Shown: piece after piece, positions 1-64,000 of the stretch | Layout of the letters: every line of letters begins with the position of its first letter | How positions within the stretch are numbered: position 1 is the first letter of the stretch | Assembly (NCBI GenBank): GCA_000004985.1 | Contig: GG738926.1 | Direction: 5' to 3' (one strand) | Source: Naegleria gruberi | Taxonomy: Eukaryota | Length of the DNA stretch: 64,000 bases | The notes under the pieces: generated by a model | What the model was told of the DNA's origin: nothing | What the model saw: the letters and a program-made list of their open reading frames with translations, nothing else | Databases searched by the model: none | Translations under genes and position numbers: made by a program

Positions 1-1368
1 AATTTTACCAAGTACCATATCTGAATCGAATGGAATGTGTAAATCAGTATAAACTGTATGGATGAAACGTGTTGATTTCTCACCAGTTCCAAAGAACATG
101 TAATTGAAGAGAATTTCAGCATCAACTCTATGTTCCTTATTCTTTCTCAAATCTTCTTCAATTTTGCAAGTGTGGCCAATATTCATATAACAATTGACAC
201 TTTCATCATAAATTGAAGTCATGGTGTGAGGTAAATCTCTATTCTTGAATAAACTCAAGTTCATTAAAATTCCCAATTCACCAATTTGAAGAGCCAGTGG
301 TGGATGTTCAGTGGTGTAAATGTTATCTCTATGGTCGTATGCTAAATGATGTGATTTGAGCAAATCATTGGAAGTCTTATTACATGGTGAAATGTATTTC
401 AATAATTTAAAATCATCCATTAAGGTGTTATCCAATTTGAAACGAGTATTCATATCACAATATGTTGTCCAAACATCTTTAACTGAATATGGCAGATGCA
501 TTACAATCTTGAACAGTTTCATTCCCTTCATTCTATCCTGACCTATCGAATAGGATGTTTTTGAGACGAATGTTTGCAGTGGATTTGGCTTTTCATGATA
601 GGAAAGTTCTTTCCAATCAGGTGTGTCTTCACTCAACGTATAGGCAAAGAAAATGTCCTTCTCTGTCATGAGTTGAGATTGAAAATCTTTTGGTTTGAAT
701 CGAATATCAACATTGTAACCATTAGAAACATTAATGGCAATAGTTCTTGTGTAATCTTTACCCTTCTTTGATAAAAACTTGTGTAATGTAGCAGATCTTA
801 CATATCTCGGAAATTGGTCATAACTGTTATTCATTAAATTATTATACATCATTGTAAATAAAATTGTAAACTATTTAACAACTCACCTCAAATCCAACAT
901 TACTTGATATTCAACCTTTCCAAACAATGCATGTGGTTCCAAATAATCAATCATCAACATGACATAATATTCATAATGATTATTATTCGAATCATTAACC
1001 TTCTCCAAACAATTTGTTACATTCTCCCACATGTTCAATGTAGAATCAATTACAACCTGACTCAAATTCAATCCCTTCGGTCCATTGCCAAAATATGTAC
1101 TAATTATTTGCTTGGCAACACTCACTAGATGGAGCACCTTCTTTACACATTCATTCTCCTTCCTCTCAACACCACCATTAGAAACTACCAACAGATTATC
1201 TTTAGTCTTGTGATAATCCAACTTGTAATGATCGAGAGAATTGAGAAAGAGCAATGGTTCATCATTGTGTTGAAATCTGAGAAATTCTATAAAGTTTTCA
1301 CGTGCCTCTGGTGCTTTCATCACCTCCTCAAATACAACTGCATAGTGAGCAGGAATAAACTTTGACAT
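1..1368 (-). CDS. RGS (regulator of G-protein signalling) domain protein, 2 exons: 1368..887 and 823..<1 (3' partial, runs off the window)
   Basis: ORF 883..1440 carries an RGS-like core (ARENFIEFLRFQHNDEPLLFLNSLDHYKL ... IISTYFGNGPKGLNLSQVVIDSTL). The ORF-track start is GTG; the real ATG (MSKF) is at 1368 after an A-run. A GTGAGT donor at 886 and an AACAG acceptor at 824 give a 63-nt AT-rich intron that joins in frame to an open minus-strand frame 823..1 (MMYNNLMNNSYDQFPRYVRS...FGTGEKSTRF...) with no stop before the window edge. The alternative, two genes 30 nt apart, is implausible. Confidence 0.6.
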
Positions 1369-2331
1369 TTTTTGTTGTCGTTTCGTTATCGACGTCGTGG
1401 TTATTAGAAGAAGATAATCTGCTGCATTTGATGGGTTCACTGAATTTTTGTTCTCTATTAGAAAGGTTAATCTCTAAATGGTGTATCCATTACAATCTAA
1501 TGATAATTTAGCTTCGCAAAATACAATAACAATATTTGACCATTAATATCCAGGTGTTTCTCTTTAGAATGTATGTCTCGTAAAGTCTTCAACACGATGA
1601 ATTGTGCTGTTAAGACGGCAGCAGTCTGGACATAAGATGATTTTTGGTTCTTAGATTGTAATGTATGAAATTCTCATGTAAATCTTAAAAAGGTTCGTGT
1701 CGGACCTGATTGGGTTATTCAGGTTTATCTTCGTGATAGAGATTACAATGAATTTGTTATCAAAAAAGACAAATATTAATTAAAATATTATTTGATGAGT
1801 AAGCTTCATCTCTGTTTGTTGCGGTTAAAGTTATCGTTAGTTTTTTTGATTAAATTTTTTAAAATAAAATAATTATTGAAAAAATTACTCTCCTTTCAAC
1901 ATGACACCATGGTTGGAGCAATGAAATTTTAGTAACAGTTTTTACAAAGACTTCCTTTAATTAAATTTTTCTTTGATTCAGCTCCGGTGTGTTTGTTGAT
2001 TAAATCTCTGCATGAAGAAAACCATCAACTAACGAAAACATTTACCAAACAATAATAAAAAATGTACAACATTTTCCTACTCTGTGTTGGCATTATTTCT
2101 TGATGAATTATTACACACTCTAAGGCTGATAGTTACATCTTATCGGAGGAAAGATATTTTGTTCATTATTCCTCACAACATTTAGCCAAGACAATGTAGT
2201 AACAAAAAACAATTTGTACCAACTCTCTCGATTGTTGAATATTCCAAGATGATTCACTGAAGTTTACCATCTTCTCAATGTCATCATCCATATTCACTGC
2301 CAACTATCAGCTGTAGAACTTTCAGAAAAAA

Positions 2332-5300
2332 ATGGTCATTCGTACAGAATCTTCAACGTCTCTGTCGAGTGTATTACACGAAACATCATCCACCAATGGA
2401 TCAGTTTCCAATAGCACATCTAGTAGTGCTTCTTCATCATCCTTCACAAATACAAGTAATACACTCAGATATGGTGATATTATTTCATTGGCTATTTACT
2501 TTAATCCAACCATTCAATCATCACAACAACAACAACAAACAATTTCATCATCATCCTTTGATAAATTAAATAATTCAATGATGGATATTTTACATGATAG
2601 AAATTCTACTACAACACCATCAACACCAACTTCCAACTCTCCATTTCCATCATCACCATCCGCACCTACTACCACTACAACAACAACAAGCCTTGAACAA
2701 ATTGTTGGGTTTTTATCGATAAAGGGTTTACCTGGTCATACAAGATGTGGTCTATCTGTTGATGAATCAATTTTAAAGTCTTTTGACAATTCATTGTTTA
2801 TGGTCTGTCAAGGAGATACTTATACAGCAAGAAAAAAGTTTAACAAATTTCAAAGTCATCTTCAAAGTTTACAAAATTCCAATAATAATGGTGCTGTCAA
2901 TCATGTTAATAGTACTAATAATTTGAATGCTAGTAGTTATAGTTTTGGATCTTCATTTAAAAATCAACAAGTTAATACTAATAACAAACAACAAGTAATG
3001 ATTAATAATTTAAATTATCAAAATCAGTTAAATGAATTGAAGGAACGTATGAATCGTGAAGATCAGGAAAATACAATTGAAAAGGAAAGATCGTGGGGTA
3101 AACCTATACTTTATGGTCAACGTATTCAATTGTATCATATCAAATCTGGCATGTATTTAAATGTACTGAGATCGAATGCTGATTTGGAAAAATCTTCATT
3201 GAAATTATCTTTGAGTGAAGGTGATAGAATGTGTCATTTTCAATTTGCTCCACACTTTAAATTCAGAACAGAAGGAGAACCAATTCGTTTGACTGATAAG
3301 GTTATTATTATGAATGAAAAAACCAAACATTCTGTTCACATTTCACACTACAAGTATGTGAGACCAATTATTGTTAGAGATTTTGATAGATATGAAGTGA
3401 ATGCTAGTAGTCATCCTGGTGATAATATTTGGATTTTAAGATTGTACAGATCATACCTTCCTATGGATCAATTATTTATCAAGGGAGGCGATACAATTCG
3501 TATTGTACATCGTGACTTGTTGGGTGCTCTCTATCATCCAACTCCTTCTATTGAGAATACATCTGCTACTGTAGTTTCAACACCAACAACATCTTCAGAC
3601 GAAAGTTGTTCACTCAACTTGAATGGTAAATATAGTAGCTCTAGTATTACTACTCTATTCCAAATTGAAGGTCTTGATAGTTCGAGAGGTGGAATCATGT
3701 ACTATGCAACTCCTTGTAGATTTAAACACGTTTCTACAGGTAAATATATTGCTGCTAAACAAGTCGAAGTTCCTGATATTGAAGGAAACTCAGGTTCTCT
3801 TATTGGAAATAGTAACAACAATACAGCAACTACTACTGGTGCCACCAATAATACTGCCACATCAACCAATACAGTAAGTGCAGCTAGAAGTGGTTGGAGA
3901 AATTTACGTCGTCGTGTTAAAATCAAATTGAAATTAGTCTTGACAGATAATCCTAGAGATGAAGCTAGTGTATTCTATTTGTACTCTTCCGAGAATTCTA
4001 ATCAATTCACAACTTCTGATCCAATTCTTGGCCAAAGTTTACTTCGTATCAAACATGCTCAATCCAATACATGGCTCAGAGCCAACGATTTGAGTAACAA
4101 GATTACTTTTAATAATAGCAATAACAATAGTAATAACTTGATGGAATTATGGTTTGACTTGATTCAAAGAGAAAAAGACGTATTTTCAATGGAACATGTT
4201 AATAATACTTTCCAAATTAACTTGATCAAGGAAATTTATCCAATTCTAACAAATTTTGATATTAATTCTCATTATCAAAGAAATGACATTGACATTTTGT
4301 TGAATGCTCTCAAGTTAGTCATTTATTTATGTACAGATTCGATACAAGAAGATCCATTGAAACGTGAAGGGTCTCCTCATACTGAAATTCAGAACCACTT
4401 TAAAGAAATGAATATTATTGATGCCATCTTTACAATTATAGATTTATTAGATAACAATAACAATGCTATCAAAATGACAAGCACCCCTAGAGACTCATCT
4501 CCAATGTTACGTCGTTCTAGTATGCTGACTGATAACAATGAAACAACTGTATATAGTACGAGATTTAATAGTATTCTTGTACAAATGTGCTACAGAGCCA
4601 TTAAGCAATTGGCTAAACAAAATATTGTCAACTGTACACATGTGCTAAATAAGTATTTTACAACCATGCAAGATCACTTGTCGAGAGACGTTGGAGGTCA
4701 AGAGGTTTCTAATGCTCTTGTTGAAATTATTCACAACAATATGGAAGTTTTGGAACAAATTCCTAGTGAGAAGATTAATCACTTTTTCAAATTGATTACC
4801 ACTAGACAAAAGAAACCACTTTTTGTTTCCTTTTTGTCTAATCTGTGTAGATGTGGAGAAAGACCGGTTACAAAGAATCAAAAACATCTTGTCATGCTTC
4901 TTTCTGAAATTGATTGTAGAAACGTTTTCTATCTTCCAGAATATGATGATAGAGATGGTAAAATTTATGTTTACTGCAATGATGTGGATTCTATTGAATC
5001 TGAATCTCAAGTAGCAATAGATGAAGGAGTTACAGTCATTGATGAAACCAAAAAGGCAGAGCGTATTCTCTTGTCGGAACTTTCATCATACAATAACCAA
5101 ATGTTTAGAATTTTAATAGAAGGACTAAGCTTGTTATCTTCTTTATGTGTTGGTAGACATTTGGCAGGTATTAACTATGTTTCTGAATTATTACCATTGG
5201 ACTTGGTTATGGGAGTTGTTGAAAACGAATCTTATGGTATTGAGTTGAGAAGTGCCATGTGTGAAATCTTAGAATACTGTTTCCTTGATAACACCTCAAC

Positions 5301-8300
5301 TGGTGAGTGGCCTGCAATTAACCTGAGTCGTCCACTCGATCATGGCAATGCAAGAGAGGGAGCTAGAAATACCCAAACATCATCTAATAAGAAGGGTCAA
5401 GTTGAATTTGTTGACTATAGAAATAGATTTAAATCATTGAGATTATTTTTAATTGAATTCTTCCAAGCCAGTAAGAATTATCAATTAGAAGCAGAAAGAA
5501 CACCACTCATTTACAATTTAGTCAAAATCAGCTACAAATGCCTAATTTACCGTATTTTTAATCCATATGGCAACGATAGCGATTCACTCCAATTAAAGGC
5601 TAAGCTGGAACCAACTAATGCACCAATGTCTAACTCTGAAAGCTTTAAACTAATTGTAGAAGGTCAGGATGAGTACTTGTACTCCATGAAGGAAATGGAA
5701 GAATTCTTTAGTGCTTTATTGAAGACTCTTGATTCAACCAATGATAAGGGTGATAGAGCTACCATGTTTGATGACATTGAACAAAATTTAAATACCATGA
5801 AGATTAAGAAGAAGATTCTTGATATTTTCCTCTATGCTATGGATTTAAGAATTGACTATAGAATTTCTCTTATTATTACTGCCTACAATGCAAGAAACAA
5901 GATACTTATCACAGAAAATCAATTGAATGAATTCATCAAGAAAACAATTTATCAACCTGTTAACTTTTTCCAATTTGATAATGACAGCAGTGGCTCATAC
6001 AAGAACTTTGCATTCCCACTTTTAATTTTATTTAAATATCAAAATAGAGAAATTCCAGAAACAGCTTTGAAACTTTTGCAAAGATCTTTCAATCAAGCTA
6101 AGGAATTGAAAGAAAATTTACAAAAGGTTTCAATTTTAATTTCACAAAAATCAAGAAAGGCTTATCAATTGATTTATGCACTCTTTAATAGAATTCAAGT
6201 TCTTGTTTCTACAAGTACCTTCACCGGAGGTGATACATCTCCTGATTTTACCCTATTCAAAGACACTTGCTCTCAGTTAGGAAAATTAATGAAGGAAATT
6301 AAGGGTACGAAATCAGCATTCCGTAATCTTGGAGGCCATGAGCTTATCCTAAAGTGTTTGAGTACTTCATATCCTCAATACATCAAGGATAGGTTGAGTT
6401 TGTGCTGTATTGAATTGTTGACCGAGTTTGTAAGAGGGGACCAGAAGAATCAATTGGAACTCTTTAGAGAATTCAGATTCTTATTGGAAATCATGTCAAA
6501 TCAACTGGATACAACCGAGTTGTTGACAGAAATAGTACGTGAAAATGATCAAATCTTACTTTCAATGATCGACCCATTACTGATTAAATTATACTTGGAA
6601 AAAATAATATCAGTAGGTGCCAAGTCCTATCATTTAAACTTTTTACGTATCTTGACATGTGACTCTATGGGACATTCAATTCCTGCCAATCAAAACGAAA
6701 TTATTAATAATTTGAAAGAAGATTACCGTTCAATGATTGTTCTCTATAATGAAGAAGACTCAATGAAGGAACGTGAACGAATGATCAAAAATAATGACCA
6801 TCTTATTATTGGATCTGATTTGAATTACCATATTAACCTTTTATATTTGTTGAGAGATTGTACTCGTGACAAGGTTGGTCTTGCTGAAGGATCTGTACAG
6901 GCTATTTTACCATTCTCTGAGATGTTGTCTCATTTGACTGACTGTTATCTTATTCCTCCAGTTAGAGATCCAATGATGAAACTTTTGACAGAGTTGTACT
7001 TTATTACTGAAAAAGAGTCCACTCAAGATTTGTCTGATGTTAAAATTTGGAAACTTTTCCAAAAAATCAATGTTGAAATATCAACTTGGCTTCAAAATGA
7101 TGGTTGTATGAGATATCCAAAGGAATTTGAAGATGCATACTATTCTAAATATCCAGGAACAGAGATTCGAACTGTTTCAACTAATAACACAAATCAATCA
7201 AATTCTGATGAAACTAACAGTGAGGAGGTATTCAAGCGTGCATTCTTCAATGGATCTGATGAAGAAATATTTGTCAATGATATTTACATTTTCAAAGTTT
7301 TACTTCCTTTCATTGAAAGCTTCTTTGAAATGGTTTTCAATAAGGATGTTAAAAAAATGTTGTTGCAAAAGGAAAATAAGGAAGAAATCAAGACCATTAT
7401 TTATGATTTATTGAATAATATCACCCAAATTTACCTACATTGCTCATCCCATCGTGAAGATGTCAAGAGATGCCACATGTCCATTCAAAAGATTATGATA
7501 ACATCCGACATTGATGTGGACAGCAAATTCAAGCAACTTACCAAATTGGCTTTGGCTAAATCATCTACTGCCATGATGATCAAACAAGAATCTAATAAGG
7601 TTATGAAGCAAAAATATGCTGTTAAGAATATTGAAGAAGATTTCTTGCTCAAATACAAGAATTTCCTTGAAGAACTTGAAAAGAAAGGATTCTTCAAAGA
7701 GAAGGAACAATCTGATTTACCAAAGTTTGCTCAATTGCTGCAATCACATATTGAAGAATACTTACCAAGACTTGTTATGGTTCTTAAAATAATGATTGAA
7801 AATGGCGTCACAAGAGAAATGCAAGAAACATTCTTGGATTCAATTTCTACAATTGGTGCCATAGTACAACAGTACAATGCCAAGGAGGATTATAACTTCT
7901 CTGTACAACATTCCATTCCTGAATTGGTTCTCTTTTTGATTTGTTCAAGCAATAATGTATTTTCCAAACATGGTTTGGAGTTGGGAATTTCAACACTTGA
8001 TGGTGGTAATATTGAAAATCAACAACTTTATAATCGTCTCTTGAGAAGTGGAAATTATGAAAATTTCTTTGTGTCTATCAAGAACAAGATTAAACAATCC
8101 ATCTTGGAAGAAAAAGAAATGAGGAAGAGAGGAGCAACAAAATTGACAACCGAGTTGACATCCTATGCATGGGAGGTTTTAAGATTCTTACAATTGTTGT
8201 GTGAAGGTCACAACTTGGAGAATCAGCAAATGTTGCAAGATCAATCATCATTCAACAGAATGAGTATTGATCTTGTCAGTGAGTGCATAGAATATGTGAT

Positions 8301-10665
8301 CCACTTGTTCAAATATCTCAGTGCTTCCAACATTGACAAGGTTATTCAGGCCTTCAACTCTTTGAATGAATTTGTTCAGGGTCCTTGTGAACAGTCAATC
8401 CGTACTCTTTCATACTCATCAGGTTTATTTACAGTATTTAATGACATTGTTGAAAATGATATCATGATTGACAAGTCTTTACAAACTGAACCAACTGGAG
8501 CTTCTTTTGCAATGCATCAGTCACGTTCCACTTTCCTTCTCAAACATCAATCTATGGCTAATCAAAATGCTAATCTGAAAGCTGTAGAATTGGTGGATCA
8601 CATTACACTTAAGAAGGAAATGAACTTGTTAAAGACAGCCATTATCACACTTACAAGTATGTTGGAAGGAGGAAATAGATTGGCCAAGAGAATGGAAAGA
8701 AAATATCTCAACATCGAGCCTCTTATCGAACGTATGGAACAATGTGCTGATATGTGTATGCAAATGTCGTTCATTCAAAGTTTGATCATCAAAAGAAGAG
8801 AATTTAAAAAGTTTTCATCTGGAATTTTTGAACAATTCAGAGCTAACAAATCAAATATGGATCAAATGTTGTCATCAAAACTCAGCAAAGATTTTGGACA
8901 ACTACCAATAGAAAAGAAGCTCAAGTACTCAAATGATGTCAACCAGTATATCAGCAGGATGAAAGAATATGTTATTGAAGAATGTGAAGAGATAGGAACT
9001 AGTATTTACATACTTCTTAAATATTTAAATATTGAGATGGCAGATAGTTTTGAAGATGAGGACAGTGTTAGAAGAACTATAGTTTATCAATATTATCAAA
9101 GCTTGACAGGAAGTATCGAAATTATCCGTGATTCTAATATTGAAATTGTTAACTTTAAAAAGCCACACATGTGTCATAATTTATTGGAACAAACGAAGGA
9201 TGAGTTTGTACAACAATGTAATCGTGAAACAGCACAAACCAAAGTTGCAGATCTCTATGAATGGACCTATACTGTATTCTATACTGAAATGTTGCATTTA
9301 GAAAGGTATAGACAGAATGCAAATGGTTGGGAATCAAAAACTTGGAGATTTTTGGAAAATTACTGGAAGTATATGAAGAATTTATCCTTCCTTTTCTCTC
9401 TTTGTATTAATATTATTGTGCTCATATCTTTCCACAAGAAGTATGATGTATTCTCTGGAAATCTACCTATTCCTGGACAAAGTTATGGAGATAAAGGAAT
9501 TGATGGCATGATTATTACCCAAGGATTCAAGTGGTGGGGTGTTGGTATATTGGTTATTGTGTTAGGTATAATTCAGCTCATCACAACTCTATTACTGATA
9601 TTAATTTATTTGAGATTCTTCCTATTATTGAATGTGAAAAAGAAATTTGAACTAAAGAAAGGAGAAACATGGGAAGATGCTAAAACGAAGGATGACTTTA
9701 AGAAGAAGCTAATAATTAACATTCTCTCTGATAAGTACCTCTGGTGGTTGATTATTTACTTCTTGATTTCACTGATTGGTCTGTTTGTTACTCCACTGGT
9801 TTATTGTCTCCAGTTGTTTGAAGTAGTTACTTTGAGCCATGTTTTGCAAGATATTGTATTTTCAATTTTTGAAAACAGGAAGAAATTCTTCTTGTTCTCA
9901 ATCCTTACCATTTTCTCTCTGACTGCCTATGCTTTTACAGTATTTGCCTTCAAATGGGAGCAATGGATTATTGGCACAACGAATGCGTGTTCCAATACCA
10001 TACTGTGTTTTGCCACCACAATCAATTACAGTGTTAGAGCTGAAGCCTTCTTGGAAAATATTATGGACCCTCAACCGAATGACGTATTCAGATTCTTTAT
10101 GGATATTGTTTTCTACTTTATTGTAGTAGTTATTTTGTTGGATGTCTTGTTTGGTTTGATTTTGGACTCTTTCAGCGAACGTCGTGAAGCTCGTAACAAA
10201 TTGGAAAAGGAAAAGAAGGAGATTTGCTTTATTTGCCATAATGAAAAGAGTAGATTTGATATTCATGCCAATGAAGGTATCAACTTTGAAACTCACATTA
10301 TGAATGAGCATAACATGTGGAATTATGTCTATTTCCTCATTTACCTTTCCCAAAAACCACGTGATGAATATACTGGTACTGAGCAATATGTAGAATTGAA
10401 TGCAGCTAAATTATCATTCTTCCCAACCTTGAGAAGTAGAACTCTTGAATTGGTAGAAAGTGGATTATTGATGGAAGAAAAGTTACAACCTGACCATACA
10501 TCCTCCTCTGCTGATTCTGATGATGAGGATGAAAATGATTCTCATGACAACAGAGCAGATTTTGACATTTCTCAAACGCAATCAAAGAAGGGATCACTTA
10601 CAAAGATGAATGATGACTTTGAATCTATGATTAACAATAAGGATAGTTTGTTATTGTACATTTAA
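2332..10665 (+). CDS. iplA-like: Inositol 1,4,5-trisphosphate receptor-like Ca2+ release channel (IP3R/RyR family), single exon, 2777 aa
   Basis: Continuous 8.3-kb ORF. N-terminal ligand-binding/MIR-like region, long helical RIH-like central part, C-terminal multi-TM channel region followed by the family-specific CFICHNEKSRFD...FETHIMNEHNMWNYVYFLIYL motif (compare IP3R CFICGLERDKFD...EHNMWHYLCFIVL). Real ATG in aaaaaaATG context. Confidence 0.92.
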   Translation: MVIRTESSTSLSSVLHETSSTNGSVSNSTSSSASSSSFTNTSNTLRYGDIISLAIYFNPTIQSSQQQQQTISSSSFDKLNNSMMDILHDRNSTTTPSTPTSNSPFPSSPSAPTTTTTTTSLEQIVGFLSIKGLPGHTRCGLSVDESILKSFDNSLFMVCQGDTYTARKKFNKFQSHLQSLQNSNNNGAVNHVNSTNNLNASSYSFGSSFKNQQVNTNNKQQVMINNLNYQNQLNELKERMNREDQENTIEKERSWGKPILYGQRIQLYHIKSGMYLNVLRSNADLEKSSLKLSLSEGDRMCHFQFAPHFKFRTEGEPIRLTDKVIIMNEKTKHSVHISHYKYVRPIIVRDFDRYEVNASSHPGDNIWILRLYRSYLPMDQLFIKGGDTIRIVHRDLLGALYHPTPSIENTSATVVSTPTTSSDESCSLNLNGKYSSSSITTLFQIEGLDSSRGGIMYYATPCRFKHVSTGKYIAAKQVEVPDIEGNSGSLIGNSNNNTATTTGATNNTATSTNTVSAARSGWRNLRRRVKIKLKLVLTDNPRDEASVFYLYSSENSNQFTTSDPILGQSLLRIKHAQSNTWLRANDLSNKITFNNSNNNSNNLMELWFDLIQREKDVFSMEHVNNTFQINLIKEIYPILTNFDINSHYQRNDIDILLNALKLVIYLCTDSIQEDPLKREGSPHTEIQNHFKEMNIIDAIFTIIDLLDNNNNAIKMTSTPRDSSPMLRRSSMLTDNNETTVYSTRFNSILVQMCYRAIKQLAKQNIVNCTHVLNKYFTTMQDHLSRDVGGQEVSNALVEIIHNNMEVLEQIPSEKINHFFKLITTRQKKPLFVSFLSNLCRCGERPVTKNQKHLVMLLSEIDCRNVFYLPEYDDRDGKIYVYCNDVDSIESESQVAIDEGVTVIDETKKAERILLSELSSYNNQMFRILIEGLSLLSSLCVGRHLAGINYVSELLPLDLVMGVVENESYGIELRSAMCEILEYCFLDNTSTGEWPAINLSRPLDHGNAREGARNTQTSSNKKGQVEFVDYRNRFKSLRLFLIEFFQASKNYQLEAERTPLIYNLVKISYKCLIYRIFNPYGNDSDSLQLKAKLEPTNAPMSNSESFKLIVEGQDEYLYSMKEMEEFFSALLKTLDSTNDKGDRATMFDDIEQNLNTMKIKKKILDIFLYAMDLRIDYRISLIITAYNARNKILITENQLNEFIKKTIYQPVNFFQFDNDSSGSYKNFAFPLLILFKYQNREIPETALKLLQRSFNQAKELKENLQKVSILISQKSRKAYQLIYALFNRIQVLVSTSTFTGGDTSPDFTLFKDTCSQLGKLMKEIKGTKSAFRNLGGHELILKCLSTSYPQYIKDRLSLCCIELLTEFVRGDQKNQLELFREFRFLLEIMSNQLDTTELLTEIVRENDQILLSMIDPLLIKLYLEKIISVGAKSYHLNFLRILTCDSMGHSIPANQNEIINNLKEDYRSMIVLYNEEDSMKERERMIKNNDHLIIGSDLNYHINLLYLLRDCTRDKVGLAEGSVQAILPFSEMLSHLTDCYLIPPVRDPMMKLLTELYFITEKESTQDLSDVKIWKLFQKINVEISTWLQNDGCMRYPKEFEDAYYSKYPGTEIRTVSTNNTNQSNSDETNSEEVFKRAFFNGSDEEIFVNDIYIFKVLLPFIESFFEMVFNKDVKKMLLQKENKEEIKTIIYDLLNNITQIYLHCSSHREDVKRCHMSIQKIMITSDIDVDSKFKQLTKLALAKSSTAMMIKQESNKVMKQKYAVKNIEEDFLLKYKNFLEELEKKGFFKEKEQSDLPKFAQLLQSHIEEYLPRLVMVLKIMIENGVTREMQETFLDSISTIGAIVQQYNAKEDYNFSVQHSIPELVLFLICSSNNVFSKHGLELGISTLDGGNIENQQLYNRLLRSGNYENFFVSIKNKIKQSILEEKEMRKRGATKLTTELTSYAWEVLRFLQLLCEGHNLENQQMLQDQSSFNRMSIDLVSECIEYVIHLFKYLSASNIDKVIQAFNSLNEFVQGPCEQSIRTLSYSSGLFTVFNDIVENDIMIDKSLQTEPTGASFAMHQSRSTFLLKHQSMANQNANLKAVELVDHITLKKEMNLLKTAIITLTSMLEGGNRLAKRMERKYLNIEPLIERMEQCADMCMQMSFIQSLIIKRREFKKFSSGIFEQFRANKSNMDQMLSSKLSKDFGQLPIEKKLKYSNDVNQYISRMKEYVIEECEEIGTSIYILLKYLNIEMADSFEDEDSVRRTIVYQYYQSLTGSIEIIRDSNIEIVNFKKPHMCHNLLEQTKDEFVQQCNRETAQTKVADLYEWTYTVFYTEMLHLERYRQNANGWESKTWRFLENYWKYMKNLSFLFSLCINIIVLISFHKKYDVFSGNLPIPGQSYGDKGIDGMIITQGFKWWGVGILVIVLGIIQLITTLLLILIYLRFFLLLNVKKKFELKKGETWEDAKTKDDFKKKLIINILSDKYLWWLIIYFLISLIGLFVTPLVYCLQLFEVVTLSHVLQDIVFSIFENRKKFFLFSILTIFSLTAYAFTVFAFKWEQWIIGTTNACSNTILCFATTINYSVRAEAFLENIMDPQPNDVFRFFMDIVFYFIVVVILLDVLFGLILDSFSERREARNKLEKEKKEICFICHNEKSRFDIHANEGINFETHIMNEHNMWNYVYFLIYLSQKPRDEYTGTEQYVELNAAKLSFFPTLRSRTLELVESGLLMEEKLQPDHTSSSADSDDEDENDSHDNRADFDISQTQSKKGSLTKMNDDFESMINNKDSLLLYI

Positions 10666-10683
10666 TAAATCCAATAAACCGGT

Positions 10684-11661
10684 TTATTTGCAAGAAAAAC
10701 AAGAACATGCTGGTATTATTTGGGAAGAACTGACACAATGGTCAATTTTGACAAGCGTGGAGGTGCTGATTTGTTCTGGAAAGTCAAATTGCACATTTCT
10801 CTTTACCCTCTTGTAAACAGCATTGGATTTAATAAACTCTTTGATATTTTGTGAATTACTAGTATTCATGTGATATTCAATTTTGATAAATTCAATGGCT
10901 TTCAGGTAGTTCTCTGTTGCATTATCGTAAGATTTATGACTGGTGCAAAATTCTCCAAAGAGTGAGAAAACTTCTTGTAAGTGTCTATAACATTGTATCT
11001 TGGAGGTGGTTGTGTCAAAATTGTCATTACTCAAAGCTTGTTTAAAGTAATTTATCGATTTTTCAAAAACGTGAGACTTGGTCAAAAGGGTTTTGGTTTC
11101 ACTAGCATTTTCGGAATTGATGTAAACTGTTTCTATATATCCAAACTCATCAATGTTTAATTTACTAAATATTGTAAATAAACAAACTCCAATAGTATCA
11201 CAAGTATGTGATTTAAATGATGTCGAGTCTCCTATTTCTATTAAATATTTAAATAAATCTATTAAATGTGTATAATTCACATAAATATCTTCCGAATCCA
11301 TTAGTGCTTGATCAATAGATACTATTCCGAACTTGTGATAAATATTCATAGTCCTATGCATAAAATCAAAATAAACATTCTTAAATTCCAACAATCTATT
11401 TAACACCTTCAACATTAAAACAATATTTTGATAATGCTCGGCTTGTTCAAATAAATTTAAAAGCTCCACTTCATTACATTCACTAATATCACCCAGTAAA
11501 CGACTCGATTTTTTCAATGATTTTCTTGGTGGTACAACCTGAGCCTTCGGAGGAGATGCTGTAATTTCCTTCACCTCCTGTTCTTCATCATCAGTTTTCT
11601 TCTTCAATTGTTTAATGCTGATCGGAGAAAAACTGGTCGAGGCTTCTTCATTGTTGTTCAT
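10684..11661 (-). CDS. hypothetical protein (325 aa), no recognisable domain
   Basis: Complete ORF with ATG in aaaaaaaATG context. Convergent with the IP3R gene, stop codons 18 bp apart. Confidence 0.55.
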   Translation of the reverse strand: MNNNEEASTSFSPISIKQLKKKTDDEEQEVKEITASPPKAQVVPPRKSLKKSSRLLGDISECNEVELLNLFEQAEHYQNIVLMLKVLNRLLEFKNVYFDFMHRTMNIYHKFGIVSIDQALMDSEDIYVNYTHLIDLFKYLIEIGDSTSFKSHTCDTIGVCLFTIFSKLNIDEFGYIETVYINSENASETKTLLTKSHVFEKSINYFKQALSNDNFDTTTSKIQCYRHLQEVFSLFGEFCTSHKSYDNATENYLKAIEFIKIEYHMNTSNSQNIKEFIKSNAVYKRVKRNVQFDFPEQISTSTLVKIDHCVSSSQIIPACSCFSCK

Positions 11662-11690
11662 TTTTTTTGATTATTATTTGGAAATGAAAA

Positions 11691-11700
11691 ATGGCGCCAT
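11691..11700. promoter_or_regulatory. palindrome ATGGCGCCAT (E2F-like core), 30 bp upstream of gene 10684..11661
   Basis: Same GGCGCC core motif. A further copy GAGCGCCAAAA sits at 19071..19083 in the 18905/19149 divergent promoter. Confidence 0.25.
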
Positions 11701-11874
11701 AATTGTCCAAGGCTTGAGGTTTAATTAAGGAATCGACAAGTTATTCCATCGGTTCTTATATTCCCGACCAAAGTGACTTGTTAAAAATCAGTGGAATCAA
11801 TAAACAATTGAACCAGATTGGAATCTAGGATTGGAGGATGTGGACAGATAAAAGTTTATTCAAAATTTTTTGAT

Positions 11875-13482
11875 TTATTGTGTTGATTTCTTCTTCTTTC
11901 TATTAAAACATGAACAGAATGGCCAATAGATAAATTCATAGACATCCAAAACTGATTTCATATTCAATAGATAGAGAGTAAGCAATAATAGGATCCATAT
12001 CAAAATGAGTTCTGATATGAATTCCAATGCCAAACTACCATCACCCATTGAAAAACTAGTTGACTCTGTGTTGAATTGAATATTCTCAACGGAAATCAAT
12101 ATGAGAAAGATGCACAAGACAATGAATGAAATTGTAATGAGCATTATAAATCTGGTAAATTTGAGAGATTTGAATGAATCAATCTTCTCCTGTGCATTCT
12201 TTGTTCTCGTCAAATCAAGGAATAATTTCATTCCAAATCCAAATATGGCCAAGCTCAAAACAATGAGGATTGTAATGAAGATGAGAAGAATGATACCAGT
12301 TCCCAACACTTCATTCAAACTAGAGGTGATAATATATGAAATTGCCACCGATAAGAAAAATCCCAATCCAACAAATAATAAAACTCTGAGTGGAATTAAG
12401 AGTTTTGGATCTGTGAGTTGTTTTCTCTTTTCACTGAATGCTAAATTGACCCACAGCAAGGTTACTACAAAGACACAAACAGTGATGAGGTAGTACACGA
12501 TGGCAATGATTAGTCTGGTTCTTTTAAAATCCTGAACTCCTAAAATTACTGCTCTAGCTATGGCATAGCCAATTATGGTGAGTGAAATCATAACTTTCAA
12601 AATTAAGGTAAAATGTTTTACAGAAAACCATGTAAATTCTGGATAAATATCAGAATCCTTTTCAATACCCATTGATCCCTCTTCACTGCCAGTCCACAAC
12701 GATCTAACATAGGTATTGAACTTGACAATTAAGTTTCTAATAACTTTGAATATTCTCAATTGAATAATAGAAGGAATAAGTGAAACTGTAATTGACACAA
12801 ATGCAACAATAAATGCCAAAATAACTACAATATAATGATAGGCATAAAAAGCTCGTTTCGAATGAATCAAATTACAATTAGTGGCCCACAAATTCTCCTC
12901 CTCGCAATAACACATAATAGTTGTGGTGTTTCCTCTATACGAATCTACAAAAGGACTACTTTTCGAATTGCCACACAATTGTGTTTGATCATAATCTGGA
13001 TTTTGAGCCATTATAATATCAATAGTTCTGTCCACTCCTCTACACTCTGAAACATTCCACATTTTCATTCGAAACTCATTACTCACCACATTACACAACA
13101 TGCAATATCTCTGAAAAACATAAGAAGGAAGGTCAAGACAAATTTCCTGACACGTTGTTTCGTTCCAATCGGGATGACCATTCCTTGCAGACTCACAAAA
13201 ATCATAAACTAAACTATCCATCACAACTTGTTGGTTATTTGGAAAGGGAACAATGTAGGAATCGGCTACAAGAATCTTGTTGAAACAAGGATAGGGAGTT
13301 GTGTTATTTTCACATGGCTCTTGGAAAATAAAGGGACTGTAATAGAGTGAATTATTATTGGCAGTTGAGTTGAGTGAAGTGTTGTAATAGAGTTGTTGTT
13401 CTTGTCCTAAACAATTATTAGAAACTGATGTGAATAAACAAAAAAGAAGGACAAGAAGAAGAATACCAAGGTTGTGAGACAT
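11875..13482 (-). CDS. 7TM receptor with N-terminal signal peptide and Cys-rich ectodomain (Frizzled/Smoothened-like, tentative), paralog A
   Basis: Signal peptide MSHNLGILLLVLLFCLFTSVS, about 190-aa ectodomain with at least 12 Cys (PCENNTTPYPCFNKI...), seven hydrophobic helices, short C tail. Strong paralogy to the next gene, including the identical NYCMLCNVVSNEFRMKMWNV block. Confidence 0.75.
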   Translation of the reverse strand: MSHNLGILLLVLLFCLFTSVSNNCLGQEQQLYYNTSLNSTANNNSLYYSPFIFQEPCENNTTPYPCFNKILVADSYIVPFPNNQQVVMDSLVYDFCESARNGHPDWNETTCQEICLDLPSYVFQRYCMLCNVVSNEFRMKMWNVSECRGVDRTIDIIMAQNPDYDQTQLCGNSKSSPFVDSYRGNTTTIMCYCEEENLWATNCNLIHSKRAFYAYHYIVVILAFIVAFVSITVSLIPSIIQLRIFKVIRNLIVKFNTYVRSLWTGSEEGSMGIEKDSDIYPEFTWFSVKHFTLILKVMISLTIIGYAIARAVILGVQDFKRTRLIIAIVYYLITVCVFVVTLLWVNLAFSEKRKQLTDPKLLIPLRVLLFVGLGFFLSVAISYIITSSLNEVLGTGIILLIFITILIVLSLAIFGFGMKLFLDLTRTKNAQEKIDSFKSLKFTRFIMLITISFIVLCIFLILISVENIQFNTESTSFSMGDGSLALEFISELILIWILLLLTLYLLNMKSVLDVYEFIYWPFCSCFNRKKKKSTQ

Positions 13483-14168
13483 TTTGTTTTTTCAGAGAAT
13501 TGACCACGTTCCATTGGTGGTCTATCCGTCTCAATTTGGTAATTGATTTGTGAACAGGAAACTCTGCAAAAACTGAGCAATTTGATAGGTGGAACAATCC
13601 ATACCCAACAGAAGAGAGAAGAATTTCTGTTTCATTGAAGCTGTTAATTGCTTGAGATTCATTGTTTATTCAATCTGCCTCCTAAATAGAGCATTGATTT
13701 AACTATATTTGTGAACATGAGAGTTGCTCTTTGTTTTGCAGTATCTGACACTTGAGATATGAACGGATCATTTATTAAGGAAGAAAAACTAATACAGAAA
13801 TTAAGAGTGAAAAAAAATGAATCAACAACCCTCAACTCCACAAAGCCAAACAAAACAGCAAATGTTCTTGTCCACCCTTAATCCAACGGAATATTTAGAT
13901 CAAATGTTGGTGACTGCTCACTTGAAGAATGCTATTACACAGAGTAGGTTTCCTAATATTTTCCGAGGTATTTAAAATTATAAAATAGTATTGGAAATGA
14001 GACCCGATGATCCACTAGAATTTATGGCGGAATAGTAAGTGGTTTTTTGTGAGAGTAATTAGTATTTACATATTCTATATCTGACCATAGTTTTAGTGAA
14101 GCTGCAAAGGAAAAGAAGAAAGTTTAATTGATGCAATCCAAATAGTACCTGTTTGAAGAGTATTAATG

Positions 14169-15734
14169 TTAGTTACTCGCTACTTGTTGAGGTGTTTTCT
14201 TCTTTTTGAATAGACCTACAATAGGCCAATAGAGAAACTCATAGGTATCCATAGCAGAGTTATGATTATACAAGTAGAAAGTTATCAAAGTAAGCATCCA
14301 AATCATAACGAGTTCAATAACAAATTCTATTGCCAATCCCAAATCGCCTCGAATAAAATTCACACCAAAGTTTTCTAATGAAAATATTATCAATAGTACA
14401 CACAAAATGATAAATGACGTGGTAATGAGAACTATGAATCGTGTAAATTTCATTGAAACAAAGGAGTCAATGTTATCCTTTTTGACTCTTGTAACTTTGT
14501 AATAGAGAGTAAAACCTGCAATAATAATAGCCAATCCTAACACTATTAAAATAGACATGAAAACTAGCAAAATTGTTCCTGATCCAATATTCAATGCCAG
14601 TATTCTTGTAATGACATAAGCAGCTAAGACTAGAAACATGAAAATTAATCCCACAATATAAATCACTCTGAGAGGAATCAACAATTGATCTTCTGTTTTT
14701 TTCTTTAACTCTTTAACCATCAAATTAATCCATAAAATGCAAATTGTAAATGTACTAATTGTAATCAGGAAAAAGACTATTGCTAAAATTATTTTGTAAT
14801 TGCTGAAATCTTCCACTATGAATAAAGCTATTCTAGATGCAAAGTATCCAAAGGCAGTACATGGAATAAGTAGATTTAACATGAATATGAAATGCTTGAG
14901 AGAAAATGCTTGCTTGGGCAGGAAAATTTCAGAATCACTTAAAACCAATCTCTCGTCTCCCTTAAAGGCAACCCTAACTAAATTATTGAGTTTTTGATTT
15001 AAAACTCTCACCTTTTTGAATAGTCTCGACTGAATTAGGGTTGGCAAGAGAAGCACAGAAAAAGAGAACACAGAAATGAGGAATGATAGAATAATAATAA
15101 TGTAGTGATAGGAGAAATAAGCAAGCTTTGTGGAGAGGTAGCCACAATTGGATGCCCAATAATCCCCCTCCTCACAATAACAAATAGTAACTGTTTGTTG
15201 AATTAGATAGAGAAGTAAAAGAGAACTTTTCGAACTGCCACAAATTTGGGTTTGATCGTAATCTGATGATTTTGTCATGGCCATATCAATTCTTCGGTCA
15301 GGAGCTGGACACTCAGTAACATTCCACATCTTCATCCTAAATTCATTACTCACTACATTACACAACATGCAATAGTTTTGGAATGTTGGATTTGATGATT
15401 TAGTACAAAGCTCTGTGTAGCATTTTGTTGCATTCCAATTATTTCGTGTGGCATAATAGTGGCAAATATCAAATCCTCTTGGTCCAAACGAAACAAGTTT
15501 TTCATTTGGGAACAAAATAAAGCTTGAAAAGATGGTTATCTTGTTAAAACAAGGATAGGGTGTAGTGTTGTTTTCACACGGTTCCAAGAAAGCATTGGGA
15601 CTGTAGTAGAGAGGTTTGTTGTTTGCGGTTGTGTTGAGTGAAGTGTAATAGTAATAATTTTGTGATGATTGTACATTTGACATTAAAAGCAGTAAGAAGG
15701 CAACCACAACAATCATAACAAAGCAATTGAACAT
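14169..15734 (-). CDS. 7TM receptor with Cys-rich ectodomain, paralog B (tandem duplicate of 11875..13482)
   Basis: ORF 14169..15761 begins with a TTG in the track; the real ATG (MFNCFVMIVVVAFLLLL signal peptide) is at 15734. Same architecture and conserved blocks (EPCENNTTPYPCFNKI, NYCMLCNVVSNEFRMKMWNV) as paralog A. Confidence 0.75.
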   Translation of the reverse strand: MFNCFVMIVVVAFLLLLMSNVQSSQNYYYYTSLNTTANNKPLYYSPNAFLEPCENNTTPYPCFNKITIFSSFILFPNEKLVSFGPRGFDICHYYATRNNWNATKCYTELCTKSSNPTFQNYCMLCNVVSNEFRMKMWNVTECPAPDRRIDMAMTKSSDYDQTQICGSSKSSLLLLYLIQQTVTICYCEEGDYWASNCGYLSTKLAYFSYHYIIIILSFLISVFSFSVLLLPTLIQSRLFKKVRVLNQKLNNLVRVAFKGDERLVLSDSEIFLPKQAFSLKHFIFMLNLLIPCTAFGYFASRIALFIVEDFSNYKIILAIVFFLITISTFTICILWINLMVKELKKKTEDQLLIPLRVIYIVGLIFMFLVLAAYVITRILALNIGSGTILLVFMSILIVLGLAIIIAGFTLYYKVTRVKKDNIDSFVSMKFTRFIVLITTSFIILCVLLIIFSLENFGVNFIRGDLGLAIEFVIELVMIWMLTLITFYLYNHNSAMDTYEFLYWPIVGLFKKKKTPQQVASN

Positions 15735-15977
15735 GTTTTTTGATTTGTGAAAGCGTAACAATCATACACTCATATTATGAGCCCTTCTGTTGAAACGTTT
15801 TGCAGATCTACAAACAATTGTTTTGCCTTACCATAAATAGAAGGAACACTCAGAGATGTAACAGAGATGTAATATTACCTCTCTGAGAGGCATTTCCTTG
15901 AGTTCTTTAACAAGATGGGCTCTGATGAATATTAACCAAGTTGTCTGTTTTATCAATTACTGACTATCAATTGATAA

Positions 15978-16790
15978 TTACTTTTGTTTAAAAGACTCCC
16001 TTATTGTCTTCTCCATCTCTTTTAATCCTAGAGTAACACAAGTTGAGTTTTGGGAGCGAACTTCATCTACACAATCAAAGAGTAAGCCTACTTTTTCATT
16101 CTCTAAAAGGTTTCTATTCACTTTCTCTGCGCAGTCAGCTACTTTTCTCTGGCAAGAAATCATCAATGCCTTATAGAAATATTCCTGTGAAGAGGCTAAA
16201 CAAAACTCATTTGACATTGATATCAGATCTTGGTCCTTGTTTGCTCTAGGTTTAGATTCTAAACAGTTTAACAATCTCTTCTTCACATCAGGAATAGAGA
16301 TACCCAACATGGTTTCCAACTCTTCCTGATTGTTCACATCTTGGTAAGATCCCTTATTGGCTGCTTTCCATTCCCTCATACGATTAGAAAATTGTGGCAT
16401 AAAATCTCTGAACCTACTGCCTCTCACATTTCTAACAAAATTCTCATTTGTCCGTGTAGTTCCATCCAATATTGAGGAATCACTTTCAAAGCAATTATCA
16501 ATTTTAGCTAAAGTACTATCAATTTCATCATTTTGTACATTGAAAGAATTTCCCTGAATCAAGTTTATGTTTGTTAAACAATTTTCCTTTTCTTTTTGTC
16601 TTTCCGCTTCCATCAAGAATAAACAAGACCAATTAAATTTCATCTTGAATTCATAAGGTAAATTCTTAATACCATCATGTTTTTCCATCATTAATTTACA
16701 CTTGTTGTGATCTCCGAGTGCTCGAAGAAAGTTTCTCGTCTGAGCAATCTCAGCCTTGTACTGTTTATCGTTTTCCTTTGGTATCGACAT
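15978..16790 (-). CDS. hypothetical protein (about 270 aa)
   Basis: ORF 15978..16835 has a GTG start in the track; the first real ATG (MSIPKENDKQ) is at 16790 after ttttaaaaaaATG. Confidence 0.5.
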   Translation of the reverse strand: MSIPKENDKQYKAEIAQTRNFLRALGDHNKCKLMMEKHDGIKNLPYEFKMKFNWSCLFLMEAERQKEKENCLTNINLIQGNSFNVQNDEIDSTLAKIDNCFESDSSILDGTTRTNENFVRNVRGSRFRDFMPQFSNRMREWKAANKGSYQDVNNQEELETMLGISIPDVKKRLLNCLESKPRANKDQDLISMSNEFCLASSQEYFYKALMISCQRKVADCAEKVNRNLLENEKVGLLFDCVDEVRSQNSTCVTLGLKEMEKTIRESFKQK

Positions 16791-16973
16791 TTTTTTAAAA
16801 TTGCTTGTTCCGAAATTATATTCCTCTTCATACACATACTAGACTATTAGAAAATACAAAGAAATAAATTATAGAGAGGAACTAATTTTCAAAGCCTATG
16901 CTAAACATCAAGCCATTCTTCATCTTCACAAGCAAATCATCATTATATTTTTTAAAAATAAAAATTTAAAAAA

Positions 16974-17318
16974 ATGTTGAACAGACTTGCCCGTGCCTCT
17001 CGTGGTATTCATCATCAAATTTCCACTCCTCTCATCATCAACCAAACTAGATTCTACAGTAACTCTCCATCCTATCCAAAGAATGTCATTGAACAAAAGG
17101 TCATCGAAATTCTTACTAAACACGATAATATAAAAACAACACCAACAGGTACTTCTCATTTAGTGAAAGATTTAGGTTTGGATTCTTTGGACTCTGCTGA
17201 AATTATTCATGAAGTTGAAAATGAATTTGTTCTTGAAATTAATGATGACGTTGCTTTCCAACTTCAATCTGTCCCACAAATTGTTGAATTCGTATACAAG
17301 GAAACTCATCATCATTAA
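16974..17318 (+). CDS. mitochondrial acyl carrier protein (NDUFAB1-type ACP)
   Basis: N-terminal presequence MLNRLARASRGIHH..., phosphopantetheine-attachment motif DLGLDSLDSAEIIHEVENEF, 114 aa. Confidence 0.9.
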   Translation: MLNRLARASRGIHHQISTPLIINQTRFYSNSPSYPKNVIEQKVIEILTKHDNIKTTPTGTSHLVKDLGLDSLDSAEIIHEVENEFVLEINDDVAFQLQSVPQIVEFVYKETHHH

Positions 17319-17420
17319 ATAATTTATTAAAAGGGTGATTTAAATAATGAATTTAAACTCGGATTCTATGTTGGGACTTGAATTAGTATTAATAATCGGA
17401 TTAACCTATTGGTTGACATT

Positions 17421-18905
17421 CTATTCATCTTGTCTTATGCTAGCAATAGTCTTTTCAAATTCATCTTGCTCTCTTTGCTTTTTCTTTCTCATTTCGGTCT
17501 TGTACTTTCTTGCTCTGGATATATATTGTTCTCTACTGATTCTATCTGCTTGATGAGGGTTTGCAAAGATTCTGGCTATTGTCATTCCTGTTTGCAGTGG
17601 GATGTCTTTCATTAATTCATTACTCAACAGATTAATCTGTTTTGCATCATAGGTTACTCTTTCCTCTTGGCTCATAATCTTTTCCTTTTGTATTTTCTCT
17701 TCATTTAAAAAGTATGTCACTAAACCATCTCTAAGCTCAGCATCCCTGGCAGAAGAGATTTCCTCGTTTTGTTGAGATTGTGGTAAACTCTCTGCAGTTC
17801 CTCTGACTGTGTGTTGATCCTCTGGCAGTGATTTAAGGTATTCGTATTGTTCATAGCTCTTATTAAGATAGGATAAATCAACATTTCTTCTCCTTATTTC
17901 TCCTTTCAATCTTGCCATTTTCAATTTTTCCAAGTCAGGAAGAACTGGTTCAACGTAGTTCTTCCTTTCCTCCAGTGCATCTTTAACATACTCACTCGGT
18001 CTTAGCATATGTACGATATGTTTGTTATGAGAGTTGAGTGATGGATCAATGAATCTAAAGTCATTTTCTCTTCTTTCGTACGAGATGGATAACGTCTCCA
18101 GATCAATATTATTGTCTATATCATCAAATCCAAGTAATCTGAGAGTTGTCAAATACTCTCTTTTAATATGTGTCTCTCCTTGAGTTTTTCTCTTTGGAGC
18201 TCTTAAATAAAGTGGTCTCGTGTAAGGGTCATCAAAGTTGTTAGGTTCTGGTGAATGTGAATAAAGGAAATTTGTCCTCTGATTCAGAAAATGCTGATAG
18301 TCCTTGTCATTTTCGTCATCATCAAATGTAATGTACACTCTCTCGTTAAATTGAACTGATTTCCTTTCCTTTCCCCTGCTTTCGTCCGAGAGTGGTTCCT
18401 TAAGTATTGTTTTGTTACCTCTTTTTTGTTGTCCAAACTTTAGAGGAGAAAGTCTGTTCCCCCTTGAAGTTGGAGAATCAACAGAGTATTTGGAAGGTGA
18501 ATTATTAAATAAGGGACTTCTGGGATATTTTGGTGTAGCAACTTTTTTGAATACAGTCTTCTTTAGACCAGGATTCTTCTCGATGGTTATTGTTATGTTT
18601 TTCCTTGCATAAGGATTTCTATATACATATGTATCCTCATCCTTAGGAACATCAATTTTCAATTCCTTTGGAATTTTTGGTGGAGGTTGATGCTGCTCGG
18701 TAGAGGAATTTGTTGGATCAATGTTGACATTAAGAAACATCGACTTCCTTGGAGTCAATGTATCCCTTTTGGGTTCATCAAACATCCAATTTCTCTTCGT
18801 TGCTGTGCTGGAGTGGGCCAATCTCGGTGCAGTCTTTAAATCTGAATCTGCTGTTGAAGCCCTGGCCTGGCTTGTTTTTAAATATGGTCTTCTCTTACTG
18901 GTCAT
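17421..18905 (-). CDS. hypothetical basic low-complexity protein (494 aa)
   Basis: Complete ORF with real ATG, K/R/P/S-rich. No recognisable domain. Confidence 0.5.
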   Translation of the reverse strand: MTSKRRPYLKTSQARASTADSDLKTAPRLAHSSTATKRNWMFDEPKRDTLTPRKSMFLNVNIDPTNSSTEQHQPPPKIPKELKIDVPKDEDTYVYRNPYARKNITITIEKNPGLKKTVFKKVATPKYPRSPLFNNSPSKYSVDSPTSRGNRLSPLKFGQQKRGNKTILKEPLSDESRGKERKSVQFNERVYITFDDDENDKDYQHFLNQRTNFLYSHSPEPNNFDDPYTRPLYLRAPKRKTQGETHIKREYLTTLRLLGFDDIDNNIDLETLSISYERRENDFRFIDPSLNSHNKHIVHMLRPSEYVKDALEERKNYVEPVLPDLEKLKMARLKGEIRRRNVDLSYLNKSYEQYEYLKSLPEDQHTVRGTAESLPQSQQNEEISSARDAELRDGLVTYFLNEEKIQKEKIMSQEERVTYDAKQINLLSNELMKDIPLQTGMTIARIFANPHQADRISREQYISRARKYKTEMRKKKQREQDEFEKTIASIRQDE

Positions 18906-19148
18906 ATGGATTGTATCATTTCAATTTAATGATGAACGATAAAACCCGAAACAAAACTGGGGGTTTTAGAGTGATGAAGTTTTCATGCAGCACTTGTTGT
19001 TGCTTCTCAGAGTTCCAGCAACGGTAATTTTTTTAAGGTTTTCTTCAGTACATTTTTGTGATTTTGATTTTGAGCGCCAAAATTTTGTACAAAAAAAACT
19101 GTGATATTGCCTTAACGATTTTGGAGGCAAATTTATTGTTGTAGTATC

Positions 19149-20168
19149 ATGAGAAATAGGAAAGAAAATATGTTGAAGAGCAATACAATAACAACAACTC
19201 TTAATAATTTTAATAATTCTAAGAATACAACAAGGGAAGAGGAAAACCTTCAATTCAATTTTCCAACTTTTCCGAAGGGATTTGATGAGTCACAGCTATC
19301 ACTCTATCATTCTCTTTTATTAAAACAATGTACAAAATGTGATCATAGAAACGAGCATGCTAACAATACAACTAGTAAACCAGAGATTCCAACAAGAAGC
19401 ACAATACAAAATGATTGTATTAAAACAATCCCTAGAGTTAACCCTTTATCGAGTGGAGTGAGTTTCCGATCACTACCAAAAGCAACCTGTGATGATATCA
19501 TCAAAGTGTGTAACTTTTACGTAGAGAAGTGTGAGGGAAAATACAGTGAAAAAACTAGAGCCTACAGAATGATGGTGGAAATGGCGAATGAAATTATTAA
19601 ATTAACAAACATTATACAAAGGGATTTCGAAGTGGAATATAGCAAACAACGAGAGCAGAATGTTCACTTGAATAAGGTTTGTGAGGAGTGGAATAATTAT
19701 TTTGGAAAAACAGTAGATGATAAATATTCAAAACTGAGCCCACGAGATATTCGATTAATAATTGATAAACTGGAAATGGATGTGAAGAAATATGAGGATA
19801 CATTGAATGAGGAGCGATTAAGACACTACGAACAAGAACGAAAATTACACTTGATGATCAATGAGCATCACGAGGCCAGCAGGAAGAGCATTAGAAACAT
19901 GATGAAACAAACATCAGCACCAACTTTTCAAAAGAGTCCAACACCTCTCTATCAACCAAATTTCGAACAGACCTCCCTCGTTGAAACTCTTCTAGAAGAA
20001 AACAGACAATTGAAAAAACAAGTTCAAGAACTGACAGGCAGTACCTCCAAATATCGAACAAGCCACCACAACATGACCTCATCCTCCACCCTTCAAGATT
20101 CAATCAGCAGTAATAGTAGCTCTTCCCAAAGTACCTCCTCCATCAAATACAACACCCTATTCCAATAA
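19149..20168 (+). CDS. hypothetical coiled-coil protein (339 aa)
   Basis: Complete ORF with real ATG and a predicted coiled-coil centre (EERLRHYEQERKLHLMINEHHEASRK...). Confidence 0.5.
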   Translation: MRNRKENMLKSNTITTTLNNFNNSKNTTREEENLQFNFPTFPKGFDESQLSLYHSLLLKQCTKCDHRNEHANNTTSKPEIPTRSTIQNDCIKTIPRVNPLSSGVSFRSLPKATCDDIIKVCNFYVEKCEGKYSEKTRAYRMMVEMANEIIKLTNIIQRDFEVEYSKQREQNVHLNKVCEEWNNYFGKTVDDKYSKLSPRDIRLIIDKLEMDVKKYEDTLNEERLRHYEQERKLHLMINEHHEASRKSIRNMMKQTSAPTFQKSPTPLYQPNFEQTSLVETLLEENRQLKKQVQELTGSTSKYRTSHHNMTSSSTLQDSISSNSSSSQSTSSIKYNTLFQ

Positions 20169-20392
20169 TAAAGCACTCAAAGAGATACTCGTTTCATAAT
20201 ACATCATACTACTGTCGTAAAAAACTCTCGATCTTGAAGAGAGAAGTAATCCATTACATAGGATATCTTGGTAAATAAACAGTAAGTTTGTTTGCTCAAT
20301 ATCATAAATCGGGTGATGAATCCTTTTAAAAAAATCAACGGTAACTTTTAAAAAATAGTGCACACCACATCTTGCATTATCACACAAACAAA

Positions 20393-22066
20393 ATGGCAGA
20401 CCTTGAGGATCTACATCACCATCAGAATGGTGTTATTGTTGGACCAACCATTGGTGATGTTATTTCTAATGGAGATGATGATGATAACCTGGATGAGATT
20501 GAATTAAATTATCAATCTTCTCTCACTCTGGATAACAAGGAGAGTGTACTTCATGAAGCTCATTCCGAACCATCTTCTAACGTTGATGAAAAGGAAGTTG
20601 AAGAACATCATCATTTGAATAATAATAATAATTATCAAGATGAAATTGTTCCACCTCCTTCCGAACAGAGAGCCATCTTTACAAGCAGCTCAACGAGTGA
20701 TATTCGTTCTAGGAGTGATTCAATTACGAGCCAATCCACTCATTCATCAAATTCAGAGACATCGTCATCCCTTTCTATAGGGGCTATTCATCAGACAAAT
20801 AATTTATCTTCATCATCATCGTCTTCAGTAGAACCAAAAAGATCAAGCCTAAGAACACCTGAGAATGGTGATATTACCATTGATATGATTCAACAAAATA
20901 TTAAATTACAAAAACAATTAATTGAACAATCTATGAAAGAAAAGGAAAGGAAAAGGAAAGAAAAAGCAAAAGAACAATTAATTCAATCAAATTTAGATTA
21001 TTGGCATAATACAATACTACCACATATTGAAAAATATGGTTGCATTGATAAAACCATGTATAAGAAGTGGTATAAGAATGGTATTCCAAGTCCTTTGAGA
21101 AGTAAAATGTGGGTGGCTTCTCTAGGAAATGAGTTACAAATTACTCCTGGTCTATATGAAATTCTGAAAGATAAGACAAATCAACCTTCAACTATGGAAA
21201 GACAATGTTCAAGTATTGATCTAATTTCTGTGGATTTATCAAGAACTTTCCCTGCTCTCCAATTTTTCCAATATCCTGATGGTCCATACTATCAACCATT
21301 TAAAACAATTTTGGAATGTTATTCAAAGTTTAGACCAGATATTGGCTACGTACAAGGAATGAGTTATATGGTAGCAACATTATTACTTTATATGGATGAA
21401 TATGATGCATTTGTTTGTTTTTGTAACTTGTTACATAGATCAAAATGTAATTCTAACCCTCTAGCTATGAGTTTAGTTGGAACACCAGCAGGATCTGCTT
21501 CATCTTCTGCCACTACATCTTCTGCTTCTGCTGCATCAGTGGTGTCTTCAATTTTGTTTGGACCAAAGAAGAGAACTGCAGAATTCACTTCCAATTATCA
21601 TACACTCTATACCAGCAATCATTTCATTCCATTTTTTACTATGAACACTGATTATATTGATAAGAATGTGAAATTTGTACGAATACTATTAAGAGAACAT
21701 CACGCACAACTTTACAAGCACTTGGTTGTGGATTTGGGAGTTGAATTTGCAGTAATTATAATAGACTGGTTCCTTACATTGTTTAGTAAATCTCTTCCAC
21801 TTGATGTGGTTGCAAGAATTTGGGATGGTTATCTAGTTCATGGTAGACTTTACATGTATTCTTGCACAATGGGAATATTGATCTATTACCAAAAGGAATT
21901 ACTTTCTGCTGACTATGAACGAGTTATGTATTTCTTAACTCATTTATCTACAGCCACCAATCAATTCGAAACATTGGATGTGGAAGAAATGTTTTCAATT
22001 ATAAATACAGATTGTAGATTAAGTGAGAGACGTATCAATAAGTATATTAGAATGATGGAAAAATAA
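20393..22066 (+). CDS. TBC-domain Rab GTPase-activating protein
   Basis: Arg finger IDLISVDLSRTFP and Gln finger YVQGMSY of TBC domains. The ORF-track start 20372 is TTG; the real ATG (MADLEDLHHHQ) is at 20393. Confidence 0.88.
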   Translation: MADLEDLHHHQNGVIVGPTIGDVISNGDDDDNLDEIELNYQSSLTLDNKESVLHEAHSEPSSNVDEKEVEEHHHLNNNNNYQDEIVPPPSEQRAIFTSSSTSDIRSRSDSITSQSTHSSNSETSSSLSIGAIHQTNNLSSSSSSSVEPKRSSLRTPENGDITIDMIQQNIKLQKQLIEQSMKEKERKRKEKAKEQLIQSNLDYWHNTILPHIEKYGCIDKTMYKKWYKNGIPSPLRSKMWVASLGNELQITPGLYEILKDKTNQPSTMERQCSSIDLISVDLSRTFPALQFFQYPDGPYYQPFKTILECYSKFRPDIGYVQGMSYMVATLLLYMDEYDAFVCFCNLLHRSKCNSNPLAMSLVGTPAGSASSSATTSSASAASVVSSILFGPKKRTAEFTSNYHTLYTSNHFIPFFTMNTDYIDKNVKFVRILLREHHAQLYKHLVVDLGVEFAVIIIDWFLTLFSKSLPLDVVARIWDGYLVHGRLYMYSCTMGILIYYQKELLSADYERVMYFLTHLSTATNQFETLDVEEMFSIINTDCRLSERRINKYIRMMEK

Positions 22067-22355
22067 ACAGCCCTACAATCTATTCGCACCCAAAGCAAGG
22101 ATTAGGAAACGATTCTTTTTGGCTTGCTTTTCTCGTCGCACATGTTTTTTGTTTCACACTAATTTTTTGTTTTAGCTCATTTCTTGCTTTAGTATCTTTA
22201 TGAGGTGTGTAGTTTGTAGTGTTCCACCATTTCTGGCACAATTTTGAAAATTTAATTATTTCTTTCACTCCGATCAACCAACAGTTGTGAGATTCACCTT
22301 TCAATCATATGATTTTTAATTGTGATAATTTATTTTTCCATGATGATGAAATAAT

Positions 22356-22844
22356 TTAAAACATGAAAGTAGCAACAATGGCAGCAAGAGCAAACAAGAC
22401 CCAATTGACCTTTCCACTCAATGGAGCACTATTCCAACAATTAGTTTCAGGATAGGATGAACAATCTTTGAAATTAGTAGAAGATGTTCCACAAGCATCC
22501 TTAACCTTTTGACAATATGAACGACAAACAGTAATTGAACCAGAAGAGCTGGCATATTTAGCATTATTTACATCACAAACAGCACATGAATACATTTTCA
22601 TATACATGACACATGACTCTGAAGCTTTGAGAAGTGTGAGAGCACTAACAACGATAGAAGCTGCTGTATCTTGAATTACACTACAACATGATTTAGTTAC
22701 ACCTGTACAAGTGGTGCATGAGGAACATGGACTTGGATCAAAGGCAACAATTGCATTCTTGCAGGTTTGAGCTGTGACAGATGTGGTAGAGACACAGAGA
22801 ATGAGAGAAATGAGGAGAATTACAAGAATTGATTTGTTTAACAT
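22356..22844 (-). CDS. small secreted Cys-rich protein with C-terminal hydrophobic GPI-signal-like tail (ponticulin-like, tentative)
   Basis: Signal peptide MLNKSILVILLISLILCVSTTSVTA, about 20 Cys in 162 aa, C-terminal WVLFALAAIVATFMF. Confidence 0.5.
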   Translation of the reverse strand: MLNKSILVILLISLILCVSTTSVTAQTCKNAIVAFDPSPCSSCTTCTGVTKSCCSVIQDTAASIVVSALTLLKASESCVMYMKMYSCAVCDVNNAKYASSSGSITVCRSYCQKVKDACGTSSTNFKDCSSYPETNCWNSAPLSGKVNWVLFALAAIVATFMF

Positions 22845-23839
22845 TTTTTTGGGATTTGTTTTTATCGGTTGAGATGGCTCTCTAATTTATTCTCCATGAT
22901 GAATATTGGCACATGACATGTTTGGATAACATGAAGGGTTGAAAGGTAAAATGCTCATTGTAAATGTGAAGATCTTCTGAAAAGATGCGTAACGTTTGAT
23001 GGACAACATAGCGACGAGGTTGAGCTTTTTACTAGCTGATTAACTGTAGATGTTTGAGATGCACTTTCTAAACGAATGCCATGGACTGCATTGACTTGTT
23101 GTCCATTGTAAGATTGAGAGAATTTATTGTAATACTACAGTTAAGATTCGGATAAAGACCAGTGACTTACTGTAATGTTACAATCAAACTCTTCAATTTT
23201 GTGTACAATTTTGGAAATAATATAATGTGCTTTTCACTTTCATTTGTCATGTGGTCATCCTCATTCTTCTGTATGGTCTTTGACATTGAAATCTCAAACA
23301 TACTCATTATCTCCAGCTGTTAAAATCACTTTTTATCAAGTAATCCTAATTCAATACAGGAAACAACTGGTGTTCTGGTTAGATGTTTGGGGAAGACTCA
23401 GAAGTGGTCGCTCACAAGTGTTGGATATTGAATTAATTGTTTTATTACATTATAGATTCTAACCAAAAGTTACAAGAATTTTTTTCAAACAATTTTACAC
23501 ATGCTGTACCAATGATCACTTTTCTCAGCAATCACACTGCAATTAAAACACATCACTTTGAGGAGAAGCTGCAGGCTAGGGTCATGGAAGGTGATTGCTG
23601 TAAAAAACCCGGAAGTGATCTCTGCAGTTTTGTTTTTTGGCTATTTTTTCAAAATTTGATGTGGAATTCCACAGTGCATATGAAACATATCATGTGTGAA
23701 TTGAATGATGGATTTTATCTATCATGTTCTTACTCCAAACAATCTAAACCTGAAACTTTCCAATACTTAATGTGAAATGAATTGAGATTTAACAAAATTC
23801 GCGAATATTACTTGGTGCTAGTATACATTATAATGTAAA

Positions 23840-23913
23840 GCCGTCATAGCTCAGTTGGATAGAGCACAGGACTTCTAATCCTGGGGTCGTGGGTTCGAGC
23901 CCCATTGTCGGTA
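23840..23913 (+). tRNA. tRNA-Arg (anticodon UCU)
   Basis: Cloverleaf: acceptor GCCGTCA/TGTCGGT (one U-U mismatch at 5:68 and one G-U pair), D arm GCTC-AGTTGGATA-GAGC, anticodon stem CAGGA/TCCTG with loop CTTCTAA, T arm GTGGG-TTCGAGC-CCCAT, discriminator A. No intron. Confidence 0.85.
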
Positions 23914-24059
23914 TCTGATTTTATTCTTAAAGTAAACATTTTTGAATTTATTGCTAAGATGATTAGAGTGACCAATGGTTGTGTGAAAGATCAATTTTGT
24001 GTTAGCCAAATCAATATGATAATAGCTATTTAACCTATTTTAATTTTCAGTTTAAAGTA

Positions 24060-26744
24060 TTATTCATCACTACTATAGCTACTATCACTAGTATCACTAT
24101 CAGATGAGTAGCTCGATTCCAATGTTTCTATTTTTCTAATAACTCTCTGAGCTTGAATTTTAACAGAGATAGGGAACTGATCTAGATGTCTCAGAATAAA
24201 TAAAACATTTGTAAAATCATGATCTTCAACATCCAGTGAATCGGTATCAAACAAGTATTCTACAAACTCAAAAATACAGCCAAAGATGAGAAATTGCTTT
24301 TCCTTTGGAACTGTAGCTTTGAAGGGATAGACTAAAAGGTTTGGCAGAAAGTCATATAGACTAATTGCAAAGCTACGATTTCTTGTTAATAATAATATAG
24401 CAATCAATACCTCCTCGAATAGGTCAATGTTTGATAATTTCATCAATGCCAAATGAGCAGTTTCAAAATGTTCATCAGTTACATGAGAGAGTAATTGCTC
24501 TCCTCCATTTTGTACAATTTCATTGAGAATGATTGAACTCAAAGCCGAAGCGGAAAGCTGTAAACTCTGAACAATACTTGGAAATGATGGGATAATGAGT
24601 GATAAATGGGTGAGCAGGGCTTCTGATGGAATGGATGCCTCAATAAGTTCGTTAAACAAGTAATCATAGAGAAAATCCTTCTTTTCTTCTGATTGAATTT
24701 CATTCACATCAAATGGACAATGAATCAATAATCCCTTCTCGTAAAGATTTTCAATTAGGACAGCTAATGATCCAATATCAGCTAGTGTATTGCTCATAGC
24801 AGTATCTACTTTCTTTTTTGAAATTACAATTCTAATGAACTTGGTAAGGAATGGATAAAAATCAAACTGTTCAAAAACTCTCGACAATGCGTTTAGATCT
24901 GTTTCTTTGATTATTTTGGCCATGGCTTTGGTGGTTGATAATATTAATTCGTCATTTAGCTTAAACTCATCTTTCTCAAATATTTCCTCAGTCTTTTTCT
25001 TAATAACCAAAAGAATCTTTTCAAATTTAATATTATCATTAATAAATCCAAATAATGTCTCAATCATGTCAAAGCATTCTATAACATTTTCTTTGTGTGT
25101 TTCTAATTTTTCTTCATCACTTAAATCTTGCATATCTTTCAAGTATTCGATTGTGTCGCTCATTATTATGGTTTCAAACAGATTGCTGATAAGCTGTCTA
25201 AATCTCTCCAACATTGAACCGTTCATATTATTGACATCAAAGCAGCAACTAACATTTTCCAGCATTTCACAATATTCCTTGATATTTGTGATATTGGCTT
25301 GGCCAGCATTGATTATTGTTCCCAGTAAATCATCAGAGCACTTCTCTTTTTCGAGGAAGTAACGGGCAATAGTCCTATTAGCAGAACTTCTGATGATTCT
25401 ATTGCTAGAGAATAAAGAATTTTTCCATATTTCTAAAATGCAAGAAATCATCTGTTTAAACTCTTCTGGTATTTCTTCCAACTTGTCCACATCAAGGCAT
25501 ACAGCAGGTAATGAAATGATATTAGCTGACTCTCTCAAAAGTCCTTCGTATTGTGTTTTAATTTCGTTTCTCTTCAAGTTTTCAATTATTAAATCTTTAA
25601 ATTGTAGAAGTACTGAAACACGTAAGAGAATATCATGCCTAATTATCAGTTCATCCTGGTCTTCGTACTCCTTTTCCATCAATACAAATCCAAGAGTGTT
25701 CATTATTTTGCCTTTAACAATGTACACATGATCTCCAAAGTTTTCAGATTGTTCGTTCGTAATATTCGAAGCTTCCATATCCTTAACTTCTTCGTAATCT
25801 TTCTTCATTAAGGAAAACAAATGACTCCACCTTGTGTCGTCAGTATTTGCTAGTTTTGCAAGAGTTAACATTTTCGTTGCATCTACTTTTAAATCCTCTG
25901 TATCATCCTCCAAGCTTAGCCCAGTAAGTTTATAAATTAATTCAATGTAAATTGGAATACAGTTTAAAATTTTTGATCTTAATTCATCCAATTCATCGAT
26001 TTCAATTGAAAAGATATCTTTAAGGAATGGAGGCCAAAACGAAATATTAGAACCCATTAAAGGTTGGTTCTCTTGTTTCCAATTTTGGTCATTGTTTTCC
26101 TTCAAATACTTGACCTTCTTTTCCTTCATATATTTCAACGTAGTCAGCATTACAAAACATGAATTGTAATATTTTTCCATATCCGAAATAGGTAAATATC
26201 GATAACTGAAAATGTCAACTTGTAATTTAGTATATAAATGTAAAACAATTTTCTGCCAAGCCTCCAAAATTCCAATTCCAGTTTCGAATTGTCTCACCTG
26301 TCCATTATATGCCTCCTTTTTCAATTTCTTGGCACAATCAAACACTTCCTTCAATACATTCTCTTCAACATAATAAAGAAATGGAACAAAAGCCTCTGAT
26401 CTAATTCTTGTCATTGTCTCACGTGAAACTATAAAGTAATGATAAATCATCAGCATGGTCTTGATACAAATTACATCTTCGTCATCATGATCCCGCTCAT
26501 CAAATACAAATAATTTAGAACCAGTATAATATGATAAATCATCATCAAAATCAAAATGACTTGACAATATTTTGTTAGTTTCTTTATGACGGTCTTTCCA
26601 GAAAATGGAAACTAGTGAATAATTAGTTCGGACAATCATCTTTACTTCATCAAAATTTCTACGTAAATCATTCAAAGAGTCAAGTTTTCTACATTCCGAC
26701 ATGTAGTCCTCTTGAATGAACGGAAAAATTCCATCTTTAATCAT
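24060..26744 (-). CDS. large helical hypothetical protein (894 aa)
   Basis: Complete ORF with real ATG in aaaaaaaaATG context. C-terminal acidic Ser/Asp tail. No recognisable catalytic motif. Confidence 0.55.
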   Translation of the reverse strand: MIKDGIFPFIQEDYMSECRKLDSLNDLRRNFDEVKMIVRTNYSLVSIFWKDRHKETNKILSSHFDFDDDLSYYTGSKLFVFDERDHDDEDVICIKTMLMIYHYFIVSRETMTRIRSEAFVPFLYYVEENVLKEVFDCAKKLKKEAYNGQVRQFETGIGILEAWQKIVLHLYTKLQVDIFSYRYLPISDMEKYYNSCFVMLTTLKYMKEKKVKYLKENNDQNWKQENQPLMGSNISFWPPFLKDIFSIEIDELDELRSKILNCIPIYIELIYKLTGLSLEDDTEDLKVDATKMLTLAKLANTDDTRWSHLFSLMKKDYEEVKDMEASNITNEQSENFGDHVYIVKGKIMNTLGFVLMEKEYEDQDELIIRHDILLRVSVLLQFKDLIIENLKRNEIKTQYEGLLRESANIISLPAVCLDVDKLEEIPEEFKQMISCILEIWKNSLFSSNRIIRSSANRTIARYFLEKEKCSDDLLGTIINAGQANITNIKEYCEMLENVSCCFDVNNMNGSMLERFRQLISNLFETIIMSDTIEYLKDMQDLSDEEKLETHKENVIECFDMIETLFGFINDNIKFEKILLVIKKKTEEIFEKDEFKLNDELILSTTKAMAKIIKETDLNALSRVFEQFDFYPFLTKFIRIVISKKKVDTAMSNTLADIGSLAVLIENLYEKGLLIHCPFDVNEIQSEEKKDFLYDYLFNELIEASIPSEALLTHLSLIIPSFPSIVQSLQLSASALSSIILNEIVQNGGEQLLSHVTDEHFETAHLALMKLSNIDLFEEVLIAILLLTRNRSFAISLYDFLPNLLVYPFKATVPKEKQFLIFGCIFEFVEYLFDTDSLDVEDHDFTNVLFILRHLDQFPISVKIQAQRVIRKIETLESSYSSDSDTSDSSYSSDE

Positions 26745-26819
26745 TTTTTTTTAATTATGACAAAAACTTGATCAAAACTTTCCCAATGGCATGCTATTCT
26801 TTTAATATGAATTAAAAAA

Positions 26820-27083
26820 ATGGCGCAAACTACTGCCAATGAGTTACTGGAGGAAATCATGCATTTCATGAAGCAGCAGTTGGAGAAGGCTGTTACAAAT
26901 TCTGATGTTTCGATCCTTAACAAAATCTTACCAAGTGATCTGTGTGCTTATCTGGTGCCGGATAAAAGCAAAAAAAATAAGAAAGAAAAACTAGCTGATA
27001 TTTGCCTGCAACTAGGAATCAAAGAAGATGGAGATGGTGCATATGAATATTATGAAGAAGATGAAGATGGAGATGGTGCATAG
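26820..27083 (+). CDS. small acidic hypothetical protein (87 aa) with duplicated EDGDGA C-terminus
   Basis: ATG in aaaaaaATG context, only 75 bp from the divergent start of the 24060..26744 gene. Confidence 0.35.
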   Translation: MAQTTANELLEEIMHFMKQQLEKAVTNSDVSILNKILPSDLCAYLVPDKSKKNKKEKLADICLQLGIKEDGDGAYEYYEEDEDGDGA

Positions 27084-27164
27084 AAGATAGAATGATACTG
27101 ATCCTTCACTCGTATAACTGATGAATTTTCATCGATTCTTAAACTGGATGAATCTCCATATTTT

Positions 27165-27659
27165 GTGGGAGTCCTAATTGATTTTAATTCGTCTAGATTA
27201 GAATGTCAGAATTTGATATCAGACGAATATTTTCCTCTCTGCACACACAAACCTCAAGATCATGATGAATTCTTTGAGAATGAAACTATTCCAACCATTT
27301 CATTCACAAAAGCTCATGATATTTATGCACTTTCGTTTGTAATGACACAACTTGTTACAATTCTATTTTTTGTAATGAGCCACCTTTCAAATATTAATCA
27401 AGCCATCACTCAATTCTTGATTGATTATAGAAATCCAGTTGATAAGGAATGGATATTAAAACAGTGGGAATTTTTATGTAAGGAATCAAATTATATCTTT
27501 AAGAATGCTCAACATTTGGAAATATTTTCACAAATTTCCAAATTTGTTTTCAAATCCTTCGTCTTTTTCCACAAGTTCATATTACGAAAAAGAGTTGCAA
27601 TCCATCAAGCATTCTTTATTAACATAACTCCCATACTATTCGTAAAGTTAAATATTTAA
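27165..27659 (+). other. ORF without ATG start (GTG in track), hydrophobic. Possible exon or spurious.
   Basis: Listed in the ORF track but no in-frame ATG near the 5' end. Confidence 0.15.
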
Positions 27660-27732
27660 GAAAAAGGTTTAATACCTGTGGATTTGGAATTGGTGTGTCA
27701 AATATCTTGGGAGTTTGAAAAATCCACAAAAA

Positions 27733-28763
27733 ATGTCGAAACATGTTGAAGGTGTGATATTTGCCCTGCTCCTCCCCACGCTTCTCGTCATATTGCAACT
27801 ATGTGAAAACTCTATACAATCAATTGCCATTGGAGGTGGTAAAATTTCTGGAAATGTTGAATTTCCGTTTATGGTTTCCATTCAATATAGATTTGATTCG
27901 GGAGAATTTAATCACTTTTGTGGAGGATCTATTATTTCTAAGCAACACATTCTAACAGCAGGTAATTTGAAGAATTTATTAAAATTAATTGGAATTTGTA
28001 AATGCTAGCTCATTGTTTCTATTCGAAAGGAGAGCTAATTTCTATAGAAAGATTGAGGATTAGATATGGAAGTTCCGATTTATCTTCTAATGATTTATTG
28101 GAAATTATCATTTCTGATCTGTTTATTCATCCAAATTTCACATTAGAAACTAACCGAAATGATATTGCCATTGTGAAAACAATTAATGAATTGGAAATCA
28201 ACAACTCAACCACTCGTATAGCATTCTTAGAATCAGAAACTATACCTAATGGATTTAAATTGATTGCAGTTGGATGGGGATTTTACAATGAACAACAAAC
28301 TTCATTTTCAAACAAATTAAGAAGAGCAAGAATTCCACTCACTTCATTGTTGAATTGTAATGGAATGGGATTGAGAGCTAATTCTCCAAATCAATTATGT
28401 GCTGGCGATGGAGGTGGTGCAGATACTTGTAAGTTGAATTGTTGAATTGAGTTTCGAATATAGGATTGAGGTATTGGAGATAGTGGAGGACCATTATTTA
28501 GATTTGAAGGACTTTTTGATTTTGCATTGGTTGGAATTATCAGTTATGGAAGAGATGTTAAATGTGGCTCAATGAATAGTTTGACAGTTTACACAAATAT
28601 TTCACATTACAATCCCTTTATTGTAAATGTTATTGGAAATGTAACATTTTCTCCCTTTGATCCAAATGCCAATTACAATAGAGCACTAATCAATCACTCA
28701 ATTATTTTACAACTTTCTTATTGGATTATTGGTTTATGCCTTTTATTTCAAACCATTACCTGA
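27733..28763 (+). CDS. secreted trypsin-like (S1 family) serine protease, 3 exons: 27733..27961, 28009..28428, 28471..28763
   Basis: Three ORF fragments in the track. Splicing GTAATT..TAG (47 nt) restores the His motif ILTAAHC, and GTAAGT..GAG (42 nt) restores DTCIGDSGGPLF. Catalytic Asp is in NDIAIV. Signal peptide from the real ATG at 27733 (track start 27715 is TTG). Confidence 0.8.
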
Positions 28764-29046
28764 ATTGACATGAGATACTTTCCTTTAATGAAATTTGAAT
28801 ATTTCCCATTAATTGGACTTGGGACGTAAAGAAGTAGTTCATTAGAAAACCAAATTGAAAATAAGATTTAGATCAAAAGAGTGAAATGAATTTAAACTTC
28901 TACTGTTGAACTCTTTTAGAAATATCAGTTTCTTCAATTGATTCTCTCTTTCTCTTCTCAGTTTCTTTGAACTGTTCTATTCTCACAATGTTTTCCCACG
29001 AATGAATGCGTATTAGAAATATACATTTGCTGGAAGATCAAAAAAA

Positions 29047-29514
29047 ATGGCAGAAAGCAGTTGGCACGATTTACCTCAAGTTGTTCAATTAGAAATATTC
29101 ACCTTTTTATCAATTAAACATCTCGGAAAGGTTCTTTCTTTGAGCAAGACGATTCAACAACAATTGGACGAAAGTGAATACTTTTGGCAGAAATTATCAG
29201 TCAATTATGCTCGAGTTCTGGATGATCCAAACATTATGGAGCAAACCAAAGCATTAGCAAATGATCAAACTGAAAAGAATCTTCATGAAAAGTATTCGAA
29301 TCATTTCGAATTATTGATGAAAGCAAAAGATAAGAAAAAAGTAGAGTTACAAACCAAGGTAATGGTTGAGAAGAGAAGAAAAAAATTAGAATTGTTGAGA
29401 AGTAGTTTGATGTCAGCACTTTTGACTCGTGCTTCTGGCTCAGAAAAGAAAGAAGAAAAGAAAGAAGAAAATTTCGATTTGGAAAAGGAAATTGAAAAAT
29501 TGCAGTTTGATTGA
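29047..29514 (+). CDS. F-box-like domain protein (155 aa)
   Basis: LPQVVQLEIFTFLSIKHLGKVLSLSKTIQQQL fits the F-box pattern (LP..I...IF..L....L). Charged coiled-coil C-terminus. Confidence 0.5.
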   Translation: MAESSWHDLPQVVQLEIFTFLSIKHLGKVLSLSKTIQQQLDESEYFWQKLSVNYARVLDDPNIMEQTKALANDQTEKNLHEKYSNHFELLMKAKDKKKVELQTKVMVEKRRKKLELLRSSLMSALLTRASGSEKKEEKKEENFDLEKEIEKLQFD

Positions 29515-29662
29515 AATGAGCTCGAGTGTTATTCGAATGATTGGAACTGACTTTCTAATAAAATTTTACAAGGTCACTCAATCATTTTGTATGCGATTTT
29601 TAAAAATAAAGTCTTCATGCTGAGCTATTGTCACAATTCATAACAATAAAAAAAACTGTCAA

Positions 29663-30019
29663 ATGCCAAAAGGTTCCATTAAACTCAAAATTAGTGGTGG
29701 TAGAAGAAGTGGTTACAATAGCAGTAGCTCACACAGATCCGAGGACTCCCAAACTATTTTCACTAATTTTTCAACTTCAAAGAGACAATTTGAGTGTTGT
29801 GAGAATGAATGTCCAGTTCAAGGTGAAGTTGAACCCAAAGTTCAATATGGAAGCATGCTTGAAAGACAAGCACAACTATTTACACAATCCATGCACACAG
29901 GTTTATATGGATATTGTACCAAGAAGGGAATGGATCAGAATGCAATTGTTCCAGCTATTAAGATGGGGAGTCAATATTTGGAAGGAATAAGCAAGAAAAT
30001 TACAAAATTATTCCAATAA
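29663..30019 (+). CDS. hypothetical small protein (118 aa)
   Basis: ATG-initiated ORF. The overlapping ORF 29628..29990 starts with TTG and is less likely. Confidence 0.3.
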   Translation: MPKGSIKLKISGGRRSGYNSSSSHRSEDSQTIFTNFSTSKRQFECCENECPVQGEVEPKVQYGSMLERQAQLFTQSMHTGLYGYCTKKGMDQNAIVPAIKMGSQYLEGISKKITKLFQ

Positions 30020-30857
30020 TAAATGAGTAAAAATCTTTCTCAATCATCTTACAGAAACTTGTATTAGAAATTGACCATTAATAATTTAATAATAGAATAC
30101 AAATTTATAACAGAAACTGATTATTGTAACTTTAATAGATATTTTAGTTGGATGGACCAAAAACAGCTGTTGTAAAATTTTATCACATGATGGAAAGTCC
30201 GAAAATGGGCTGTGAAAAAAAACCATTGTAAACAACATAGACGGTTGACAGAATGACAACTTATTTAAAAAAAAATTAAAAAAAAAGAAAATGTATCACC
30301 ACTTCTTGACTCAGCACTTTGAAACTTGTAGAACTACACTTCTTCCCATCAACAAACCTGTGTTCAATTATTGGTACCAATACCTATTTGACTATACACC
30401 AATATACCAATAATTACAGTGTTGAGTAGAATTGTTCCTTCTCACACCATTACCCAAGTTGTTGGTGCACCATTAAAGCTGTAATAGAGATGAATATTGG
30501 CTCCCACACTTGAAAGCAATTTTTAAATTGCACAAAGTTTGTGAGATTTGCACACCACCAACAGTGATATGAGCACAATCACGATTGATGATTTGACTTG
30601 AAAAAATGGAGATTCTATAAATGGTTGAATTGGGCGAAAATTAAGAAATTGTAATCAGTAACACTATAAGTTGAGAAAATCACGTCCCTGGATGGTGATT
30701 GCGTGAGTGACATTAAAATAATCGATGATTACTTCAGTGATGTCACAGCCCCATTAAGCTTTCATTTACTAAATTGATTGTGGAATGGAAACTCAATGGC
30801 ACCTTGTGGATTTTAAATAGATTGTTTGTTTAAACTAAAGCTTAAAAAAACAACAGA

Positions 30858-31302
30858 AATGAAAATTGCAGAGATTTTAAATTATATCCAACATTCACAC
30901 AGGTATAATCATGATGATATTAATTATTTGTGCGGGTACTTTGCCATTGTGCAAGACGGAAAGAGGGGAATAGATATTTCTGCAACCAATATTCGTGCGT
31001 TTCTCGACACACTTCTCAAGACCCCAAAAGGTGAAGTTACAAAACTATTTTGGTACGGAAACTATGGCGGCCCAGGTACCAACTCAACACTGCTTCCAAT
31101 AGATGCTCTTGATGCAGCATGTCTATTTCATGATAAATACTTGCCAAAAGATAGGTTTCAAGACCTTACAAAATTTATTAGACGTCATTTCGGTGCACAA
31201 AATTGCTCAACAGACGCAAATTGGTATATCGATAGAATCAATGGTTTATTTTTTAGTTACGTAGAACCTGTTTATATGAATTGGTTTGTGTCAAAGAGCT
31301 AA
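30858..31302 (+). CDS. phospholipase A2-like protein with parvovirus-type motif set (YxGPG...P.D..DAA..HDxxY)
   Basis: WYGNYGGPGTNSTLLPIDALDAACLFHDKYL matches the Ca-loop and HD catalytic dyad of group XIII / parvoviral-VP1u-like PLA2. Real ATG at 30858 (track start 30826 is TTG). Confidence 0.45.
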
Positions 31303-31504
31303 GCTTATTATTGAAAAGTGTGCTCATCAAGAATACAACCAATTCAATATTAAAGCTTTGAATTAAATTTTAAATTAAAAAATCAAAAAAAATTCATCAC
31401 AGCACCCGAAAGATTCACATTTTGATGCTTTTTTGATATCCATCATTGAAACCTTTTTTGAAATTTAATAATTTATTATATAGATAATAATACATACAAG
31501 AATA

Positions 31505-32827
31505 ATGGAAGCAAACAAGGACTCTGCCATTCAATGTTTGCATATGGCAAAAGAATCAATTACCGATGCTTCTAATTCATCTCATCCCGAGGCTTGTTAT
31601 GATAAAGCAATTCGATTGATAAATAAGGCCAAGAAGTTGTATGAAGATGTAAATCCCTCTCATCACGGATTTGATAAAAATTTAAAATCAATTGATGATT
31701 TACTTGGATATGTTTTAACGAAAAAACATCAACATGGTCCTCATCATCAATCAAGTGCTGCTAGTAGCAGCAGTTCATCAACAACTCCATCATCTTCAAG
31801 AAGTAATAATCAAGAATCTTCTTCATCATCAGGTAATGAAAGTGGTAATGATTCATCTCCAACATATACAAAAGAACAAAAAGATGAAGTTCTTAAAATA
31901 ATTTCCTACAAGGACGATTACTACAAAGTTTTGGGAGTTGACAAGAAGGCAACCAAGGATGAAATTAAAAAGGCATATAGAAAATTAGCTTTGAAATTTC
32001 ACCCTGATAGAAATACTGTACCAGAAGCCACAGAAGCTTTCAAAATTATTGGTGGTGCATATATGTGTTTGAGTGACGAAGAAAAACGAAAATTATTTGA
32101 CACTTACGGAACTGAAGATAAACAGAAAATTGGGATGGACCAACAAGAAAGAATGTTCAGAAGATTCAATGGAGGAGGAGGTGGCGGATTAAATGGAGCT
32201 TATTATACTAATGGCTTCAATGATGACGAAATATTCTTTGATTTATTTTCACAAATGTTTGGAGGAGGGGGTAGAAATATCTACATGTCTCATCCTAATA
32301 TGAGAAGATATAGACAAGCACAAAGAGCTCAACATCATGATCATGATGACGATCAAAGTGTACCACAAACAACCTTCTCTTTCGGATGTATTCAAATGGT
32401 TTTCATTTTCTTCATTCTTTTCGTTTCTATGGCTCCTACTTTACTTTCTGGTCTATTTACACAAAGACCAACAAATGCCCATTCAGAGTTTTATGCAAAT
32501 GGATATTATCACTTTGAAAAACACAGTACTTATACTGTGGAACGATCAATGGAGTATACACCACCCTTCAAACGTGACAAACATCAAATACCGATCTTCT
32601 TCCCTCATGAAGTGATTAAAGCATATGGTGATTCAATTCAAACGAGGTATAGAACAAAGGTTCTGACAGATTATAGAACTTACTTGAACCGAAGATGTGA
32701 GGAACAAAAGTATTATGATAGATTGCCATCATCAGATTCAGAAAAGCAAAAGTGGAATAGAAGGAGACCAAAGAATAGAAGAGAATATGTAGATAATTGT
32801 GAAATACTTGCAGATTTGTTTGGATAA
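31505..32827 (+). CDS. DnaJ (Hsp40) protein, DNAJB12/14-like (J domain plus TM plus DUF1977-like C-terminus)
   Basis: J domain [33 protein letters not shown], Gly-rich stretch, TM helix [22 protein letters not shown]. Confidence 0.88.
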
Positions 32828-32844
32828 ATAAAATTATTTTGAAT

Positions 32845-35160
32845 TTACTTGCTCTTGAACTTGTTATCAACCTTCAAAGTCACAGATCTGTTAAACACTA
32901 ATTGATCATTAGTTGTGTCTTGATCAACAACAAAGAAGCCAACTCTTTCGAATTGGTACTTTTCATAGACGGCACGGTTCTTAGCATCTTGGAAATATGG
33001 GTCAACAAATGCGTTTGGCTTAATAATTTCAGAGTTTGGATTAATATAGTTCAACCATTCATCACCAACTTCATCCAAATCGTCACAAGTGAACAACTTT
33101 TCATAGAGTCTGACTTCAGCCTTCATTGGATCAACACCAGGAGCAGATTGAGACAACCAGTGAATATATGTCTTTGGCTTTTCCTTCTTGTCAAAATCGG
33201 CAGTACAATGCAATTCAACAATCTTACCATTTTCATCCTTAATAACCTTTTCACAATGAATGTTACATGGAGCATATCTCAAACCAACGCTCTTATTTGG
33301 AGCCAAACCATAGTAATCTTCAGAGTCAACTTCTCTAAAGTCAGAGCTTTCAATGTAGAGAACTCTGGAGAGTGGCAATTGACGAGATCCTCTTTCGGCA
33401 AGCTTAGGGTGATTCTTAGCTTCAACATGTTCAACCTTGTTAGCATCATAGTTAGTCAAAACAACCTTAAGTGGTTCCAAAACAGCAAAGACACGGTTAA
33501 CACGTTCATCGAGATCAGTACGGAGGGATTGTTCCAATCTTTCAATTGGAATCAAATTTTCAACACGAGTAACACCAATATCATCACAGAATGATTTGAT
33601 ACCTTCTGGTGTGTAACCTCTTCTTCTCAAACCAGCCAAAGTCAAAACTCTTGGATCGTCCCAAGAACGAATAATCTTTTCCTTAACCAACTTCAAAACC
33701 TTACGCTTGGAAAGCAAAGCAGTTGTAATATTCAATCTACTGAATTCATAAACGTGAGGTCTATATAATTTCAAAGTAGCCAATAACCAATAGTAAGAGT
33801 CACGTCTGTTTTCAAATTCCAATGTACACAAAGAGTGAGTAATATTTTCCAAAGAGTCAACAATACAGTGAGAGAAATCATAAGTTGGATAAATACACCA
33901 TTTGTTTCCTTGATGTGGGTGAGCAACATATTTGATACGATAAGCAACGAAATCTCTCATGTTGTAATTGTCACTGCTCATATCAATCTTGACTCTAAGA
34001 ACAGCAGCACCTTCATCGTAAATACCCATCTTCATTTGTTCGAATCTCTTCAAGTTTTCTTCTGGAGTAGTATTTCTGTACTTTGATTCAATCTTATTTT
34101 CTCTTTGATCGTGAATTTCCTTCTTTGATGAAAAGTCAACATAGGCCTTTCCTTCCTTAATTAATTGAACAGCAAAATCGTACATTTGATCCATGTAATC
34201 ACTAGTGTATGTAATCTTAAATGGCTTGAATCCCATCCATTCCATCATTTCTCTAATAGAATCAAAGTAAATCTTTTCTTCCTTTTCTGGATTTGTGTCA
34301 TCATAACGAAGATATGTGCAACCACCTTCTGACATGGCATAACCAAAAGACAAATTCATGGCCTTGGCGTGACCAATGTGAAGGAATCCGTTTGGTTCAG
34401 GTGGGAAACGTGTCATAATTTTACCACCAGTTTGGTTCTTATGTTGTTCCAATAATTCAGGTGGGTTGACAGCAGTTTCAAGGAAACGAGCATCAAAATT
34501 ATAAGTCTTCTTTTGTGGTTGAGTGGCAACCTTTTCTGTGGTAGTGGCAGTTTTAACAACAGCAACCTTTTCTACTTTCTTTGGTGCTTCTTCTACTGGA
34601 GTATCCTTCAGTTCTTCGGATAATGCTTGGAAGGCCTTTTCAACAACTTGTTTAATAATGTTACCATCGGCAAACTTCAATAATTTAATTTCGTTACGCA
34701 AAGTACCAACAAGTTTACCAACATTGGCTTTTCCAATGGTGTAATATGAAAGCTTGTTGCTTGAAATTTGTCCATTAACTAATTCAGTAACCTTTTCTTC
34801 ATTGACATCAGCACCAACACCACATTCAACTTCAAAATCTTGAATTGGGAGTGGTGTAGTACCAATCTTTTTAGCATACTTGATTGCTTCTTCGACTTGG
34901 ACACCAGTCTTGAGTTTACCTTGGGCAATATATTTAGCAATGATTAATCTATTATCAGCCAAATTATCTGGGATGGATTGGATCAACTTCAAGATGAGTG
35001 GACCACAAGAATAATTAAATTCACTAGACTTGTTTTCCAAAGGAATGTTGACTTCGGTGATGGTACGAAGGAATTTTGTTGTGAGGGCTTCATTCTTGGT
35101 AAGATTGAAAATATCCTTTTCATTCAAACCAACAGCCAACAAGATTGCGTCTCTCTCCAT
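32845..35160 (-). CDS. glnS-like: glutaminyl-tRNA synthetase (glutamine--tRNA ligase), cytosolic type with N-terminal extension
   Basis: RFPPEPNGFLHIGHAKAMNLSFGYAMSEGGCTYLRYDDTNPEKEE (HIGH motif, GlnRS signature), KMSKS-like LLSKRK, 771 aa as in eukaryotic GlnRS. Confidence 0.93.
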   Translation of the reverse strand: MERDAILLAVGLNEKDIFNLTKNEALTTKFLRTITEVNIPLENKSSEFNYSCGPLILKLIQSIPDNLADNRLIIAKYIAQGKLKTGVQVEEAIKYAKKIGTTPLPIQDFEVECGVGADVNEEKVTELVNGQISSNKLSYYTIGKANVGKLVGTLRNEIKLLKFADGNIIKQVVEKAFQALSEELKDTPVEEAPKKVEKVAVVKTATTTEKVATQPQKKTYNFDARFLETAVNPPELLEQHKNQTGGKIMTRFPPEPNGFLHIGHAKAMNLSFGYAMSEGGCTYLRYDDTNPEKEEKIYFDSIREMMEWMGFKPFKITYTSDYMDQMYDFAVQLIKEGKAYVDFSSKKEIHDQRENKIESKYRNTTPEENLKRFEQMKMGIYDEGAAVLRVKIDMSSDNYNMRDFVAYRIKYVAHPHQGNKWCIYPTYDFSHCIVDSLENITHSLCTLEFENRRDSYYWLLATLKLYRPHVYEFSRLNITTALLSKRKVLKLVKEKIIRSWDDPRVLTLAGLRRRGYTPEGIKSFCDDIGVTRVENLIPIERLEQSLRTDLDERVNRVFAVLEPLKVVLTNYDANKVEHVEAKNHPKLAERGSRQLPLSRVLYIESSDFREVDSEDYYGLAPNKSVGLRYAPCNIHCEKVIKDENGKIVELHCTADFDKKEKPKTYIHWLSQSAPGVDPMKAEVRLYEKLFTCDDLDEVGDEWLNYINPNSEIIKPNAFVDPYFQDAKNRAVYEKYQFERVGFFVVDQDTTNDQLVFNRSVTLKVDNKFKSK

Positions 35161-35503
35161 ATATTAAATTACTCTATAATCGCGATTAATGAAAAAAACA
35201 ACAAAATGATGAAGAGGAGTTTATGACTTCTTCCGCGCTGCTGATGATTATTTTTTTAATCGTGAAAAATAATAAAATTTTATTTTTTTAAAGGTTTTTC
35301 ATCAGCCATTTATTTTTATCTTTGCTGCTTGTTTGAATTTCTACTCCTTACCTTTTTTTAATGGTAATTACAAAGTGCATCATTGTTTAGATGAAATAAT
35401 GAATTTTGTTTCAATCGATTGTTTTCCAACAAGTTTGATTTTGGAAGATAATCAAGTTGTAAACAAACAAAATCAATTTTCATAAAAAAATTGATCAAAA
35501 AAA

Positions 35504-35920
35504 ATGCAAACAAGTACAAATGAGGAACCATTAGGAGGATCTGGGGTGGCCACCTCCAAACCATCATCATCAACAGCCATGGTCACGGTTGAAATTTCCT
35601 ATTGTCTACATGTCATTTCTCCTCTACCTTTGGCCAAATGCGAAACAATTAATGTCAAACAAAAAATAGATATTACAAATGAATTTCAAATTCACTCGAA
35701 TGAAACCCTATCTAAAATTCAGAAAATTATATCTTGTGTATTGTTAATGGAAGTGGACCACGGAGAATGGATGATTTCGGATGATAATAATTTTGTAACA
35801 ATATCGGAAGATAACCTCATCCAACAATTACTTTCTCAATCACCAACGAGATACCTCGTTTTCAAGTTACCAAGAAGTTTAAGTGGAATAACTCAAATTA
35901 AAATCAAAATTTCACGATAA
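35504..35920 (+). CDS. hypothetical protein (138 aa)
   Basis: ATG in aaaaaaaATG context. Confidence 0.4.
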   Translation: MQTSTNEEPLGGSGVATSKPSSSTAMVTVEISYCLHVISPLPLAKCETINVKQKIDITNEFQIHSNETLSKIQKIISCVLLMEVDHGEWMISDDNNFVTISEDNLIQQLLSQSPTRYLVFKLPRSLSGITQIKIKISR

Positions 35921-35939
35921 ACGTCATATTTACATTTAT

Positions 35940-37412
35940 TTACAGTATAATATTGTTTTTCTTTGCGTAGAGTAAGACTGGTTTTGGATCTAAAGTTTCG
36001 TCTGATGTGTTTGAAAGCATATTTTCGAGAATAAACTTGGATAACATTTTTTCTTCTCTTTGTTTGGCTTTCTCCATCATTATGGATTCTTTTCTCACTT
36101 GTTTCATTTCTTCCAATCTCTTTTGTTCCTTTTCAGTTGCTTGCAATTTTTGATAATCTTGCACACGTCTGGCTCTTTCTTGAGAATTCTTCTTGTCAAT
36201 AAAGTCTTCAATCGCCATTTGCTTGTATCTTTCTCTTGCTTGTTGAGCCATAATCTTGTCAACTTCCTTATCCTTTTCAGAGACTAGCTTTTTGAATTGC
36301 ATTTGTTGTTTCCTGCTGTTATCCACGGTTTCCATAAATGCTTTCTTTCGTTGTTCTTGTTTCTCTTCTTCTTCCTTTTGTTTTTCTTCCATTTCTTGTT
36401 CTTGCTTGACATATCTTTCCTTTTCATTGGCTTTCATTTCCTCGAGCATTTTAGACTGTTTATCGATCAATTTTTGTCTGGATCTCAGTTTTTCTCTCAT
36501 ACGTTCCTCTTCTCTTCTCTTTTGCTCAGTTTCCTTTTCTTCCTTTTCTTGGATAAATTCCAAGTTTTTGAGTTTCTGCTCTTTTTCGTATTCAGCTTGT
36601 CTCCTCTTCTTTTCCTCGATTTCTTCTAATTCTTTTTTGTATTGAGCTGTTGCTCCTAATTGTTGTTCAGCCTTTTTCTTCTTTTTCTCCTCCTCTTCTT
36701 TGGAAAGATTAATCAGATGCAATCTCATTTGCTCCTTTTCTTTCTCCAACTCTTCAATTCGTTTCATGTGTCTTTGCTTGATACTATCAATTTGTGTGTC
36801 TTGATCTTTCCTGATTTCTTTTGCCTTTTCCTTAGCTTTTTGGGAGAGAGCTAGTTTTTCTTGAGCTGTTTTTTGGAGTTGTTCTCTTTGAACTTCCATC
36901 CATGATTCAACTTCTTGTTTTTCCATTTCTTCCATTTGCTTTTTAATTTCAATTTGGCGTTCTCTTTCCCTCAAAACCTCACCCAACAGAACCTTTCCTT
37001 GAACTGCCTTGACACGATCATCTTCAAGCATTCTCATTTTGTTTAATTTCTCTATTTGTTTTCTTTTGATTTCAGCTTGGTAGAGCGCTTCTTCTCTTTC
37101 AAGCCTTTGTTGTTCTTCTTCCTTAATTCTATTACGTTCTTCTCTTTCTTGCTCTTGCTTTACTCGAATGGCGTCAATTGTGTTTCCCCAATTTTGTGCT
37201 CTTCTATCGGACTGTTCTTTAAGTCTCTTCTTTCTCTCATTCTTATCTTCCTCCATATCTCTTTCATCTTTTAATTGGTTCATTATTGTTGAGAATTCTC
37301 CTTTGGTTAGAACAGCATATGTTCCTCTCTTTGGATTATTATCGTAATTTTGATGCCACAATCCCTTTGAGGCATTGTGTTGTTGCTTTGATCCTTGATT
37401 AAATGATATCAT
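35940..37412 (-). CDS. highly charged E/K/R-rich coiled-coil protein (TPH/trichohyalin-like repeats), 490 aa
   Basis: Continuous ORF. Dense ERK heptads. Its antisense strand yields the spurious poly-S/F ORFs seen in the track. Confidence 0.6.
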   Translation of the reverse strand: MISFNQGSKQQHNASKGLWHQNYDNNPKRGTYAVLTKGEFSTIMNQLKDERDMEEDKNERKKRLKEQSDRRAQNWGNTIDAIRVKQEQEREERNRIKEEEQQRLEREEALYQAEIKRKQIEKLNKMRMLEDDRVKAVQGKVLLGEVLRERERQIEIKKQMEEMEKQEVESWMEVQREQLQKTAQEKLALSQKAKEKAKEIRKDQDTQIDSIKQRHMKRIEELEKEKEQMRLHLINLSKEEEEKKKKKAEQQLGATAQYKKELEEIEEKKRRQAEYEKEQKLKNLEFIQEKEEKETEQKRREEERMREKLRSRQKLIDKQSKMLEEMKANEKERYVKQEQEMEEKQKEEEEKQEQRKKAFMETVDNSRKQQMQFKKLVSEKDKEVDKIMAQQARERYKQMAIEDFIDKKNSQERARRVQDYQKLQATEKEQKRLEEMKQVRKESIMMEKAKQREEKMLSKFILENMLSNTSDETLDPKPVLLYAKKNNIIL

Positions 37413-37545
37413 CCTCCTCCAATAATTATTATTTTTATTTAAAAACTACTGATAAATTGTTTGATGCTTTTGTTGTTGTTGCTATTGATGCAATGATGAT
37501 ATTTTTTACAGAGATGTTTTATTGCAACGAACAGATTAAGGTACT

Positions 37546-37558
37546 TTTTGGCGCCAAA
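37546..37558. promoter_or_regulatory. palindromic E2F-like site TTTTGGCGCCAAA
   Basis: Perfect palindrome matching the overlapping E2F consensus TTTSGCGC/GCGCSAAA, about 135 bp upstream of the minus-strand coiled-coil gene start (37412). Confidence 0.35.
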
Positions 37559-37945
37559 CGAACAACAACACCTTTTGAAAGGCAACCTGAAATGTAACCG
37601 TCAAAAATTATATTAAAAGATTAAATTGCTTAATGTTTTCTTTGAAAAGTTTACGTGGTAGATTATCTTCCTATCTTTCTCATTTTGGAATTGATGAAAC
37701 AATGAAAAAATAGTGCAATATAGGAAAAGTTGGAAAAGTCCAATATTTCATCGAAAAATAAATGGCGCGCCCGCCTTAATCACAAAACAAATTTCATAAA
37801 ATTGTAAATCAAACGTTCCTACCCGAATGTTGAAAAAGTACACTATTTTACCAAATATTTCAATGAAAGATGACATTTCTTGTTGTACTCCAACTTGTAT
37901 TCACACTACAAATTGAGCGCCAACAAGTATTTCATAATAGTATAA

Positions 37946-37957
37946 ATTTGGCGCCAT
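37946..37957. promoter_or_regulatory. E2F-like site TTTGGCGCCATT (with related GAGCGCCAAC at 37914 and TGGCGCGCCCGCC at 37763) in a divergent promoter
   Basis: Three GGCGCC-core elements within 200 bp between divergent genes 35940..37412 (-) and 38163..38822 (+). Such GC islands are unusual in the AT-rich intergenic context. Confidence 0.3.
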
Positions 37958-38162
37958 TTTTTTACATTCACTACAAACACTTACTCGAAAAAAAAGAATA
38001 CAAATCTCGATTTGACAACTCATACTGTCAAGTTGCATAGCTGCGAATCACTACCACATATTATCTAAATCCCTAAATCAATCTAGTTGTTATCTAGTTG
38101 TTGTTTATATAAATTTATAAATCGCCTCATCCTCTAACATTGTACAATTTCACACTTTCAAA

Positions 38163-38822
38163 ATGATGATCAAATCCTCCCTAGTTACTCCAATGCCTTC
38201 CATTCATACAACAACAAATTCAATGAATCAACCATACCATTCTCATTCCTCTTCCCTTCATCATTCGACTACCACCACTAATAATAATAACCATCATCAC
38301 AATACACAATTTTTGAAATCAAACCAGAGCTCAATTGATGCCATGTTCAGAAAATTGATGGAAGCCAAGTTTTCATCAACACTTTCGGATATTGAATCAA
38401 ACTTTAACCAATTCGATAATAATTTAAGTTCAACATTGAAAATGATTGAATCAGATTTTAAGAGCCTGTTCGAAACAAAAAAGAGAGGAAGAATTATTTC
38501 ATCTGACACCTCTTCGACAATGTGTGATCAAGACGATTATTCAACTGCCTCAGGAAGCAAGAAGAGAAAGAGAAGCAACTTTTCAAAGAAAGATAAAGAG
38601 CTCCTTATTGAATGGCTTCAAAATCACTCCGACTATCCTTACCCATCAGATGAAGAAAAAGACGAATTACTTGAAAGAGTCTCAATGACCAAAGACCAAT
38701 TAGAAACATGGTTTGTCAACAATAGAAAGAGATTACTCCCAACAGCAACAGCTAGAAAAACACCAGCCATGTTACAATGTGAAGAATTCAACACTAAATT
38801 AGAAAAGAAACTCGTTGTATAA
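38163..38822 (+). CDS. TALE-class homeobox transcription factor
   Basis: KKRKRSNFSKKDKELLIEWLQNHSDYPYPSDEEKDELLERVSMTKDQLETWFVNNRKRL: three-amino-acid loop extension (PYP) and the WFxNxR recognition helix. Confidence 0.85.
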   Translation: MMIKSSLVTPMPSIHTTTNSMNQPYHSHSSSLHHSTTTTNNNNHHHNTQFLKSNQSSIDAMFRKLMEAKFSSTLSDIESNFNQFDNNLSSTLKMIESDFKSLFETKKRGRIISSDTSSTMCDQDDYSTASGSKKRKRSNFSKKDKELLIEWLQNHSDYPYPSDEEKDELLERVSMTKDQLETWFVNNRKRLLPTATARKTPAMLQCEEFNTKLEKKLVV

Positions 38823-38864
38823 ATTAATTTGTATACAATTGAATTCTCTAAAGAATAACACTTT

Positions 38865-39629
38865 TTATTGATCATATTTCTGATGAGCGGTAACTTCCAA
38901 GATTGGTTGATTTTCAGTTGCTTCAGTTGCAGCAGTAGTGTTGGATGTTTCTGTTTTTGCTCTCTCAGATTTTGATTTAATCCACGAGGAGGAAGATCTC
39001 TCATAATATTTAACCTTCTTCTTTTTTCTTGATGCAATAAAACTGAATGCAATTCCAATAATTGTCAATACTAACAATAACACAAATCCAAAAATGCTAG
39101 CCGATGAAATTACAATCCCAATAGGATTGTATCTAATGAGAGGTAAAAGGGCAAGTTCAGTTTCTTTCTTATTCAGGTAGACACTTATTTCGGTTGAGTA
39201 AGGTGGCCAAACATTTGAATCTTTAGGATATTCATCGACAGATAGATAGGTATGTTCATTCTGATAGACCAATACTCTACCCCTACAGAATGTCTGATCT
39301 CCTTTCGGATAGCACAATTGTTCAACTAATTGTCCAACGTATGGACCTTGAACAATATTCCCAAAATCAACCAGAAAGAACACACTCATACCTGTAATGA
39401 AGAATGACGCTGATAATAGAAGAATAGTGAAGAGAAAGCAAAATCCAACTGCTTGACAAATGGTTCTCTTGTAATGCAGACTACCCATTTGGGTGTTCAA
39501 TTGACCAACTAAATCACTAATATCACTATTAGAATCATATTCAACATTAGTTTGATTGAGTGGCTTTTCGTCGTTTTTAACTAATGTGTCTCTCTCCTGT
39601 GTAAACGATGCTTGGATTGATCCAGACAT
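38865..39629 (-). CDS. hypothetical two-pass membrane protein (254 aa)
   Basis: Two hydrophobic helices (AVGFCFLFTILLLSASFFITGMSVFFLV and IVISSASIFGFVLLLVLTIIGIAFSFIA). Real ATG. Confidence 0.5.
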   Translation of the reverse strand: MSGSIQASFTQERDTLVKNDEKPLNQTNVEYDSNSDISDLVGQLNTQMGSLHYKRTICQAVGFCFLFTILLLSASFFITGMSVFFLVDFGNIVQGPYVGQLVEQLCYPKGDQTFCRGRVLVYQNEHTYLSVDEYPKDSNVWPPYSTEISVYLNKKETELALLPLIRYNPIGIVISSASIFGFVLLLVLTIIGIAFSFIASRKKKKVKYYERSSSSWIKSKSERAKTETSNTTAATEATENQPILEVTAHQKYDQ

Positions 39630-40059
39630 TATTTTTTAAAGTTAATCAATAGAATGAACTCTTTCAATCGTTATTTGAATATATCCAAATTCCATTTTCA
39701 GAGATTTTCTTGGAATGAACTACTTCCATTTTTGGTCATTAATAAAAATATGCTGCTAGTGATGATTTACTGTCCACTTTGATTTTTATTACCAGTATTA
39801 CCAGTACATGGAAGGCGCAGAGTCCTATTCTTGGAGAGAATAACTTTTGATTGGCAGTTGATTTTTGAAAAATGTCTTTTTATCCATATTTGGACATTAA
39901 AATAAATATTATTTATTAAATTATTTACAAACTTGTCGGAATGTTATTTTCATTAAATTCAAAAATATTGTGAAAGTCAATTTGTCCATATTTGGAGTCC
40001 AAAAATATTATTTTAAATATTAATCGAAAAAGTATTCGGAATTTTCTTTTCAAAAAAAA

Positions 40060-41100
40060 ATGAAAAAACTTCTCTTGAGTGGCTTTGCAGTTATTGGAGC
40101 TGCTACTGCTGCTGCTGGCTACAAACCTCTCAGAAATTATTATAATGGACCCATGGTTGACCCAAAAATTATGGAACATGCAAATTTAAAAGATAATGTA
40201 ATTGTCATTACTGGTGTTTCAAAGAATGGCATTGGCTATGAAACATGTAAATCCTTATTGGCAAAGAATGGTACCATCATCATTGGAGTGAGAGATTTGA
40301 AGAAGGGAGAAGCGACGAGAAGGGAAATTTTGGAACAAGTTGCACTTGAGGAGAATAATCAAAATAATAGTAAGGGAAATATTTATGTAATGCAATTGGA
40401 TTTGAATGATTTGGATTCGGTGAAACATTTCGCTGATGAAATTAAGGAGAAATTTAAGAGATGTGATATTTTGATTAATAATGCAGGAATTTCCAATGTT
40501 CCTCATGCATTGAGTAAGCAAAATGTTGAGATTCATTTTGGAACCAACCATTTGGGTCACTTTTTACTTACTAATTTGCTAATTGACCAGTTGAAAGATT
40601 CCAAAGGAAGAGTAATAACTGTTGCATCTAGAGCTCATGAAAATTATTATGGTAAAACTTTTAAACTGGACGAGGTTTACAATAATACATGCCACTACGT
40701 TCCAAGTCACTATTTATATGCTAGATCCAAATTTGCAAATGTTCTCTTCTCAAAAAAGCTGGACAGAATTTTGGCTGAGCAATCTAAGGATGAGCTAGAT
40801 AGATGTACCTCTTATTCACTCCATCCAGGATTAGTGACCTCATCAATTGGTCGTTATAGTAGTCTGATGAGTTTTGTTATTGGCACTGTGGGTAGAATTT
40901 TCGGAAAGGACTTGGTTCATGGTTCTCAGACCACTCTCCATGTTGCCCTAGCTGATAAAAGTCAACTGAGAGGAGGTGCATATTATGCAGACTGTAAAGA
41001 AAAGCAAACAAATCCTCTTGCTAATGAAATATCTATACAGGATGAATTATGGCAAACAAGTAAGGTTCTTTGTGCAAAATATTTACGAGAAACAGATTAA
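40060..41100 (+). CDS. short-chain dehydrogenase/reductase (retinol-dehydrogenase/WWOX-like SDR)
   Basis: Rossmann motif ITGVSKNGIGYET, NNAGI, catalytic YARSKFANVLFSKKL (YxxxK). N-terminal hydrophobic anchor. Confidence 0.85.
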   Translation: MKKLLLSGFAVIGAATAAAGYKPLRNYYNGPMVDPKIMEHANLKDNVIVITGVSKNGIGYETCKSLLAKNGTIIIGVRDLKKGEATRREILEQVALEENNQNNSKGNIYVMQLDLNDLDSVKHFADEIKEKFKRCDILINNAGISNVPHALSKQNVEIHFGTNHLGHFLLTNLLIDQLKDSKGRVITVASRAHENYYGKTFKLDEVYNNTCHYVPSHYLYARSKFANVLFSKKLDRILAEQSKDELDRCTSYSLHPGLVTSSIGRYSSLMSFVIGTVGRIFGKDLVHGSQTTLHVALADKSQLRGGAYYADCKEKQTNPLANEISIQDELWQTSKVLCAKYLRETD

Positions 41101-41176
41101 ATTCTTTCAATGTCAATGACCTTATTTTTTGAGAGTGAAAGGACCAAGTTGTTAGCTCACGTGATTGGAAGATTTA

Positions 41177-44011
41177 TTAGATGGATTGGGTGTGAGATTT
41201 ACCATGCTTTGACATTAATTGAGCAATTAAGGAGACTCTTTTTGGGATACTGTAACTCCAAAATTCTTTTATACCTTCCAATAGCCTCTCTCGTTCATAA
41301 TTATCTTGACAATAATCCCAAATGAAAACTAGATAGAATTTGAGTTTTGAGAACCTCTTATCGATGTTATCGACAAATGATTTCTTTAGAAGGTTCTTTG
41401 TGAGACCTTCTGAATTTTCCACTTGTTTGCATTCCATGAATAATTCTATTGATTCTTCACATAATGTTCCAAAGTATTCTAATGATTCATTAAATAATTT
41501 TATGCCATCTACGCAAATTGTGTGTTGGGCACTGATATTTTGCTTGTCATATTTGAAGAATTCTGAAAGTTCCTTTCCCCAGTTCTCGTTAATTCTCAAC
41601 AAATCGAAACAGAATCTCTTGTTGGAATTGGCATTATTGGTGTGAAAATTGATATTCACAATCTCAGTTAAACTTAAAATTTGAGGACTAATCATTTGGA
41701 ATAGTTTGAATGAAGTATTGTACTGATCAGTGACAACTAAACCTTCACATTGTAGAGGATGTAAGTGCCTTCTTAGCATGGTTCTCAAATTATCTTCTAA
41801 TTCTCTTACGTCCAATACGAAAGTTTCCTGTCTATTTCCAAATAGTTCATTGAATTTTTCGTTGAGCACATTTGGTGTTGGAATATTAATGTCCTTGGAA
41901 ATTGCAAAGATATTTTCTGACTTGATACTGTTACCTGAATTCATGAAGGAATAACTTCCGTGAAGAAAGAGTTTAGTCTGATCGTATTGTACAGGTTGAA
42001 ACTTTAAACTCTTCAATAATTTTTCTTGTTCACTTCTTGTTTGGTTGTGGCTTACAATGCACAACTCGAAAACATAACATTGATTCTCTTTGAAATCTAT
42101 TTTTCCATTTTGTTTTTCTAAAGTTTTCCAAAAAAGGTCAGTAATAAATTTTTGCTCCATCTCTTCCTCATCACCAATGCCTCCAATTGATTGAGAAGTT
42201 TCACTGAATAGAGAGTCAATTCTCTTGTAGACCCCCAAGTTCCAGTTCAAATCTTTGGTGAAACGTTGCTTTTTTTGAACATCTGGACTGAATACCATCC
42301 AATCCATCTTTCCTGTGCCTTCATTCATGTAAGAAAAGACTATTATGGCTATTCCATTCAATTTCTCCATAATTAATGTACCTTTAGAGAAATCCAAGTC
42401 TGTGCTTCCTACAATCAAATCGTTGTCAAGGCCGTCATCAATAAACAAATTGAACATTGGTCTGTGATTTAGTGCTACAATTTCATACTGGTCATTTTCC
42501 AATTTCTTCAAGACAATACTCTCAAAGTATTGGCAAACATTGATCTCATTATTCATGGCCTTTGATACTTGGGTTGGATCATTCTTGGCAATTAAATACT
42601 CTTCCGTTGTGGTATATTGTACCCAGATTGGTGAGTGCTGTTTGTCAGCAACACAAAATACAAGCTCTGTACTTCCGTTTTTGTAATGATGAAGAGAAAA
42701 TGAAAAATCTCTCTTGAGAGCTTCAATGCCTTTCTTCTCAATATATTTCAAAACTTGTGAGAAATCTCTGGTTGGAGTTTCAACTTGAGAGTACTTGTCA
42801 TAATTGGAATGAATGTGAACCTTCTTTTTGCTTCTGTTTCCTCTGATAGATTTTGAACTGCTTACATTTTTTCTAACCACCAATTTATCGCTTGAGTCAT
42901 TATTCTCAGAGTAGAGGTTAGAATTAATGTATGTAAAGTGGAAAAGATAGTGCATTTCTTCACTTATTCTATCCTTGTAGTGGACTTCCAATATTTCATA
43001 CGTCTTGCTTCTCAATAGGTTCTTTTCAAAATTGGTTTCAATCAAGAGCTTTAATCTTGAAAGCATATCCAAGTAAACCTTGTTTTCTGAAATTTCAATC
43101 TCACTGTTGACTATTTCTAATAATTTCTCTGTAGATTCGTCAGCCATCTCCTCAATTTTTTTTACAATGGTACTGAATGGTTTCAATATAAACTCCCACT
43201 CTTCATTAGCAAATGAAAAGTTAATCAAGAGTTTGTCTACCTTTGTTTTTCCTTCAATAATATCTATAATTTCAGAGTTTGATCTTTCGTGTAAATCAAG
43301 CATGTCTCTTGACAGGCCCAAAAATCTAGCTGCATGAAGGAGATTCTTTGCTCCTTTTCTAAAATCACCATCGTTATTCCACAATCTTTTAGATTTTGCT
43401 ACGTGGTGTGAAATATCAGTGAGTGTGGCACTCTTAAACTTGACCAAATTGAATCCACCAATACCATCCATCTCATCCTTATTGTCTGAATAGTTGTCGT
43501 GCAATCTCAATGGATAGTAGAATTTCCTTACCAAGTCCACCTCTTCTTTCCATACATATTCACCTCTGTCACTGAATGGCATTTTCAAATAACACAACAT
43601 AATCACCCAAATATATTGTTCCTTCAACAAGTTTAGAAAATAATCCATATGATATATATTCACATTGATATTCTCAATACTATCATCTTTACATTTCAAA
43701 TCTCCCTCTATCAACATTGATCCATCAAAATAATACTTTTCCGATTTAATAATCATGATAAAATCATAATCAGAGGTAGAATCCTGACAATCACACGTTC
43801 TATACAACTTTGATCCGAACAAGTACAAATTCAAAATATCTTCTCTCTGTATCGTGAATATTGTATTACGAGTAGTAATCATCACGGAATCCACCAACTT
43901 GCTCTGCAAAATACCATCATTCAGAGTTTGTACCTGTGCAGTCGCATAGGCTGGATTATGTTGATTCTCCAAAACAAAGTTCATCACATCCGTAAGATTA
44001 AATTTAGTCAT
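41177..44011 (-). CDS. large protein (944 aa) with N-terminal Pol-beta-superfamily nucleotidyltransferase motif, family unassigned
   Basis: LYLFGSKLYRTCDCQDSTSDYDFIMII matches hG[GS]x9-13[S]DhDhhh of minimal NTases/TUTases/OAS-cGAS. The downstream 800 aa have no recognisable motifs. Confidence 0.6.
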   Translation of the reverse strand: MTKFNLTDVMNFVLENQHNPAYATAQVQTLNDGILQSKLVDSVMITTRNTIFTIQREDILNLYLFGSKLYRTCDCQDSTSDYDFIMIIKSEKYYFDGSMLIEGDLKCKDDSIENINVNIYHMDYFLNLLKEQYIWVIMLCYLKMPFSDRGEYVWKEEVDLVRKFYYPLRLHDNYSDNKDEMDGIGGFNLVKFKSATLTDISHHVAKSKRLWNNDGDFRKGAKNLLHAARFLGLSRDMLDLHERSNSEIIDIIEGKTKVDKLLINFSFANEEWEFILKPFSTIVKKIEEMADESTEKLLEIVNSEIEISENKVYLDMLSRLKLLIETNFEKNLLRSKTYEILEVHYKDRISEEMHYLFHFTYINSNLYSENNDSSDKLVVRKNVSSSKSIRGNRSKKKVHIHSNYDKYSQVETPTRDFSQVLKYIEKKGIEALKRDFSFSLHHYKNGSTELVFCVADKQHSPIWVQYTTTEEYLIAKNDPTQVSKAMNNEINVCQYFESIVLKKLENDQYEIVALNHRPMFNLFIDDGLDNDLIVGSTDLDFSKGTLIMEKLNGIAIIVFSYMNEGTGKMDWMVFSPDVQKKQRFTKDLNWNLGVYKRIDSLFSETSQSIGGIGDEEEMEQKFITDLFWKTLEKQNGKIDFKENQCYVFELCIVSHNQTRSEQEKLLKSLKFQPVQYDQTKLFLHGSYSFMNSGNSIKSENIFAISKDINIPTPNVLNEKFNELFGNRQETFVLDVRELEDNLRTMLRRHLHPLQCEGLVVTDQYNTSFKLFQMISPQILSLTEIVNINFHTNNANSNKRFCFDLLRINENWGKELSEFFKYDKQNISAQHTICVDGIKLFNESLEYFGTLCEESIELFMECKQVENSEGLTKNLLKKSFVDNIDKRFSKLKFYLVFIWDYCQDNYERERLLEGIKEFWSYSIPKRVSLIAQLMSKHGKSHTQSI

Positions 44012-44188
44012 TTTTTTGTGTTTTGTGTTTTTGGGTTGTTTTCAGAGTTGCACCATCATCACAATCCGCGTGCGTGTTTGTGGGAGTGTATGTCTCACGT
44101 TTTTGCATTTTTTTTAATATTAAATATCTTAATGGGTTTACAATGAAAATTAAATAGTATTGGTGATTTCAAATAAACTTGATAAAAA

Positions 44189-45904
44189 ATGACTCAACAT
44201 GATACGGTAAAAGTTTTGCTGATTGATTTTTTAGATCAGCGAATAGAAACTCAACAATTTCTCCGATGCAAATTCCAACAGCAACAATTAGGAAGAATGA
44301 AATATTTGAAAAGAAGAGAGGAAAATTTGAGGAATTGTAAAGATTGGTTTCCCATTGAATTTGCAAAAGATAAATATTTTGTCATCAACCAAAAGTCCAT
44401 TGCAAGGGCAAAGATCTTTCGTCTACTTTCGGATGAATTAAAGAATGATAACGATGTTATTATTAGCTGCTACTCATATTTCGTTCATTTCAGTGATTAT
44501 TACAATGTTTTGATGAATTTATTGAAATCTAAAGAATTAGCTGAAGAATTTTTGAAACGAAACAAAGTTAGCAATTTTAATTTTGATCCACAAACGTGGA
44601 AAAATACAGAACTTTGTAAAATGTATTTAAGAAATTTGAAATATCCCAGGTCGAATGTTAGGCAATTTGATGATGAATTTATAGTGGAAGCTTCATGGTT
44701 CAATGTTTCTTATTTTAGACATGGATCAGTAGAATTGAGACGAAATAGAGAGGTGGTGCTGAAACTTTGTAAACATAACGGAATGGTGATTCAATATGTT
44801 AATGCAAAATTGAGATTTGATAGAGAAATAATATTGGAAACTCTGAAAAATTGTCCTTCAGCCATTGAGTTTATTCCAAATGAATTGAAATTCGAAAGAG
44901 ATTTAATTAATCAAGTATTTATTCATCACTATAGTGATGAGATCAACCTTGAGGATTTATCAGATGATATTGTATGGTTACGGACCTATTTGAAACTCTT
45001 TGGAATTAATAATATTCCAAGAACATGGTCAAGGAAATATTCGAATAACAAAGAGCTCATGATGGAATATATCAAAGAGAATGGAGATTATTTGAAATTC
45101 GTCTCTATGGAACTGAAAAATGATAAGGAATTAGTTTTGCAAGCTGTGAAAAATTCAGGCCTTGCCATTTACTATGCCTCTGAAGAATTGAAGCGAGATA
45201 GGGAAATAGTTTTGGAGGCAGTTAAGCAGGATGGTACTGCTTACAATTATGTGGCTCCTCATTTCTCTTCTGATAAGGAAATTATCTCATTGGCTCTTTG
45301 CAGAGATTCGAATTTTTTCAATCTTGCATCTGAAAGTTTGAAAAATGATTATGAATTTGTGATGGATATAGTATCAACAAGAGGAATGATATTGAAATTT
45401 CTACCAGAAACACTAATGAATAACAGGACAATTAATTTGGCAGCTATTTTAAATAATGGAAGAGTTATTGAATTTTCTCCTTTCAAACATGATCCAGAAA
45501 TATTGAATCAGGTGGTTAAAGTAGTTCCTTATTATTACTTGAGATTTGTAGATTTATCAATGTTTTCGGATGAAACCTTGATTGAGGCAGTAAGATTTTC
45601 TGAAGATCCTTTTTTAATCACCAAAAGAGCTAACTATTTGGATTTGCTACAACGATCTATTGAATACAATGTGCGTTTGGCATCTTCATTTCCATATGAA
45701 CATTTGACTGAACAACTGGTGTTGAAATTCATTAGAATGGATGGTTCTGTAATCGAATATCATAATATTAAGCGATTCATTCATTCAGACAAATCAAAAT
45801 ATTTCATCGAAGCTGTCAAATCAAATGGATTCTTCACTGAATTCGATCAGGAATTGTATCGACTGAGATTGAGTGAAGAATATCACGGAGCTATCATGCA
45901 CTAA
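44189..45904 (+). CDS. DUF4116-like repeat protein (571 aa)
   Basis: Tandem units of about 38 aa of the form ELKNDKELVLQAVKNSGLAIYYASEELKRDREIVLEAVKQDGTAYNYVAPHF. Confidence 0.55.
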   Translation: MTQHDTVKVLLIDFLDQRIETQQFLRCKFQQQQLGRMKYLKRREENLRNCKDWFPIEFAKDKYFVINQKSIARAKIFRLLSDELKNDNDVIISCYSYFVHFSDYYNVLMNLLKSKELAEEFLKRNKVSNFNFDPQTWKNTELCKMYLRNLKYPRSNVRQFDDEFIVEASWFNVSYFRHGSVELRRNREVVLKLCKHNGMVIQYVNAKLRFDREIILETLKNCPSAIEFIPNELKFERDLINQVFIHHYSDEINLEDLSDDIVWLRTYLKLFGINNIPRTWSRKYSNNKELMMEYIKENGDYLKFVSMELKNDKELVLQAVKNSGLAIYYASEELKRDREIVLEAVKQDGTAYNYVAPHFSSDKEIISLALCRDSNFFNLASESLKNDYEFVMDIVSTRGMILKFLPETLMNNRTINLAAILNNGRVIEFSPFKHDPEILNQVVKVVPYYYLRFVDLSMFSDETLIEAVRFSEDPFLITKRANYLDLLQRSIEYNVRLASSFPYEHLTEQLVLKFIRMDGSVIEYHNIKRFIHSDKSKYFIEAVKSNGFFTEFDQELYRLRLSEEYHGAIMH

Positions 45905-46211
45905 TAAGACTAGATTAGTATTTACAGAAAGATTAATATTTTTGTAAAGAAATAGACATTTGTGGGGATGCTGAAATAAACGATATATTATCTCTAGATA
46001 TTATAATATTTCAACGAACACTGCCAATACTTCACTCTCCCATCATAAGACAATTCACCATTTTGAATTATTTATGAAGGTTACATTTTTTAACAACAGG
46101 TTCCTTGGAAACTTTACAAAAACTATAAATAGAACTTTTTGCGTTTATTTCATTCAATTCATGTTCAAAAAAAAATTCACAATTAATTAATTAGAAAATT
46201 GCACAGTAAAG

Positions 46212-47768
46212 ATGCTTCTATCAAATGTTGCTGAGTTGGCCAATTCTGTTGGCTCGGATTCGTCCGTTGGTTTATTCGGATATCCAATAATGATTGTTTC
46301 ACTTATTGGAATGTTGGGTTCTTTCTTCTTGTGGTATGCAAGAATGATTTTTGGCAATTTATTGTTTAGATGGATGTTTTATCAATTGAATTTGTCTGAT
46401 ACTTGCATTGAATATGCTTGGTTTAGTTTGTGGTTCTCACACCATCCTTATACCAAAAATGGAAGTACTCATGTTAAACCATTCCAAAAAACAACCAAAC
46501 TTAGAGTTAATAGAACAAATGAACCAAAGGAAGAAGACTCAATTGCCACTTCAAATATTTCAGAAATGATTTCCAATTTGAAAGTCAACTTTGTTCCGAG
46601 TTATGGAATTCACATCTTGTACAGAAATTCTGAACCACTCATAGTTTCCATTTCCATTAATACCAATCAAAATAATAATGCCTACAACACAGAGGAGAAA
46701 ACTCGTGAAGATATTGTCATTTGGAAACCAAGACATTTCCTCACTGATTACCTTATCAAATTTTTATTTCCATGTCAAGATGGAGTGAACAATTGTAATT
46801 CAGTAATTGATATGTTGGAAAAGGCAGGAGTTGCCAAAGAGTTCCTCTCCTTTAATCCAACCTATCCTCAATCTATTGAGAATGCCTACTCTGTATTTCG
46901 TGAATTATTGTGTGACTGTTTCTATGTCCATACTCTCATGACCAGAGAAAAGACCACAATTTACACACCTTATTTCTCCCAATGGGTTTTGGCATCTTTC
47001 AAGGAGAAACGTGCTCAACATACTGTCATTCTCGATGAAGGAGTTTGGGAAGATTTACACAATGACGTTTCCAAATTCTTAAAATCAAAGCAATGGTACA
47101 AAGATAGAGGAATTCCATACAGAAGAGGATATTTACTTTATGGAGAACCTGGATGTGGTAAGACAACGACCATCTCATCAATTGCTGCCTGTTTGAATAT
47201 GAATATTTGTGTATTTACCTTAGATTCTCAAACCAATGACACTTCATTGAATTCCTTATTTTCAACAGTTCCTCCAAATTCAATTCTTGTCTTTGAAGAT
47301 ATTGATTCAATCTTTCCAAAGGAAGAAGATGAGAAAAAGTCAGATTCTGCCACAGATGAAGTTTCACACGGTAGATCAGTTGTCAAGACCAATACCAAAA
47401 GTACATTTTCCACAATTTTGAATTGTTTGGATGGTATTTCATCTCAAGAATCGAGAATTGTCTTTATGACCACCAATTTTAAGGAGAAACTTCCACCTGC
47501 ATTGATTAGAAATGGAAGAATTGATAGAAAGATTTATTTGGGACTTGCCACAAAGCATCAATTCTACAAAATGACTCAAAACTTTTATCCTGAGGAATAT
47601 GTTAAGGAGAAAGTTGACGAAATGTGGGAAAATATGAAAGAATATAGTTTCGGAATGGCCAATTTGCAAGGTTTCTTTTTGAGAAATGAAACTTTGGATG
47701 CAGCTGTCAAATCTTCCAAGAATTTTGAAATGTACATGAAGGAGGAAGAAACTCAAACTCAATTGTAA
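46212..47768 (+). CDS. BCS1-like mitochondrial AAA+ ATPase
   Basis: N-terminal TM plus BCS1_N-like region, Walker A GEPGCGKTT, Walker B ILVFEDID, NGRIDRKIYLG. 518 aa. Confidence 0.85.
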   Translation: MLLSNVAELANSVGSDSSVGLFGYPIMIVSLIGMLGSFFLWYARMIFGNLLFRWMFYQLNLSDTCIEYAWFSLWFSHHPYTKNGSTHVKPFQKTTKLRVNRTNEPKEEDSIATSNISEMISNLKVNFVPSYGIHILYRNSEPLIVSISINTNQNNNAYNTEEKTREDIVIWKPRHFLTDYLIKFLFPCQDGVNNCNSVIDMLEKAGVAKEFLSFNPTYPQSIENAYSVFRELLCDCFYVHTLMTREKTTIYTPYFSQWVLASFKEKRAQHTVILDEGVWEDLHNDVSKFLKSKQWYKDRGIPYRRGYLLYGEPGCGKTTTISSIAACLNMNICVFTLDSQTNDTSLNSLFSTVPPNSILVFEDIDSIFPKEEDEKKSDSATDEVSHGRSVVKTNTKSTFSTILNCLDGISSQESRIVFMTTNFKEKLPPALIRNGRIDRKIYLGLATKHQFYKMTQNFYPEEYVKEKVDEMWENMKEYSFGMANLQGFFLRNETLDAAVKSSKNFEMYMKEEETQTQL

Positions 47769-48170
47769 ATATAATTTGACAACATTTGTAAATAAATAAT
47801 TAGGGAACTCAATTAACAAAAAATTTGATCTTTTCAAAGAGAGCTTATAAACAATTAAGCAAATATACAGGAGAGAATACAGAAAATCAGAGATAAGACT
47901 TTCTAGACCACCATTACACTTATTAGGATGAATACATCCAAACTGGGTACTCCTGTTGCCATTTCTCAATTTTCTCCAACATCAGCTCGAGCAAGCTCAG
48001 TAGTGCGACCAGTTTTGGTGCACCTTATTGCTATTTCGCCACAATTACGAATCAGCAAAAAAAGAGCTACTCTCAAACACACAACATTCACCCAACACAA
48101 AATTGTTTTATTGATGAATCATCTAGTTAAACTATTAAGCAGAATAATCACACCTTAGTAAATATTAAGT

Positions 48171-50167
48171 ATGTCCGTTAAGAAGATAGTGCCTGTGAAT
48201 TCGGGCCAACAACAACATGTCGATACATCTTCATCATTTGCCGTTACGAGTCATAAAGTTCTCAGTCGTTTATCAAATATTAAGGCCTCCGAAGAACCTC
48301 TCACATCGGATGGTGGCAATAATTTTCACACAGGACGAGGATTCTGCGTAGACTCACTCTGTTCACTCAAGACAATGCTCATCTCATTTCTGGTGATCTC
48401 TCTCTTTATAACATGCCTCATCATTTGGATCATTTTAATGATTTTGTCTTCACAACAAGTTGAAATTTCAATGGGAATTGCCTCAATAGTCGTGTGGTGC
48501 ACATTCGTCGTATCTTTGATAGTATTTTCCATTCTGACATCTCTGGGAGTGTCCACTCTGATAAGGAAACCCATCACGGAATTAACTCGACAACTCTTTC
48601 GCATGAAAACATTAAGGTTTGACTCTGTGAAAAAGCTCAAATCCATTTTGTATGAATTCATTCCACTATTCACTGTGTTTTTCGATTTGAATAATTTAAT
48701 GAAGGATATTAGACCTTTCATTCCCGAATCCATCACTCGGCAGTCGGATGATGATGAAGCTGAACTTGAGGAACAACAAAGGGAAGAAGAACGAAAACAA
48801 TTACACATGATGCAATTGAGAAAATCCATCTTTTCTGCATCATCTGCTGGAATACCAACTCCTTCCATTGCTAATTCATCAGCAGCAAACAATGGTGGAG
48901 GTGGAGGATTGGCCATTCCACCCTCCATTCAACCTCCTCCAGCTGTGGCCACAATGACCATCAATGGACTTCCTCCTCCAAATCCAAATGTATCCGGCAC
49001 AGGATCTTCATCACCATCAATCCAATGCTTACAGTTTCCTCTGTGAACAAATTAAGAAAGGCAGTGAGTAAGGTAGGAGTTGTGGTTGCACTCTCAAAGT
49101 CAAGAAAATCCTTTGCTTTGGAAGGGACACATGCTGTAAATCATCATGATTCTGTTAGTGATCATGGTAGTGTAAATAATTCAGTAGGTGCAGCAGCTGT
49201 TAAGGACGCTAATGCAGAGAGAACAGTTGGATTTTCACCTCAGCTGTCGAACAATTTAGGCCTAGGACTAACCTCACACATTACAACAATAATTATCATT
49301 CAATTTAGAAATTTTGATGGTAAATCGTATCCGAATACTGCTGATTTGCTTGCTGTATTTACATTACTCTTCCAAAAGGTTCAAAGTGCCAGCAGACAAT
49401 ATAAAGGAAGATGTTCGATTATTACACCAAAAGTTCTAATGGTTAGTTTTGATGTTGGAATGAATGTTGAAAGAAATGCTCTACTCTGTGCACTGCAGTT
49501 GGATAAACAAATGCAATCAGTCAATTCACAACTTGAAGAACAAGTCAACTTGCCAAAAATTGAGTATGGCATTGGAGTTTCTCGATCAGAATGTCTCGTA
49601 GGTAATGTTGGTACTTCAGCAGTGAGATTTGCAGCATTAATTGGTGCATGCTCGAGTAATGCATTGAGATTGGCTGCATTGTGTGCCTATTTTGGAACCT
49701 CAATTTTAACAGATGAATCCTTGGCATTGCCATTACAAACAGGATTCATCACAAGAGCTGTGCATTTCATGCAGAAGAAATCAATATTTGATAGTGAGAA
49801 ATTGAGTTTGGATGATGGAGGCGATGATCGTCAAGTGATTTATCAATTACTTGCTGAGAATCGTGTAAATGATGACGAATGGCTCTATGAATTGGAACAA
49901 CAGGAAAATAACAACAAATATAGAGAATTCGATCAGGCATTTGGGTTGTTGAGAGGAGATGTAAATATTGAACTGCTAGGTGAGATTTGTGAAGTGTTTG
50001 GAACCTATTCCACAAAGAATCCTCAAGATAAGGTTGTTTCCTTACTGTATACTCAATTGTCTGATTATTTAAAGCTAGATACGAAAGAAGTGGAAAGTGC
50101 TGTGAGGTCGTTTAGCTTGGAAAAGACTGATATTCCACTCCATACAGATCCATCATTTATTCTGTAA
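48171..50167 (+). CDS. membrane-anchored class III nucleotidyl-cyclase-homology protein, encoded by two overlapping ORFs (48171..49046 and 49025..50167), joined by an undetermined intron or frameshift
   Basis: ORF1 has 2 TM helices, an acidic coiled segment and a Pro/Gly linker. ORF2 has a cyclase-homology core: KIEYGIGVSRSECLVGNVGTSAVRFAALIGACSSNALRLAALCAYFGTSIL (compare RIGIHSG.V.AGVVG....RY.LFGD.VN.ASRMES) with the catalytic Asn and Arg retained. The metal-binding Asp positions look substituted (FRNFDGKS). Confidence 0.55.
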
Positions 50168-50392
50168 ACATGTTTGTCAGGATGAATGGAAGAGATGGAC
50201 AGAGAGGATTTAAGATATTTAACGAAATTTGTGGATTCGCTTATGGCTGACATTAAATCCTGCATATTTGAAAGATTACAATGGATCAATAGAGAATTGG
50301 AAAATAATGAGGAATCTGATATTATAAGGTCTTTTTTTAATAGTGATAGCTGAACTGTCAATCAGTCGACTTACATAATAATAAATTACAGT

Positions 50393-53300
50393 TTATTTGT
50401 TTTGTTGGTCATTGAGTTTAAATCCTAATTCCTGAGCGAGGGCTCCTGCATTGGTTCTCAAACTTCTTCGCTTCTTGTAAGCACTTCCATCTCTCAGTGA
50501 ATTCTCCAAACCTTCCAATACACCCTTTTCATTTGGCTTGAGACCAATACTGTTGGCATTGAGTTGCACAGATTTCTTTCTCATAGCTTCCTCTTCCTTC
50601 TTCTTTCTCTCTTGAATATATTTACGAGCTGACTTGAACATTTCAAAGAATTCGTCAAGTTTAGTGAAGAAATCTTCTGGCTTGTTGGTAACCATGGTCT
50701 TGTCTTCATCGAACAAGATGGCAATTTCTTCCAATCCTTCCAATGTCTTTTTCAATTTCTCTTCAAGCATGGCCAAATCAGTCTTGGTTTGTTCGTAGAA
50801 TGGTTTCATCTTTTCAATGAATTGATCTTGTTTGTTGATTTGATCAGCTTCATGTCTTTCCTTTTCCAAAGCTTCTAAAACATTTCCAAGAGCATTGGAT
50901 GAAGATCTGATATTTTGTAAACTTTCCTTAATTTGAGAAATTGAGGCCTTCTTGGCAGATGGAACATTTGGCAAATCATCGTAGAACATAGACAAATCCT
51001 TTTGGTTATTGTCAATGTATTCGACAAGGTAGTGCAACAAGGAGAAGCCATCACTGGACTTGGATTTGGTATCCTTCATCTTGTGAAGAGATGAAAGATG
51101 GAAACCATATTGATCCTTTTGTCTACCCTTTGCATTCAAATAGTTGGCAATTGACAAGACAACAGCAAGGAACTTGACAAACTTTTTAGATTCCTTGAGT
51201 TCAATAGTTGCCAATCTCAAACATTCAATATCTGGTTTCAAAGTGGACAAATCATCTTCATATCTCAACTTGAAGGTCCAAGCGTCCATTCTTTCCTTAA
51301 CTTTGGAAACATCCTTAACCTTGTAGAAGAAACAATCTGGATCTGACAATTGGGAAATGGAGCCTTCAAATGAAGCATAGGCATCACATTCTTCCTTTGT
51401 TGGAACAATGCTCTTCAGAATATTGATTTGATTCTTGTTGAGAACCTTTTCATCGAGTGCAATAATTCCTTGTTTGATAGTATCAACTGGCAAACGCATA
51501 GAAGCCAATTGAATACCAATATTGTAAGATCTCTTAGCATCGATGAATGATATTTTTTCATTGCTTTGCTTGTCACTTTGTTGAGATGGCTTATTGTGTT
51601 GATCCTTTTCGATGGTGAACAATTCTTCAATACGCTTTTCATCCAATTGAATTTGTTTGAGTCTTTCAATAACTCCCTTCTTGATAAAGATGGTATCCTT
51701 AACAACTCTCTTATTGATTGGATCAATATGAACATTTCTCAAATTGGCACTAGGATTGTAAGTTGGAAGTGCTGGAAGTGCTGGTTGAGCAACACCACCA
51801 AGCATACCAGGTGGAGGAGGCATCATTCCAGAACCAGGTGGAGGTGGGACGCCAACACCAGGAGGCATTGGAATACCTGTGCCTGGAGGAGGTGGAACAC
51901 CAACACCAGGAGGTGGAGGAGGAACCATTGTTCCTGGTGGAGGAGGAACTGATCCAGTTCCAATTGGTGGAGGAGGAACCATTACAGAAGGCACAACAAT
52001 AGCTTGTTCAACTGGTTGTTCAATAGTTGTTTCGACTGGTTTACCTGGAATGGTTGGAAGTGGCTTTCCTGTTGGAACAGGAAGTGATGGTGAGGAGGAT
52101 GATCCAGAAACAGTTTTAGTTGTTACTGATGTTACAATATCTTTCAACAATTCAAAATCATTTACATCAATAGAACCACCTTCATTGAGGGCTTTTGCGA
52201 GTTTTTCCTTTTCTGCCTTCAATTTTTGTTCCATATTTGTGAATTGAGTTTGTTGAGTTTTGACTTGTTGCTTTAAACGTTCAGTTTCTTCTCCCCAATT
52301 TCTGAGACGACCTTTCTGATCGACAGAATCAACAATTTGTTGAACTAATCCAGCCAAAACATGCCAATTTTCTTCTTGAATTGTATTATCAACACAAATA
52401 GAAGCACGTGAAACAATGGATGTACGGGTATCTTCATAGGATTGAGCAATTGAAAGGAATGAATTCAACATTTTTGTAAAGTACTTTTGAGAAATTTCAG
52501 ATAATTGTCCTAAAATAATTTCTGTCAATTCTGATGGATTTGAATCTACAATGGTCTTGAATTGTTCGAATCTATTCACATTTTCTTGATTAATTTCATC
52601 TTTGAAAGTGTTAATTTGAATTTGCAAATCAGGATCCGCAGAATCGATAGTATCCAAAACTCTTTCCAAATCCAAATTGATAAATTCTTGTTGAATCCTT
52701 GATCTCATCTTTGGATCGTCAGGAGTTGTCATTAAAGTGTTAATGAACATTAAAGCATTGACACGAAATTCAGTGCAAGCTCTTCCATGTCCTCCACCAG
52801 TGTACATAATTCCAGTGGCTGTAGTTCCACTTGCATAACTATTTTCACTCAAAATCCATTCAGCCAAATTTTGGAATCTCTTCTTTTCTCTCTTGACGAG
52901 TTTGTAATGATTCATAGCATCGAGAATGAGTTCAAATGCATCTTGTCCACTGTGATGACACAAGAGAGCAAGTAATAACAAGATGGTTGATCTGTTTTTA
53001 AGTGAAGATCCATCTAATACAAGTACCATAGTTCTGTTTTTAACAAATTTGTATGATAATTAAGTTTCATTTCAATTAAATGTAAAATTATATGAAAATT
53101 ATAAAACTTTCCATTAATATTTTCAGAAACTTACCTAATTGAATCTCTTTGACTCAAAAATGATTTAATACCAGCATCCACATTGAGCAAACTTGTAAAA
53201 CTCATTAAAATACTTGTACGTAATTGTTCAACATTATTCAAACTAGTTTGATGAACACCATTTCCACCATTATCAGTCGATGTAGAATAATTTCCAAACA

Positions 53301-54057
53301 AGGAAAAGAAATTAATGGTACAAGCCAACAAACAAGTCAATTGATACAATCCTCCTTGACGAATAAACTCTTCCAACCAAGTAATTGGTTGCGAACGAAG
53401 TTGAACTGTCAATTTTTGAACTATTTTAATCATTTCTTCAATTGACTTGTCACTATTAATTTTTTCCTATTAAAATTTTAAAACAAATCAAACAAATCAA
53501 ACAAATTCTTTTGTTACAAAACAATATATATCAAAAAATACTTACCATGGATGGACCCACAACTGATGCACTCTTTTGCAAACAGTGAATATAATAATCA
53601 ACCTTATTTCTCTCATCAGAACTGAAAGTATCTTGATTTTTACGAAGTGATTGGACGAAATCCCATTTCATTTCTTTTGTCTTGTGTTTGCTAATGAACA
53701 TTTGTTTGGCTTCATTTTGAATACCAATTTGTTCCTTTTATGGTCAATTTAGATATTTAATCAGTAGAATTAAATATTTTCGAATAGTTTACAAAGTTTA
53801 CATACAACTGCTTCCATAAATCTTCTGTTGATTTCTTCTTCATCATCTGGTATGGCTTCCTTGACAAAATTTCCTAATCCTTGATGATGAGAACCTGAAA
53901 GTGATTCTTGTGATGAAGAAGGGCTTGAAGGATTCGAAGAAGAATTAGACGAATCGTTATTCGAATTACCGGAAAGCTTGGAAAAGAACTTCTTCATAGA
54001 AGACTTTTTACGGTTTTGTTGTGGTTGTTGTTGTTCAGAATCTTGCTCGTTAACCAT
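50393..54057 (-). CDS. diaphanous-related formin (GBD/FH3-FH1-FH2), 4 exons: 54057..53806, 53734..53546, 53466..53135, 53033..50393. About 1137 aa.
   Basis: FH1 poly-Pro (VPPPPGTMVPPPPPGVGVPPPPGTGIPMPPGVGVPPPPGSGMMPPPPG) followed by the FH2 domain. Upstream exons are joined by GTATGT..AG (71 nt), GTAAGT..TAG (79 nt) and GTAAGT..CAG (101 nt) introns, all phase-consistent. N-terminal exons encode a GBD/FH3-like region (WDFVQSLRKNQD..., KIVQKLTVQLRSQPITWLEEF). Confidence 0.82.
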
Positions 54058-54358
54058 GATGACGATCTAGTAATTTTTAAAATTATTCGAAAATAGACTA
54101 AACTATCATTAACGAAATTGTTGCGTTAATTTTTTCACTGGTGATAGCACAATTTGACAGGGTGATTGGTGGATATGAAACGATTTCTTTCTATTTCGGT
54201 CAACATCTATCATCAATCCTATCAACATCATCCCCAACTATTCGAAACCAAGAACGAATCTTATCTACAGCCACTATTTTATTAAGATCTTCATTTAGTC
54301 ATTATGTATTCAACCCTTTCCACACGCATCTTGTTCTTTATAAAATCTTATTCGAAAC

Positions 54359-56105
54359 TCAAAAATCAGACAACTTTCCACTACTGTAAACTGAAGATTT
54401 ATCTTCATCATCGTCAGTCCACAAAGCATAAATTCCACTACTCAATTCTCGTTTTCCATTTTGGTTGACTTTATAAAATGATCCTGGTTCGTTTTCATCT
54501 TCAAATAAAAGTTTGGAAATGTCAAGAGGTTTGACACGTGTGTTTTCAATGAGATATTGAGCTAGTTCTTCATGATTGTTCATGTATGATATTTCGATGG
54601 GTCTGAATTGGAAGTTGATTGCTTGTTTGTGAGATTCTACATCGAGGAAACCTTCACTTCCTGTGTGTTTCTGGTATGTTATTGGAATCGAATAGGAATT
54701 AGTTTGAAACTTACATATTTCTGGGCAAGTTAGAATTTTTACAGAATGAATAGAGGACTACTTACAATAGGAGGACCTAACAGGTCTGGTTTCAAGTCCT
54801 TTCTCATATTTACAAATAATTTAACAATTTCTAAATCTCCTTTCGAACAAAGCTCATAAAATACGAAACCTCTATTAACATCCAAGTCTTTTCTAGAAAG
54901 TAATTTAGTGATTACTTCAAATTTGGTTTGGTTACTCAATTTGATGGCGCTTTTCAATATTAACCCATCTTCAATATTCAAATCAAGATTTGTATTCGTA
55001 AGGAAACGTGAAAGAATTTCAGAATTTTCTAAACAATAAGCAAGTGGACAACCTTGATTGATATCAATGTTTGGATTATTCAGAAATAGCTGCACCATTT
55101 CAAGATTACCAGATTTACAAACTTGAACAAACGATTGACATTCGTTTGGATTAGTTTTTGAGTTTTCCAACAATATTCCAATAATGTCCATACTATGATT
55201 ATCATCCAGAGCTATTCTCAGTGGTGTTATGTGCTCAATCTTATCCAAACTATCTCTCAAAATATGTGGAAACTTTTCAAATAGGTTCGTCTCTGAAACT
55301 TCCTTAATTCCAAAATTAGTATCAATATTTGGCTTTTTCAAAATCAATTTCACAATGTGTTTGCTCGCCTTCTTCATTGCCAGAAACAGTATCGACCTGC
55401 CATGTAATTCTGAAACACTCGATGTCCCAAATGTCAAATATCCTGCATATCCCTTATTAATATCAATGTCACTCCTTCCCATCAAAATCTCAGCAGTTGA
55501 ATAATGACCATTCTCAATAGCCACATACAAAGCTGTCTTGGCACATGGAAAAATCAAATCACCTTCAGATTTATGCTTCTTCTCATGAATTTTCAAATCA
55601 CTTTTCGATTTTCTAAATTCGTCTTGTCCCTTCTTTACATCATTCTTTTGGAAATTTAAAATTTTTGTAATTTTAAATGGAAAATTACTTACAATCTGAA
55701 TAATGGTCAAATTTACAAATTAAAATTCACTAAAATTGACAAGAAACTTACTCTTTCAATTTGAATTGAAAATTTGTTCACTTGAATGTGATTCGAATTA
55801 TTGAACGAAAGTAGCAGCTTGACAATTTCATCGTGACCTCTTTTACTGGCCAAATAGAGTGGAGTTTTGGTTGAATAGGCATTATCACATCCCAAATTAA
55901 TATCCAAATCAGGACATTCTAATAATTTATGAATAATCGAAAGGTCACCTCCGAAATGTTTAATTGCTTCGTATAAAAGCGAATGACCTTTATCATTTAG
56001 TTGGTTGATGATGTGGTTTAATTTCATGTGGGAAAGTTGTTCCACCTTTCCTTGTTGAATGAGTTCGAATGCATGATGCTTTCGGTAGGAATCTAATAGA
56101 AACAT
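54359..56105 (-). CDS. ankyrin-repeat protein, 3 exons: 56105..55752, 55695..54766, 54670..54359. About 535 aa.
   Basis: ANK repeats (TPLYLASKRGHDEIVKLLL, HYSTAEILMGRSDIDINKG...). GTAAGT donors at 55751 and 54765, acceptors CAG at 55696 and 54671. Introns of 56 and 95 nt keep the frame. Track start 56120 is TTG; the ATG (MFLLDSYRK) is at 56105. Confidence 0.7.
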
Positions 56106-56625
56106 TTTTTTTAATGTCAAAAAGAAATGAGGTTCAATAATGGAAAGTATGGTTGCTGATTGGTTTCGTTTTGGTAATTTTGTAGTTTATTCAAAGTCTT
56201 ACAGTTCCACAGCTTCACAAATATGTTTCTTTACAAAAGGTTAGTTTTATTCGAAACCATTCTTATTGTAAACTAACAAAAACCGTAGTTGATTACACAA
56301 ATCATAAACTACACATTGCTAATCACAAATCAACAAATAAACTGTCGTTTGACGATTAATACAATGTACGAAGAGATCTACAAGTTTAAATGACACGATA
56401 TTCTATTGGAAACTTAGTTTTCGAAACTTTAACACACTATTCCAAAATGTTGAAATTTACTAATAGAACACAATTTCTTTAATCATCAAGGTAACTTTCG
56501 TATAAAACCAGCTCACATTAGCTAAGCTTTCGAATAACATTGTTAACAAAAAATAACGTAAAACATGCAAGGAAACAAATTGATTATTTGCCTCTCTGTT
56601 GTGTTTATTCCTCTTTTTCATCCAA

Positions 56626-57444
56626 ATGTCAGCTGCCACTTGGCCTTCCCAAGTTGTCAACATTACCAGTTGGAAATTAACTCTTCCAATAGGTGAAATC
56701 GGTGATCCCATTGAAATCTACCAACCAACTCTCAACCAATACATTCTAAATCCTTATTTTGGAGTTGGACCAAACAAGACATCTATTCGATTCAGAGTTG
56801 TCATTACAAACGAAACTGTTACAACTTCTGGATCTAATTATCCAAGAAGTGAGCTTAGAGAAATGGATTCTGTTAATCCTAGTTCTGTAAAAGCTAGTTG
56901 GAATACTAGTGTTGGTGTTCATACGATGATTATTGATCAAACTATTACGAAACTTCCTGCTATTCGAAACAAATTAATTGCTGGTCAAATTCATGATGCT
57001 GACGAATTTATTGTGACCATAAATTTGGAGGGCACTAAACTCTACATTAATGTGCAAGATGTTGGAACCACAACCATCACAAAAAATTACATTTTGGGAA
57101 CAAGATTCCAAATTAAGATTCAAGCCAAAAATGGAACTACAAGTATTTATTACAATGATATGAATACCCCAGTTTATTCCGTTTCCAAGACCTATAAGGG
57201 AGCTTACTTTAAGGCAGGTTGTTATTCGCAATCCAATTGCGCCTACGAAGGAACTTCTTGTGGAAAGTCCAGTAATTATGCTGAAGTGTTAATTCACAAT
57301 TTGACAGTTACTCATGAATATCCAAAAACTGGAAGAAAGGGGATGAAATGGTTTGGAGAAACAAATGATGTACCTGCTGTGAGATTTGGATTGGTCAATT
57401 TGGTCATTGTTTGTTTAGTGTTTGCATTTATGGCACTTTTTTAA
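56626..57444 (+). CDS. polysaccharide lyase family 7 (alginate-lyase-like) protein with C-terminal hydrophobic tail
   Basis: All three PL7 signature blocks present: RSELREM, QIHD, YFKAGCYSQS. Real ATG at 56626 (track 56599 is TTG). An upstream ATG at 56565 encodes a signal-peptide-like MQGNKLIICLSVVFIPLF in the -1 frame. Confidence 0.7.
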   Translation: MSAATWPSQVVNITSWKLTLPIGEIGDPIEIYQPTLNQYILNPYFGVGPNKTSIRFRVVITNETVTTSGSNYPRSELREMDSVNPSSVKASWNTSVGVHTMIIDQTITKLPAIRNKLIAGQIHDADEFIVTINLEGTKLYINVQDVGTTTITKNYILGTRFQIKIQAKNGTTSIYYNDMNTPVYSVSKTYKGAYFKAGCYSQSNCAYEGTSCGKSSNYAEVLIHNLTVTHEYPKTGRKGMKWFGETNDVPAVRFGLVNLVIVCLVFAFMALF

Positions 57445-57461
57445 TAAAAATTGAAGAGATA

Positions 57462-58958
57462 TTATTCGAAAGTAAATCCCAAAGATTCAGTTTGTGTAAC
57501 AATTGAAACATCACTAAATATTCCCTTTTCATAACAAGATTTCACTTTCTTTGCCATTAATTCAGCCTTCGAATATTCTTCCTTATTGAACTTCCAATAG
57601 AAAAATGCAAACTTTTTGTGTTGTTCTTGCCACATCAAACAATCGATTTCGAATACTTTTCCATAAGGATAGCATACAGGTGAAGTGAATTTGTACGGAT
57701 AGGTCATGTGCTTATTTCTATCATCCACATCAATTGAACTGTCATTGTAAACTGTTACCAATAAACAGTCAACTTGCAAATATTTTACAATCTTTCGTTG
57801 AGTTTCAATGCAAGATTCTTCTTTAGCATTTTCTTCTTTATCTAATTGAATTTGTTCTTTTCTTTCATCCTCTTGAGTTTCTTCTTGAGTTTCGTCTTCA
57901 CTTTCTTCCTCACTTTCTTCTTCAATTTCTTCTTCTTCTTCACTCTCATCTTCTAAACTTTCTTCCTCATCATCTTCAGATTCCACTCCACGAGCTTTAA
58001 TAATATTTCCTCTTTGAATTTTAACAATTCCATAACCATCAGTAGTTGCCACAATTCCATCATGTCCAAAATCAACATCAATACATCTGACAGAATTTGA
58101 TAGCTCAATTTGCTTGAACATGTAAAAGTTTGGATAAACTCCAGAAGATTTCGAAACACAATATTGAGAAGCATTCTCACCACAAACATAAATTGTGCCA
58201 CTATTCGAAAGTGCAACAACTCTCCTATAAAATCCAACAACCTTAATAAAGAAAGGTTTAGGGCACTTTCTTTGGAGCTTGATTTCACATTCGCCAAGAT
58301 TCACAACGGTTTGCACATTTTTCTGACCTCTTGCAGCAGCTCCATCATAATTATATCCTAAACTGTAAAGGTTTCCATCAGAAAGTATTAGAAATAGAGC
58401 TGGCTCATTTGCTCCCATGCTTATGATGTCCAAATTTCTAGCCTCTTCAACTTCAAACAATGGACATTGTGTTTTGGTATTGTAAAGTTTCATTTGCATG
58501 ATTCCAATTTGTGTGAAATTCTTTCCAAATTGAGAATAATTATTTAGACGAAAGAGAGGATCCATTAAGTTGGTGTTATTGAGAGAAACAACAAGTAATC
58601 TCTTGTAAACTGTTGATAGAAAGAGAAATCCTTGCGAATAGGCCATGTGTTTGACATCTTTCCATGAAAATGTTTGATTTCCATTCGATTCGATAAAAGT
58701 TTCGAATACTTGTTTGATTTTTAAATCAATGACGAATGGACCGGGACCTTTAACGATGAAGCATTTGATGTCATTCGCGTCTTTATCTGTATTGCATCCT
58801 AGACAAATTGTAACTCCACTCTTTTTGCAATCCGAAACCGCTTGGTCAATTCGCAAGTTGGCAAGATTAGGATAATGTTCAGAAGAAAGATAATTCTCTT
58901 GCATGTAACCCTTATAGGAAGGGAATGGTACAACTCCAGCATAGCTAGGATGAGACAT
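57462..58958 (-). CDS. hypothetical protein with RCC1-like repeats (tentative) and a poly-acidic E/S/D insert (498 aa)
   Basis: Repeated G..Y..G.N..G motifs (SDGNLYSLGYNYDGAAARGQ, SNSGTIYVCGENASQ). GAA-repeat-encoded acidic stretch at 57840-57960. Confidence 0.45.
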   Translation of the reverse strand: MSHPSYAGVVPFPSYKGYMQENYLSSEHYPNLANLRIDQAVSDCKKSGVTICLGCNTDKDANDIKCFIVKGPGPFVIDLKIKQVFETFIESNGNQTFSWKDVKHMAYSQGFLFLSTVYKRLLVVSLNNTNLMDPLFRLNNYSQFGKNFTQIGIMQMKLYNTKTQCPLFEVEEARNLDIISMGANEPALFLILSDGNLYSLGYNYDGAAARGQKNVQTVVNLGECEIKLQRKCPKPFFIKVVGFYRRVVALSNSGTIYVCGENASQYCVSKSSGVYPNFYMFKQIELSNSVRCIDVDFGHDGIVATTDGYGIVKIQRGNIIKARGVESEDDEEESLEDESEEEEEIEEESEEESEDETQEETQEDERKEQIQLDKEENAKEESCIETQRKIVKYLQVDCLLVTVYNDSSIDVDDRNKHMTYPYKFTSPVCYPYGKVFEIDCLMWQEQHKKFAFFYWKFNKEEYSKAELMAKKVKSCYEKGIFSDVSIVTQTESLGFTFE

Positions 58959-59160
58959 TTTTTAACACAAAATCTTTTTCGTGTTTCGGATAAGAATAGT
59001 TTCTTTTAAATAGTTTAATCATGTTACATCCAAAAATGTTACATTCCAAAGTAATTAAAAATGCTTCAAATATTTGCTTGGGTTATTATAATGATATCTG
59101 TGTCCATCCTTGACATTTGAAAGTTGGTTTTAATTGCACTTGTCAACCTTAGTGGTCAAC

Positions 59161-60105
59161 TTATGCTTTCTTCAATATGAATTTCCCGACACCCATGCAA
59201 CAATCCTTATTGTATCCATATATAGTTCCTTCCCATCCATTAATTGTTCTATTACCATCCAAATACAAGAAGTTTTTGTTATCTGCATCATCTGGTAAAT
59301 CCATGAAAGGAAATAAATCTGAAATTGAATTATCATAGTTCAGTACTATTCTATTGCTCATATCAAAGTATGGCTTTACATCATAATCATCTTTAATATC
59401 TGTGGCAGTGTAAATATTCCAATAATTATTGATAATATCTTGTCGTAGTCTTATTTCTTCCTTACTCTTTTCTAACATGATTGGATCCTTAATGATTCTG
59501 AAACTGCAACCCTCCGAAATGATGCATTCTCCAATAGGAGGATGAGCTTGTACTGGAGTTATAACCTTTATCATGCTCTTATCTTTAAATTCATAATTAG
59601 AAACAGAAAATTTCTTCTTTTCTGTATCGTAATACAAGTAATTATCCATATAGAAATTGAAAACTCCAATTTCAAAACATCCTGGAACTTTGACTTGACT
59701 CCACTTGTCCTTATTAGCATCAATTTTCTCCTCAAATTTAACATGTAAACTATGCTTCAATCCATTTCTCAATTTTTTCAACATACTTGCATAATTACCA
59801 TGTCCAACAAAGTTAAACAATAAAGTAGCCAATGAATCATTATATTCCAATTCAGCAATATATTCAACACCCAATTCTGGAACATTTTCCAATGCTGCAT
59901 TCGCTTCTCCCCAATTATCACTCACTTCCCAAGCACTAGCTCCCCATTCCTGAGAACTCACATCCACACCCCATTCAGCAACAGCTCCATCATCATCCTG
60001 AGCAACTGTATCTACTCCCCATTCAGCAACAGCTCCATNNNNNNNNNNNNNNNNNNNNNNNNNNNNNNNNNNNNNNNNNNNNNNNNNNACGTTCCGAAGA
60101 GACAT
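59161..60105 (-). CDS. hypothetical protein interrupted by an assembly gap, N-terminal 16-aa tandem repeats (GAVAEWGVDTVAQDDD)
   Basis: ATG at 60105 directly abuts the N-run 60040..60088. A 48-bp repeat unit is visible on both sides of the gap. Confidence 0.4.
   Translation of the reverse strand: MSLRNXXXXXXXXXXXXXXXXXXGAVAEWGVDTVAQDDDGAVAEWGVDVSSQEWGASAWEVSDNWGEANAALENVPELGVEYIAELEYNDSLATLLFNFVGHGNYASMLKKLRNGLKHSLHVKFEEKIDANKDKWSQVKVPGCFEIGVFNFYMDNYLYYDTEKKKFSVSNYEFKDKSMIKVITPVQAHPPIGECIISEGCSFRIIKDPIMLEKSKEEIRLRQDIINNYWNIYTATDIKDDYDVKPYFDMSNRIVLNYDNSISDLFPFMDLPDDADNKNFLYLDGNRTINGWEGTIYGYNKDCCMGVGKFILKKA
59940..60088. repeat. 48-bp coding tandem repeat spanning an assembly gap (N x49)
   Basis: The unit ccccattcagcaacagctccatcatcatcctgagcaactgtatctact recurs at 59968 and 60017 and runs into the N block. 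Confidence 0.6.
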
Positions 60106-60461
60106 GAAGTTGTTGTTGTGGATATTTTTTTTTCTTTCAATGAAAGTTAAATATTGAAATTGAGAGAATTTTGTTGTAATTTGTGAAATTGAATTGTTCA
60201 GGTTGAGTTAATAATTTAATATTATAGTTAATGGAGGGAGTTTAAAGGAGTAGTTCAATAGGTGATCTATCTATTGATTTCATTCAAATGAGCAAATAAC
60301 CAAAACTAAACTCCATACTTGGTTCCTCAACGACTTTCCATGTTACAGAATCAAATTCGAAACAAGGATGAAAATTTCAAAAACTAAAAATATCACAAAA
60401 AGCACAAAAACTTTAAAATTCACAAAATTTCGATGTGATGAAATTTTCAAATCATAAAAAA

Positions 60462-61178
60462 ATGTCTGCAACTATTAATAATAGATTGGCTGTTGTTCCT
60501 AATAGAATGACCTTACAATTAATGGAGAATCGTTTGAATAGTGCTAAACGTGGTCAGTCGATGCTTAGCAAGAAATCAGATGCTTTGAGAAATAAGTTTT
60601 ATTCGATTGTGAACGAAATCAAGGAAGAAAAGGAAGGAATGACAAGCTTGTTTCGAAAATCATTCTTTTCATTGACTGAGGCAAGATATAGTGCTGGAGA
60701 TTTATCATTTGCAGTTACTGAAAGTGTTAAATCTGCAGCAATAAGAGTCACAAGTCATATGGAAAATGTGTCAGGTGTCAAATTTGCTGTATTTACACAA
60801 GTTGATAATCAAGAAGATAAATTGCAAATGAAGAAATCACCTTCAAGAACCCAACTTTCATTCCTCTCAAGAGGAGGTGAAGAAATTCAAAATTGCAAAT
60901 TGACATTTTCTGAAACTCTTCACAAAATGATTCGTTTAGCAAATTTGCAAACAAGTTTCATTTCATTGGATCAAGCCATCAAATCAACCAATCGTCGTGT
61001 TAATGCCTTAGAAAAGATCATTCAACCAAAGATTTCCAATACCATTTCGTATATTAATGAAGAATTGGAACAAACTGAGAAGGAAGATATTTACAGATTG
61101 AAGAAAATTCGTCAAAATAAGATTAAGCAAGCAAGACTGAAGAAATCAAACTCATCCACTCCAAGAATATTGCGCTAA
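60462..61178 (+). CDS. vatD-like: V-type H+-ATPase subunit D
   Basis: RLAVVPNRMTLQLMENRLNSAKRGQSMLSKKSDALRNKF...AGD matches V-ATPase D (RLxVFPTRMxLTxMKxRLKGAQxGHxLLKKKSDAL). ATG at 60462 in aaaaaaATG context (the track starts at a GTG at 60435). Confidence 0.88.
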   Translation: MSATINNRLAVVPNRMTLQLMENRLNSAKRGQSMLSKKSDALRNKFYSIVNEIKEEKEGMTSLFRKSFFSLTEARYSAGDLSFAVTESVKSAAIRVTSHMENVSGVKFAVFTQVDNQEDKLQMKKSPSRTQLSFLSRGGEEIQNCKLTFSETLHKMIRLANLQTSFISLDQAIKSTNRRVNALEKIIQPKISNTISYINEELEQTEKEDIYRLKKIRQNKIKQARLKKSNSSTPRILR

Positions 61179-61418
61179 TTTGCCATTGATTTAACTGTAC
61201 ATACCAAAATTAGCAATTGAAAATAAATTCCAAATTAAGAACTTTAAAATTCATCAATTTCCAACAAAATTCAAAAATTCACTCTACAAGATCAAAAACA
61301 AAGCTAATCCAGAAATCAAGGCATGATGACGACGATGATGACGTATTTACATATTACAAAAGTTTTTTAAAGATTGATGGAAACTGTGAACTTGCTAATT
61401 TACAATTTTTAAAAAAAA

Positions 61419-63599
61419 ATGTCAGTGTTTCCAGATCTATCGAGCACTTCATTCCCTGCTCTCAAGGAATGCTCTGACTCATTAAAAGTCTGGAATCTTC
61501 AGGAATTGTATGATTTTTCCTCCTCCGAATACAAAACTGCATGGGAATCAAATATTGATCATCATGATAAGCTATCATGTGTTTATCATGATTGCGTCTA
61601 TTTGCAATCATTAAATAATTTTTCTTTTAATCATGCTGATGAGAGGGATGGAAGATTGATTTTAATTAATTTGAAAACAAAAACGAATCGAACAATTCCA
61701 GTGAGAGGGCTTCATTGTACAAAGGTTGATCGGGATGGGAAGGTGATATTGATTAGTTCTGATAGGAAGTCGTTGCAGGTTTTTCATTTGGAAATGAAGA
61801 GTAAAATAGCTGACATTCGGACAGAAAAAGAGTTTCATTTTGCTGATTGGTTGGATAGTGAGAATATTGTGTTTGTGGAGGGAAGTTCATTGTGTAAATT
61901 GAATATTTCACAACAAGATCAGCAGCAGGAAGTTATTATTGAGAATATTCCTGGTGAGTTCAATAAGGATATTACCGGAGTGATTTTTAATATGGAGATG
62001 TGTGCCATTCAAACAGTGAAGAAGGGAGAGTATTCGTTCTATTTGTACAAGTCAGATTTAAAGGTAGGTCAAATAGTGGGACCTAATAATGCATTTGGTG
62101 TTTGCTTGATGGAAGATTCGAAAAAGTTGGTATTGCTTTCTTCAAATGGCTTATTGTTTAAAGACCCTACTGTTGGAAATATAACTGAGCCAGTTTTGTT
62201 TTCAGAGAAGGCATACATGACACACTACTTTAAGGAGTCTCAATTGGTTGCATTTGTTGGGTATAAGGGTGATAGTGGTGTTATTGACCTTTCTTCTAAA
62301 AAACTTATTGCTAGACATGATTTCAAAACAGAAATAGTGAACAGTTTCAAGACGGATGATAGTCTCGTTATAGTTACAAAGGGAGGGAAAGTGATTGAGT
62401 GCTGTTTTAATGCAGAATTCATGTTACATACGTATAGAAACAACTACGATGTGTCAACAGAAATAATGGCTTATTGGAAACGCTTTTCAGAGAGCAATAT
62501 TAAGGATTTTAGACTTTCATCAATTCAATCAATCTTACCATTACAGACTCCTCTGAACAAGTACAATAGAGATTACTATATTCCTCATGGAGGTATTCAT
62601 ATTTTCCATCCGATTATTTCTTACTACTTCCCTTACATGTATCAGTGTGTAATTAGAAACGAACTCTCCATAGAATACACAACTGAGGAGCAAAATATCA
62701 TTAAGGATTTTGTTTCCTACCTGATTTATAGAGGCCAAGATTTGAAAATAGACAGAGACAATTATCTAAAGTGGATGTTCATATTCGATAGATGTTGGTT
62801 TGAATTTACAGAATTGGAATCAAAAATTGTAACTCTTTTCAATAATGATTTTGGTTTGATTTTGCCAGAAATTTCTCCCCTATTGCAGACGTTAACCGAA
62901 TATCAATCCAGAAATTTAAATTTTGAAAATGGTTTGTTACAAAAGTGTATCAACTATTGCAGAGATACCATGGATGGCAAAGAAGTTTCACAAGTAGAAC
63001 CTTTTATTAATGAACACATTCCAATTAGGTTGTCCATCGATTGTATCTACAACCGCCAAGATACTCATGATATCACATTGGTCGCTTATGGAAGGAAAAT
63101 TGGAGCTCATAAAACCGTTCTGGCATCTACAAGTCCAATATTGGAAGTAATGTTGGACGAGGAAGGATCGTTCAAGAGTGAAGTCACAGAAAATCAAGAG
63201 TTGGTGTTAGGTGGAGAAGATCTTGAGATACCAGAGAAAGATAGAGAGAAGAAGGGAGAACTATTCGAGTTACTTGTTAAATTTTGCTATACATCAAGTG
63301 TAGACTGTTCTCCAGAGGATGCATTTCTATTATATGAAATGGCTGATCAGTATCAAATTACTGATCTCAAGACATCTCTTGCAGACAAGATCATTGCACA
63401 ATTGAACCTTGACACATTTATGGAGATAGTCAAATGGAGTGATATTTTTGTACAAATTTCAAACAAACATCTGCACAGAGGAATTCTCAATTTTGCATCC
63501 CTTAATGGAATGAAACTTTTAGAATTATATTCAGATCAATTAGTTGCCTATCCAGAATTCCTTGTTAGATTTCTCAAATTTTCTTTTAATGTTGAATAA
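61419..63599 (+). CDS. BTB/POZ-domain protein (726 aa)
   Basis: C-terminal BTB core: DITLVAYGRKIGAHKTVLASTSPILEVML ... FELLVKFCYT ... LLYEMADQYQITDLK. Confidence 0.65.
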   Translation: MSVFPDLSSTSFPALKECSDSLKVWNLQELYDFSSSEYKTAWESNIDHHDKLSCVYHDCVYLQSLNNFSFNHADERDGRLILINLKTKTNRTIPVRGLHCTKVDRDGKVILISSDRKSLQVFHLEMKSKIADIRTEKEFHFADWLDSENIVFVEGSSLCKLNISQQDQQQEVIIENIPGEFNKDITGVIFNMEMCAIQTVKKGEYSFYLYKSDLKVGQIVGPNNAFGVCLMEDSKKLVLLSSNGLLFKDPTVGNITEPVLFSEKAYMTHYFKESQLVAFVGYKGDSGVIDLSSKKLIARHDFKTEIVNSFKTDDSLVIVTKGGKVIECCFNAEFMLHTYRNNYDVSTEIMAYWKRFSESNIKDFRLSSIQSILPLQTPLNKYNRDYYIPHGGIHIFHPIISYYFPYMYQCVIRNELSIEYTTEEQNIIKDFVSYLIYRGQDLKIDRDNYLKWMFIFDRCWFEFTELESKIVTLFNNDFGLILPEISPLLQTLTEYQSRNLNFENGLLQKCINYCRDTMDGKEVSQVEPFINEHIPIRLSIDCIYNRQDTHDITLVAYGRKIGAHKTVLASTSPILEVMLDEEGSFKSEVTENQELVLGGEDLEIPEKDREKKGELFELLVKFCYTSSVDCSPEDAFLLYEMADQYQITDLKTSLADKIIAQLNLDTFMEIVKWSDIFVQISNKHLHRGILNFASLNGMKLLELYSDQLVAYPEFLVRFLKFSFNVE

Positions 63600-63613
63600 A
63601 ATATGTACACGAG

Positions 63614-64000
63614 TTAAACATTTGGTTGTGCTGTCTTGGCAGCATTATTCTTCTTAGCTTCACATTCTTTTTGATAATTAGTAACAAATTCTTGAACTCT
63701 CTTATCCTTCTTTCTCAATCTGTCCCAAATATCCATCATGTCTTGTTCGCAATGCTTTGCCAGTGCATTAAAAAAGTCCTTAGATAGAGGTTTAGTGACA
63801 TCATCAATAGTCTTTCCAATTTCTTCCTTATTGAATTTAGAAGGTAAGTTTAATTCCATAGGAGCATCAGACTTTAAATATTTGTTTTGAATATTCTTTG
63901 CCAATTTTCTTCTTGCCTTGACATTTGACTTTCTCTTGTACAATTGAATTTCCTTCCAAGCTCTTTAAAGGTTATTAAATCACAATGTTGTTATACTTAC
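63614..64000 (-). CDS. 3' part of a spliced gene (terminal exon 63962..63614; intron GTAAGT..AG occupies 64000..63963; upstream exon lies outside the window)
   Basis: The ORF-track start is TTG. The frame stays open upstream to an AG acceptor at 63964/63963, and the minus-strand window edge reads GTAAGTATAAC...CTTTAAAG. Confidence 0.5.

What the first reader, a model, noticed from the sequence alone, without database searches (positions are those of the whole stretch)
11875..15734. Tandem pair of 7TM receptors with Cys-rich ectodomains, with patches of near-identical DNA suggesting gene conversion
The two head-to-tail minus-strand genes share architecture (signal peptide, about 12-14 Cys ectodomain, 7 TM helices, short tail) at roughly 40-45% overall identity. 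They retain a 20-aa identical block (NYCMLCNVVSNEFRMKMWNV) whose coding DNA is also almost identical (13060-13100 versus 15330-15380), and a second block EPCENNTTPYPCFNKI. The C-x8-C-P start of the ectodomain resembles a Frizzled CRD, which would make these Frizzled/Smoothened-like receptors. No KTxxxW motif is present after TM7, so the family call is tentative.
Basis: partly seen in the sequence, partly recalled or inferred. Interest (0 to 1): 0.5.

Follow-up and report, generated by a model that had tools for sequence, protein, structure and literature searches.

The report
Orphan Naegleria seven-helix receptor gene pair
Two neighbouring genes of the amoeba Naegleria gruberi encode old, diverged copies of an uncharacterised seven-helix membrane protein with a cysteine-rich outer domain, found only in Naegleria and its relatives; it is not a Frizzled receptor, and the "near-identical DNA" patches are mostly what conserved protein sequence alone would give.

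Summary
The two minus-strand genes are real: 11875-13482 (535 aa) and 14169-15734 (521 aa). They are NAEGRDRAFT_75571 and NAEGRDRAFT_75572 of Naegleria gruberi, not a dictyostelid. They share 49% identity. Each has a signal peptide, a glycosylated ectodomain with 12 conserved Cys, seven TM helices and a short basic tail.

The identical block is 19 aa with 52/57 identical bases, against 47.9±2.3 expected from conserved residues with random codons. Synonymous sites are saturated in the TM half. They are only moderately less diverged in the 5' half (dS about 1.5). Recent gene conversion is therefore excluded, and an ancient tract stays possible.

Across the family the cytoplasmic loops and tail are the most conserved parts. 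Gene A keeps them and gene B has lost them. The best reading is a lineage-specific GPCR-fold receptor family whose tandem duplicate diverged asymmetrically.

The parts
11875..13482 (-). Gene A (NAEGRDRAFT_75571, XP_002669483). Single-exon CDS of 535 aa plus stop.
   Evidence: ORF. 100% identical over 100% of its length to the NCBI N. gruberi predicted protein.
14169..15734 (-). Gene B (NAEGRDRAFT_75572, XP_002669484). Single-exon CDS of 521 aa plus stop. It is the paralogue of A, lying upstream of A on the minus strand.
   Evidence: ORF. 49% identity to A, E 3e-155. Matches the 521-aa NCBI model.
13405..13482 (-). Gene A predicted signal peptide (aa 1-26).
   Evidence: Hydrophobic stretch at aa 1-26. 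Cleavage is inferred, not tested.
12868..13404 (-). Gene A ectodomain (aa 27-205). It has 12 family-aligned Cys and all 8 N-x-S/T sequons of the protein.
   Evidence: Cys positions and sequons. Cys columns and covarying pairs.
11962..12867 (-). Gene A seven-helix domain (aa 206-507).
12667..12720 (-). Gene A first cytoplasmic loop motif FNTYVRSLWTGSEEGSMG (aa 255-272). The motif is conserved family-wide.
   Evidence: Alignments. ICL1 identity of A to the outgroups is 54%.
11908..11946 (-). Gene A tail motif DVYEFIYWPFCSC (aa 513-525). It is the most conserved element of the family. The CSC(C) is a possible palmitoylation site (inferred).
   Evidence: Alignment. C-tail identity of A to the outgroups is 66%. 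Tails listed.
15663..15734 (-). Gene B predicted signal peptide (aa 1-24).
   Evidence: Hydrophobic stretch at aa 1-25.
15138..15662 (-). Gene B ectodomain (aa 25-199). It has 12 Cys aligned with those of A and 5 sequons.
14265..15137 (-). Gene B seven-helix domain (aa 200-490).
   Evidence: Hydropathy. Alignment to A. K+R count is 22 inside versus 2 outside.
14937..14990 (-). Gene B degenerate counterpart of the ICL1 motif (LNNLVRVAFKGDERLVLS).
   Evidence: Alignments. ICL1 identity of B to the outgroups is only 27%, against 54% for A.
13051..13107 (-). Identical 19-aa block YCMLCNVVSNEFRMKMWNV, gene A copy.
   Evidence: 52/57 nt identical to 15318-15374. Expected 47.9±2.3 from the amino-acid identity alone.
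15318..15374 (-). Identical 19-aa block, gene B copy.
13273..13320 (-). Identical 16-aa block EPCENNTTPYPCFNKI, gene A copy.
   Evidence: 41/48 nt identical to 15537-15584. Expected 39.7±1.9.
15537..15584 (-). Identical 16-aa block, gene B copy.
12840..13107 (-). Stretch of gene A with the strongest excess of shared synonymous codons. The partner in gene B is 15110-15374. It is a candidate remnant of an ancient conversion tract, or a zone of synonymous constraint.
   Evidence: Maximum-scoring segment, permutation p=0.009. Ectodomain columns 122-217: 34 same codons versus 25.6±2.4 expected, p=0.0005.

Best explanation
**What it is.** The region holds two tandem paralogues of a small, unnamed protein family restricted to heterolobosean amoebae (Naegleria gruberi, N. 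lovaniensis, N. fowleri, Willaertia magna and a few metagenomic relatives).

**Architecture.** Each protein is a type-I-oriented seven-helix glycoprotein.
- A cleaved signal peptide comes first.
- It is followed by an ectodomain of about 180 aa held by six disulfides and carrying several N-glycans.
- Then comes a 7TM bundle with a GPCR/rhodopsin-like arrangement.
- A short Lys-rich cytoplasmic tail ends the protein.

**Likely mechanism (inferred).** The ectodomain binds an extracellular cue. The 7TM bundle relays it to an intracellular partner through the first and second cytoplasmic loops and the D-x-YEF-x-YWP-x-CSC tail. These are the best conserved parts of the family. A heterotrimeric G protein is the obvious candidate partner in Naegleria.

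**History.**
- The duplication arose in the N. gruberi lineage, after its split from the N. lovaniensis/N. fowleri lineage.
- It is old, because synonymous sites are saturated in the TM half.
- Gene A kept the ancestral cytoplasmic motifs.
- Gene B kept the shared ectodomain and TM5-7 but lost those motifs. This suggests the same input with altered or lost output.

**The DNA patches.** The patches of similar DNA are mainly a by-product of strong protein constraint on blocks rich in Met, Trp and two-codon residues. An ancient conversion of the 5' half may add a little.

**Confidence.** The figure of 0.55 is for the whole statement. The anatomy, family range and history are well supported (about 0.85). 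The receptor/signalling function is much less certain (about 0.45).
For: **Shown**
- Gene structure and paralogy.
- Organism and gene identities.
- Topology:
  - signal-like N-terminus and 7 hydrophobic helices;
  - all sequons lie in the ectodomain, and K+R is 21-22 inside versus 2 outside.
- Disulfides: there are 12 aligned Cys columns. One pair is lost together (C57/C66 become S/S in N. lovaniensis and N. fowleri) and another pair is gained together.
- Family size and taxonomic range:
  - exhaustive HMMER over 1.84 billion representatives gives only 6 proteins, all at E<=1e-30;
  - the named ones are Naegleria or Willaertia.
- No Pfam or NCBIfam family matches, and no PDB sequence relative is found.
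- Fold:
  - AF2 with the 7-sequence alignment gives pTM 0.54, with TM helices at pLDDT 70-87;
  - the Foldseek top hits are also GPCRs, though at E>=0.03.
- Conservation by topological region. ICL1, ICL2 and the C-tail are the most conserved regions family-wide:

| Region | A vs outgroups | B vs outgroups |
|---|---|---|
| ICL1 | 54% | 27% |
| ICL2 | 45% | 26% |
| C-tail | 66% | 45% |

- B also lacks the CSC motif.
- A+B monophyly has 100% NJ bootstrap support in every region against N. lovaniensis, P0007 and Willaertia.
- Age of the duplication: pS is 0.80 in the TM half, which is saturated, and dS is about 1.5 in the ectodomain.
- Blocks: observed DNA identity is within expectation given the amino-acid identity.

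**Background**
- N. fowleri has many G-alpha subunits, some of them exchange-limited, but only one recognisable GPCR candidate. Other orphan 7TM proteins are mentioned only as 'data not shown' (PMC9283941).

**Inferred**
- Ligand binding, coupling to a cytoplasmic partner, palmitoylation, and divergence of B's output.
Against: - The structural model is only moderately confident: mean pLDDT is 57 and the ectodomain is below 50. It was built from 7 sequences, and AlphaFold may default to a GPCR-like packing for any 7TM protein.
- No class A, B, C, F or cAR sequence signature is present.
- Nothing shows surface localisation, ligand binding or G-protein coupling.
- The first cytoplasmic loop is about 50 aa, which is unusual for GPCRs.
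- The asymmetric loss of motifs in B could equally mean that B is decaying in function.
Confidence: 0.55

Rival explanations
1. Frizzled/Smoothened-like (class F) receptors. On this reading the ectodomain is a Frizzled CRD and the 7TM domain is a class F bundle.
For: - The architecture is superficially similar: signal peptide, Cys-rich domain, 7TM, short tail.
- A C-x8-C spacing starts the ectodomain.
Against: - No PF01392, PF01534 or any other GPCR Pfam match at E<=10 in any of 7 members.
- There are 12 Cys rather than 10.
- The C-x8-C pair is Ser/Ser in N. lovaniensis and N. fowleri, so it is not a core feature.
- There is no KTxxxW motif.
- The exhaustive HMMER search finds no Frizzled relative.
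Confidence: 0.03
2. A non-signalling seven-helix membrane protein. One example would be a GOST-like (GPR107/TMEM87-type) trafficking or cargo protein with a lumenal domain. Another would be a channel or transporter of the secretory or contractile-vacuole system.
For: - It has the same gross architecture as GOST proteins: signal peptide, a lumenal domain of about 180 aa with disulfides, 7TM and a short basic tail.
- The predicted ectodomain has mixed beta/alpha content.
- The GPCR-like fold hits are generic to 7TM bundles.
Against: - No Lung_7-TM_R or other GOST Pfam match.
- The strongest conservation lies in the cytoplasmic loops and tail, not in the membrane core. That fits partner binding better than transport.
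- There is no canonical C-terminal KKxx motif.
- The ectodomain fold could not be evaluated because its pLDDT is below 50.
Confidence: 0.25
3. An ancient partial gene conversion (or unequal exchange) re-homogenised the 5' half of the two genes (ectodomain through about TM1-TM2) well after the original duplication. That half is therefore younger than the TM half. This concerns history, not function, so it is compatible with the best explanation.
For: - Same-codon counts at conserved degenerate residues are 60/94 in the ectodomain versus 47.1±4.3 expected (p=0.0016), and 59/142 versus 61.2 expected in the TM half.
- The excess lies in the 3-6-fold codons: 22/36 versus 12.1±2.7 expected, p<0.00025.
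- Third-position identity at 4-fold sites is 16/24 in the ectodomain versus 12/44 in the TM half.
- A maximum-scoring segment spans 13107-12840 and 15374-15110, p=0.009.
- Only the ectodomain gives DNA-level repeats.
- dN is also lower there, 0.36 versus 0.48.
Against: - Even in the best segment dS is about 1.2, so any event is very old.
- The single change-point is diffuse and only borderline (column 304, LRT 10, p=0.05).
- The upstream and downstream flanks share nothing beyond a 12-mer.
- TM5-7 has equally high protein identity (55-69%) with no synonymous signal. High identity here is therefore not tied to conversion in general.
- A+B are monophyletic in all regions, so there is no topological incongruence to exploit.
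- Synonymous constraint or regional mutation-rate variation would give the same pattern from two sequences.
Confidence: 0.35
4. Recent gene conversion produced the near-identical DNA patches at 13051-13107/15318-15374 and 13273-13320/15537-15584.
For: - The blocks are 19-aa and 16-aa identical runs with 91% and 85% DNA identity.
Against: - Observed identities of 52/57 and 41/48 compare with 47.9±2.3 and 39.7±1.9 expected from identical residues with randomly drawn codons (p=0.05 and 0.34).
- The Arg codon differs at two positions, CGA versus AGG.
- The longest perfect run is 20 nt.
- The block is also the best conserved ectodomain segment in other species (Y-C-x-x-C ... W-N-V). Protein constraint is therefore sufficient.
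Confidence: 0.03

Closest known systems
Class A (rhodopsin-like) G-protein-coupled receptors, e.g. P2Y1 (7xxh), PAF receptor (8xyd)
   Same: - Seven helices with the N-terminus outside and the C-terminus inside.
- A short tail follows TM7, with a predicted helix and Cys residues. This resembles a palmitoylated helix 8 (inference).
   Different: - Sequence identity is 8-12% and there is no 7tm_1 Pfam match.
- There is no DRY, NPxxY or CWxP motif.
- No Cys lies in the ECL1, ECL2 or ECL3 segments, so no TM3-ECL2 disulfide is possible.
- It has a large 12-Cys ectodomain and a 50-aa first cytoplasmic loop.
- The conserved motifs (FNTxIRxLWTGS, DxYEFxYWP) are unique to this family.
Frizzled/Smoothened (class F) receptors
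   Same: - The domain order is the same: signal peptide, Cys-rich ectodomain, 7TM, short tail.
   Different: - There is no Fz CRD or Frizzled 7TM profile match.
- The Cys number and pattern differ.
- There is no KTxxxW motif.
- It is not preferred in the fold search.
Naegleria/plant 7TM-RGS proteins and the single cAR-like GPCR candidate of N. fowleri (PMC9283941)
   Same: - They occur in the same organisms.
- They are 7TM proteins, some with elaborate extracellular domains, proposed as inputs to the expanded Naegleria G-protein system.
   Different: - There is no RGS domain, because the tail is only 28 aa.
- There is no GPS motif.
- There is no Dicty_CAR match.
- The exhaustive HMMER search shows no detectable sequence relationship to them.
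GOST family (GPR107/GPR108, TMEM87, GPR180: lumenal GOLD domain plus 7TM)
   Same: - It has a signal peptide, a disulfide-containing lumenal or extracellular domain of about 180 aa, 7TM and a short basic tail.
   Different: - There is no Lung_7-TM_R match.
- A GOLD fold could not be tested because the ectodomain model is unreliable.

Membership tests
Frizzled/Smoothened (class F GPCR) | N-terminal Frizzled cysteine-rich domain (Pfam PF01392, 10 conserved Cys) | tested here: not met
   No Fz hit at E<=10 in either protein or in 5 relatives. The ectodomain has 12 aligned Cys. The first C-x8-C pair is Ser/Ser in N. lovaniensis and N. fowleri.
Frizzled/Smoothened (class F GPCR) | Frizzled-type 7TM domain (Pfam PF01534) | tested here: not met
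Frizzled/Smoothened (class F GPCR) | KTxxxW motif after TM7 | tested here: not met
   The regex search finds none in A or B. The family tail motif is DxYEFxYWP.
Rhodopsin-like (class A) GPCR | 7tm_1 profile match and the D/E-R-Y, CWxP and NPxxY microswitch motifs | tested here: not met
   No Pfam hit. No such motifs are present.
GPCR fold superfamily (structural sense) | Seven-helix bundle, N-out/C-in, superposable on solved GPCRs | tested here: inconclusive
GPCR (functional sense) | Ligand-dependent activation of a heterotrimeric G protein | not testable with these tools
   This needs biochemical or cell-based assays.
Adhesion GPCR / GPS-containing 7TM-RGS proteins | GAIN/GPS motif (C-x-C-x-H-L-T/S) before TM1; an RGS domain after TM7 in the case of 7TM-RGS proteins | tested here: not met
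   There is no GPS regex match and no GPS or RGS Pfam hit. The tail is 28 aa. The CYCE..W...C element before TM1 has a different order of residues from a GPS motif.
cAMP receptor family (Dicty_CAR, class E) | Dicty_CAR profile match | tested here: not met
   No hit at E<=10.
GOST family (GPR107/TMEM87-like) | Lung_7-TM_R type 7TM profile | tested here: not met
   No Pfam hit.
GOST family (GPR107/TMEM87-like) | Lumenal GOLD-domain beta sandwich | tested here: inconclusive
   The ectodomain of the AF2 model has pLDDT below 50, so its fold cannot be compared.
Gene-conversion tract between tandem paralogues | A bounded stretch whose synonymous divergence is clearly lower than in the rest of the genes and lower than codon-usage expectation | tested here: inconclusive
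   The 5' half shows a significant same-codon excess. However, dS there is still about 1.2-2.3, the boundary is diffuse (p=0.05), and the two named blocks are within expectation.

The most novel reading that the evidence does not exclude
These genes belong to a previously undescribed, Heterolobosea-specific class of true G-protein-coupled receptors. The family is conserved in the brain-eating amoeba N. fowleri (FDP41_008946). It would supply the 'missing' receptors for the exchange-limited G-alpha subunits of Naegleria. In N. gruberi, the tandem copy B would have been rewired to a different cytoplasmic partner.
Probability: 0.2. Interest if true: 0.6.

Novelty: new variant of a known kind. Interest (0 to 1): 0.3.

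Why it matters
Naegleria has a large G-protein toolkit but almost no recognisable receptors (PMC9283941). A conserved, lineage-restricted 7TM family with a GPCR-like predicted fold, a disulfide-rich glycosylated ectodomain and strongly conserved cytoplasmic motifs is a reasonable candidate input for that system. It has a single-copy orthologue in the pathogen N. fowleri.

The N. gruberi pair also gives a natural comparison. Both copies share the same ectodomain, but only one keeps the family's cytoplasmic motifs.

For the scan itself, the main value is corrective. The taxon and the Frizzled call were wrong. The apparent conversion patches are largely explained by amino-acid composition.

Tried and rejected
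- **Pfam and NCBIfam scans** of both proteins and of all family members gave nothing. The only weak hits were chance-level ones to DUF7358 (E 0.2) and Mpo1-like (E 0.085). No paper mentions DUF7358.
- **The profile search against PDB sequences** gave nothing meaningful.
- **The word-indexed protein searches** were of limited use.
  - With gene A alone, and then with the 7-sequence profile, they returned only the two window proteins. The second of these calls was effectively wasted.
  - The search with P0003 added only the N. fowleri cluster.
- **The first AF2 run**, with a 2-sequence alignment, was unusable at pLDDT 37.7.
- **The AFDB50 fold library** was not available.
- **Two metagenome scans**, using ectodomain patterns and then TM/loop patterns, found no further relatives. 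The 7-sequence alignment was too divergent to give patterns.
- **Synteny** gave no link to the window.
  - The N. lovaniensis, N. fowleri-like and one metagenomic locus share the order importin-5 / 7TM / GCN2-like kinase.
  - None of those neighbours is in this window, so positional orthology could not be used.
- **A degeneracy artefact was considered.** Two-fold codons saturate more slowly and could have explained the synonymous excess in the ectodomain. I rejected this because the excess is in the 3-6-fold codons.
- **A GPS motif was considered** for the CYCE..W..C element before TM1. I rejected it because the residue order differs and no regex or Pfam hit supports it.
- **A literature search** for the gene identifiers found no paper.

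Full report
**1. What is in the sequence**

The interval holds two intact ORFs on the minus strand, arranged head to tail.
- Gene A runs 11875-13482 and encodes 535 aa.
- Gene B runs 14169-15734 and encodes 521 aa from its first ATG.
- They are separated by 686 bp.
- Both translate exactly to NCBI models of Naegleria gruberi: XP_002669483 (NAEGRDRAFT_75571) and XP_002669484 (NAEGRDRAFT_75572).
- The window is therefore heterolobosean, not dictyostelid. Its GC content of 30-40% fits.
- BLASTP gives 49% identity over 512 residues, E 3e-155.

**2. Architecture**

Each protein has a hydrophobic N-terminal signal (aa 1-26 in A, 1-24 in B), an ectodomain of about 180 aa, seven hydrophobic helices and a 28-aa Lys-rich tail.

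Three observations support an N-out/C-in topology.
- All N-x-S/T sequons of A (8) and of B (5) lie in the ectodomain.
- Lys+Arg counts are 21-22 in the loops predicted to be cytoplasmic plus the tail.
- Only 2 Lys+Arg fall in the loops predicted to be external.

The ectodomain has 12 Cys aligned across the family.
- The first two, C57 and C66 in A, are both Ser in N. lovaniensis and N. fowleri.
- Another pair (alignment columns 239 and 264) is present together in N. lovaniensis, N. fowleri and P0007 and absent in A and B.
- Paired loss and paired gain is what disulfide partners do, so I infer six disulfides.

**3. The blocks and the gene-conversion idea**

| Block | Gene A | Gene B | Identical nt | Expected* | p |
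|---|---|---|---|---|---|
| YCMLCNVVSNEFRMKMWNV (19 aa) | 13051-13107 | 15318-15374 | 52/57 | 47.9±2.3 | 0.05 |
| EPCENNTTPYPCFNKI (16 aa) | 13273-13320 | 15537-15584 | 41/48 | 39.7±1.9 | 0.34 |

*The expectation keeps the amino acids and draws codons at random from each gene's own usage.

- The long block is 19 aa, not 20.
- It contains three Met, one Trp and nine two-codon residues. Its Arg is coded CGA in one gene and AGG in the other.
- The longest perfect DNA run anywhere in the alignment is 20 nt.
- The blocks themselves are therefore no evidence for conversion.
- The 19-aa block is also the best conserved ectodomain segment in the other species (Y-C-x-x-C ... W-N-V). Protein constraint explains it.

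Divergence is nevertheless not uniform along the genes.

| Measure | Ectodomain half | TM half |
|---|---|---|
| Nei-Gojobori pS | 0.65 (dS about 1.5; 1.2 in the 3' part) | 0.80 (saturated) |
| Same codon at conserved degenerate residues | 60/94 vs 47.1±4.3 expected, p=0.0016 | 59/142 vs 61.2 expected |
| Same codon, 3-6-fold codons only | 22/36 vs 12.1±2.7 expected | 33/90 vs 32.4 expected |
| Third-position identity at 4-fold sites | 16/24 | 12/44 |

- The excess sits in the 3-6-fold codons, so it is not an artefact of slowly saturating two-fold sites.
- A maximum-scoring segment spans 13107-12840 and 15374-15110, p=0.009.
- A single change-point falls near alignment column 304 (A position 12579) but is only borderline, LRT 10 and p=0.05.
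- The flanks share only a 12-mer.
- Only the ectodomain gives DNA-level repeats: 167 nt at 76% identity and 116 nt at 78%.

My reading is as follows.
- Recent conversion is excluded.
- An ancient conversion of the 5' half is possible, and I give it about 0.35.
- With two sequences it cannot be separated from synonymous constraint or regional mutation-rate differences.
- TM5-7 is 55-69% identical at the protein level with no synonymous signal. High identity in these genes therefore does not generally require conversion.

**4. Family and relatives**

- Pfam and NCBIfam give no significant hit for either protein or for any relative, and nothing from the Frizzled, 7tm_1/2/3, Dicty_CAR, GPS, RGS or Lung_7-TM_R models.
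- A profile against all PDB sequences gives nothing.
- An exhaustive HMMER search of 1.84 billion representatives finds six proteins, all at E<=1e-30, and nothing else at E<=0.001. They are:
  - the two window proteins;
  - N. lovaniensis XP_044549492 (P0003);
  - Willaertia magna KAL9646890 (P0005);
  - a metagenomic protein (P0004, with cluster member P0007);
  - a metagenomic fragment (P0006).
- N. fowleri FDP41_008946 belongs to a cluster (representative P0008) that is 84% identical to the N. lovaniensis protein.
- This is a Heterolobosea-restricted orphan family.

**5. Fold**

- With the 7-sequence alignment, AlphaFold2 gives pTM 0.54 and mean pLDDT 57. TM helices reach 70-87 and the ectodomain is below 50.
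- Foldseek also lists GPCRs first, but with E>=0.03.
- None of the class A microswitch motifs, KTxxxW or GPS is present.
- I conclude that a GPCR/rhodopsin-like 7TM bundle is likely but not secure, and that membership of any named GPCR class is not supported.

**6. Where the family is constrained, and the asymmetry of the pair**

The most conserved regions family-wide are on the cytoplasmic side.
- The first cytoplasmic loop carries FNTxIRxLWTGSxEGxxG.
- The second carries LWxNxxxxxKxKxxxDxLLxPLR.
- The entry to TM6 carries SxxSLKFTKF.
- The tail carries DxYEFxYWPxCSC.

| Region | A vs outgroups | B vs outgroups |
|---|---|---|
| ICL1 | 54% | 27% |
| ICL2 | 45% | 26% |
| C-tail | 66% | 45% |

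- Gene B has also lost the CSC motif.
- By contrast, A and B share an ectodomain (57-60% identical to each other, 29-35% to the outgroups) and TM5-7 (56-69%).
- Three-taxon branch arithmetic on the identities, done by hand, gives these branch lengths:
  - branch A is about 0.21 in every region;
  - branch B is 0.20 in the ectodomain, 0.37 in TM1-TM4 and 0.23 in TM5 to the end.
- This is acceleration of B in the N-terminal half of the membrane domain.
- NJ bootstraps give A+B as a clade in 100% of replicates in every region against N. lovaniensis, P0007 and Willaertia. The metagenomic fragment P0006 is unresolved relative to the A/B split (A+B in 57-60% of replicates).
- The duplication is thus specific to the N. 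gruberi lineage, and it is old.

**7. Mechanism proposed (inferred)**

- A glycosylated, disulfide-knotted ectodomain senses an external cue.
- The 7TM bundle relays the signal to a conserved cytoplasmic partner through ICL1, ICL2 and the tail.
- The CSC(C) after a predicted short helix could be a palmitoyl anchor, as in GPCR helix 8.
- The natural partner would be one of the many Naegleria G-alpha subunits. Some of these are exchange-limited and should need a receptor, yet only one GPCR candidate is recognisable in N. fowleri (PMC9283941).
- Gene B, with the same ectodomain but eroded cytoplasmic motifs, may act as a rewired or modulatory (decoy-like) copy, or it may be under relaxed constraint.
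- The main rival is a non-signalling 7TM protein of the secretory pathway, GOST-like. This cannot be excluded because the ectodomain fold is unresolved.

**8. Context**

- In N. lovaniensis, in an N. fowleri-like contig and in one metagenomic contig the gene is single-copy. It is flanked by importin-5 and a GCN2-like kinase.
- Neither neighbour is in this window.
- Here the pair sits between an IP3/ryanodine-receptor-like gene plus an unknown gene on one side, and an unknown gene plus an acyl-carrier protein on the other.
- The N. lovaniensis protein is closer to the Willaertia protein (47% in the TM part) than to gene A (37%).
- Either the N. gruberi copies moved and evolved fast, or they are a separate paralogous lineage. 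This is unresolved.

**9. Verdict**

- The Frizzled reading is not supported.
- The conversion reading is not supported for the patches and is inconclusive for the 5' half.
- What remains is an undescribed, lineage-restricted family of 7TM receptor-like proteins, with an asymmetrically diverged tandem pair in N. gruberi.
- It is of moderate interest, mainly to Naegleria signalling researchers.

Noticed in passing
window 2332-10665 (+): A single 2777-aa ORF encodes an IP3-receptor/ryanodine-receptor-like channel. It matches the Ins145_P3_rec, MIR, RIH and RIH_assoc domains. It ends about 1.2 kb from gene A.
   Followed up: partly
window 16974-17318 (+): A 114-aa ORF has a phosphopantetheine-attachment (PP-binding) domain and the DSLD motif. 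It is probably a mitochondrial acyl carrier protein.
   Followed up: partly
window 13543-13554 (-) and 15740-15751 (-): The only similarity between the upstream flanks of the two genes is an exact 12-mer, TTCACAAATCAA. It lies about 61-72 nt before the ATG of gene A and 6-17 nt before the ATG of gene B (E 0.005 for that small comparison). It may be a shared promoter or initiator element, or it may be chance.
   Followed up: no
L001 10001-11644, L003 9762-11522, L002 4089-5573: In N. lovaniensis, an N. fowleri-like contig and an unidentified metagenomic heterolobosean, the family member is single-copy. It lies in a conserved importin-5 / 7TM / GCN2-like kinase arrangement. The N. gruberi pair lies in a different neighbourhood. 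The N. lovaniensis protein is more similar to the Willaertia protein than to the N. gruberi proteins. Relocation with fast evolution versus a separate paralogous lineage is unresolved.
   Followed up: partly
L002 4089-5803; L001 9779-11644: The gene models of relatives look imperfect. The metagenomic model P0004 stops after TM6, and a 47-aa call follows it at 5660-5803, which may indicate an intron or a frameshift. The N. lovaniensis ORF is open 222 nt upstream of the annotated start. The N. fowleri models range from 518 to 588 aa. The Willaertia model lacks the N-terminal part of the ectodomain.
   Followed up: no
window 10684-11661 (-), 15978-16835 (-), 17421-18905 (-): Three flanking ORFs of 325, 285 and 494 aa have no Pfam match at E<=0.001. 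They are further uncharacterised Naegleria genes next to the pair.
   Followed up: no

Follow-up and report, generated by a model that had tools for sequence, protein, structure and literature searches.

Enzymes with the secreted phospholipase A2 (sPLA2) fold are regarded as extracellular or luminal, disulfide-locked enzymes that work at millimolar Ca2+; the VP1u region of parvoviruses is the textbook exception. A short gene of the protist Naegleria gruberi raises the question of whether this catalytic core is also used elsewhere. It lies in a stretch of 64,000 nucleotides from contig GG738926.1 (hereafter, the window), and a preliminary description, made from the letters of the window, had called its product an unusual cellular PLA2-like protein of parvoviral type. 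Is it a PLA2? Which PLA2s are its closest relatives, and where in the cell would it act?

The gene and its catalytic motif

The open reading frame is complete and consists of a single exon, running on the plus strand from the ATG at 30859 to the TAA at 31300–31302 and encoding 147 residues. Databases hold the product as XP_002669453.1, EFC36709.1, D2W2G8 and NAEGRDRAFT_75583, from a 175 kb N. gruberi scaffold, and annotate it only as "predicted protein". An in-frame TAA lies upstream at 30814–30816, and the ATG at 30859, the first after that stop, is thus the earliest possible start. The preliminary description had begun one base early, at 30858, in a frame that contains 12 stops, and had counted 148 residues instead of 147. 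The features are as follows.

30859–31302, plus strand: whole open reading frame, 147 codons and TAA; 100% identity over 147 residues to XP_002669453.1
30859–31023, plus strand: N-terminal extension of about 55 residues, three predicted helices (residues 3–12, 18–32 and 42–52)
31054–31080, plus strand: equivalent of the Ca2+-binding loop, Y66-G-N-Y69-G70-G71-P72-G73-T74, from alignments to sPLA2
31096–31134, plus strand: active-site helix P80-I-D82-A-L84-D85-A-A-C88-L-F-H91-D92, corresponding to sPLA2 P37...D39..D42..C45..H48-D49
31135–31143, plus strand: K93-Y94-L95, with Leu95 at the Tyr52 position and Tyr94 at the Cys51 position
31147–31287, plus strand: C-terminal helical half, helices at residues 97–111, 118–127 and 130–143, from the model and alignments

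The motif, read directly from the sequence, is W65-YGNYGGPGTNSTLLPIDALDAACLFHDKYL-P96. It comprises two elements: the Ca2+-loop pattern Y-G-x-Y-x-G-x-G (Y66-G-N-Y-G-G-P-G73), which aligns to Y25...G32 of solved PLA2s; and the His-Asp dyad in the helix pattern D-x-x-C-x-x-H-D (D85-A-A-C88-L-F-H91-D92), which aligns to D42..C45..H48-D49. In the loop, sPLA2 residues Y25-G26-C27-Y28-C29-G30-x-G32-G33 correspond to Naegleria residues 66–74. The positions of the backbone ligands (Y69, G71 and G73) are all present, and Asn and Gly stand in place of C27 and C29. The codons catgat (31129–31134) specify H91, the putative general base, and D92, the putative Ca2+ ligand. Residues G67, G71, P72, P80, D82, D85, C88, H91 and D92 are invariant over 88 aligned sequences, and Y69 is conserved in at least 90%.

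The motif string of the preliminary description is present in the open reading frame, but its last element was misread: it is HDKY rather than HD..Y. Tyr94 stands at His+3; the His+4 position, that of Tyr52 and of the parvoviral HDxxY, is occupied by Leu95, and every Naegleria-type member has Leu there. In a pattern search of all six reading frames of the window the motif turns up a single time, and a profile hidden Markov model (HMM) of the family finds no second match in those 64 kb.

Two other claims, that the protein lacks both a disulfide scaffold and a signal peptide, are borne out. There are just three cysteines (C25, C88 and C116), and only C88, the C45 equivalent, is kept from the classical set; its classical partner C29 is replaced by Gly70. 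The highest Kyte-Doolittle average over 19 residues is only 0.74, so signal peptide and transmembrane segment are both absent.

The PLA2 superfamily and its bacterial modules

The protein very probably belongs to the His/Asp-Ca2+ PLA2 superfamily (the 'secreted' PLA2 fold), as a very divergent member. This part of the preliminary description stands, on family profiles and the invariant motif residues. The check it had proposed, a profile match above threshold, came out negative for the single sequence, an outcome that it had named as refuting its claim: PF08398 gives 15.9 bits (cut-off 23.9, E 0.016), and PF00068 gives 15.4 bits (cut-off 32.1, E 0.027). The family consensus is likewise under both gathering thresholds (17.7 and 15.7 bits, respectively), and so routine annotation misses the protein. 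At E<=10, these two are the only Pfam families reported for the query; group XII (PLA2G12) and group XIV (PF09056) give no match at that level. The query has no match in NCBIfam. In PHROGs, one family of unknown function, phrog_11353, matches the motif region weakly (E 0.0023).

Profiles carry the assignment. With the lone query, the nine best PDB matches are all PLA2s aligned on the motif (best E 0.063). A profile built from protist sequences only yields 154 PDB matches at E<=1, the best 60 of which are all PLA2-type (top E 9.9e-8); these matches reach from the last part of the PLA2 N-terminal helix through the Ca2+ loop to the active-site helix. With the 88-sequence profile there are 58 matches at E<1e-3; each is a PLA2 or a PLA2-homologous toxin chain, and the rice sPLA2 ranks first. 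In the first alignment, each of the 12 members matches PF00068 at E<=1, and PF08398 matches 11 of them. Pairwise profile comparison (hhalign) gives probabilities of 93% for bovine PLA2 and 82% for AAV2 VP1u. The stretch similar to solved PLA2s is only about 35–50 residues long.

Homologs are few. A full HMMER (phmmer) scan with the query over 1.84 billion representative proteins returns just 14 at E<1e-3. Among them are a paralog from N. gruberi itself, XP_002681422 (NAEGRDRAFT_57031; E 1.6e-17); a homolog from N. lovaniensis, XP_044550398 (E 3.5e-15); several environmental proteins, one with a eukaryote-like Q/P-rich N-terminus and some ending in a transmembrane segment; and three bacterial proteins bearing a signal peptide. 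Two others, P0009 and P0012, are repetitive proteins without the motif and were set aside as spurious. A word-index search with the lone query found no protein besides the query itself; with the protist-only alignment it found six, missing P0002–P0005 although these are in the collection.

Four relatives (P0002, P0006, P0008 and P0011) combine the lack of a signal peptide with a C-terminal hydrophobic segment of 19–21 residues (Kyte-Doolittle 2.6–3.1), a pattern typical of tail-anchored proteins. In the Naegleria proteins the chain ends shortly before this anchor would begin, after a final helix with many aromatic residues (FFSYVEPVYMNWF in NAEGRDRAFT_75583). Only one cysteine is present in the whole N. 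lovaniensis protein, so it can form no disulfide. The gene for P0006 lies on a 21.9 kb contig of densely packed reading frames, among them ones with SET, GlcNAc-transferase, and ankyrin domains; this content fits a protist and a giant virus alike and does not separate the two.

Helical segments flank the core on both sides. The N-terminal extension is conserved in the protist family only (I30 is nearly invariant) and is absent from bacterial relatives, in which a signal peptide or RHS core takes its place. Its last helix, together with 'TPKG', corresponds to the end of the classical sPLA2 N-terminal helix (profile positions 53–66 against sPLA2 residues 9–24). In the C-terminal half, R108 and D119 are conserved in at least 90% of the 88 sequences, and A120, Y123, and F132 hardly vary within the protist family.

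An AlphaFold2 model from the 88-sequence alignment is confident (pLDDT 86.8, pTM 0.84); a single-sequence model is unusable (pLDDT 42). The predicted helices cover residues 3–12, 18–32, 42–52, 83–93, 97–111, 118–127 and 130–143, and an irregular segment, residues 53–82, holds the Ca2+ loop. The loop and the two antiparallel core helices of the sPLA2 fold are present in the model. Structure prediction had also been proposed as a check in the preliminary description. Searched with Foldseek against the PDB and BFVD, the model has no match at E<1. (BFVD does list a few fragments of densovirus VP1, at a non-significant E of 2.6–5.7.) The predicted fold, weak evidence by itself, agrees with the sequence evidence.

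Which known PLA2s come closest? The family core is most similar in sequence to bacterial PLA2 modules: the C-termini of RHS toxins, and secreted proteins of Methylobacterium. Against the protist HMM these score 40–49 bits, compared with 31 bits for bovine pancreatic PLA2 and 15 for AAV2 VP1u. A metagenome scan with the loop pattern yielded 34 loci, most of which lie at the very C-terminus of RHS/YD-repeat polymorphic toxins, proteins with as many as 2,432 residues. There, the RHS end motif ...YYYRARYYDP..GRF...DP.G runs straight into PWYGNYCGPGNN..PID.LDAAC..HD.CY...CD..LC. A word search with the mixed alignment added about 750 small signal-peptide proteins. Among the 120 of these that were listed, the named ones are almost all from Methylobacterium, with the core HGNYCGPGNNAPLAPIDALDAACARHDACT, and several carry the UniRef label 'Phospholipase A2 domain-containing protein' (JGI mislabels some as VapC). 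Over the 31-residue query core, 20 of 31 residues are identical to the Methylobacterium core, a closeness equal to that of the query's own protist homologs. This suggests an old transfer of the core from bacteria to protists.

Query and bacterial modules share the pattern [YH]GNY[CG]GP...P[IV]D.LD.AC..HD and a short connection between the two core helices, without a β-wing. The catalytic core is the sole part that they have in common. Bacterial forms are exported, by a signal peptide or in an RHS delivery shell, whereas the Naegleria protein has neither. The modules keep four to nine cysteines, including equivalents of C29-C45 and C51-C98 (NYC-GP...AAC; HDxC...xC-N/D); in RHS modules the equivalents of Tyr52 and Asp99 are kept as well, as HDxCY and C-D, and neither is recognisable in the Naegleria protein. 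It has instead the 55-residue N-terminal helical extension and C-terminal helices different from theirs. Nor does this stand-alone protein of 147 residues have the layout of a polymorphic toxin (RHS/YD core, PxxxxDPxGL cleavage motif, Cys-rich module).

A literature search found no characterised bacterial module of the 'WYGNYCGPG...HDxC' kind. Zhang, Aravind et al. (2012) described Tox-PLA2 as a C-terminal toxin of RHS and filamentous polymorphic toxins, with the signature DxC[ST], CxxHxxxYxN, the structure 1kp4, and a phyletic pattern that, in their table, includes heterolobosea (PMC3482391). However, that signature is of the Streptomyces/fungal group XIV fold, and the query has no PF09056-type match at E<=10.

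Classical sPLA2s (groups I, II, V, and X, PF00068) and plant group XI (rice 2wg7) differ from the protein in several respects. These enzymes have 12–14 cysteines against three in the Naegleria protein, which also lacks the β-wing and an identifiable Asp99 equivalent. The hallmarks of PF00068, a signal peptide and five to eight disulfides, are both absent from it.

Around the active site, when the protein is aligned to the bacterial family without gaps, P96, R108, and D119 stay conserved (at least 90%). In this alignment Leu95 falls on Tyr52, and the bacterial C-N, equivalent to C98-D99, falls on K105-F106; position 106 is Phe, Leu, or Ile in Naegleria-type members. The ungapped alignment locates no Asp99 equivalent, and candidate partners for His91 are D102, D119 (conserved in at least 90%), and N128. 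The polar Tyr52/Asp99 network thus appears to be replaced by a hydrophobic pair, Leu95 and Phe106. An active plant sPLA2 likewise has no Tyr52 in the 88-sequence profile alignment (HDHCV). At the G32 equivalent, several homologs have Leu or Phe; the query keeps Gly (G73).

Proposed catalysis and site of action

These features suggest a cysteine-poor His/Ca2+ PLA2 of bacterial-toxin ancestry that acts inside the cell, the reading that we favour and consider probable. Its parts deserve separate weighing. That NAEGRDRAFT_75583 has PLA2 activity is a prediction that we hold slightly more likely to be right than wrong; for an intracellular site of action, the balance is about level.

The first-shell residues of the PLA2 mechanism are all present: loop positions Y69, G71, and G73; D92; and H91. 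In the proposed mechanism, the ligands of Ca2+ would be the D92 carboxylate and, from the backbone, the carbonyls of Y69, G71, and G73. Water activated by His91 would then attack the sn-2 ester of a glycerophospholipid, giving a lysophospholipid and a free fatty acid. What favours retained catalysis is that bacteria and protists alike, 88 sequences in all, have H91 and D92 without exception.

On the way to this enzyme, the Naegleria lineage would have lost the signal peptide and all structural disulfides, gained the N-terminal helical extension of some 55 residues, and exchanged the polar network for the hydrophobic pair. The product may be soluble or only peripherally bound, working at the cytosolic face of an internal membrane and perhaps controlled by Ca2+ transients. 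That face is the most likely place of action because signal peptide and disulfides are missing and several relatives are tail-anchored at the C-terminus; classical secretion looks unlikely. One doubt attaches to a cytosolic enzyme. The Ca2+ need of sPLA2-type enzymes is normally near-millimolar, and the cytosol does not offer that; if the Naegleria site has the same need, this would count against the cytosolic reading.

Could the fold be catalytically weak or dead, and serve as a membrane- or lipid-binding factor that possibly still binds Ca2+ or lipid? We consider this unlikely, although it is the alternative that fares best. It would account for Leu95 at the Tyr52 position; for K105-F106 at the C98-D99 equivalent, hydrophobic in all Naegleria-type members; and for the Leu or Phe that several homologs have in place of G73. 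It also agrees with a cytosolic location, which would provide little Ca2+. However, the invariance of H91, D92, and the loop glycines over 88 sequences is unexpected after loss of catalysis. The query itself retains G73, and the active plant sPLA2 equally lacks Tyr52. In bovine PLA2, the mutants Y52F, Y73F, and D99N are still substantially active, and the AAV2 enzyme is active with Phe in place of G32.

Phospholipase A has long figured in discussions of how Naegleria lyses cells, and the protein might be a lytic factor, exported by a non-classical route (vesicles or lysosomal exocytosis) against prey bacteria or host membranes. Its closest relatives are indeed bacterial toxin modules and secreted proteins, and phospholipase A activity has been reported in Naegleria culture medium with no PLA gene characterised (PMC10513453). 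Against export stand the lack of a signal peptide or any hydrophobic segment, and the loss of all disulfides, which fits a reducing compartment. In addition, tail-anchored relatives place the domain on the cytosolic side, and N. gruberi is non-pathogenic. Export of this kind is accordingly an improbable reading, and an active enzyme that works inside the cell remains the one we prefer.

What is known here is the catalytic core; what is new is a variant of it that lies beyond current Pfam family boundaries. Judged by its sequence, the protein is unusual in what it brings together: it belongs to a cell, not a virus; it has neither signal peptide nor disulfides; it carries extra N-terminal helices; it appears to lack the Tyr52/Asp99 network; and it has tail-anchored relatives. 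Tentatively, and with more doubt than confidence, we suggest that it represents a new PLA2 group: captured toxin modules, disulfide-free, with the hydrophobic pair, placed at the cytosolic membrane face, tail-anchored in some protists but soluble or peripheral in the Naegleria form, and possibly gated by Ca2+ release. A family of cellular proteins that are poor in cysteine and have no signal peptide, some of their relatives being tail-anchored, would broaden the known settings and uses of the PLA2 core. It would also be, if the proposal is true, another bacterial toxin domain domesticated by a bacterivorous eukaryote. The general interest is modest, and would be greater with demonstration of activity and of a cytosolic site of action.

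Literature searches on the gene and protein identifiers of NAEGRDRAFT_75583 found nothing, and no paper was found that links sPLA2-type genes to Naegleria. According to a 2023 review, N. fowleri has no characterised PLA gene, although descriptions of phospholipase A activities go back to the 1980s (PMC10513453). The protist family provides testable candidates for Naegleria phospholipase A; NAEGRDRAFT_75583, if active, would be the first gene-level candidate of sPLA2 type for that activity.

Parvoviral likeness and provenance of the gene

The preliminary description had placed the protein with parvoviral, group XIII-like PLA2s. Some likeness is real. The invariant loop Gly-Pro (Y-x-G-P-G/F/L) matches YLGPF of AAV2 VP1u and the Y.GPG pattern that the preliminary description ascribes to parvoviruses, and the query's own loop, Y-G-G-P-G, agrees. 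VP1u shares the D-A-A-x-x-x-H-D helix, the short helical core, and the lack of disulfides. PF08398, the parvoviral family that had been named as the model to compare, is also marginally the better Pfam fit for the Naegleria members, although all of them stay below its cut-off of 23.9 bits (query, 15.9; paralog, 20.3; N. lovaniensis, 22.6).

Does the gene, then, stem from an endogenised piece of VP1u, or is its product directly related to parvoviral PLA2? The loop, the lack of disulfides, and the marginal preference for PF08398 speak for this, as would the few densovirus VP1 models in BFVD if their E-values were significant. Nevertheless, the family HMM ranks AAV2 VP1u low: it receives 15 bits, behind bovine PLA2 at 31 and bacterial modules at 40–49. 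The Tyr of HDxxY is replaced by Leu (H91-D-K-Y-L95), the protein is not part of a capsid protein, and the protist N- and C-terminal helices have no viral counterpart. A scan of IMG/VR for viral relatives gave no match, Foldseek gave no significant viral one, and no capsid or NS1 remnant is seen among the neighbouring genes. Parvoviral descent is therefore highly improbable, and an endogenous parvoviral element was rejected for want of any IMG/VR relative or neighbouring capsid remnant.

A chance motif in a spurious reading frame, or bacterial contamination of the assembly, is hardly credible and was ruled out: the lone sequence does reach Pfam E-values of merely 0.016 (PF08398) and 0.027 (PF00068), but conserved homologs exist in two Naegleria species and on environmental eukaryote-like contigs, the family profile matches PLA2 structures at E = 1e-7, the base composition matches that of the neighbouring genes, and the flanking genes are eukaryotic.

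Indeed, the gene is native to the Naegleria nuclear genome, because its composition (GC 0.363, GC3 0.304) is similar to that of neighbouring genes and its flanks are eukaryotic. It stands alone as a cellular gene between F-box and DnaJ genes. Other eukaryotic neighbours in the window encode a glutaminyl-tRNA synthetase (GlnRS) with the eukaryotic N-terminal domain, a TPH-domain protein, an IP3R/RyR-like channel, a formin, a RabGAP, and BCS1.

Bacterial forms of the PLA2 core

In many polymorphic toxins of the RHS/YD-repeat type, the longest of them 2,432 aa, the C-terminus is a Cys-rich PLA2 module, 'PWYGNYCGPGNN..PID.LDAAC..HD.CY..CD..LC', located immediately past the RHS C-terminal motif (metagenome loci L002-L035, matched by the Ca2+-loop pattern). 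One such module scores 23.9 bits against the parvoviral-type model PF08398 (cut-off 23.9) and 31.1 bits against the classical sPLA2 model PF00068 (cut-off 32.1); a second falls well below it (16.5 and 25.5 bits, respectively). Examples from these loci, together with a PLA2-like ORF, are as follows:

L019, 4111-4191: RHS-toxin PLA2 module match
L025, 8001-8087: RHS-toxin PLA2 module match
L030, 4954-5082: RHS-toxin PLA2 module match
L005, 62-457: PLA2-like ORF truncated by the contig start; read from an internal GTG, it encodes 131 aa

The L005 ORF carries HDKAY along with a hydrophobic tail, and exceeds the PF08398 threshold at 31.8 bits. Its context apparently is bacterial rather than viral, because small lipoprotein-like ORFs adjoin it.

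The PLA2 core also was found, by alignment-based word search, in about 750 small signal-peptide proteins (for example, P0016, P0020, P0032, P0068, P0105, and P0111); among the matches listed, nearly all of those named are from Methylobacterium or Methylorubrum. Several bear the JGI label 'tRNA(fMet)-specific endonuclease VapC', which looks like an annotation error.

Protist-family relatives and the contig encoding P0006

The word-index homolog search missed P0002-P0005, relatives identified by the full HMMER scan, even though exact look-up places all of them in the same collection. This search therefore under-reports the protist PLA2-like family.

The tail-anchored relative P0006 is encoded on a 21.9-kb Logan contig (SRR30000139):

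L001, 10001-10468: PLA2-like gene encoding P0006

This contig has a GC content of 40% and densely packed ORFs (region 1-12544), mostly without a Pfam match; those matched encode a SET domain, a PF11397 GlcNAc-transferase, and an ankyrin protein. The contig may derive from a protist with a compact genome or from a giant virus.

Other genes in the window

2332-10665, plus strand: uninterrupted ORF of 2,777 aa with IP3-receptor/ryanodine-receptor domains
11875-13482, minus strand: long ORF, no Pfam match at E<=1e-5
14169-15761, minus strand: long ORF, no Pfam match at E<=1e-5
17421-18905, minus strand: long ORF, no Pfam match at E<=1e-5
23840-23913, plus strand: tRNA-Arg(TCT), the sole tRNA gene within the window
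24060-26744, minus strand: long ORF, no Pfam match at E<=1e-3
41177-44011, minus strand: long ORF, no Pfam match at E<=1e-5
44189-45904, plus strand: 571-aa protein made up of six or more DUF4116 repeats (E 2.7e-85)

The five Pfam-negative ORFs (493-943 aa) are lineage-specific Naegleria proteins. The product of 2332-10665, with Ins145_P3_rec, MIR, RIH, and RIH_assoc domains, is an intracellular Ca2+-release channel homolog; its gene and the PLA2-like one are some 20 kb apart, a proximity that implies no functional link.

What the first reader, a model, noticed from the sequence alone, without database searches (positions are those of the whole stretch)
37540..37960. GC-rich palindromic E2F-like elements (TTTGGCGCCAAA family) clustered in AT-rich divergent promoters
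Perfect or near-perfect GGCGCC-core palindromes occur at 37546 (TTTTGGCGCCAAA), 37763 (ATGGCGCGCCCGCC), 37914 (GAGCGCCAAC) and 37946 (TTTGGCGCCATTT), between the divergently transcribed charged coiled-coil gene and the TALE homeobox gene. Further copies lie at 11691 (ATGGCGCCAT) and 19071 (GAGCGCCAAAA) in two other promoters. They match the classic overlapping E2F site of the DHFR promoter type. This suggests that the coiled-coil gene, gene 10684..11661 and gene 19149..20168 are cell-cycle regulated.
Basis: partly seen in the sequence, partly recalled or inferred. Interest (0 to 1): 0.5.

Follow-up and report, generated by a model that had tools for sequence, protein, structure and literature searches.

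The report
Conserved E2F-type sites in Naegleria promoter
A cluster of rare GC-rich palindromes that match the binding site of the cell-cycle factor E2F sits, conserved across related amoebae, between a flagellar-axoneme gene and a homeobox gene of Naegleria gruberi. This hints that the E2F pathway may help switch on flagellum building, rather than simply marking S-phase genes.

Summary
The window is Naegleria gruberi (33% GC, CpG-depleted). The reported motifs are real, with coordinates within 1 nt, and are far above chance. The half-site TGGCGC occurs 11 times against 2.0 expected. GCGCCA and GGCGCC rank 2nd and 3rd of 2080 hexamers for over-representation in non-coding DNA. Four sites lie in one 750-bp divergent promoter.

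The "charged coiled-coil gene" is the orthologue of CFAP210/FAP210, a microtubule inner protein of the flagellar axoneme. Its divergent pairing with the TALE homeobox gene is kept in two other Naegleria-like contigs. E2F-type sites sit next to both start codons there, including TTCCCGCC-type variants. Upstream of the homeobox gene they are also found in a third contig and in Willaertia.

The site before gene 19149-20168 is conserved in N. lovaniensis as TTGGCGCCAA. The site before gene 10684-11661 is not conserved. N. gruberi encodes E2F, DP, DEL and RB, with intact RRxYD DNA-contact motifs.

E2F-family binding is therefore likely. The inference of S-phase regulation is unproven and fits poorly: Naegleria inner-protein genes are reported to be induced only during amoeba-to-flagellate differentiation. 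The most likely reading is a differentiation-coupled use of E2F sites. This rests on a single flagellar gene and no expression or binding data.

The parts
37546..37558 (.). E2F-type site D, TTTTGGCGCCAAA. The inner 12 bp are a perfect palindrome. It lies 134-146 bp upstream of the CFAP210 start codon.
   Evidence: E2F-type sites occupy the equivalent CFAP210-proximal position in L002 (GGGCGCCAAATTTT at 40 bp, TTGGCGGGAAC at 97 bp) and L001 (GGGCGGGGAAC at 52 bp).
37762..37775 (.). Site E, ATGGCGCGCCCGCC. It contains a 12-nt run of G/C only (37764-37775), in the middle of the intergenic region.
   Evidence: This is the only run of 7 or more G/C in non-coding DNA of the window. It shares a 28-nt direct repeat with site G.
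37915..37924 (-). Site F, a half-site: GTTGGCGCTC on the minus strand. It lies ~245 bp upstream of the homeobox ATG.
   Evidence: L001 has AATGAGCGCCAAG 154 bp upstream of its homeobox ATG.
37947..37959 (.). Site G, TTTGGCGCCATTT. It lies ~210 bp upstream of the homeobox ATG.
   Evidence: It aligns column for column with AAAATTGGCGCCACTTT in L004, whose homeobox protein is 84% identical.
35940..37412 (-). CFAP210/FAP210 orthologue: a TPH-domain protein of the axonemal doublet (microtubule inner protein).
   Evidence: Pfam PF13868, E 1.3e-12. phmmer against PDB gives full-length matches to Tetrahymena CFAP210 (8g2z, E 2.7e-31) and Chlamydomonas FAP210 (6u42, E 5.7e-20). This exact ORF is not in the public protein collection.
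38163..38822 (+). TALE (KN-type) homeobox gene, EFC36711 / NAEGRDRAFT_59932.
   Evidence: Pfam PF05920, E 6e-16. Exact match to the N. gruberi protein. Orthologues P0009-P0012.
19072..19082 (-). Site B, TTTTGGCGCTC on the minus strand. It lies 67-77 bp upstream of the ATG of gene 19149-20168 and ~170 bp from the ATG of gene 17421-18905.
   Evidence: The N. lovaniensis orthologous divergent promoter has CACTTGGCGCCAATATG 33 bp from the orthologous ATG. Willaertia has no such site.
19149..20168 (+). Gene 'c2' (EFC36704): an uncharacterised coiled-coil protein with a widely conserved domain (aa ~95-255). It is the probable target of site B.
   Evidence: No Pfam or PDB identity. AF2 model confident for aa 110-255, with no structural match.
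17421..18905 (-). Gene 'c1' (EFC36742), found only in Heterolobosea. It is the divergent partner of c2.
   Evidence: It lies on a different contig from c2 in Willaertia.
11691..11700 (.). Site A, ATGGCGCCAT, a perfect 10-bp palindrome. It lies 30 bp upstream of the ATG of gene 10684-11661.
   Evidence: It is not conserved: the orthologous upstream regions of N. lovaniensis and Willaertia have no site.
10684..11661 (-). Gene 'b': a 325-aa helical protein found only in Heterolobosea. Function unknown.
   Evidence: The single-sequence AF2 model is unusable (pLDDT 43).
38012..38031 (.). Inverted TGACA pair, TTGACAACTCATACTGTCAA, ~135-150 bp upstream of the homeobox ATG. It is conserved in L004 and may be a TALE-type autoregulatory site.
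   Evidence: The MEIS3 consensus TGACAGGTGTCA is quoted in PMC5449588. The function is inferred only.

Best explanation
The palindromes are functional, evolutionarily conserved E2F-family binding sites (TTTSGCGC / WTGGCGCCAW). They lie in the shared 750-bp promoter of the axonemal gene CFAP210 and a TALE homeobox gene of Naegleria gruberi, with a second conserved site before the uncharacterised gene 19149-20168.

They are most likely bound by the Naegleria E2F-DP heterodimer or by the two-domain atypical E2F (DEL), with RB acting on E2F. These sites would place the two genes under the RB-E2F switch.

CFAP210 belongs to a gene class that Naegleria is reported to transcribe only while turning from a dividing amoeba into a non-dividing flagellate. 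The likely output is therefore differentiation-coupled: either repression in cycling amoebae that is relieved on cell-cycle exit, or activation by an E2F complex in post-mitotic cells as in animal multiciliated cells. Classical G1/S induction fits less well.

Shown: motif presence, enrichment, promoter location, conservation, identity of the flanking genes, and presence of the factors. Inferred: which protein binds, and the direction and timing of regulation.
For: - Motif match: TTTGGCGCCAAA equals the E2F1 HT-SELEX consensus.
- Enrichment: TGGCGC 11 found against 2.0 expected. GCGCCA and GGCGCC are the 2nd and 3rd most over-represented of 2080 hexamers in non-coding DNA.
- Promoter bias: 6 of 8 loci lie in the 22% of the window that is non-coding. 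Sites are 30-250 bp from start codons.
- Conservation at CFAP210/homeobox: the divergent pair is kept in L001 (CFAP210 70% identical) and L002 (65%). E2F-type sites lie next to both ATGs in both contigs.
- E2F-like degeneracy: the CFAP210-proximal position carries TTTGGCGCCAAA in N. gruberi, TTTGGCGCCC plus TTCCCGCCAA in L002, and TTCCCCGCCC in L001. This is the S/S degeneracy typical of E2F sites, not what a strict GGCGCC reader would give.
- Homeobox side: the site aligns exactly in L004. It is present as GGTGGCGCATAAAA in Willaertia, where the upstream neighbour is a different gene.
- Site B is conserved as TTGGCGCCAA in N. lovaniensis. It is the only promoter GCGC in 21 kb there.
- Factors: NgruE2F (KRRIYDITNVLEG), NgruDP (RRRVYDALNVL), NgruDEL (two DNA-binding domains) and NgruRB appear in the supplement of PMC4862756. 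E2F is confirmed as N. gruberi protein P0013 with PF02319 and PF16421, with orthologues in N. lovaniensis, N. fowleri, Willaertia and Acrasis.
- Differentiation link: the gene is CFAP210. All Naegleria inner-protein homologues are reported as up-regulated exclusively in differentiation (PMC10802493).
- RFX, FOXJ1 and XAP5 are absent from Naegleria, and its cilia-gene regulators are unknown (PMC12183034).
- E2F4/5 with MCIDAS drives the centriole and cilia programme in animal multiciliated cells.
- Giardia E2F1 is an encystation-induced activator (PMC7866390).
Against: - There are no binding or expression data for these genes.
- Only one identified flagellar gene carries the sites. No other flagellar promoter of Naegleria could be fetched.
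- Whether CFAP210 itself was among the inner-protein homologues profiled is unknown. The ORF is not in the public protein set.
- The other site-bearing genes (b, c1, c2) have no known function.
- c2 has a homologue in Acrasis kona. To my knowledge Acrasis has no known flagellate stage.
- Sites are sparse in sampled relatives, about one per 15-20 kb. Three of the four TGGCGC loci found in the two Willaertia loci L006 and L008 fall inside annotated genes.
- Site A is not conserved.
- Site B is not found in Willaertia.
Confidence: 0.5

Rival explanations
1. Classical reading: these are G1/S E2F sites, and the flanking genes (CFAP210, homeobox, b, c2) are periodically expressed in the amoeba cell cycle.
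For: - The same motif match, factor presence and conservation as the best explanation.
- E2F sites in animals and plants mostly mark G1/S genes (established knowledge).
- The functions of b, c1, c2 and the homeobox gene are unknown, so they could be cell-cycle genes.
- In Willaertia, c2 is paired with an SMC_N-domain gene.
Against: - CFAP210 is an axonemal inner protein.
- Naegleria amoebae have no microtubules in interphase, and inner-protein homologues are reported as induced only in differentiation.
- No replication or S-phase gene lies next to any site in ~200 kb examined.
- The E2F gene of N. lovaniensis has no site upstream.
Confidence: 0.2
2. The palindromes are bound by a different, unidentified Naegleria factor that reads WTGGCGCCAW. 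The resemblance to E2F sites is coincidental.
For: - The commonest form is a GGCGCC-core palindrome with an A/T-TGG flank.
- No binding data exist.
- The canonical autoregulatory E2F site is missing in N. lovaniensis.
- A repeated TATTTCAT...ATAAAT flank accompanies two of the sites, hinting at a composite element.
Against: - Orthologous positions carry non-palindromic E2F variants: TTCCCGCCAA and TTTGGCGCCC in L002, and GGCGCGCC in N. gruberi. These fit E2F degeneracy.
- E2F and DP keep the RRxYD DNA-contact motif, so a protein with this specificity is certainly present.
Confidence: 0.2
3. The motifs are a chance or compositional feature with no function, for example leftover CpG-rich fragments.
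For: - The numbers are small: 8 loci.
- One locus is a start codon and one is coding.
- Site A is not conserved.
Against: - None of 100 shuffles reached the observed count.
- The hexamers rank at the top in non-coding DNA.
- There are four sites within 410 bp.
- Sites are conserved in four other taxa at the same promoter, in otherwise unalignable AT-rich DNA, and in N. lovaniensis at site B.
Confidence: 0.03

Closest known systems
Overlapping or palindromic E2F sites of animal G1/S promoters (DHFR type, TTTCGCGCCAAA; E2F1 HT-SELEX, TTTGGCGCCAAA)
   Same: - The sequence is identical or near-identical.
- The form is palindromic.
- The sites are promoter-proximal.
- The cognate E2F, DP and RB proteins are encoded.
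   Different: - The organism is a heterolobosean amoeboflagellate.
- The one flanking gene of known function is axonemal, not a replication gene.
- Cell-cycle periodicity is not shown.
E2F4/5-DP1-Multicilin (MCIDAS/GEMC1) programme of vertebrate multiciliated cells
   Same: E2F-family sites or factors are used in post-mitotic cells to launch massive de novo basal-body and cilium assembly. This is the same cell-biological event as Naegleria differentiation (PMC12183034).
   Different: - Geminin-family co-activators were not looked for here.
- Animal targets are mainly centriole-biogenesis genes plus FOXJ1 and RFX, which Naegleria lacks.
- Only one axonemal gene is linked here, and only by sequence.
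Giardia lamblia E2F1 in encystation
   Same: An E2F-family factor in an excavate protist activates differentiation genes rather than S-phase genes (PMC7866390).
   Different: - The differentiation programme is different (cyst wall).
- According to the literature, Giardia E2F1 binds AT-rich sites rather than GGCGCC palindromes. This is my recollection and was not checked here.
RFX X-box (GTNRCC-N0-3-RGYAAC) of animal cilia genes
   Same: It is a palindromic promoter-proximal element upstream of ciliary genes.
   Different: - The sequence does not match.
- RFX is absent from Naegleria.

Membership tests
E2F binding site (TTTSGCGC family) | The sequence matches the TTTSGCGC / TTTGGCGCCAAA consensus. 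| tested here: met
   - 37547-37558 is exactly TTTGGCGCCAAA.
- 37947 and 19072(-) match TTTGGCGC.
- The others are WTGGCGC variants.
- The consensus is quoted in PMC5449588.
E2F binding site (TTTSGCGC family) | The genome encodes E2F and DP winged-helix proteins with the RRxYD DNA-contact motif, plus the RB partner. | tested here: met
   - NgruE2F, NgruDP, NgruDEL and NgruRB sequences are in the PMC4862756 supplement.
- P0013 is an N. gruberi protein with PF02319 and PF16421.
E2F binding site (TTTSGCGC family) | Promoter-proximal location, more frequent than chance. | tested here: met
   Sites lie 30-250 bp upstream of start codons.
E2F binding site (TTTSGCGC family) | Conserved in orthologous promoters. 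| tested here: met
   - Met for the CFAP210/homeobox promoter: L001, L002 and L004, and Willaertia L003 on the homeobox side.
- Met for c2 in N. lovaniensis.
- Not met for gene b.
- Not met for c2 in Willaertia.
E2F binding site (TTTSGCGC family) | Physical binding by E2F-DP (EMSA, ChIP, DAP-seq). | not testable with these tools
   No binding data are available.
G1/S (cell-cycle) E2F regulon | Target genes are replication or cell-cycle genes, or show G1/S periodic expression. E2F autoregulation is common. | tested here: not met
   - The identified target is CFAP210, an axonemal protein.
- No replication gene is adjacent to any site in ~200 kb.
- There is no site upstream of the N. lovaniensis E2F gene.
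- Expression periodicity could not be tested.
CFAP210/FAP210 (TPH-domain microtubule inner protein) | Full-length similarity to structurally defined CFAP210, and a TPH domain. | tested here: met
   - PF13868, E 1.3e-12.
- 8g2z CFAP210: E 2.7e-31 over residues 5-480.
- 6u42 FAP210: E 5.7e-20.
RFX X-box | GTNRCC-N0-3-RGYAAC palindrome, and an RFX factor present. | tested here: not met
   The sequences do not fit. RFX is reported absent from Naegleria (PMC12183034).

The most novel reading that the evidence does not exclude
In Naegleria, which lacks RFX, FOXJ1 and XAP5, the RB-E2F/DP (or DEL) module is a direct regulator of the de novo flagellar and basal-body programme. Under this reading, the E2F4/5-Multicilin logic of animal multiciliated cells reflects an ancient link between cell-cycle exit, E2F and ciliogenesis that was already present in early eukaryotes. 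The conserved TALE homeobox gene that shares the promoter would be a co-regulated differentiation factor.
Probability: 0.25. Interest if true: 0.8.

Novelty: new member of a known kind. Interest (0 to 1): 0.55.

Why it matters
Which transcription factors drive the rapid, synchronous induction of hundreds of cilia genes in protists that lack RFX and FOXJ1 is an acknowledged open question (PMC12183034). Naegleria is the classic system for de novo basal-body assembly.

A conserved, easily scanned cis-element next to an axonemal gene gives a concrete hypothesis. It can be tested on existing data: a genome-wide motif scan set against the published differentiation and mitosis RNA-seq.

If the motif instead marks replication genes, the finding simply documents that the canonical E2F code is conserved in Heterolobosea. 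That would be useful but expected.

Tried and rejected
Searches and look-ups that failed or gave nothing:
- A homology search with CFAP210 returned only three distant hits, because its low-complexity words swamped the candidate list. As a result, CFAP210 promoters of N. fowleri, N. lovaniensis and Willaertia could not be fetched.
- N. gruberi genes are not on record in the contig index. I could not extend the window or fetch the N. gruberi E2F, replication or flagellar promoters.
- Scans of JGI metagenomes with the CFAP210 and homeobox alignments found nothing.
- The differentiation microarray paper and the final RNA-seq paper are not held, and the preprint has no held supplements. No per-gene expression could be read.
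- Gene identifiers are mentioned in no held paper.
- No held paper links an E2F motif to Naegleria promoters.

Attempts to identify the unknown genes:
- Genes b, c1, c2 and the 894-aa gene gave no Pfam or PDB sequence hits.
- Gene b: the single-sequence AF2 model was unusable.
- Gene c2: the profile hit only generic coiled coils. A good AF2 model had no Foldseek match in PDB. The afdb50 library was unavailable.

Tests with inconclusive or negative results:
- E2F autoregulation: N. lovaniensis has no site. Willaertia has TTTGGCGC inside the annotated 5' end of the gene, which is ambiguous.
- The 26821 TGGCGC locus was rejected as a regulatory site, because it is the ATG-GCG start of a small ORF.
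- A repeat or transposon origin of the sites was rejected: the flanks are not shared beyond one local 28-nt repeat.
- TATTTCAW is not enriched across the window.

Full report
**Origin of the window.** Five ORFs of the window are identical to annotated proteins of Naegleria gruberi NEG-M, on a 174,974-bp scaffold. These include GlnRS EFC36745 and the TALE homeobox protein EFC36711. The DNA is 31-39% GC throughout. It is CpG-depleted, with an observed/expected ratio of 0.46. Simple ORFs cover about 77% of the window.

**The observation.**
- Four of the six start positions are off by one base.
- TTTGGCGCCAAA (37547-37558) and ATGGCGCCAT (11691-11700) are perfect palindromes.
- GAGCGCCAAC and GAGCGCCAAAA are half-sites.
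- What all six share is WTGGCGC.

**Statistics.**
- GGCGCC: 3 found, 0.47 expected.
- TTTSGCGC: 4 found, 0.48 expected.
- TGGCGC: 11 hits at 8 loci, 2.02 expected, and no shuffle of 100 reached 11.
- The tetranucleotide GCGC occurs at only 15 positions in 64 kb, and 8 of those are TGGCGC.
- I ranked all 2080 hexamers for over-representation in the ~14.3 kb of non-coding DNA under a second-order background. GCGCCA (9 found, 0.49 expected) and GGCGCC (6 found, 0.13 expected) came 2nd and 3rd. They were beaten only by TCATCA, which looks like unannotated coding repeats.
- Six of the 8 loci are non-coding (p 0.002).
- Four loci fall within 410 bp of a single 750-bp intergenic region.
- Two further TGGCGC loci exist. 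26821 is the ATG-GCG start of an 87-codon ORF. 54945 lies in an ankyrin ORF. I do not count either as a regulatory site.

**The flanking genes.**
- The "charged coiled-coil gene" (35940-37412, minus strand) carries a TPH domain. It matches, over its full length, the structurally defined ciliary microtubule inner proteins CFAP210 of Tetrahymena (E 2.7e-31) and FAP210 of Chlamydomonas (E 5.7e-20). It is therefore an axonemal gene.
- The partner gene (38163-38822, plus strand) is a KN-type TALE homeobox gene.
- The other site-bearing genes have no Pfam or PDB-sequence identity. These are b (10684-11661), c1 (17421-18905) and c2 (19149-20168).
- An exhaustive HMMER search shows that b and c1 are confined to Heterolobosea. 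c2 carries a widely distributed but uncharacterised domain. An AlphaFold model of c2 is confident for residues 110-255 but has no structural neighbour in PDB.
- The remaining genes of the window lack the motif in their promoters. They are IP3R-like, RabGAP, DnaJ, GlnRS, SDR, a BCS1-like AAA protein, formin, V-ATPase D and others.

**Conservation at the CFAP210/homeobox promoter.** A search with the homeobox protein found four orthologues. Their contigs were fetched.
- In L001 and L002 the divergent CFAP210/homeobox arrangement is kept, with CFAP210 70% and 65% identical.
- L001 has only two GCGC positions in 6.3 kb. One is AATGAGCGCCAAG, 154 bp upstream of the homeobox ATG. A GGGCGGGGAAC lies 52 bp from the CFAP210 ATG.
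- In L002, four of the five GCGC positions of the contig are in the intergenic region. GGGCGCCAAATTTT lies 40 bp and TTGGCGGGAAC 97 bp from the CFAP210 ATG. ACGCGCCAG, GGTGGCGCCAATTG and AAGGCGCCAAG lie 85-147 bp from the homeobox ATG.
- In L004, the closest relative, AAAATTGGCGCCACTTT aligns column for column with N. gruberi site G.
- In Willaertia magna the homeobox gene has a different upstream neighbour. It still has GGTGGCGCATAAAA 202 bp upstream.
- The CFAP210-proximal position is thus occupied in three taxa by different members of the E2F site family, including TTCCCGCC-type sites. This argues for a reader with E2F-like degeneracy.

**Conservation at the other two promoters.** A syntenic N. 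lovaniensis locus (L007) was obtained.
- The c2/c1 divergent promoter there holds the perfect palindrome TTGGCGCCAA, 33 bp from the c2 ATG. It is the only promoter GCGC in 21 kb.
- The upstream region of gene b has no site in N. lovaniensis or in Willaertia.
- Willaertia c2 has only TAGCGCTA.

**The factors.**
- The supplement of Medina et al. 2016 (PMC4862756) lists N. gruberi E2F, DP, DEL (E2F7/8-like, with two DNA-binding domains) and RB. The RRxYD DNA-contact motif is intact in E2F, in DP and in the first DEL domain.
- I confirmed E2F as an N. gruberi protein with the E2F_TDP and CC-MB domains. Orthologues exist in N. lovaniensis, N. fowleri, Willaertia and Acrasis.
- From my own knowledge, the C-terminus of NgruE2F (…FEMESGEGVSDLFL) resembles the RB-binding motif of human E2F1.

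**What the sites do.** Binding by an E2F-family protein is the best-supported reading. The biological programme is less clear.
- The classical expectation (G1/S genes) is not supported by anything I could test. No replication gene lies next to a site in the ~200 kb examined. The N. lovaniensis E2F gene has no upstream site.
- The one target with a known function is axonemal. A preprint reports that Naegleria microtubule-inner-protein homologues are all up-regulated exclusively during differentiation and not in mitosis (PMC10802493).
- A 2025 review states that RFX, FOXJ1 and XAP5 are absent from Naegleria and that other factors must regulate its cilia genes. The same review summarises the E2F4/5-MCIDAS programme of multiciliated cells (PMC12183034).
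- An E2F-family factor also drives a differentiation programme in Giardia (PMC7866390).
- I therefore favour a differentiation-coupled use of E2F sites. This could be repression in cycling amoebae that is relieved on cell-cycle exit, or activation in post-mitotic cells. It rests on one gene and on class-level expression data.

**Limits.**
- I could not retrieve further N. gruberi promoters.
- I could not retrieve CFAP210 loci from other species.
- I could not read per-gene expression tables.
- Metagenome scans added nothing.
- The pooled promoter bias in relatives is 9 of 13 TGGCGC loci in the 16% of sequence that is non-coding. It is partly circular, because several loci were chosen as orthologues of site-bearing promoters.

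**Verdict.** The sites are conserved E2F-type elements. The inference that the flanking genes are cell-cycle (S-phase) regulated is unproven and is unlikely for CFAP210. Documenting the canonical E2F code in Heterolobosea is a new member of a known kind. A possible E2F-ciliogenesis link in a protist is the interesting, still speculative, extension.

Noticed in passing
window 38012-38031: An inverted pair of TGACA motifs (TTGACAACTCATACTGTCAA) lies ~135-150 bp upstream of the TALE homeobox ATG. It sits in a block conserved with L004 (TTTGACAtCTgATACTGTCAAGTT). TGACA is the core of MEIS/KNOX-type TALE sites, so this may be an autoregulatory element.
   Followed up: partly
window 35940-37412 (-): The CFAP210 ORF is not in the 15-billion-protein collection as an exact sequence, and a homology search did not return any N. 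gruberi model for it. The gene may be unannotated or mis-modelled in the public N. gruberi annotation.
   Followed up: partly
window 26820-27083 (+): An unlisted 87-codon ORF (MAQTTANELLEEIMHF…, with an acidic C-terminus) starts at the TGGCGC locus AAAAAAATGGCGC. It is divergent from the 894-aa gene 24060-26744. This makes that locus ambiguous as a regulatory site.
   Followed up: partly
window 37744-37771 and 37928-37955: A 28-nt direct repeat (71% identity) links sites E and G: TATTTCAT…ATAAAT-(T)TGGCGC. Three TATTTCAW copies fall in this 750-bp region, although the octamer is not enriched across the window. It may be a composite element.
   Followed up: partly
window 19149-20168 (+); alignment A2: Gene c2 belongs to a widespread but unnamed protein family with the motif SGxSxRxLP…CxHYVxKCSGKY…AARY…EWN..F…TPK. 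There are about 65 hits at E<=1e-3. The AF2 model shows a confident helical hairpin at aa 110-255. There is no Pfam, PDB-sequence or PDB-fold match.
   Followed up: partly
L007 (N. lovaniensis PYSW02000011.1, 409630-430655) versus window 2332-32827: Microsynteny holds between N. gruberi and N. lovaniensis (IP3R, b, c1, c2, RabGAP, DnaJ), with some changes. N. lovaniensis has an acyl-carrier-protein gene and an IRE1-like kinase/RNase gene inserted. It lacks the N. gruberi genes at 11875-16835 and 22356-31302 in this stretch.
   Followed up: no
L007 11027-11040: A GGCGCC-core sequence (TTCGGCGCCCGAG) lies in the 64-bp gap between the convergent 3' ends of gene b and the IP3R gene in N. lovaniensis. 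This is not a promoter position.
   Followed up: no
window 56599-57444 (+): An ORF has a strong alginate lyase domain (PF08787, E 1.2e-33) in this amoeba. It is a candidate for horizontal gene transfer from bacteria.
   Followed up: no
L006 15211: In Willaertia, TTTGCCGC (which fits TTTSSCGC) lies in a 111-bp divergent promoter, 45 bp upstream of an MGMT-type DNA repair gene (PF01035).
   Followed up: no

Follow-up and report, generated by a model that had tools for sequence, protein, structure and literature searches.

Results

The locus and its protein

The stretch of Naegleria gruberi DNA that we analysed (the window; 64,000 nucleotides of contig GG738926.1) contains, on its minus strand, an uninterrupted open reading frame for a protein of 944 amino acids. 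The original prediction of such a frame with a GS...SDxD motif near its N-terminus was borne out: the frame is intact, and the motif string LYLFGSKLYRTCDCQDSTSDYDFIMII corresponds to residues 62-88 (window 43748-43828). The encoded protein is an exact match to N. gruberi EFC36747.1 / XP_002669491.1 / D2W2H4 (locus NAEGRDRAFT_54185). The public annotation of XP_002669491.1 is 'predicted protein' and nothing more, and among the papers searched none cites the accession numbers. The features of the gene and its product are as follows.

41177..44011, minus strand: complete ORF, ATG to stop, 944 aa plus stop
43862..44011, minus strand: residues 1-50, N-terminal extension, poorly conserved and predicted disordered (pLDDT <50; 10% identity and 38 gaps against P0002)
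43517..43861, minus strand: residues 51-165, Pol-beta nucleotidyltransferase (NTase) core (alignment, profile matches)
43811-43816, minus strand: G66-S67, NTase core motif
43763-43771, minus strand: D81-x-D83, NTase core motif
43649-43666, minus strand: N116-V-N118-I-Y-H121, NTase core strand at the place of the third carboxylate
43448..43516, minus strand: residues 166-188, Naegleria-specific insertion within the NTase domain, low model confidence
42932..43447, minus strand: residues 189-360, helical domain of RlaP/KNTase type (alignment and AlphaFold model)
42767..42931, minus strand: residues 361-415, disordered Ser/Lys/Arg-rich linker (..KNVSSSKSIRGNRSKKKVHI..)
42377..42766, minus strand: residues 416-545, N-terminal part of the ligase module, probably an Rnl1-type sub-domain (conserved: G428, L432, R434 and D456)
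41642..42376, minus strand: residues 546-790, covalent-nucleotidyltransferase (ligase) core (motifs, fold, profile)
42353-42373, minus strand: ligase motif I, IMEK550LNG
42062-42076, minus strand: ligase motif III, YVFE649L
41957-41971, minus strand: ligase motif IIIa, LFLH684G
41726-41746, minus strand: ligase motif IV, E756-G757-LVVTD
41687-41713, minus strand: ligase motif V, degenerate, SFK769LFQ772MI774S
41180..41641, minus strand: residues 791-944, all-helical, family-specific C-terminal domain after the ligase core, without a Pfam T4_Rnl1_C match

Direct scans of the protein against Pfam, NCBIfam and PDB sequences gave no significant match, so the earlier impression that no partner domain is evident holds for searches of this kind; profile and fold methods, however, assigned the remainder. 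The roughly 800 residues previously left unassigned comprise a helical domain like that of RlaP, a basic linker and an Rnl1/Trl1-type ligase module that is complete and has a helical C-domain of its own. The only direct library match of the query is to the phage family phrog_388, in the N-domain, and its membership in other families rests on profiles, relatives and predicted structure.

An AlphaFold model built from a 41-sequence alignment has a mean pLDDT of 78 and a pTM of 0.80. It places the NTase motif within a confidently folded block (pLDDT 81-91) with an NTase fold, rather than in a disordered region, and the helices at 189-358 are likewise well defined (pLDDT 80-95). Gene calls of homologues begin at M10 or are without the 1-50 stretch. 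The linker at 361-415 is conserved between both Naegleria-type proteins and may act as a nuclear localization signal or RNA-binding tether.

Comparison with a 99% identical metagenomic allele revealed 16 synonymous and 10 non-synonymous codon differences, and we therefore conclude that the gene is under purifying selection. The second Naegleria-like homologue, P0002, is 50% identical over the full length, with every domain kept at 36-65%.

The nucleotidyltransferase module

Judged by sequence comparison, residues ~51-360 form a divergent Pol-beta nucleotidyltransferase of RlaP type, which belongs to one family with T4 NrdC.11. The protein has the Pol-beta alpha/beta fold and its signature, hG[GS] followed by a [DE]h[DE]h strand (LFG66S67 ... 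SD81YD83F). Residues 47-165 match phrog_388 (E 4.5e-5), which is the T4 NrdC.11 family (2.2e-135); NrdC.11 itself scores 46.6 bits on Pfam RlaP. When aligned directly with hhalign, the N-domain profile and NrdC.11 matched with a probability of 92.6% (E 4.6e-7), and the family profile also matches solved minimal NTases (E 3e-4). Pfam Polbeta is matched by 30 of 38 relatives and Pfam RlaP by eight, the latter reaching profile positions ~160/249. On the RlaP model (PF10127; gathering cut-off 23 bits) the query lies below the curated cut-off, with no match at E<=10, and its top-scoring relatives reach 21.6 and 20.9 bits, while two viral stand-alone homologues exceed it with 27.0 and 25.5 bits. One of these two bridging homologues matches the N-domain profile at 99.6% (E 2.7e-24, 186 columns). 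Scans of viral sequences found stand-alone NTases only.

The Pol-beta signature noted originally is thus real, but its nearest relatives are RlaP and T4 NrdC.11, not TUTase/Cid1 or OAS/cGAS/Mab21. Like these two, the N. gruberi protein combines a core bearing hGS and DxD with a following helical domain that forms a cleft with it, and both the RlaP matches of the relatives and the hhalign alignment span this helical domain. It also shares the association with an RNA ligase that gave RlaP its name, here as a covalent fusion in one ORF rather than as an operon neighbour; the same architecture occurs in about 11 to a dozen relatives. It differs from RlaP in being a eukaryotic cellular gene, in scoring below the Pfam cut-off, in carrying Asn for the third Asp, and in two additional family-specific motifs, H-N-x-A-K-A-K-R-L-W and K-N-x2-H-x2-R. 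The former is conserved in the helical domain as H202-x3-K206-x-K208-RLW; together with the invariant K222-N223-x2-H226-x2-R229 it probably marks the NTP/RNA-binding cleft. Kanamycin nucleotidyltransferase ANT(4'), the JCSG NTase-like structure 3c18 and Hailong HalB resemble the module at the fold level only (9-16% identity), and the aminoglycoside and dATP-oligomer substrates of ANT(4') and HalB are not implied for it.

Nine residues are invariant across 20 aligned relatives: G66, S67, D81, D83, H121, K222, N223, H226 and R229. The third metal-binding carboxylate is absent from the NTase module: the strand INVNI (N116, N118) aligns with IDHEL of NrdC.11. Asn replaces the carboxylate throughout the family, N118 being near-invariant and adjoining the invariant H121. 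E102 is only semi-conserved, and D123 of HMDYF, the candidate third acidic residue of the original prediction, is variable (D/E/R/V/Q/K/N/A). Three strictly conserved aspartates have been reported for RlaP (PMC12776372); here D81 and D83 are present and the third is Asn. Because GS and DxD never vary, not even where the ligase module of a relative is dead, we consider the NTase module probably active as a catalyst.

The ligase module

Residues ~416-940 are predicted, from both structure model and profiles, to be an ATP-dependent-type RNA ligase module of the Rnl1/Trl1 lineage. A Foldseek comparison of the module with Trl1-LIG gave E ~1e-6 at probability 1.0, and the C-domain profile matches P0053, a member of PF09511 (RNA_lig_T4_1), at 99.8% (E 2.4e-30). 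The query has no match to PF09511 and lies below its curated cut-off of 28.3 bits; among its relatives P0020 passes with 36.1 bits and P0004 reaches 23.3 bits. Searches against the PDB contributed little: a sequence-profile search with the ligase alignment returned only a non-significant Rnl3 match (E 0.36), and sequence searches with P0020 and NrdC.11 gave nothing useful. The hhalign alignment of the ligase profile with the single T4 Rnl1 sequence is collinear on all motifs at a non-significant probability of 3.4%, and serves as a residue guide only.

Motifs I, III, IIIa and IV are intact in the N. gruberi module (K550, G553, E649, H684, E756-G757). EK550LNG553 aligns with K99EDG of T4 and with canonical PF09511 members. 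With T4 Rnl1 and Trl1-LIG (Rnl6) the module shares the motif III Glu, the motif IIIa His (as Trl1 His241) and the motif IV EG; with Trl1 it also shares KxNG, the Trl1 form of motif I, and a helical C-domain follows the core as in Rnl1 and Trl1. It differs from both in its degenerate motif V. The KxK of this motif is not preserved, Q772 and I774 aligning with T4 K240 and K242; a nearby lysine, K769, lies within a lineage-specific three-residue insertion just upstream, and of the two lysines P0003 and P0004 retain the first alone. At the places of T4 R54 and K75 the module appears to have E497 and P518. In Trl1 the corresponding residues (R99, K120, K323 and K325) contact the gamma and alpha phosphates of ATP, so that all four basic residues with this contact appear to be replaced in N. 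gruberi. Further differences from T4 Rnl1 and Trl1 are the missing T4_Rnl1_C match, the fused N-terminal NTase, and the healing domains: no kinase, phosphatase or CPD end-healing domain is present in the N. gruberi protein.

As the module has kept its nucleophile and the residues for metal binding but has apparently lost the four that contact phosphate, we regard sealing by the N. gruberi module as possible, at somewhat less than even chances. Otherwise the module may be a recognition domain for RNA ends or broken tRNA.

Relatives and taxonomic spread

About a dozen two-domain relatives were found, in amoebae (Balamuthia, Arcella, Soliformovum) and in eukaryotic metagenome contigs. When a 21-sequence full-length alignment was run as a profile against an index of 5.8 billion proteins, nothing beyond the two Naegleria-type proteins came back, and a search with P0020 as query added only P0052-P0054. 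The contigs of P0003 and P0004 encode ordinary eukaryotic genes, and we therefore rejected the idea that the relatives are viral or contaminant sequences.

The ligase residues have met different fates within the family. N. gruberi, P0002, P0003 and P0004, at an overall identity of 25-50%, all keep the nucleophile Lys, G553, the motif III Glu, the IIIa His and the IV Glu-Gly. In P0012, P0016, P0017 (Arcella), P0018, P0039 and partly P0021 (Balamuthia) the motif I Lys and/or the motif III/IV Glu are lost, from which it follows that ligation is not the conserved function of the family.

Foldseek also returned near-full-length matches to two giant-virus proteins, Yasminevirus A0A5K0U7I7 ('Endonuclease V', 1081 aa) and Terrestrivirus A0A3G4ZN96 ('putative exonuclease', 794 aa), with alignments of 941-975 columns (E 1e-15 to 2e-16). 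The likeness comes from predicted structures only, with a low global TM (0.20-0.23), and both proteins seem to carry an extra nuclease domain, unlike that of N. gruberi. The matches suggest that the same NTase-plus-ligase arrangement may exist in viruses of amoebae. Separate matches to a Klosneuvirus NTase and a Hokovirus/Mimivirus RNA ligase were also found.

Discussion

The explanation we favour, with fair confidence, is that the 944-residue protein repairs RNA ends as a single polypeptide, with an RlaP-type NTase fused to an Rnl1/Trl1-type ligase. In phage T4 and in many bacteria each module has a gene of its own. Going by the Pseudomonas RlaP enzymes that have been characterised, the NTase module would extend a broken RNA, such as a tRNA that has been cleaved and trimmed, by one or two untemplated nucleotides at its 3'-OH. 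Its 3'-OH product would be what a ligase of the Rnl1/Trl1 class needs, and the ligase module would then bind the broken RNA and seal its 3'-OH and 5'-PO4 ends through Lys550-AMP. RlaP itself adds 1-2 NMP to RNA 3'-OH ends, giving products that suit 5'-phosphate RNA ligases (PMC12776372). RNA is the presumed substrate, and this order of reactions and the catalytic activity of either module are likewise presumed.

The replaced residues of the ligase module raise the question of whether it still seals. It is unlikely, in our view, that only the RNA 3'-end NTase is active, with a ligase-like pseudo-enzyme that recognises broken RNA, 5'-phosphate ends or the tRNA anticodon-loop break and delivers the ends to the NTase without sealing them. 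The nine NTase residues from G66 to R229, invariant in 20 of 20 relatives, the repeated loss of catalytic ligase residues among relatives, and E497, P518, Q772 and I774 in N. gruberi would all fit such a division. Yet N. gruberi, P0002, P0003 and P0004 retain the nucleophile and motif residues at 25-50% identity, which argues for selection on nucleotide chemistry, and K769 could stand in for the motif V lysine. The converse, an RNA ligase whose NTase-like module is inactive for want of a third carboxylate and serves as a nucleotide- or RNA-binding accessory, we hold to be very unlikely. N116 and N118 do occupy the place of the D/E of T4 NrdC.11, and the three aspartates reported for RlaP point the same way. 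Asn and His can bind Mn2+/Mg2+, however; GS, DxD and His121 are invariant and the basic motifs conserved in every relative, even those with a dead ligase, which is hard to explain without catalysis, and in viruses stand-alone homologues sharing this Asn pattern occur as independent genes. Quite unlikely, too, is a single-chain RNA repair machine of amoebae and giant viruses with a non-canonical division of labour. Here a Pol-beta NTase with an Asn/His-based metal site would work beside a ligase module that lacks the ATP-phosphate contacts; the NTase could supply the adenylyl group, by making AppRNA or loading Lys550, or the ligase module could be a break sensor that licenses nucleotide addition. 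If this were true, the repeated death of the ligase would mark a path from repair enzyme to RNA-end-modifying effector in virus-host conflict.

The original prediction had pointed towards second messengers or RNA tailing. A cGAS/OAS/CD-NTase-like synthase, a HalB-like oligonucleotide synthase or a Cid1/TUTase-type tailing enzyme is highly improbable: the Pol-beta fold that speaks for it is generic, and Tailor, TUT4 and GLD-2 match the profile weakly (E 0.13-0.7) and in the GS...DxD segment only. Pfam scans found no Mab21 or OAS domain and no PAP-associated domain (PF03828) after the catalytic domain, and MTPAP-like_central matches in relatives were below cut-off. When the AlphaFold model was searched with Foldseek, no cGAS, OAS or CD-NTase structure appeared among the fold matches, and the ligase module led to Trl1-LIG. 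The sequence relatives are RlaP and NrdC.11, and an RNA ligase as fusion partner points to work on RNA ends. The second-messenger role received no specific support, and the protein is most likely an RNA-break repair enzyme, not one of cGAS/OAS/TUTase type. With PADLOC defence models the query had no match and its relatives had generic minimal-NTase matches only, on which basis a defence-system origin was rejected. A decaying or mis-annotated gene without function is barely credible. The motifs are partly degenerate in both modules and the N. fowleri counterpart (FDP41_006722-006725) was seen as fragments only; against this stand the intact 944-codon ORF, the conservation of all domains in P0002, the 16:10 ratio of synonymous to non-synonymous differences and the confident predicted fold.

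N. gruberi is unusually rich in RNA ligases (PMC4408790); its known catalogue of them, with 15 listed in 2015, is the largest of any eukaryote. The fused protein is absent from that list and from the seven Rnl1 paralogues of Unciuleac & Shuman 2015, and would add a further ligase-type protein to those 15. It also differs from NgrRnl (Rnl5), the characterised nick-sealing ligase of this organism, which belongs to another clade and has an N-terminal OB-like domain, whereas the present protein is of Rnl1/Trl1 type. We found no prior description of a fusion between an RlaP-type NTase and an Rnl1/Trl1-type ligase, though the RlaP-defining paper (Burroughs & Aravind 2016) may already mention this fusion.

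The practical stakes are modest, an annotation gain and an enzymology lead rather than a new principle. So far, the evidence for a partnership of RlaP and ligase has come from gene neighbourhoods in bacteria and phages and, recently, from in-vitro studies of Pseudomonas RlaP. That the two are naturally fused speaks strongly and independently for both activities acting on the same RNA molecule, and the fusion offers one convenient protein in which to study 3'-end restoration coupled to sealing. The family, in which the NTase is invariant while the ligase site ranges from intact to dead, and its likely giant-virus counterparts should likewise be useful for asking how repair enzymes are re-purposed in conflicts between amoebae and their viruses.

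Identity of the gene and its surroundings

The open reading frame continues through 944 codons without interruption, and the nucleotidyltransferase (NTase) motif quoted in the original prediction lies at residues 62–88; both are real. The protein is identical to N. gruberi EFC36747.1 / XP_002669491.1 / D2W2H4, labeled "predicted protein", and the flanking ORFs are likewise exact N. gruberi database entries. Surrounding genes are ordinary eukaryotic ones (GlnRS, formin, homeobox, BCS1, DUF4116 protein, IP3-receptor-like protein, RabGAP, DnaJ, and BTB). Features of the window include:

41177–44011, minus strand: the 944-aa protein
44189–45904, plus strand: 571-aa protein built of six or more DUF4116 repeats (Pfam E 2.7e-85), divergent from the 944-aa gene, start codons 177 bp apart
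2332–10665, plus strand: 2777-aa intronless ORF with Ins145_P3_rec, MIR, RIH, and RIH_assoc domains, an IP3-receptor / ryanodine-receptor-like channel of Naegleria
23840–23913: tRNA-Arg(TCT)
48171–49046 and 49025–50167, plus strand: consecutive, slightly overlapping ORFs of 291 and 380 aa without Pfam match, which may be a single gene broken by a frameshift or intron
48000–52000: G+C locally up to 0.38–0.39, vs ~0.33 elsewhere
10684–11661, 11875–13482, 14169–15761, 17421–18905, 19149–20168, and 24060–26744: ORFs of 325–894 aa without Pfam match at E<=1e-4

Relatives

Pfam, NCBIfam, and PDB sequences scanned directly with the 944-aa protein gave no significant match, which is why the original prediction left 800 aa unassigned. 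A word-indexed search returned two matches only, a metagenomic allele 99% identical and a homologue 50% identical; scanning 1.84 billion representatives exhaustively with HMMER gave 39 proteins. About 11 of the 39 share the two-domain architecture (614–933 aa); their sources are Balamuthia mandrillaris, Arcella intermedia, Soliformovum irregulare, and metagenome contigs of eukaryotic origin. On their contigs, two relatives, P0003 and P0004, are accompanied by normal eukaryotic genes. Metagenomic P0004 appears without its NTase N-terminus through a gene-call artefact from a short intron: the uncalled part (..SDYDLIVVVGG..LNVNVYH; L006:7558–7716) adjoins the called gene (7717–9609) upstream, the putative intron falling exactly between NVNVYH and MDYF.

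The N. fowleri counterpart exists only as separate gene models of 233 and 349 aa, P0015 (FDP41_007037 / 006722) and P0033 (FDP41_007032 / 006725), a few genes apart and found on two contigs, and long T/N/S-rich low-complexity runs break up P0033. Introns or mis-annotation may have split this orthologue, or it may be decaying.

The N-terminal module is RlaP-like

Among 38 relatives, Pfam matches were to Polbeta (30), NTP_transf_2 (21), and RlaP (PF10127; 8); in two, the RlaP match spanned profile positions ~20–160 of 249 and scored 21.6 and 20.9 bits, below the cut-off of 23. Residues 47–165 of the N. gruberi protein matched phrog_388 (E 4.5e-5), the family of T4 NrdC.11 (2.2e-135). NrdC.11 itself belongs to Pfam RlaP (46.6 bits), and the Carruthers/Fatma/Huang preprint calls it an RlaP. 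A 20-sequence profile of the domain aligned with NrdC.11 at 92.6% probability and, over 186 columns, with a stand-alone viral homologue above the RlaP cut-off at 99.6% (E 2.7e-24). These matches and alignments confirm the predicted Pol-beta fold, with RlaP as the nearest family. The suggested TUTase, cGAS, or OAS kinship did not hold, since no Mab21, OAS, or PAP-associated feature appeared in any search; defence-system models likewise gave no match.

Across the aligned relatives G66, S67, D81, D83, H121, K222, N223, H226, and R229 are invariant, and N118, H202, K206, and K208 nearly so. D123 in HMDYF, proposed as the third catalytic acid, occupies a variable position. The strand INVNI aligns instead with IDHEL of NrdC.11, placing N116 and N118 at the RlaP D/E positions, in this family and in viral stand-alone homologues. 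Three conserved aspartates are one defining mark of RlaP (PMC12776372), which the family therefore lacks.

Two stand-alone viral RlaP-type NTases, L009:4950–5582 (on a 482-kb IMG/VR contig) and L010:911–1507, carry the same Asn-for-Asp pattern (LNIHIH). The former neighbors NAD-salvage-like genes (a 597-aa NAMPT-like ORF, a Nudix-like ORF, and others), with no adjacent RNA ligase.

The C-terminal part is a Rnl1/Trl1-type ligase module

The unassigned sequence proved to include a ligase module. Foldseek matched it to Trl1-LIG (E ~1e-6, probability 1.0), and its profile aligned with P0053, a canonical stand-alone PF09511 ligase (phrog_562, 7e-33), at 99.8% (E 2.4e-30) and with P0054 at 96.4%. 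One relative, P0020, exceeds the Pfam RNA_lig_T4_1 cut-off (36.1 vs 28.3 bits); P0004 scores 23.3.

We audited the ligase motifs by HMM-anchored alignment to T4 Rnl1, P0053, and P0054. In the N. gruberi protein motif I reads EK550LNG, with KxNG as in Trl1, and the residues of motifs III (E649), IIIa (H684, equivalent to Trl1 His241), and IV (E756-G757) are retained. T4 R54, K75, K240, and K242 are replaced by E497, P518, Q772, and I774; in Trl1 the equivalent positions make contact with the gamma and alpha phosphates of ATP. Near motif V there is only K769, within a lineage-specific 3-residue insertion. P0020 and P0052 have an intact ligase site and P0003 and P0004 a partly intact one; the site is damaged in P0021 (Balamuthia KAL6062794.1) and clearly dead in P0012, P0016, P0017 (Arcella), P0018, and P0039. 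In the latter six, the motif I Lys and/or motif III/IV Glu are replaced (e.g., KYHGG, QVGGG, KRLDG, DLLDG), and the NTase motifs are invariant. The ligase module thus looks to have turned repeatedly into a pseudo-enzyme among two-domain relatives. Because GS and DxD are unchanged even beside a dead ligase, the NTase probably retains its activity, through a metal site altered to Asn/His.

Likeness to giant-virus proteins

Two Klosneuvirinae-type proteins matched the query model near full length (941–975 columns; BFVD Foldseek, E 2e-16 and 1e-15):

A0A5K0U7I7, Yasminevirus, 1081 aa, "Endonuclease V"
A0A3G4ZN96, Terrestrivirus, 794 aa, "putative exonuclease"

The models suggest that these may be nuclease, NTase, and ligase polyproteins of amoeba viruses. 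Separate giant-virus RNA ligases and NTases also matched, and the structural likeness hints at an amoeba-virus connection.

A proposed one-chain enzyme for RNA-end repair

Pseudomonas RlaP extends RNA 3'-OH ends by one or two NMP, preferring a broken-tRNA mimic, and the RNA it produces suits 5'-phosphate (ATP-dependent) ligases as a substrate (PMC12776372). In phage T4, NrdC.11, Rnl1, and Pnkp are separate genes, whereas the Naegleria protein fuses the NrdC.11 and Rnl1 types in one chain, across a basic disordered linker (residues 361–415). The evidence best supports reading the protein as a single-chain enzyme that repairs RNA ends: the NTase module would restore nucleotides at the RNA 3' end, and the Rnl1/Trl1-type module would bind the break and possibly seal it through Lys550-AMP.

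Each of the rival readings has particular evidence weighing against it. The main one makes the ligase module merely a recognition domain, as the dead sites of relatives might suggest; the N. gruberi protein keeps the motif I nucleophile, Lys550. A ligase-only protein is set against the invariant NTase residues, and a signalling or tailing NTase against the RlaP assignment. As for a decaying gene, purifying selection acts here: the near-identical allele differs by 16 synonymous and 10 non-synonymous codons, and identity to the Naegleria-type relative P0002 is 36–65% in each domain.

The association of RlaP with RNA ligases was already known from gene neighborhoods, and N. gruberi was also known to be rich in these ligases; EFC36747.1 is missing from the 15 listed (PMC4408790). 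Our literature search found no paper citing it; the RlaP-defining 2016 paper, beyond that search, may mention the fusion. What appears to be new is a eukaryotic RlaP-like NTase fused to a Rnl1/Trl1-like ligase, with an Asn-substituted NTase site and a ligase module whose ATP site is partly eroded.
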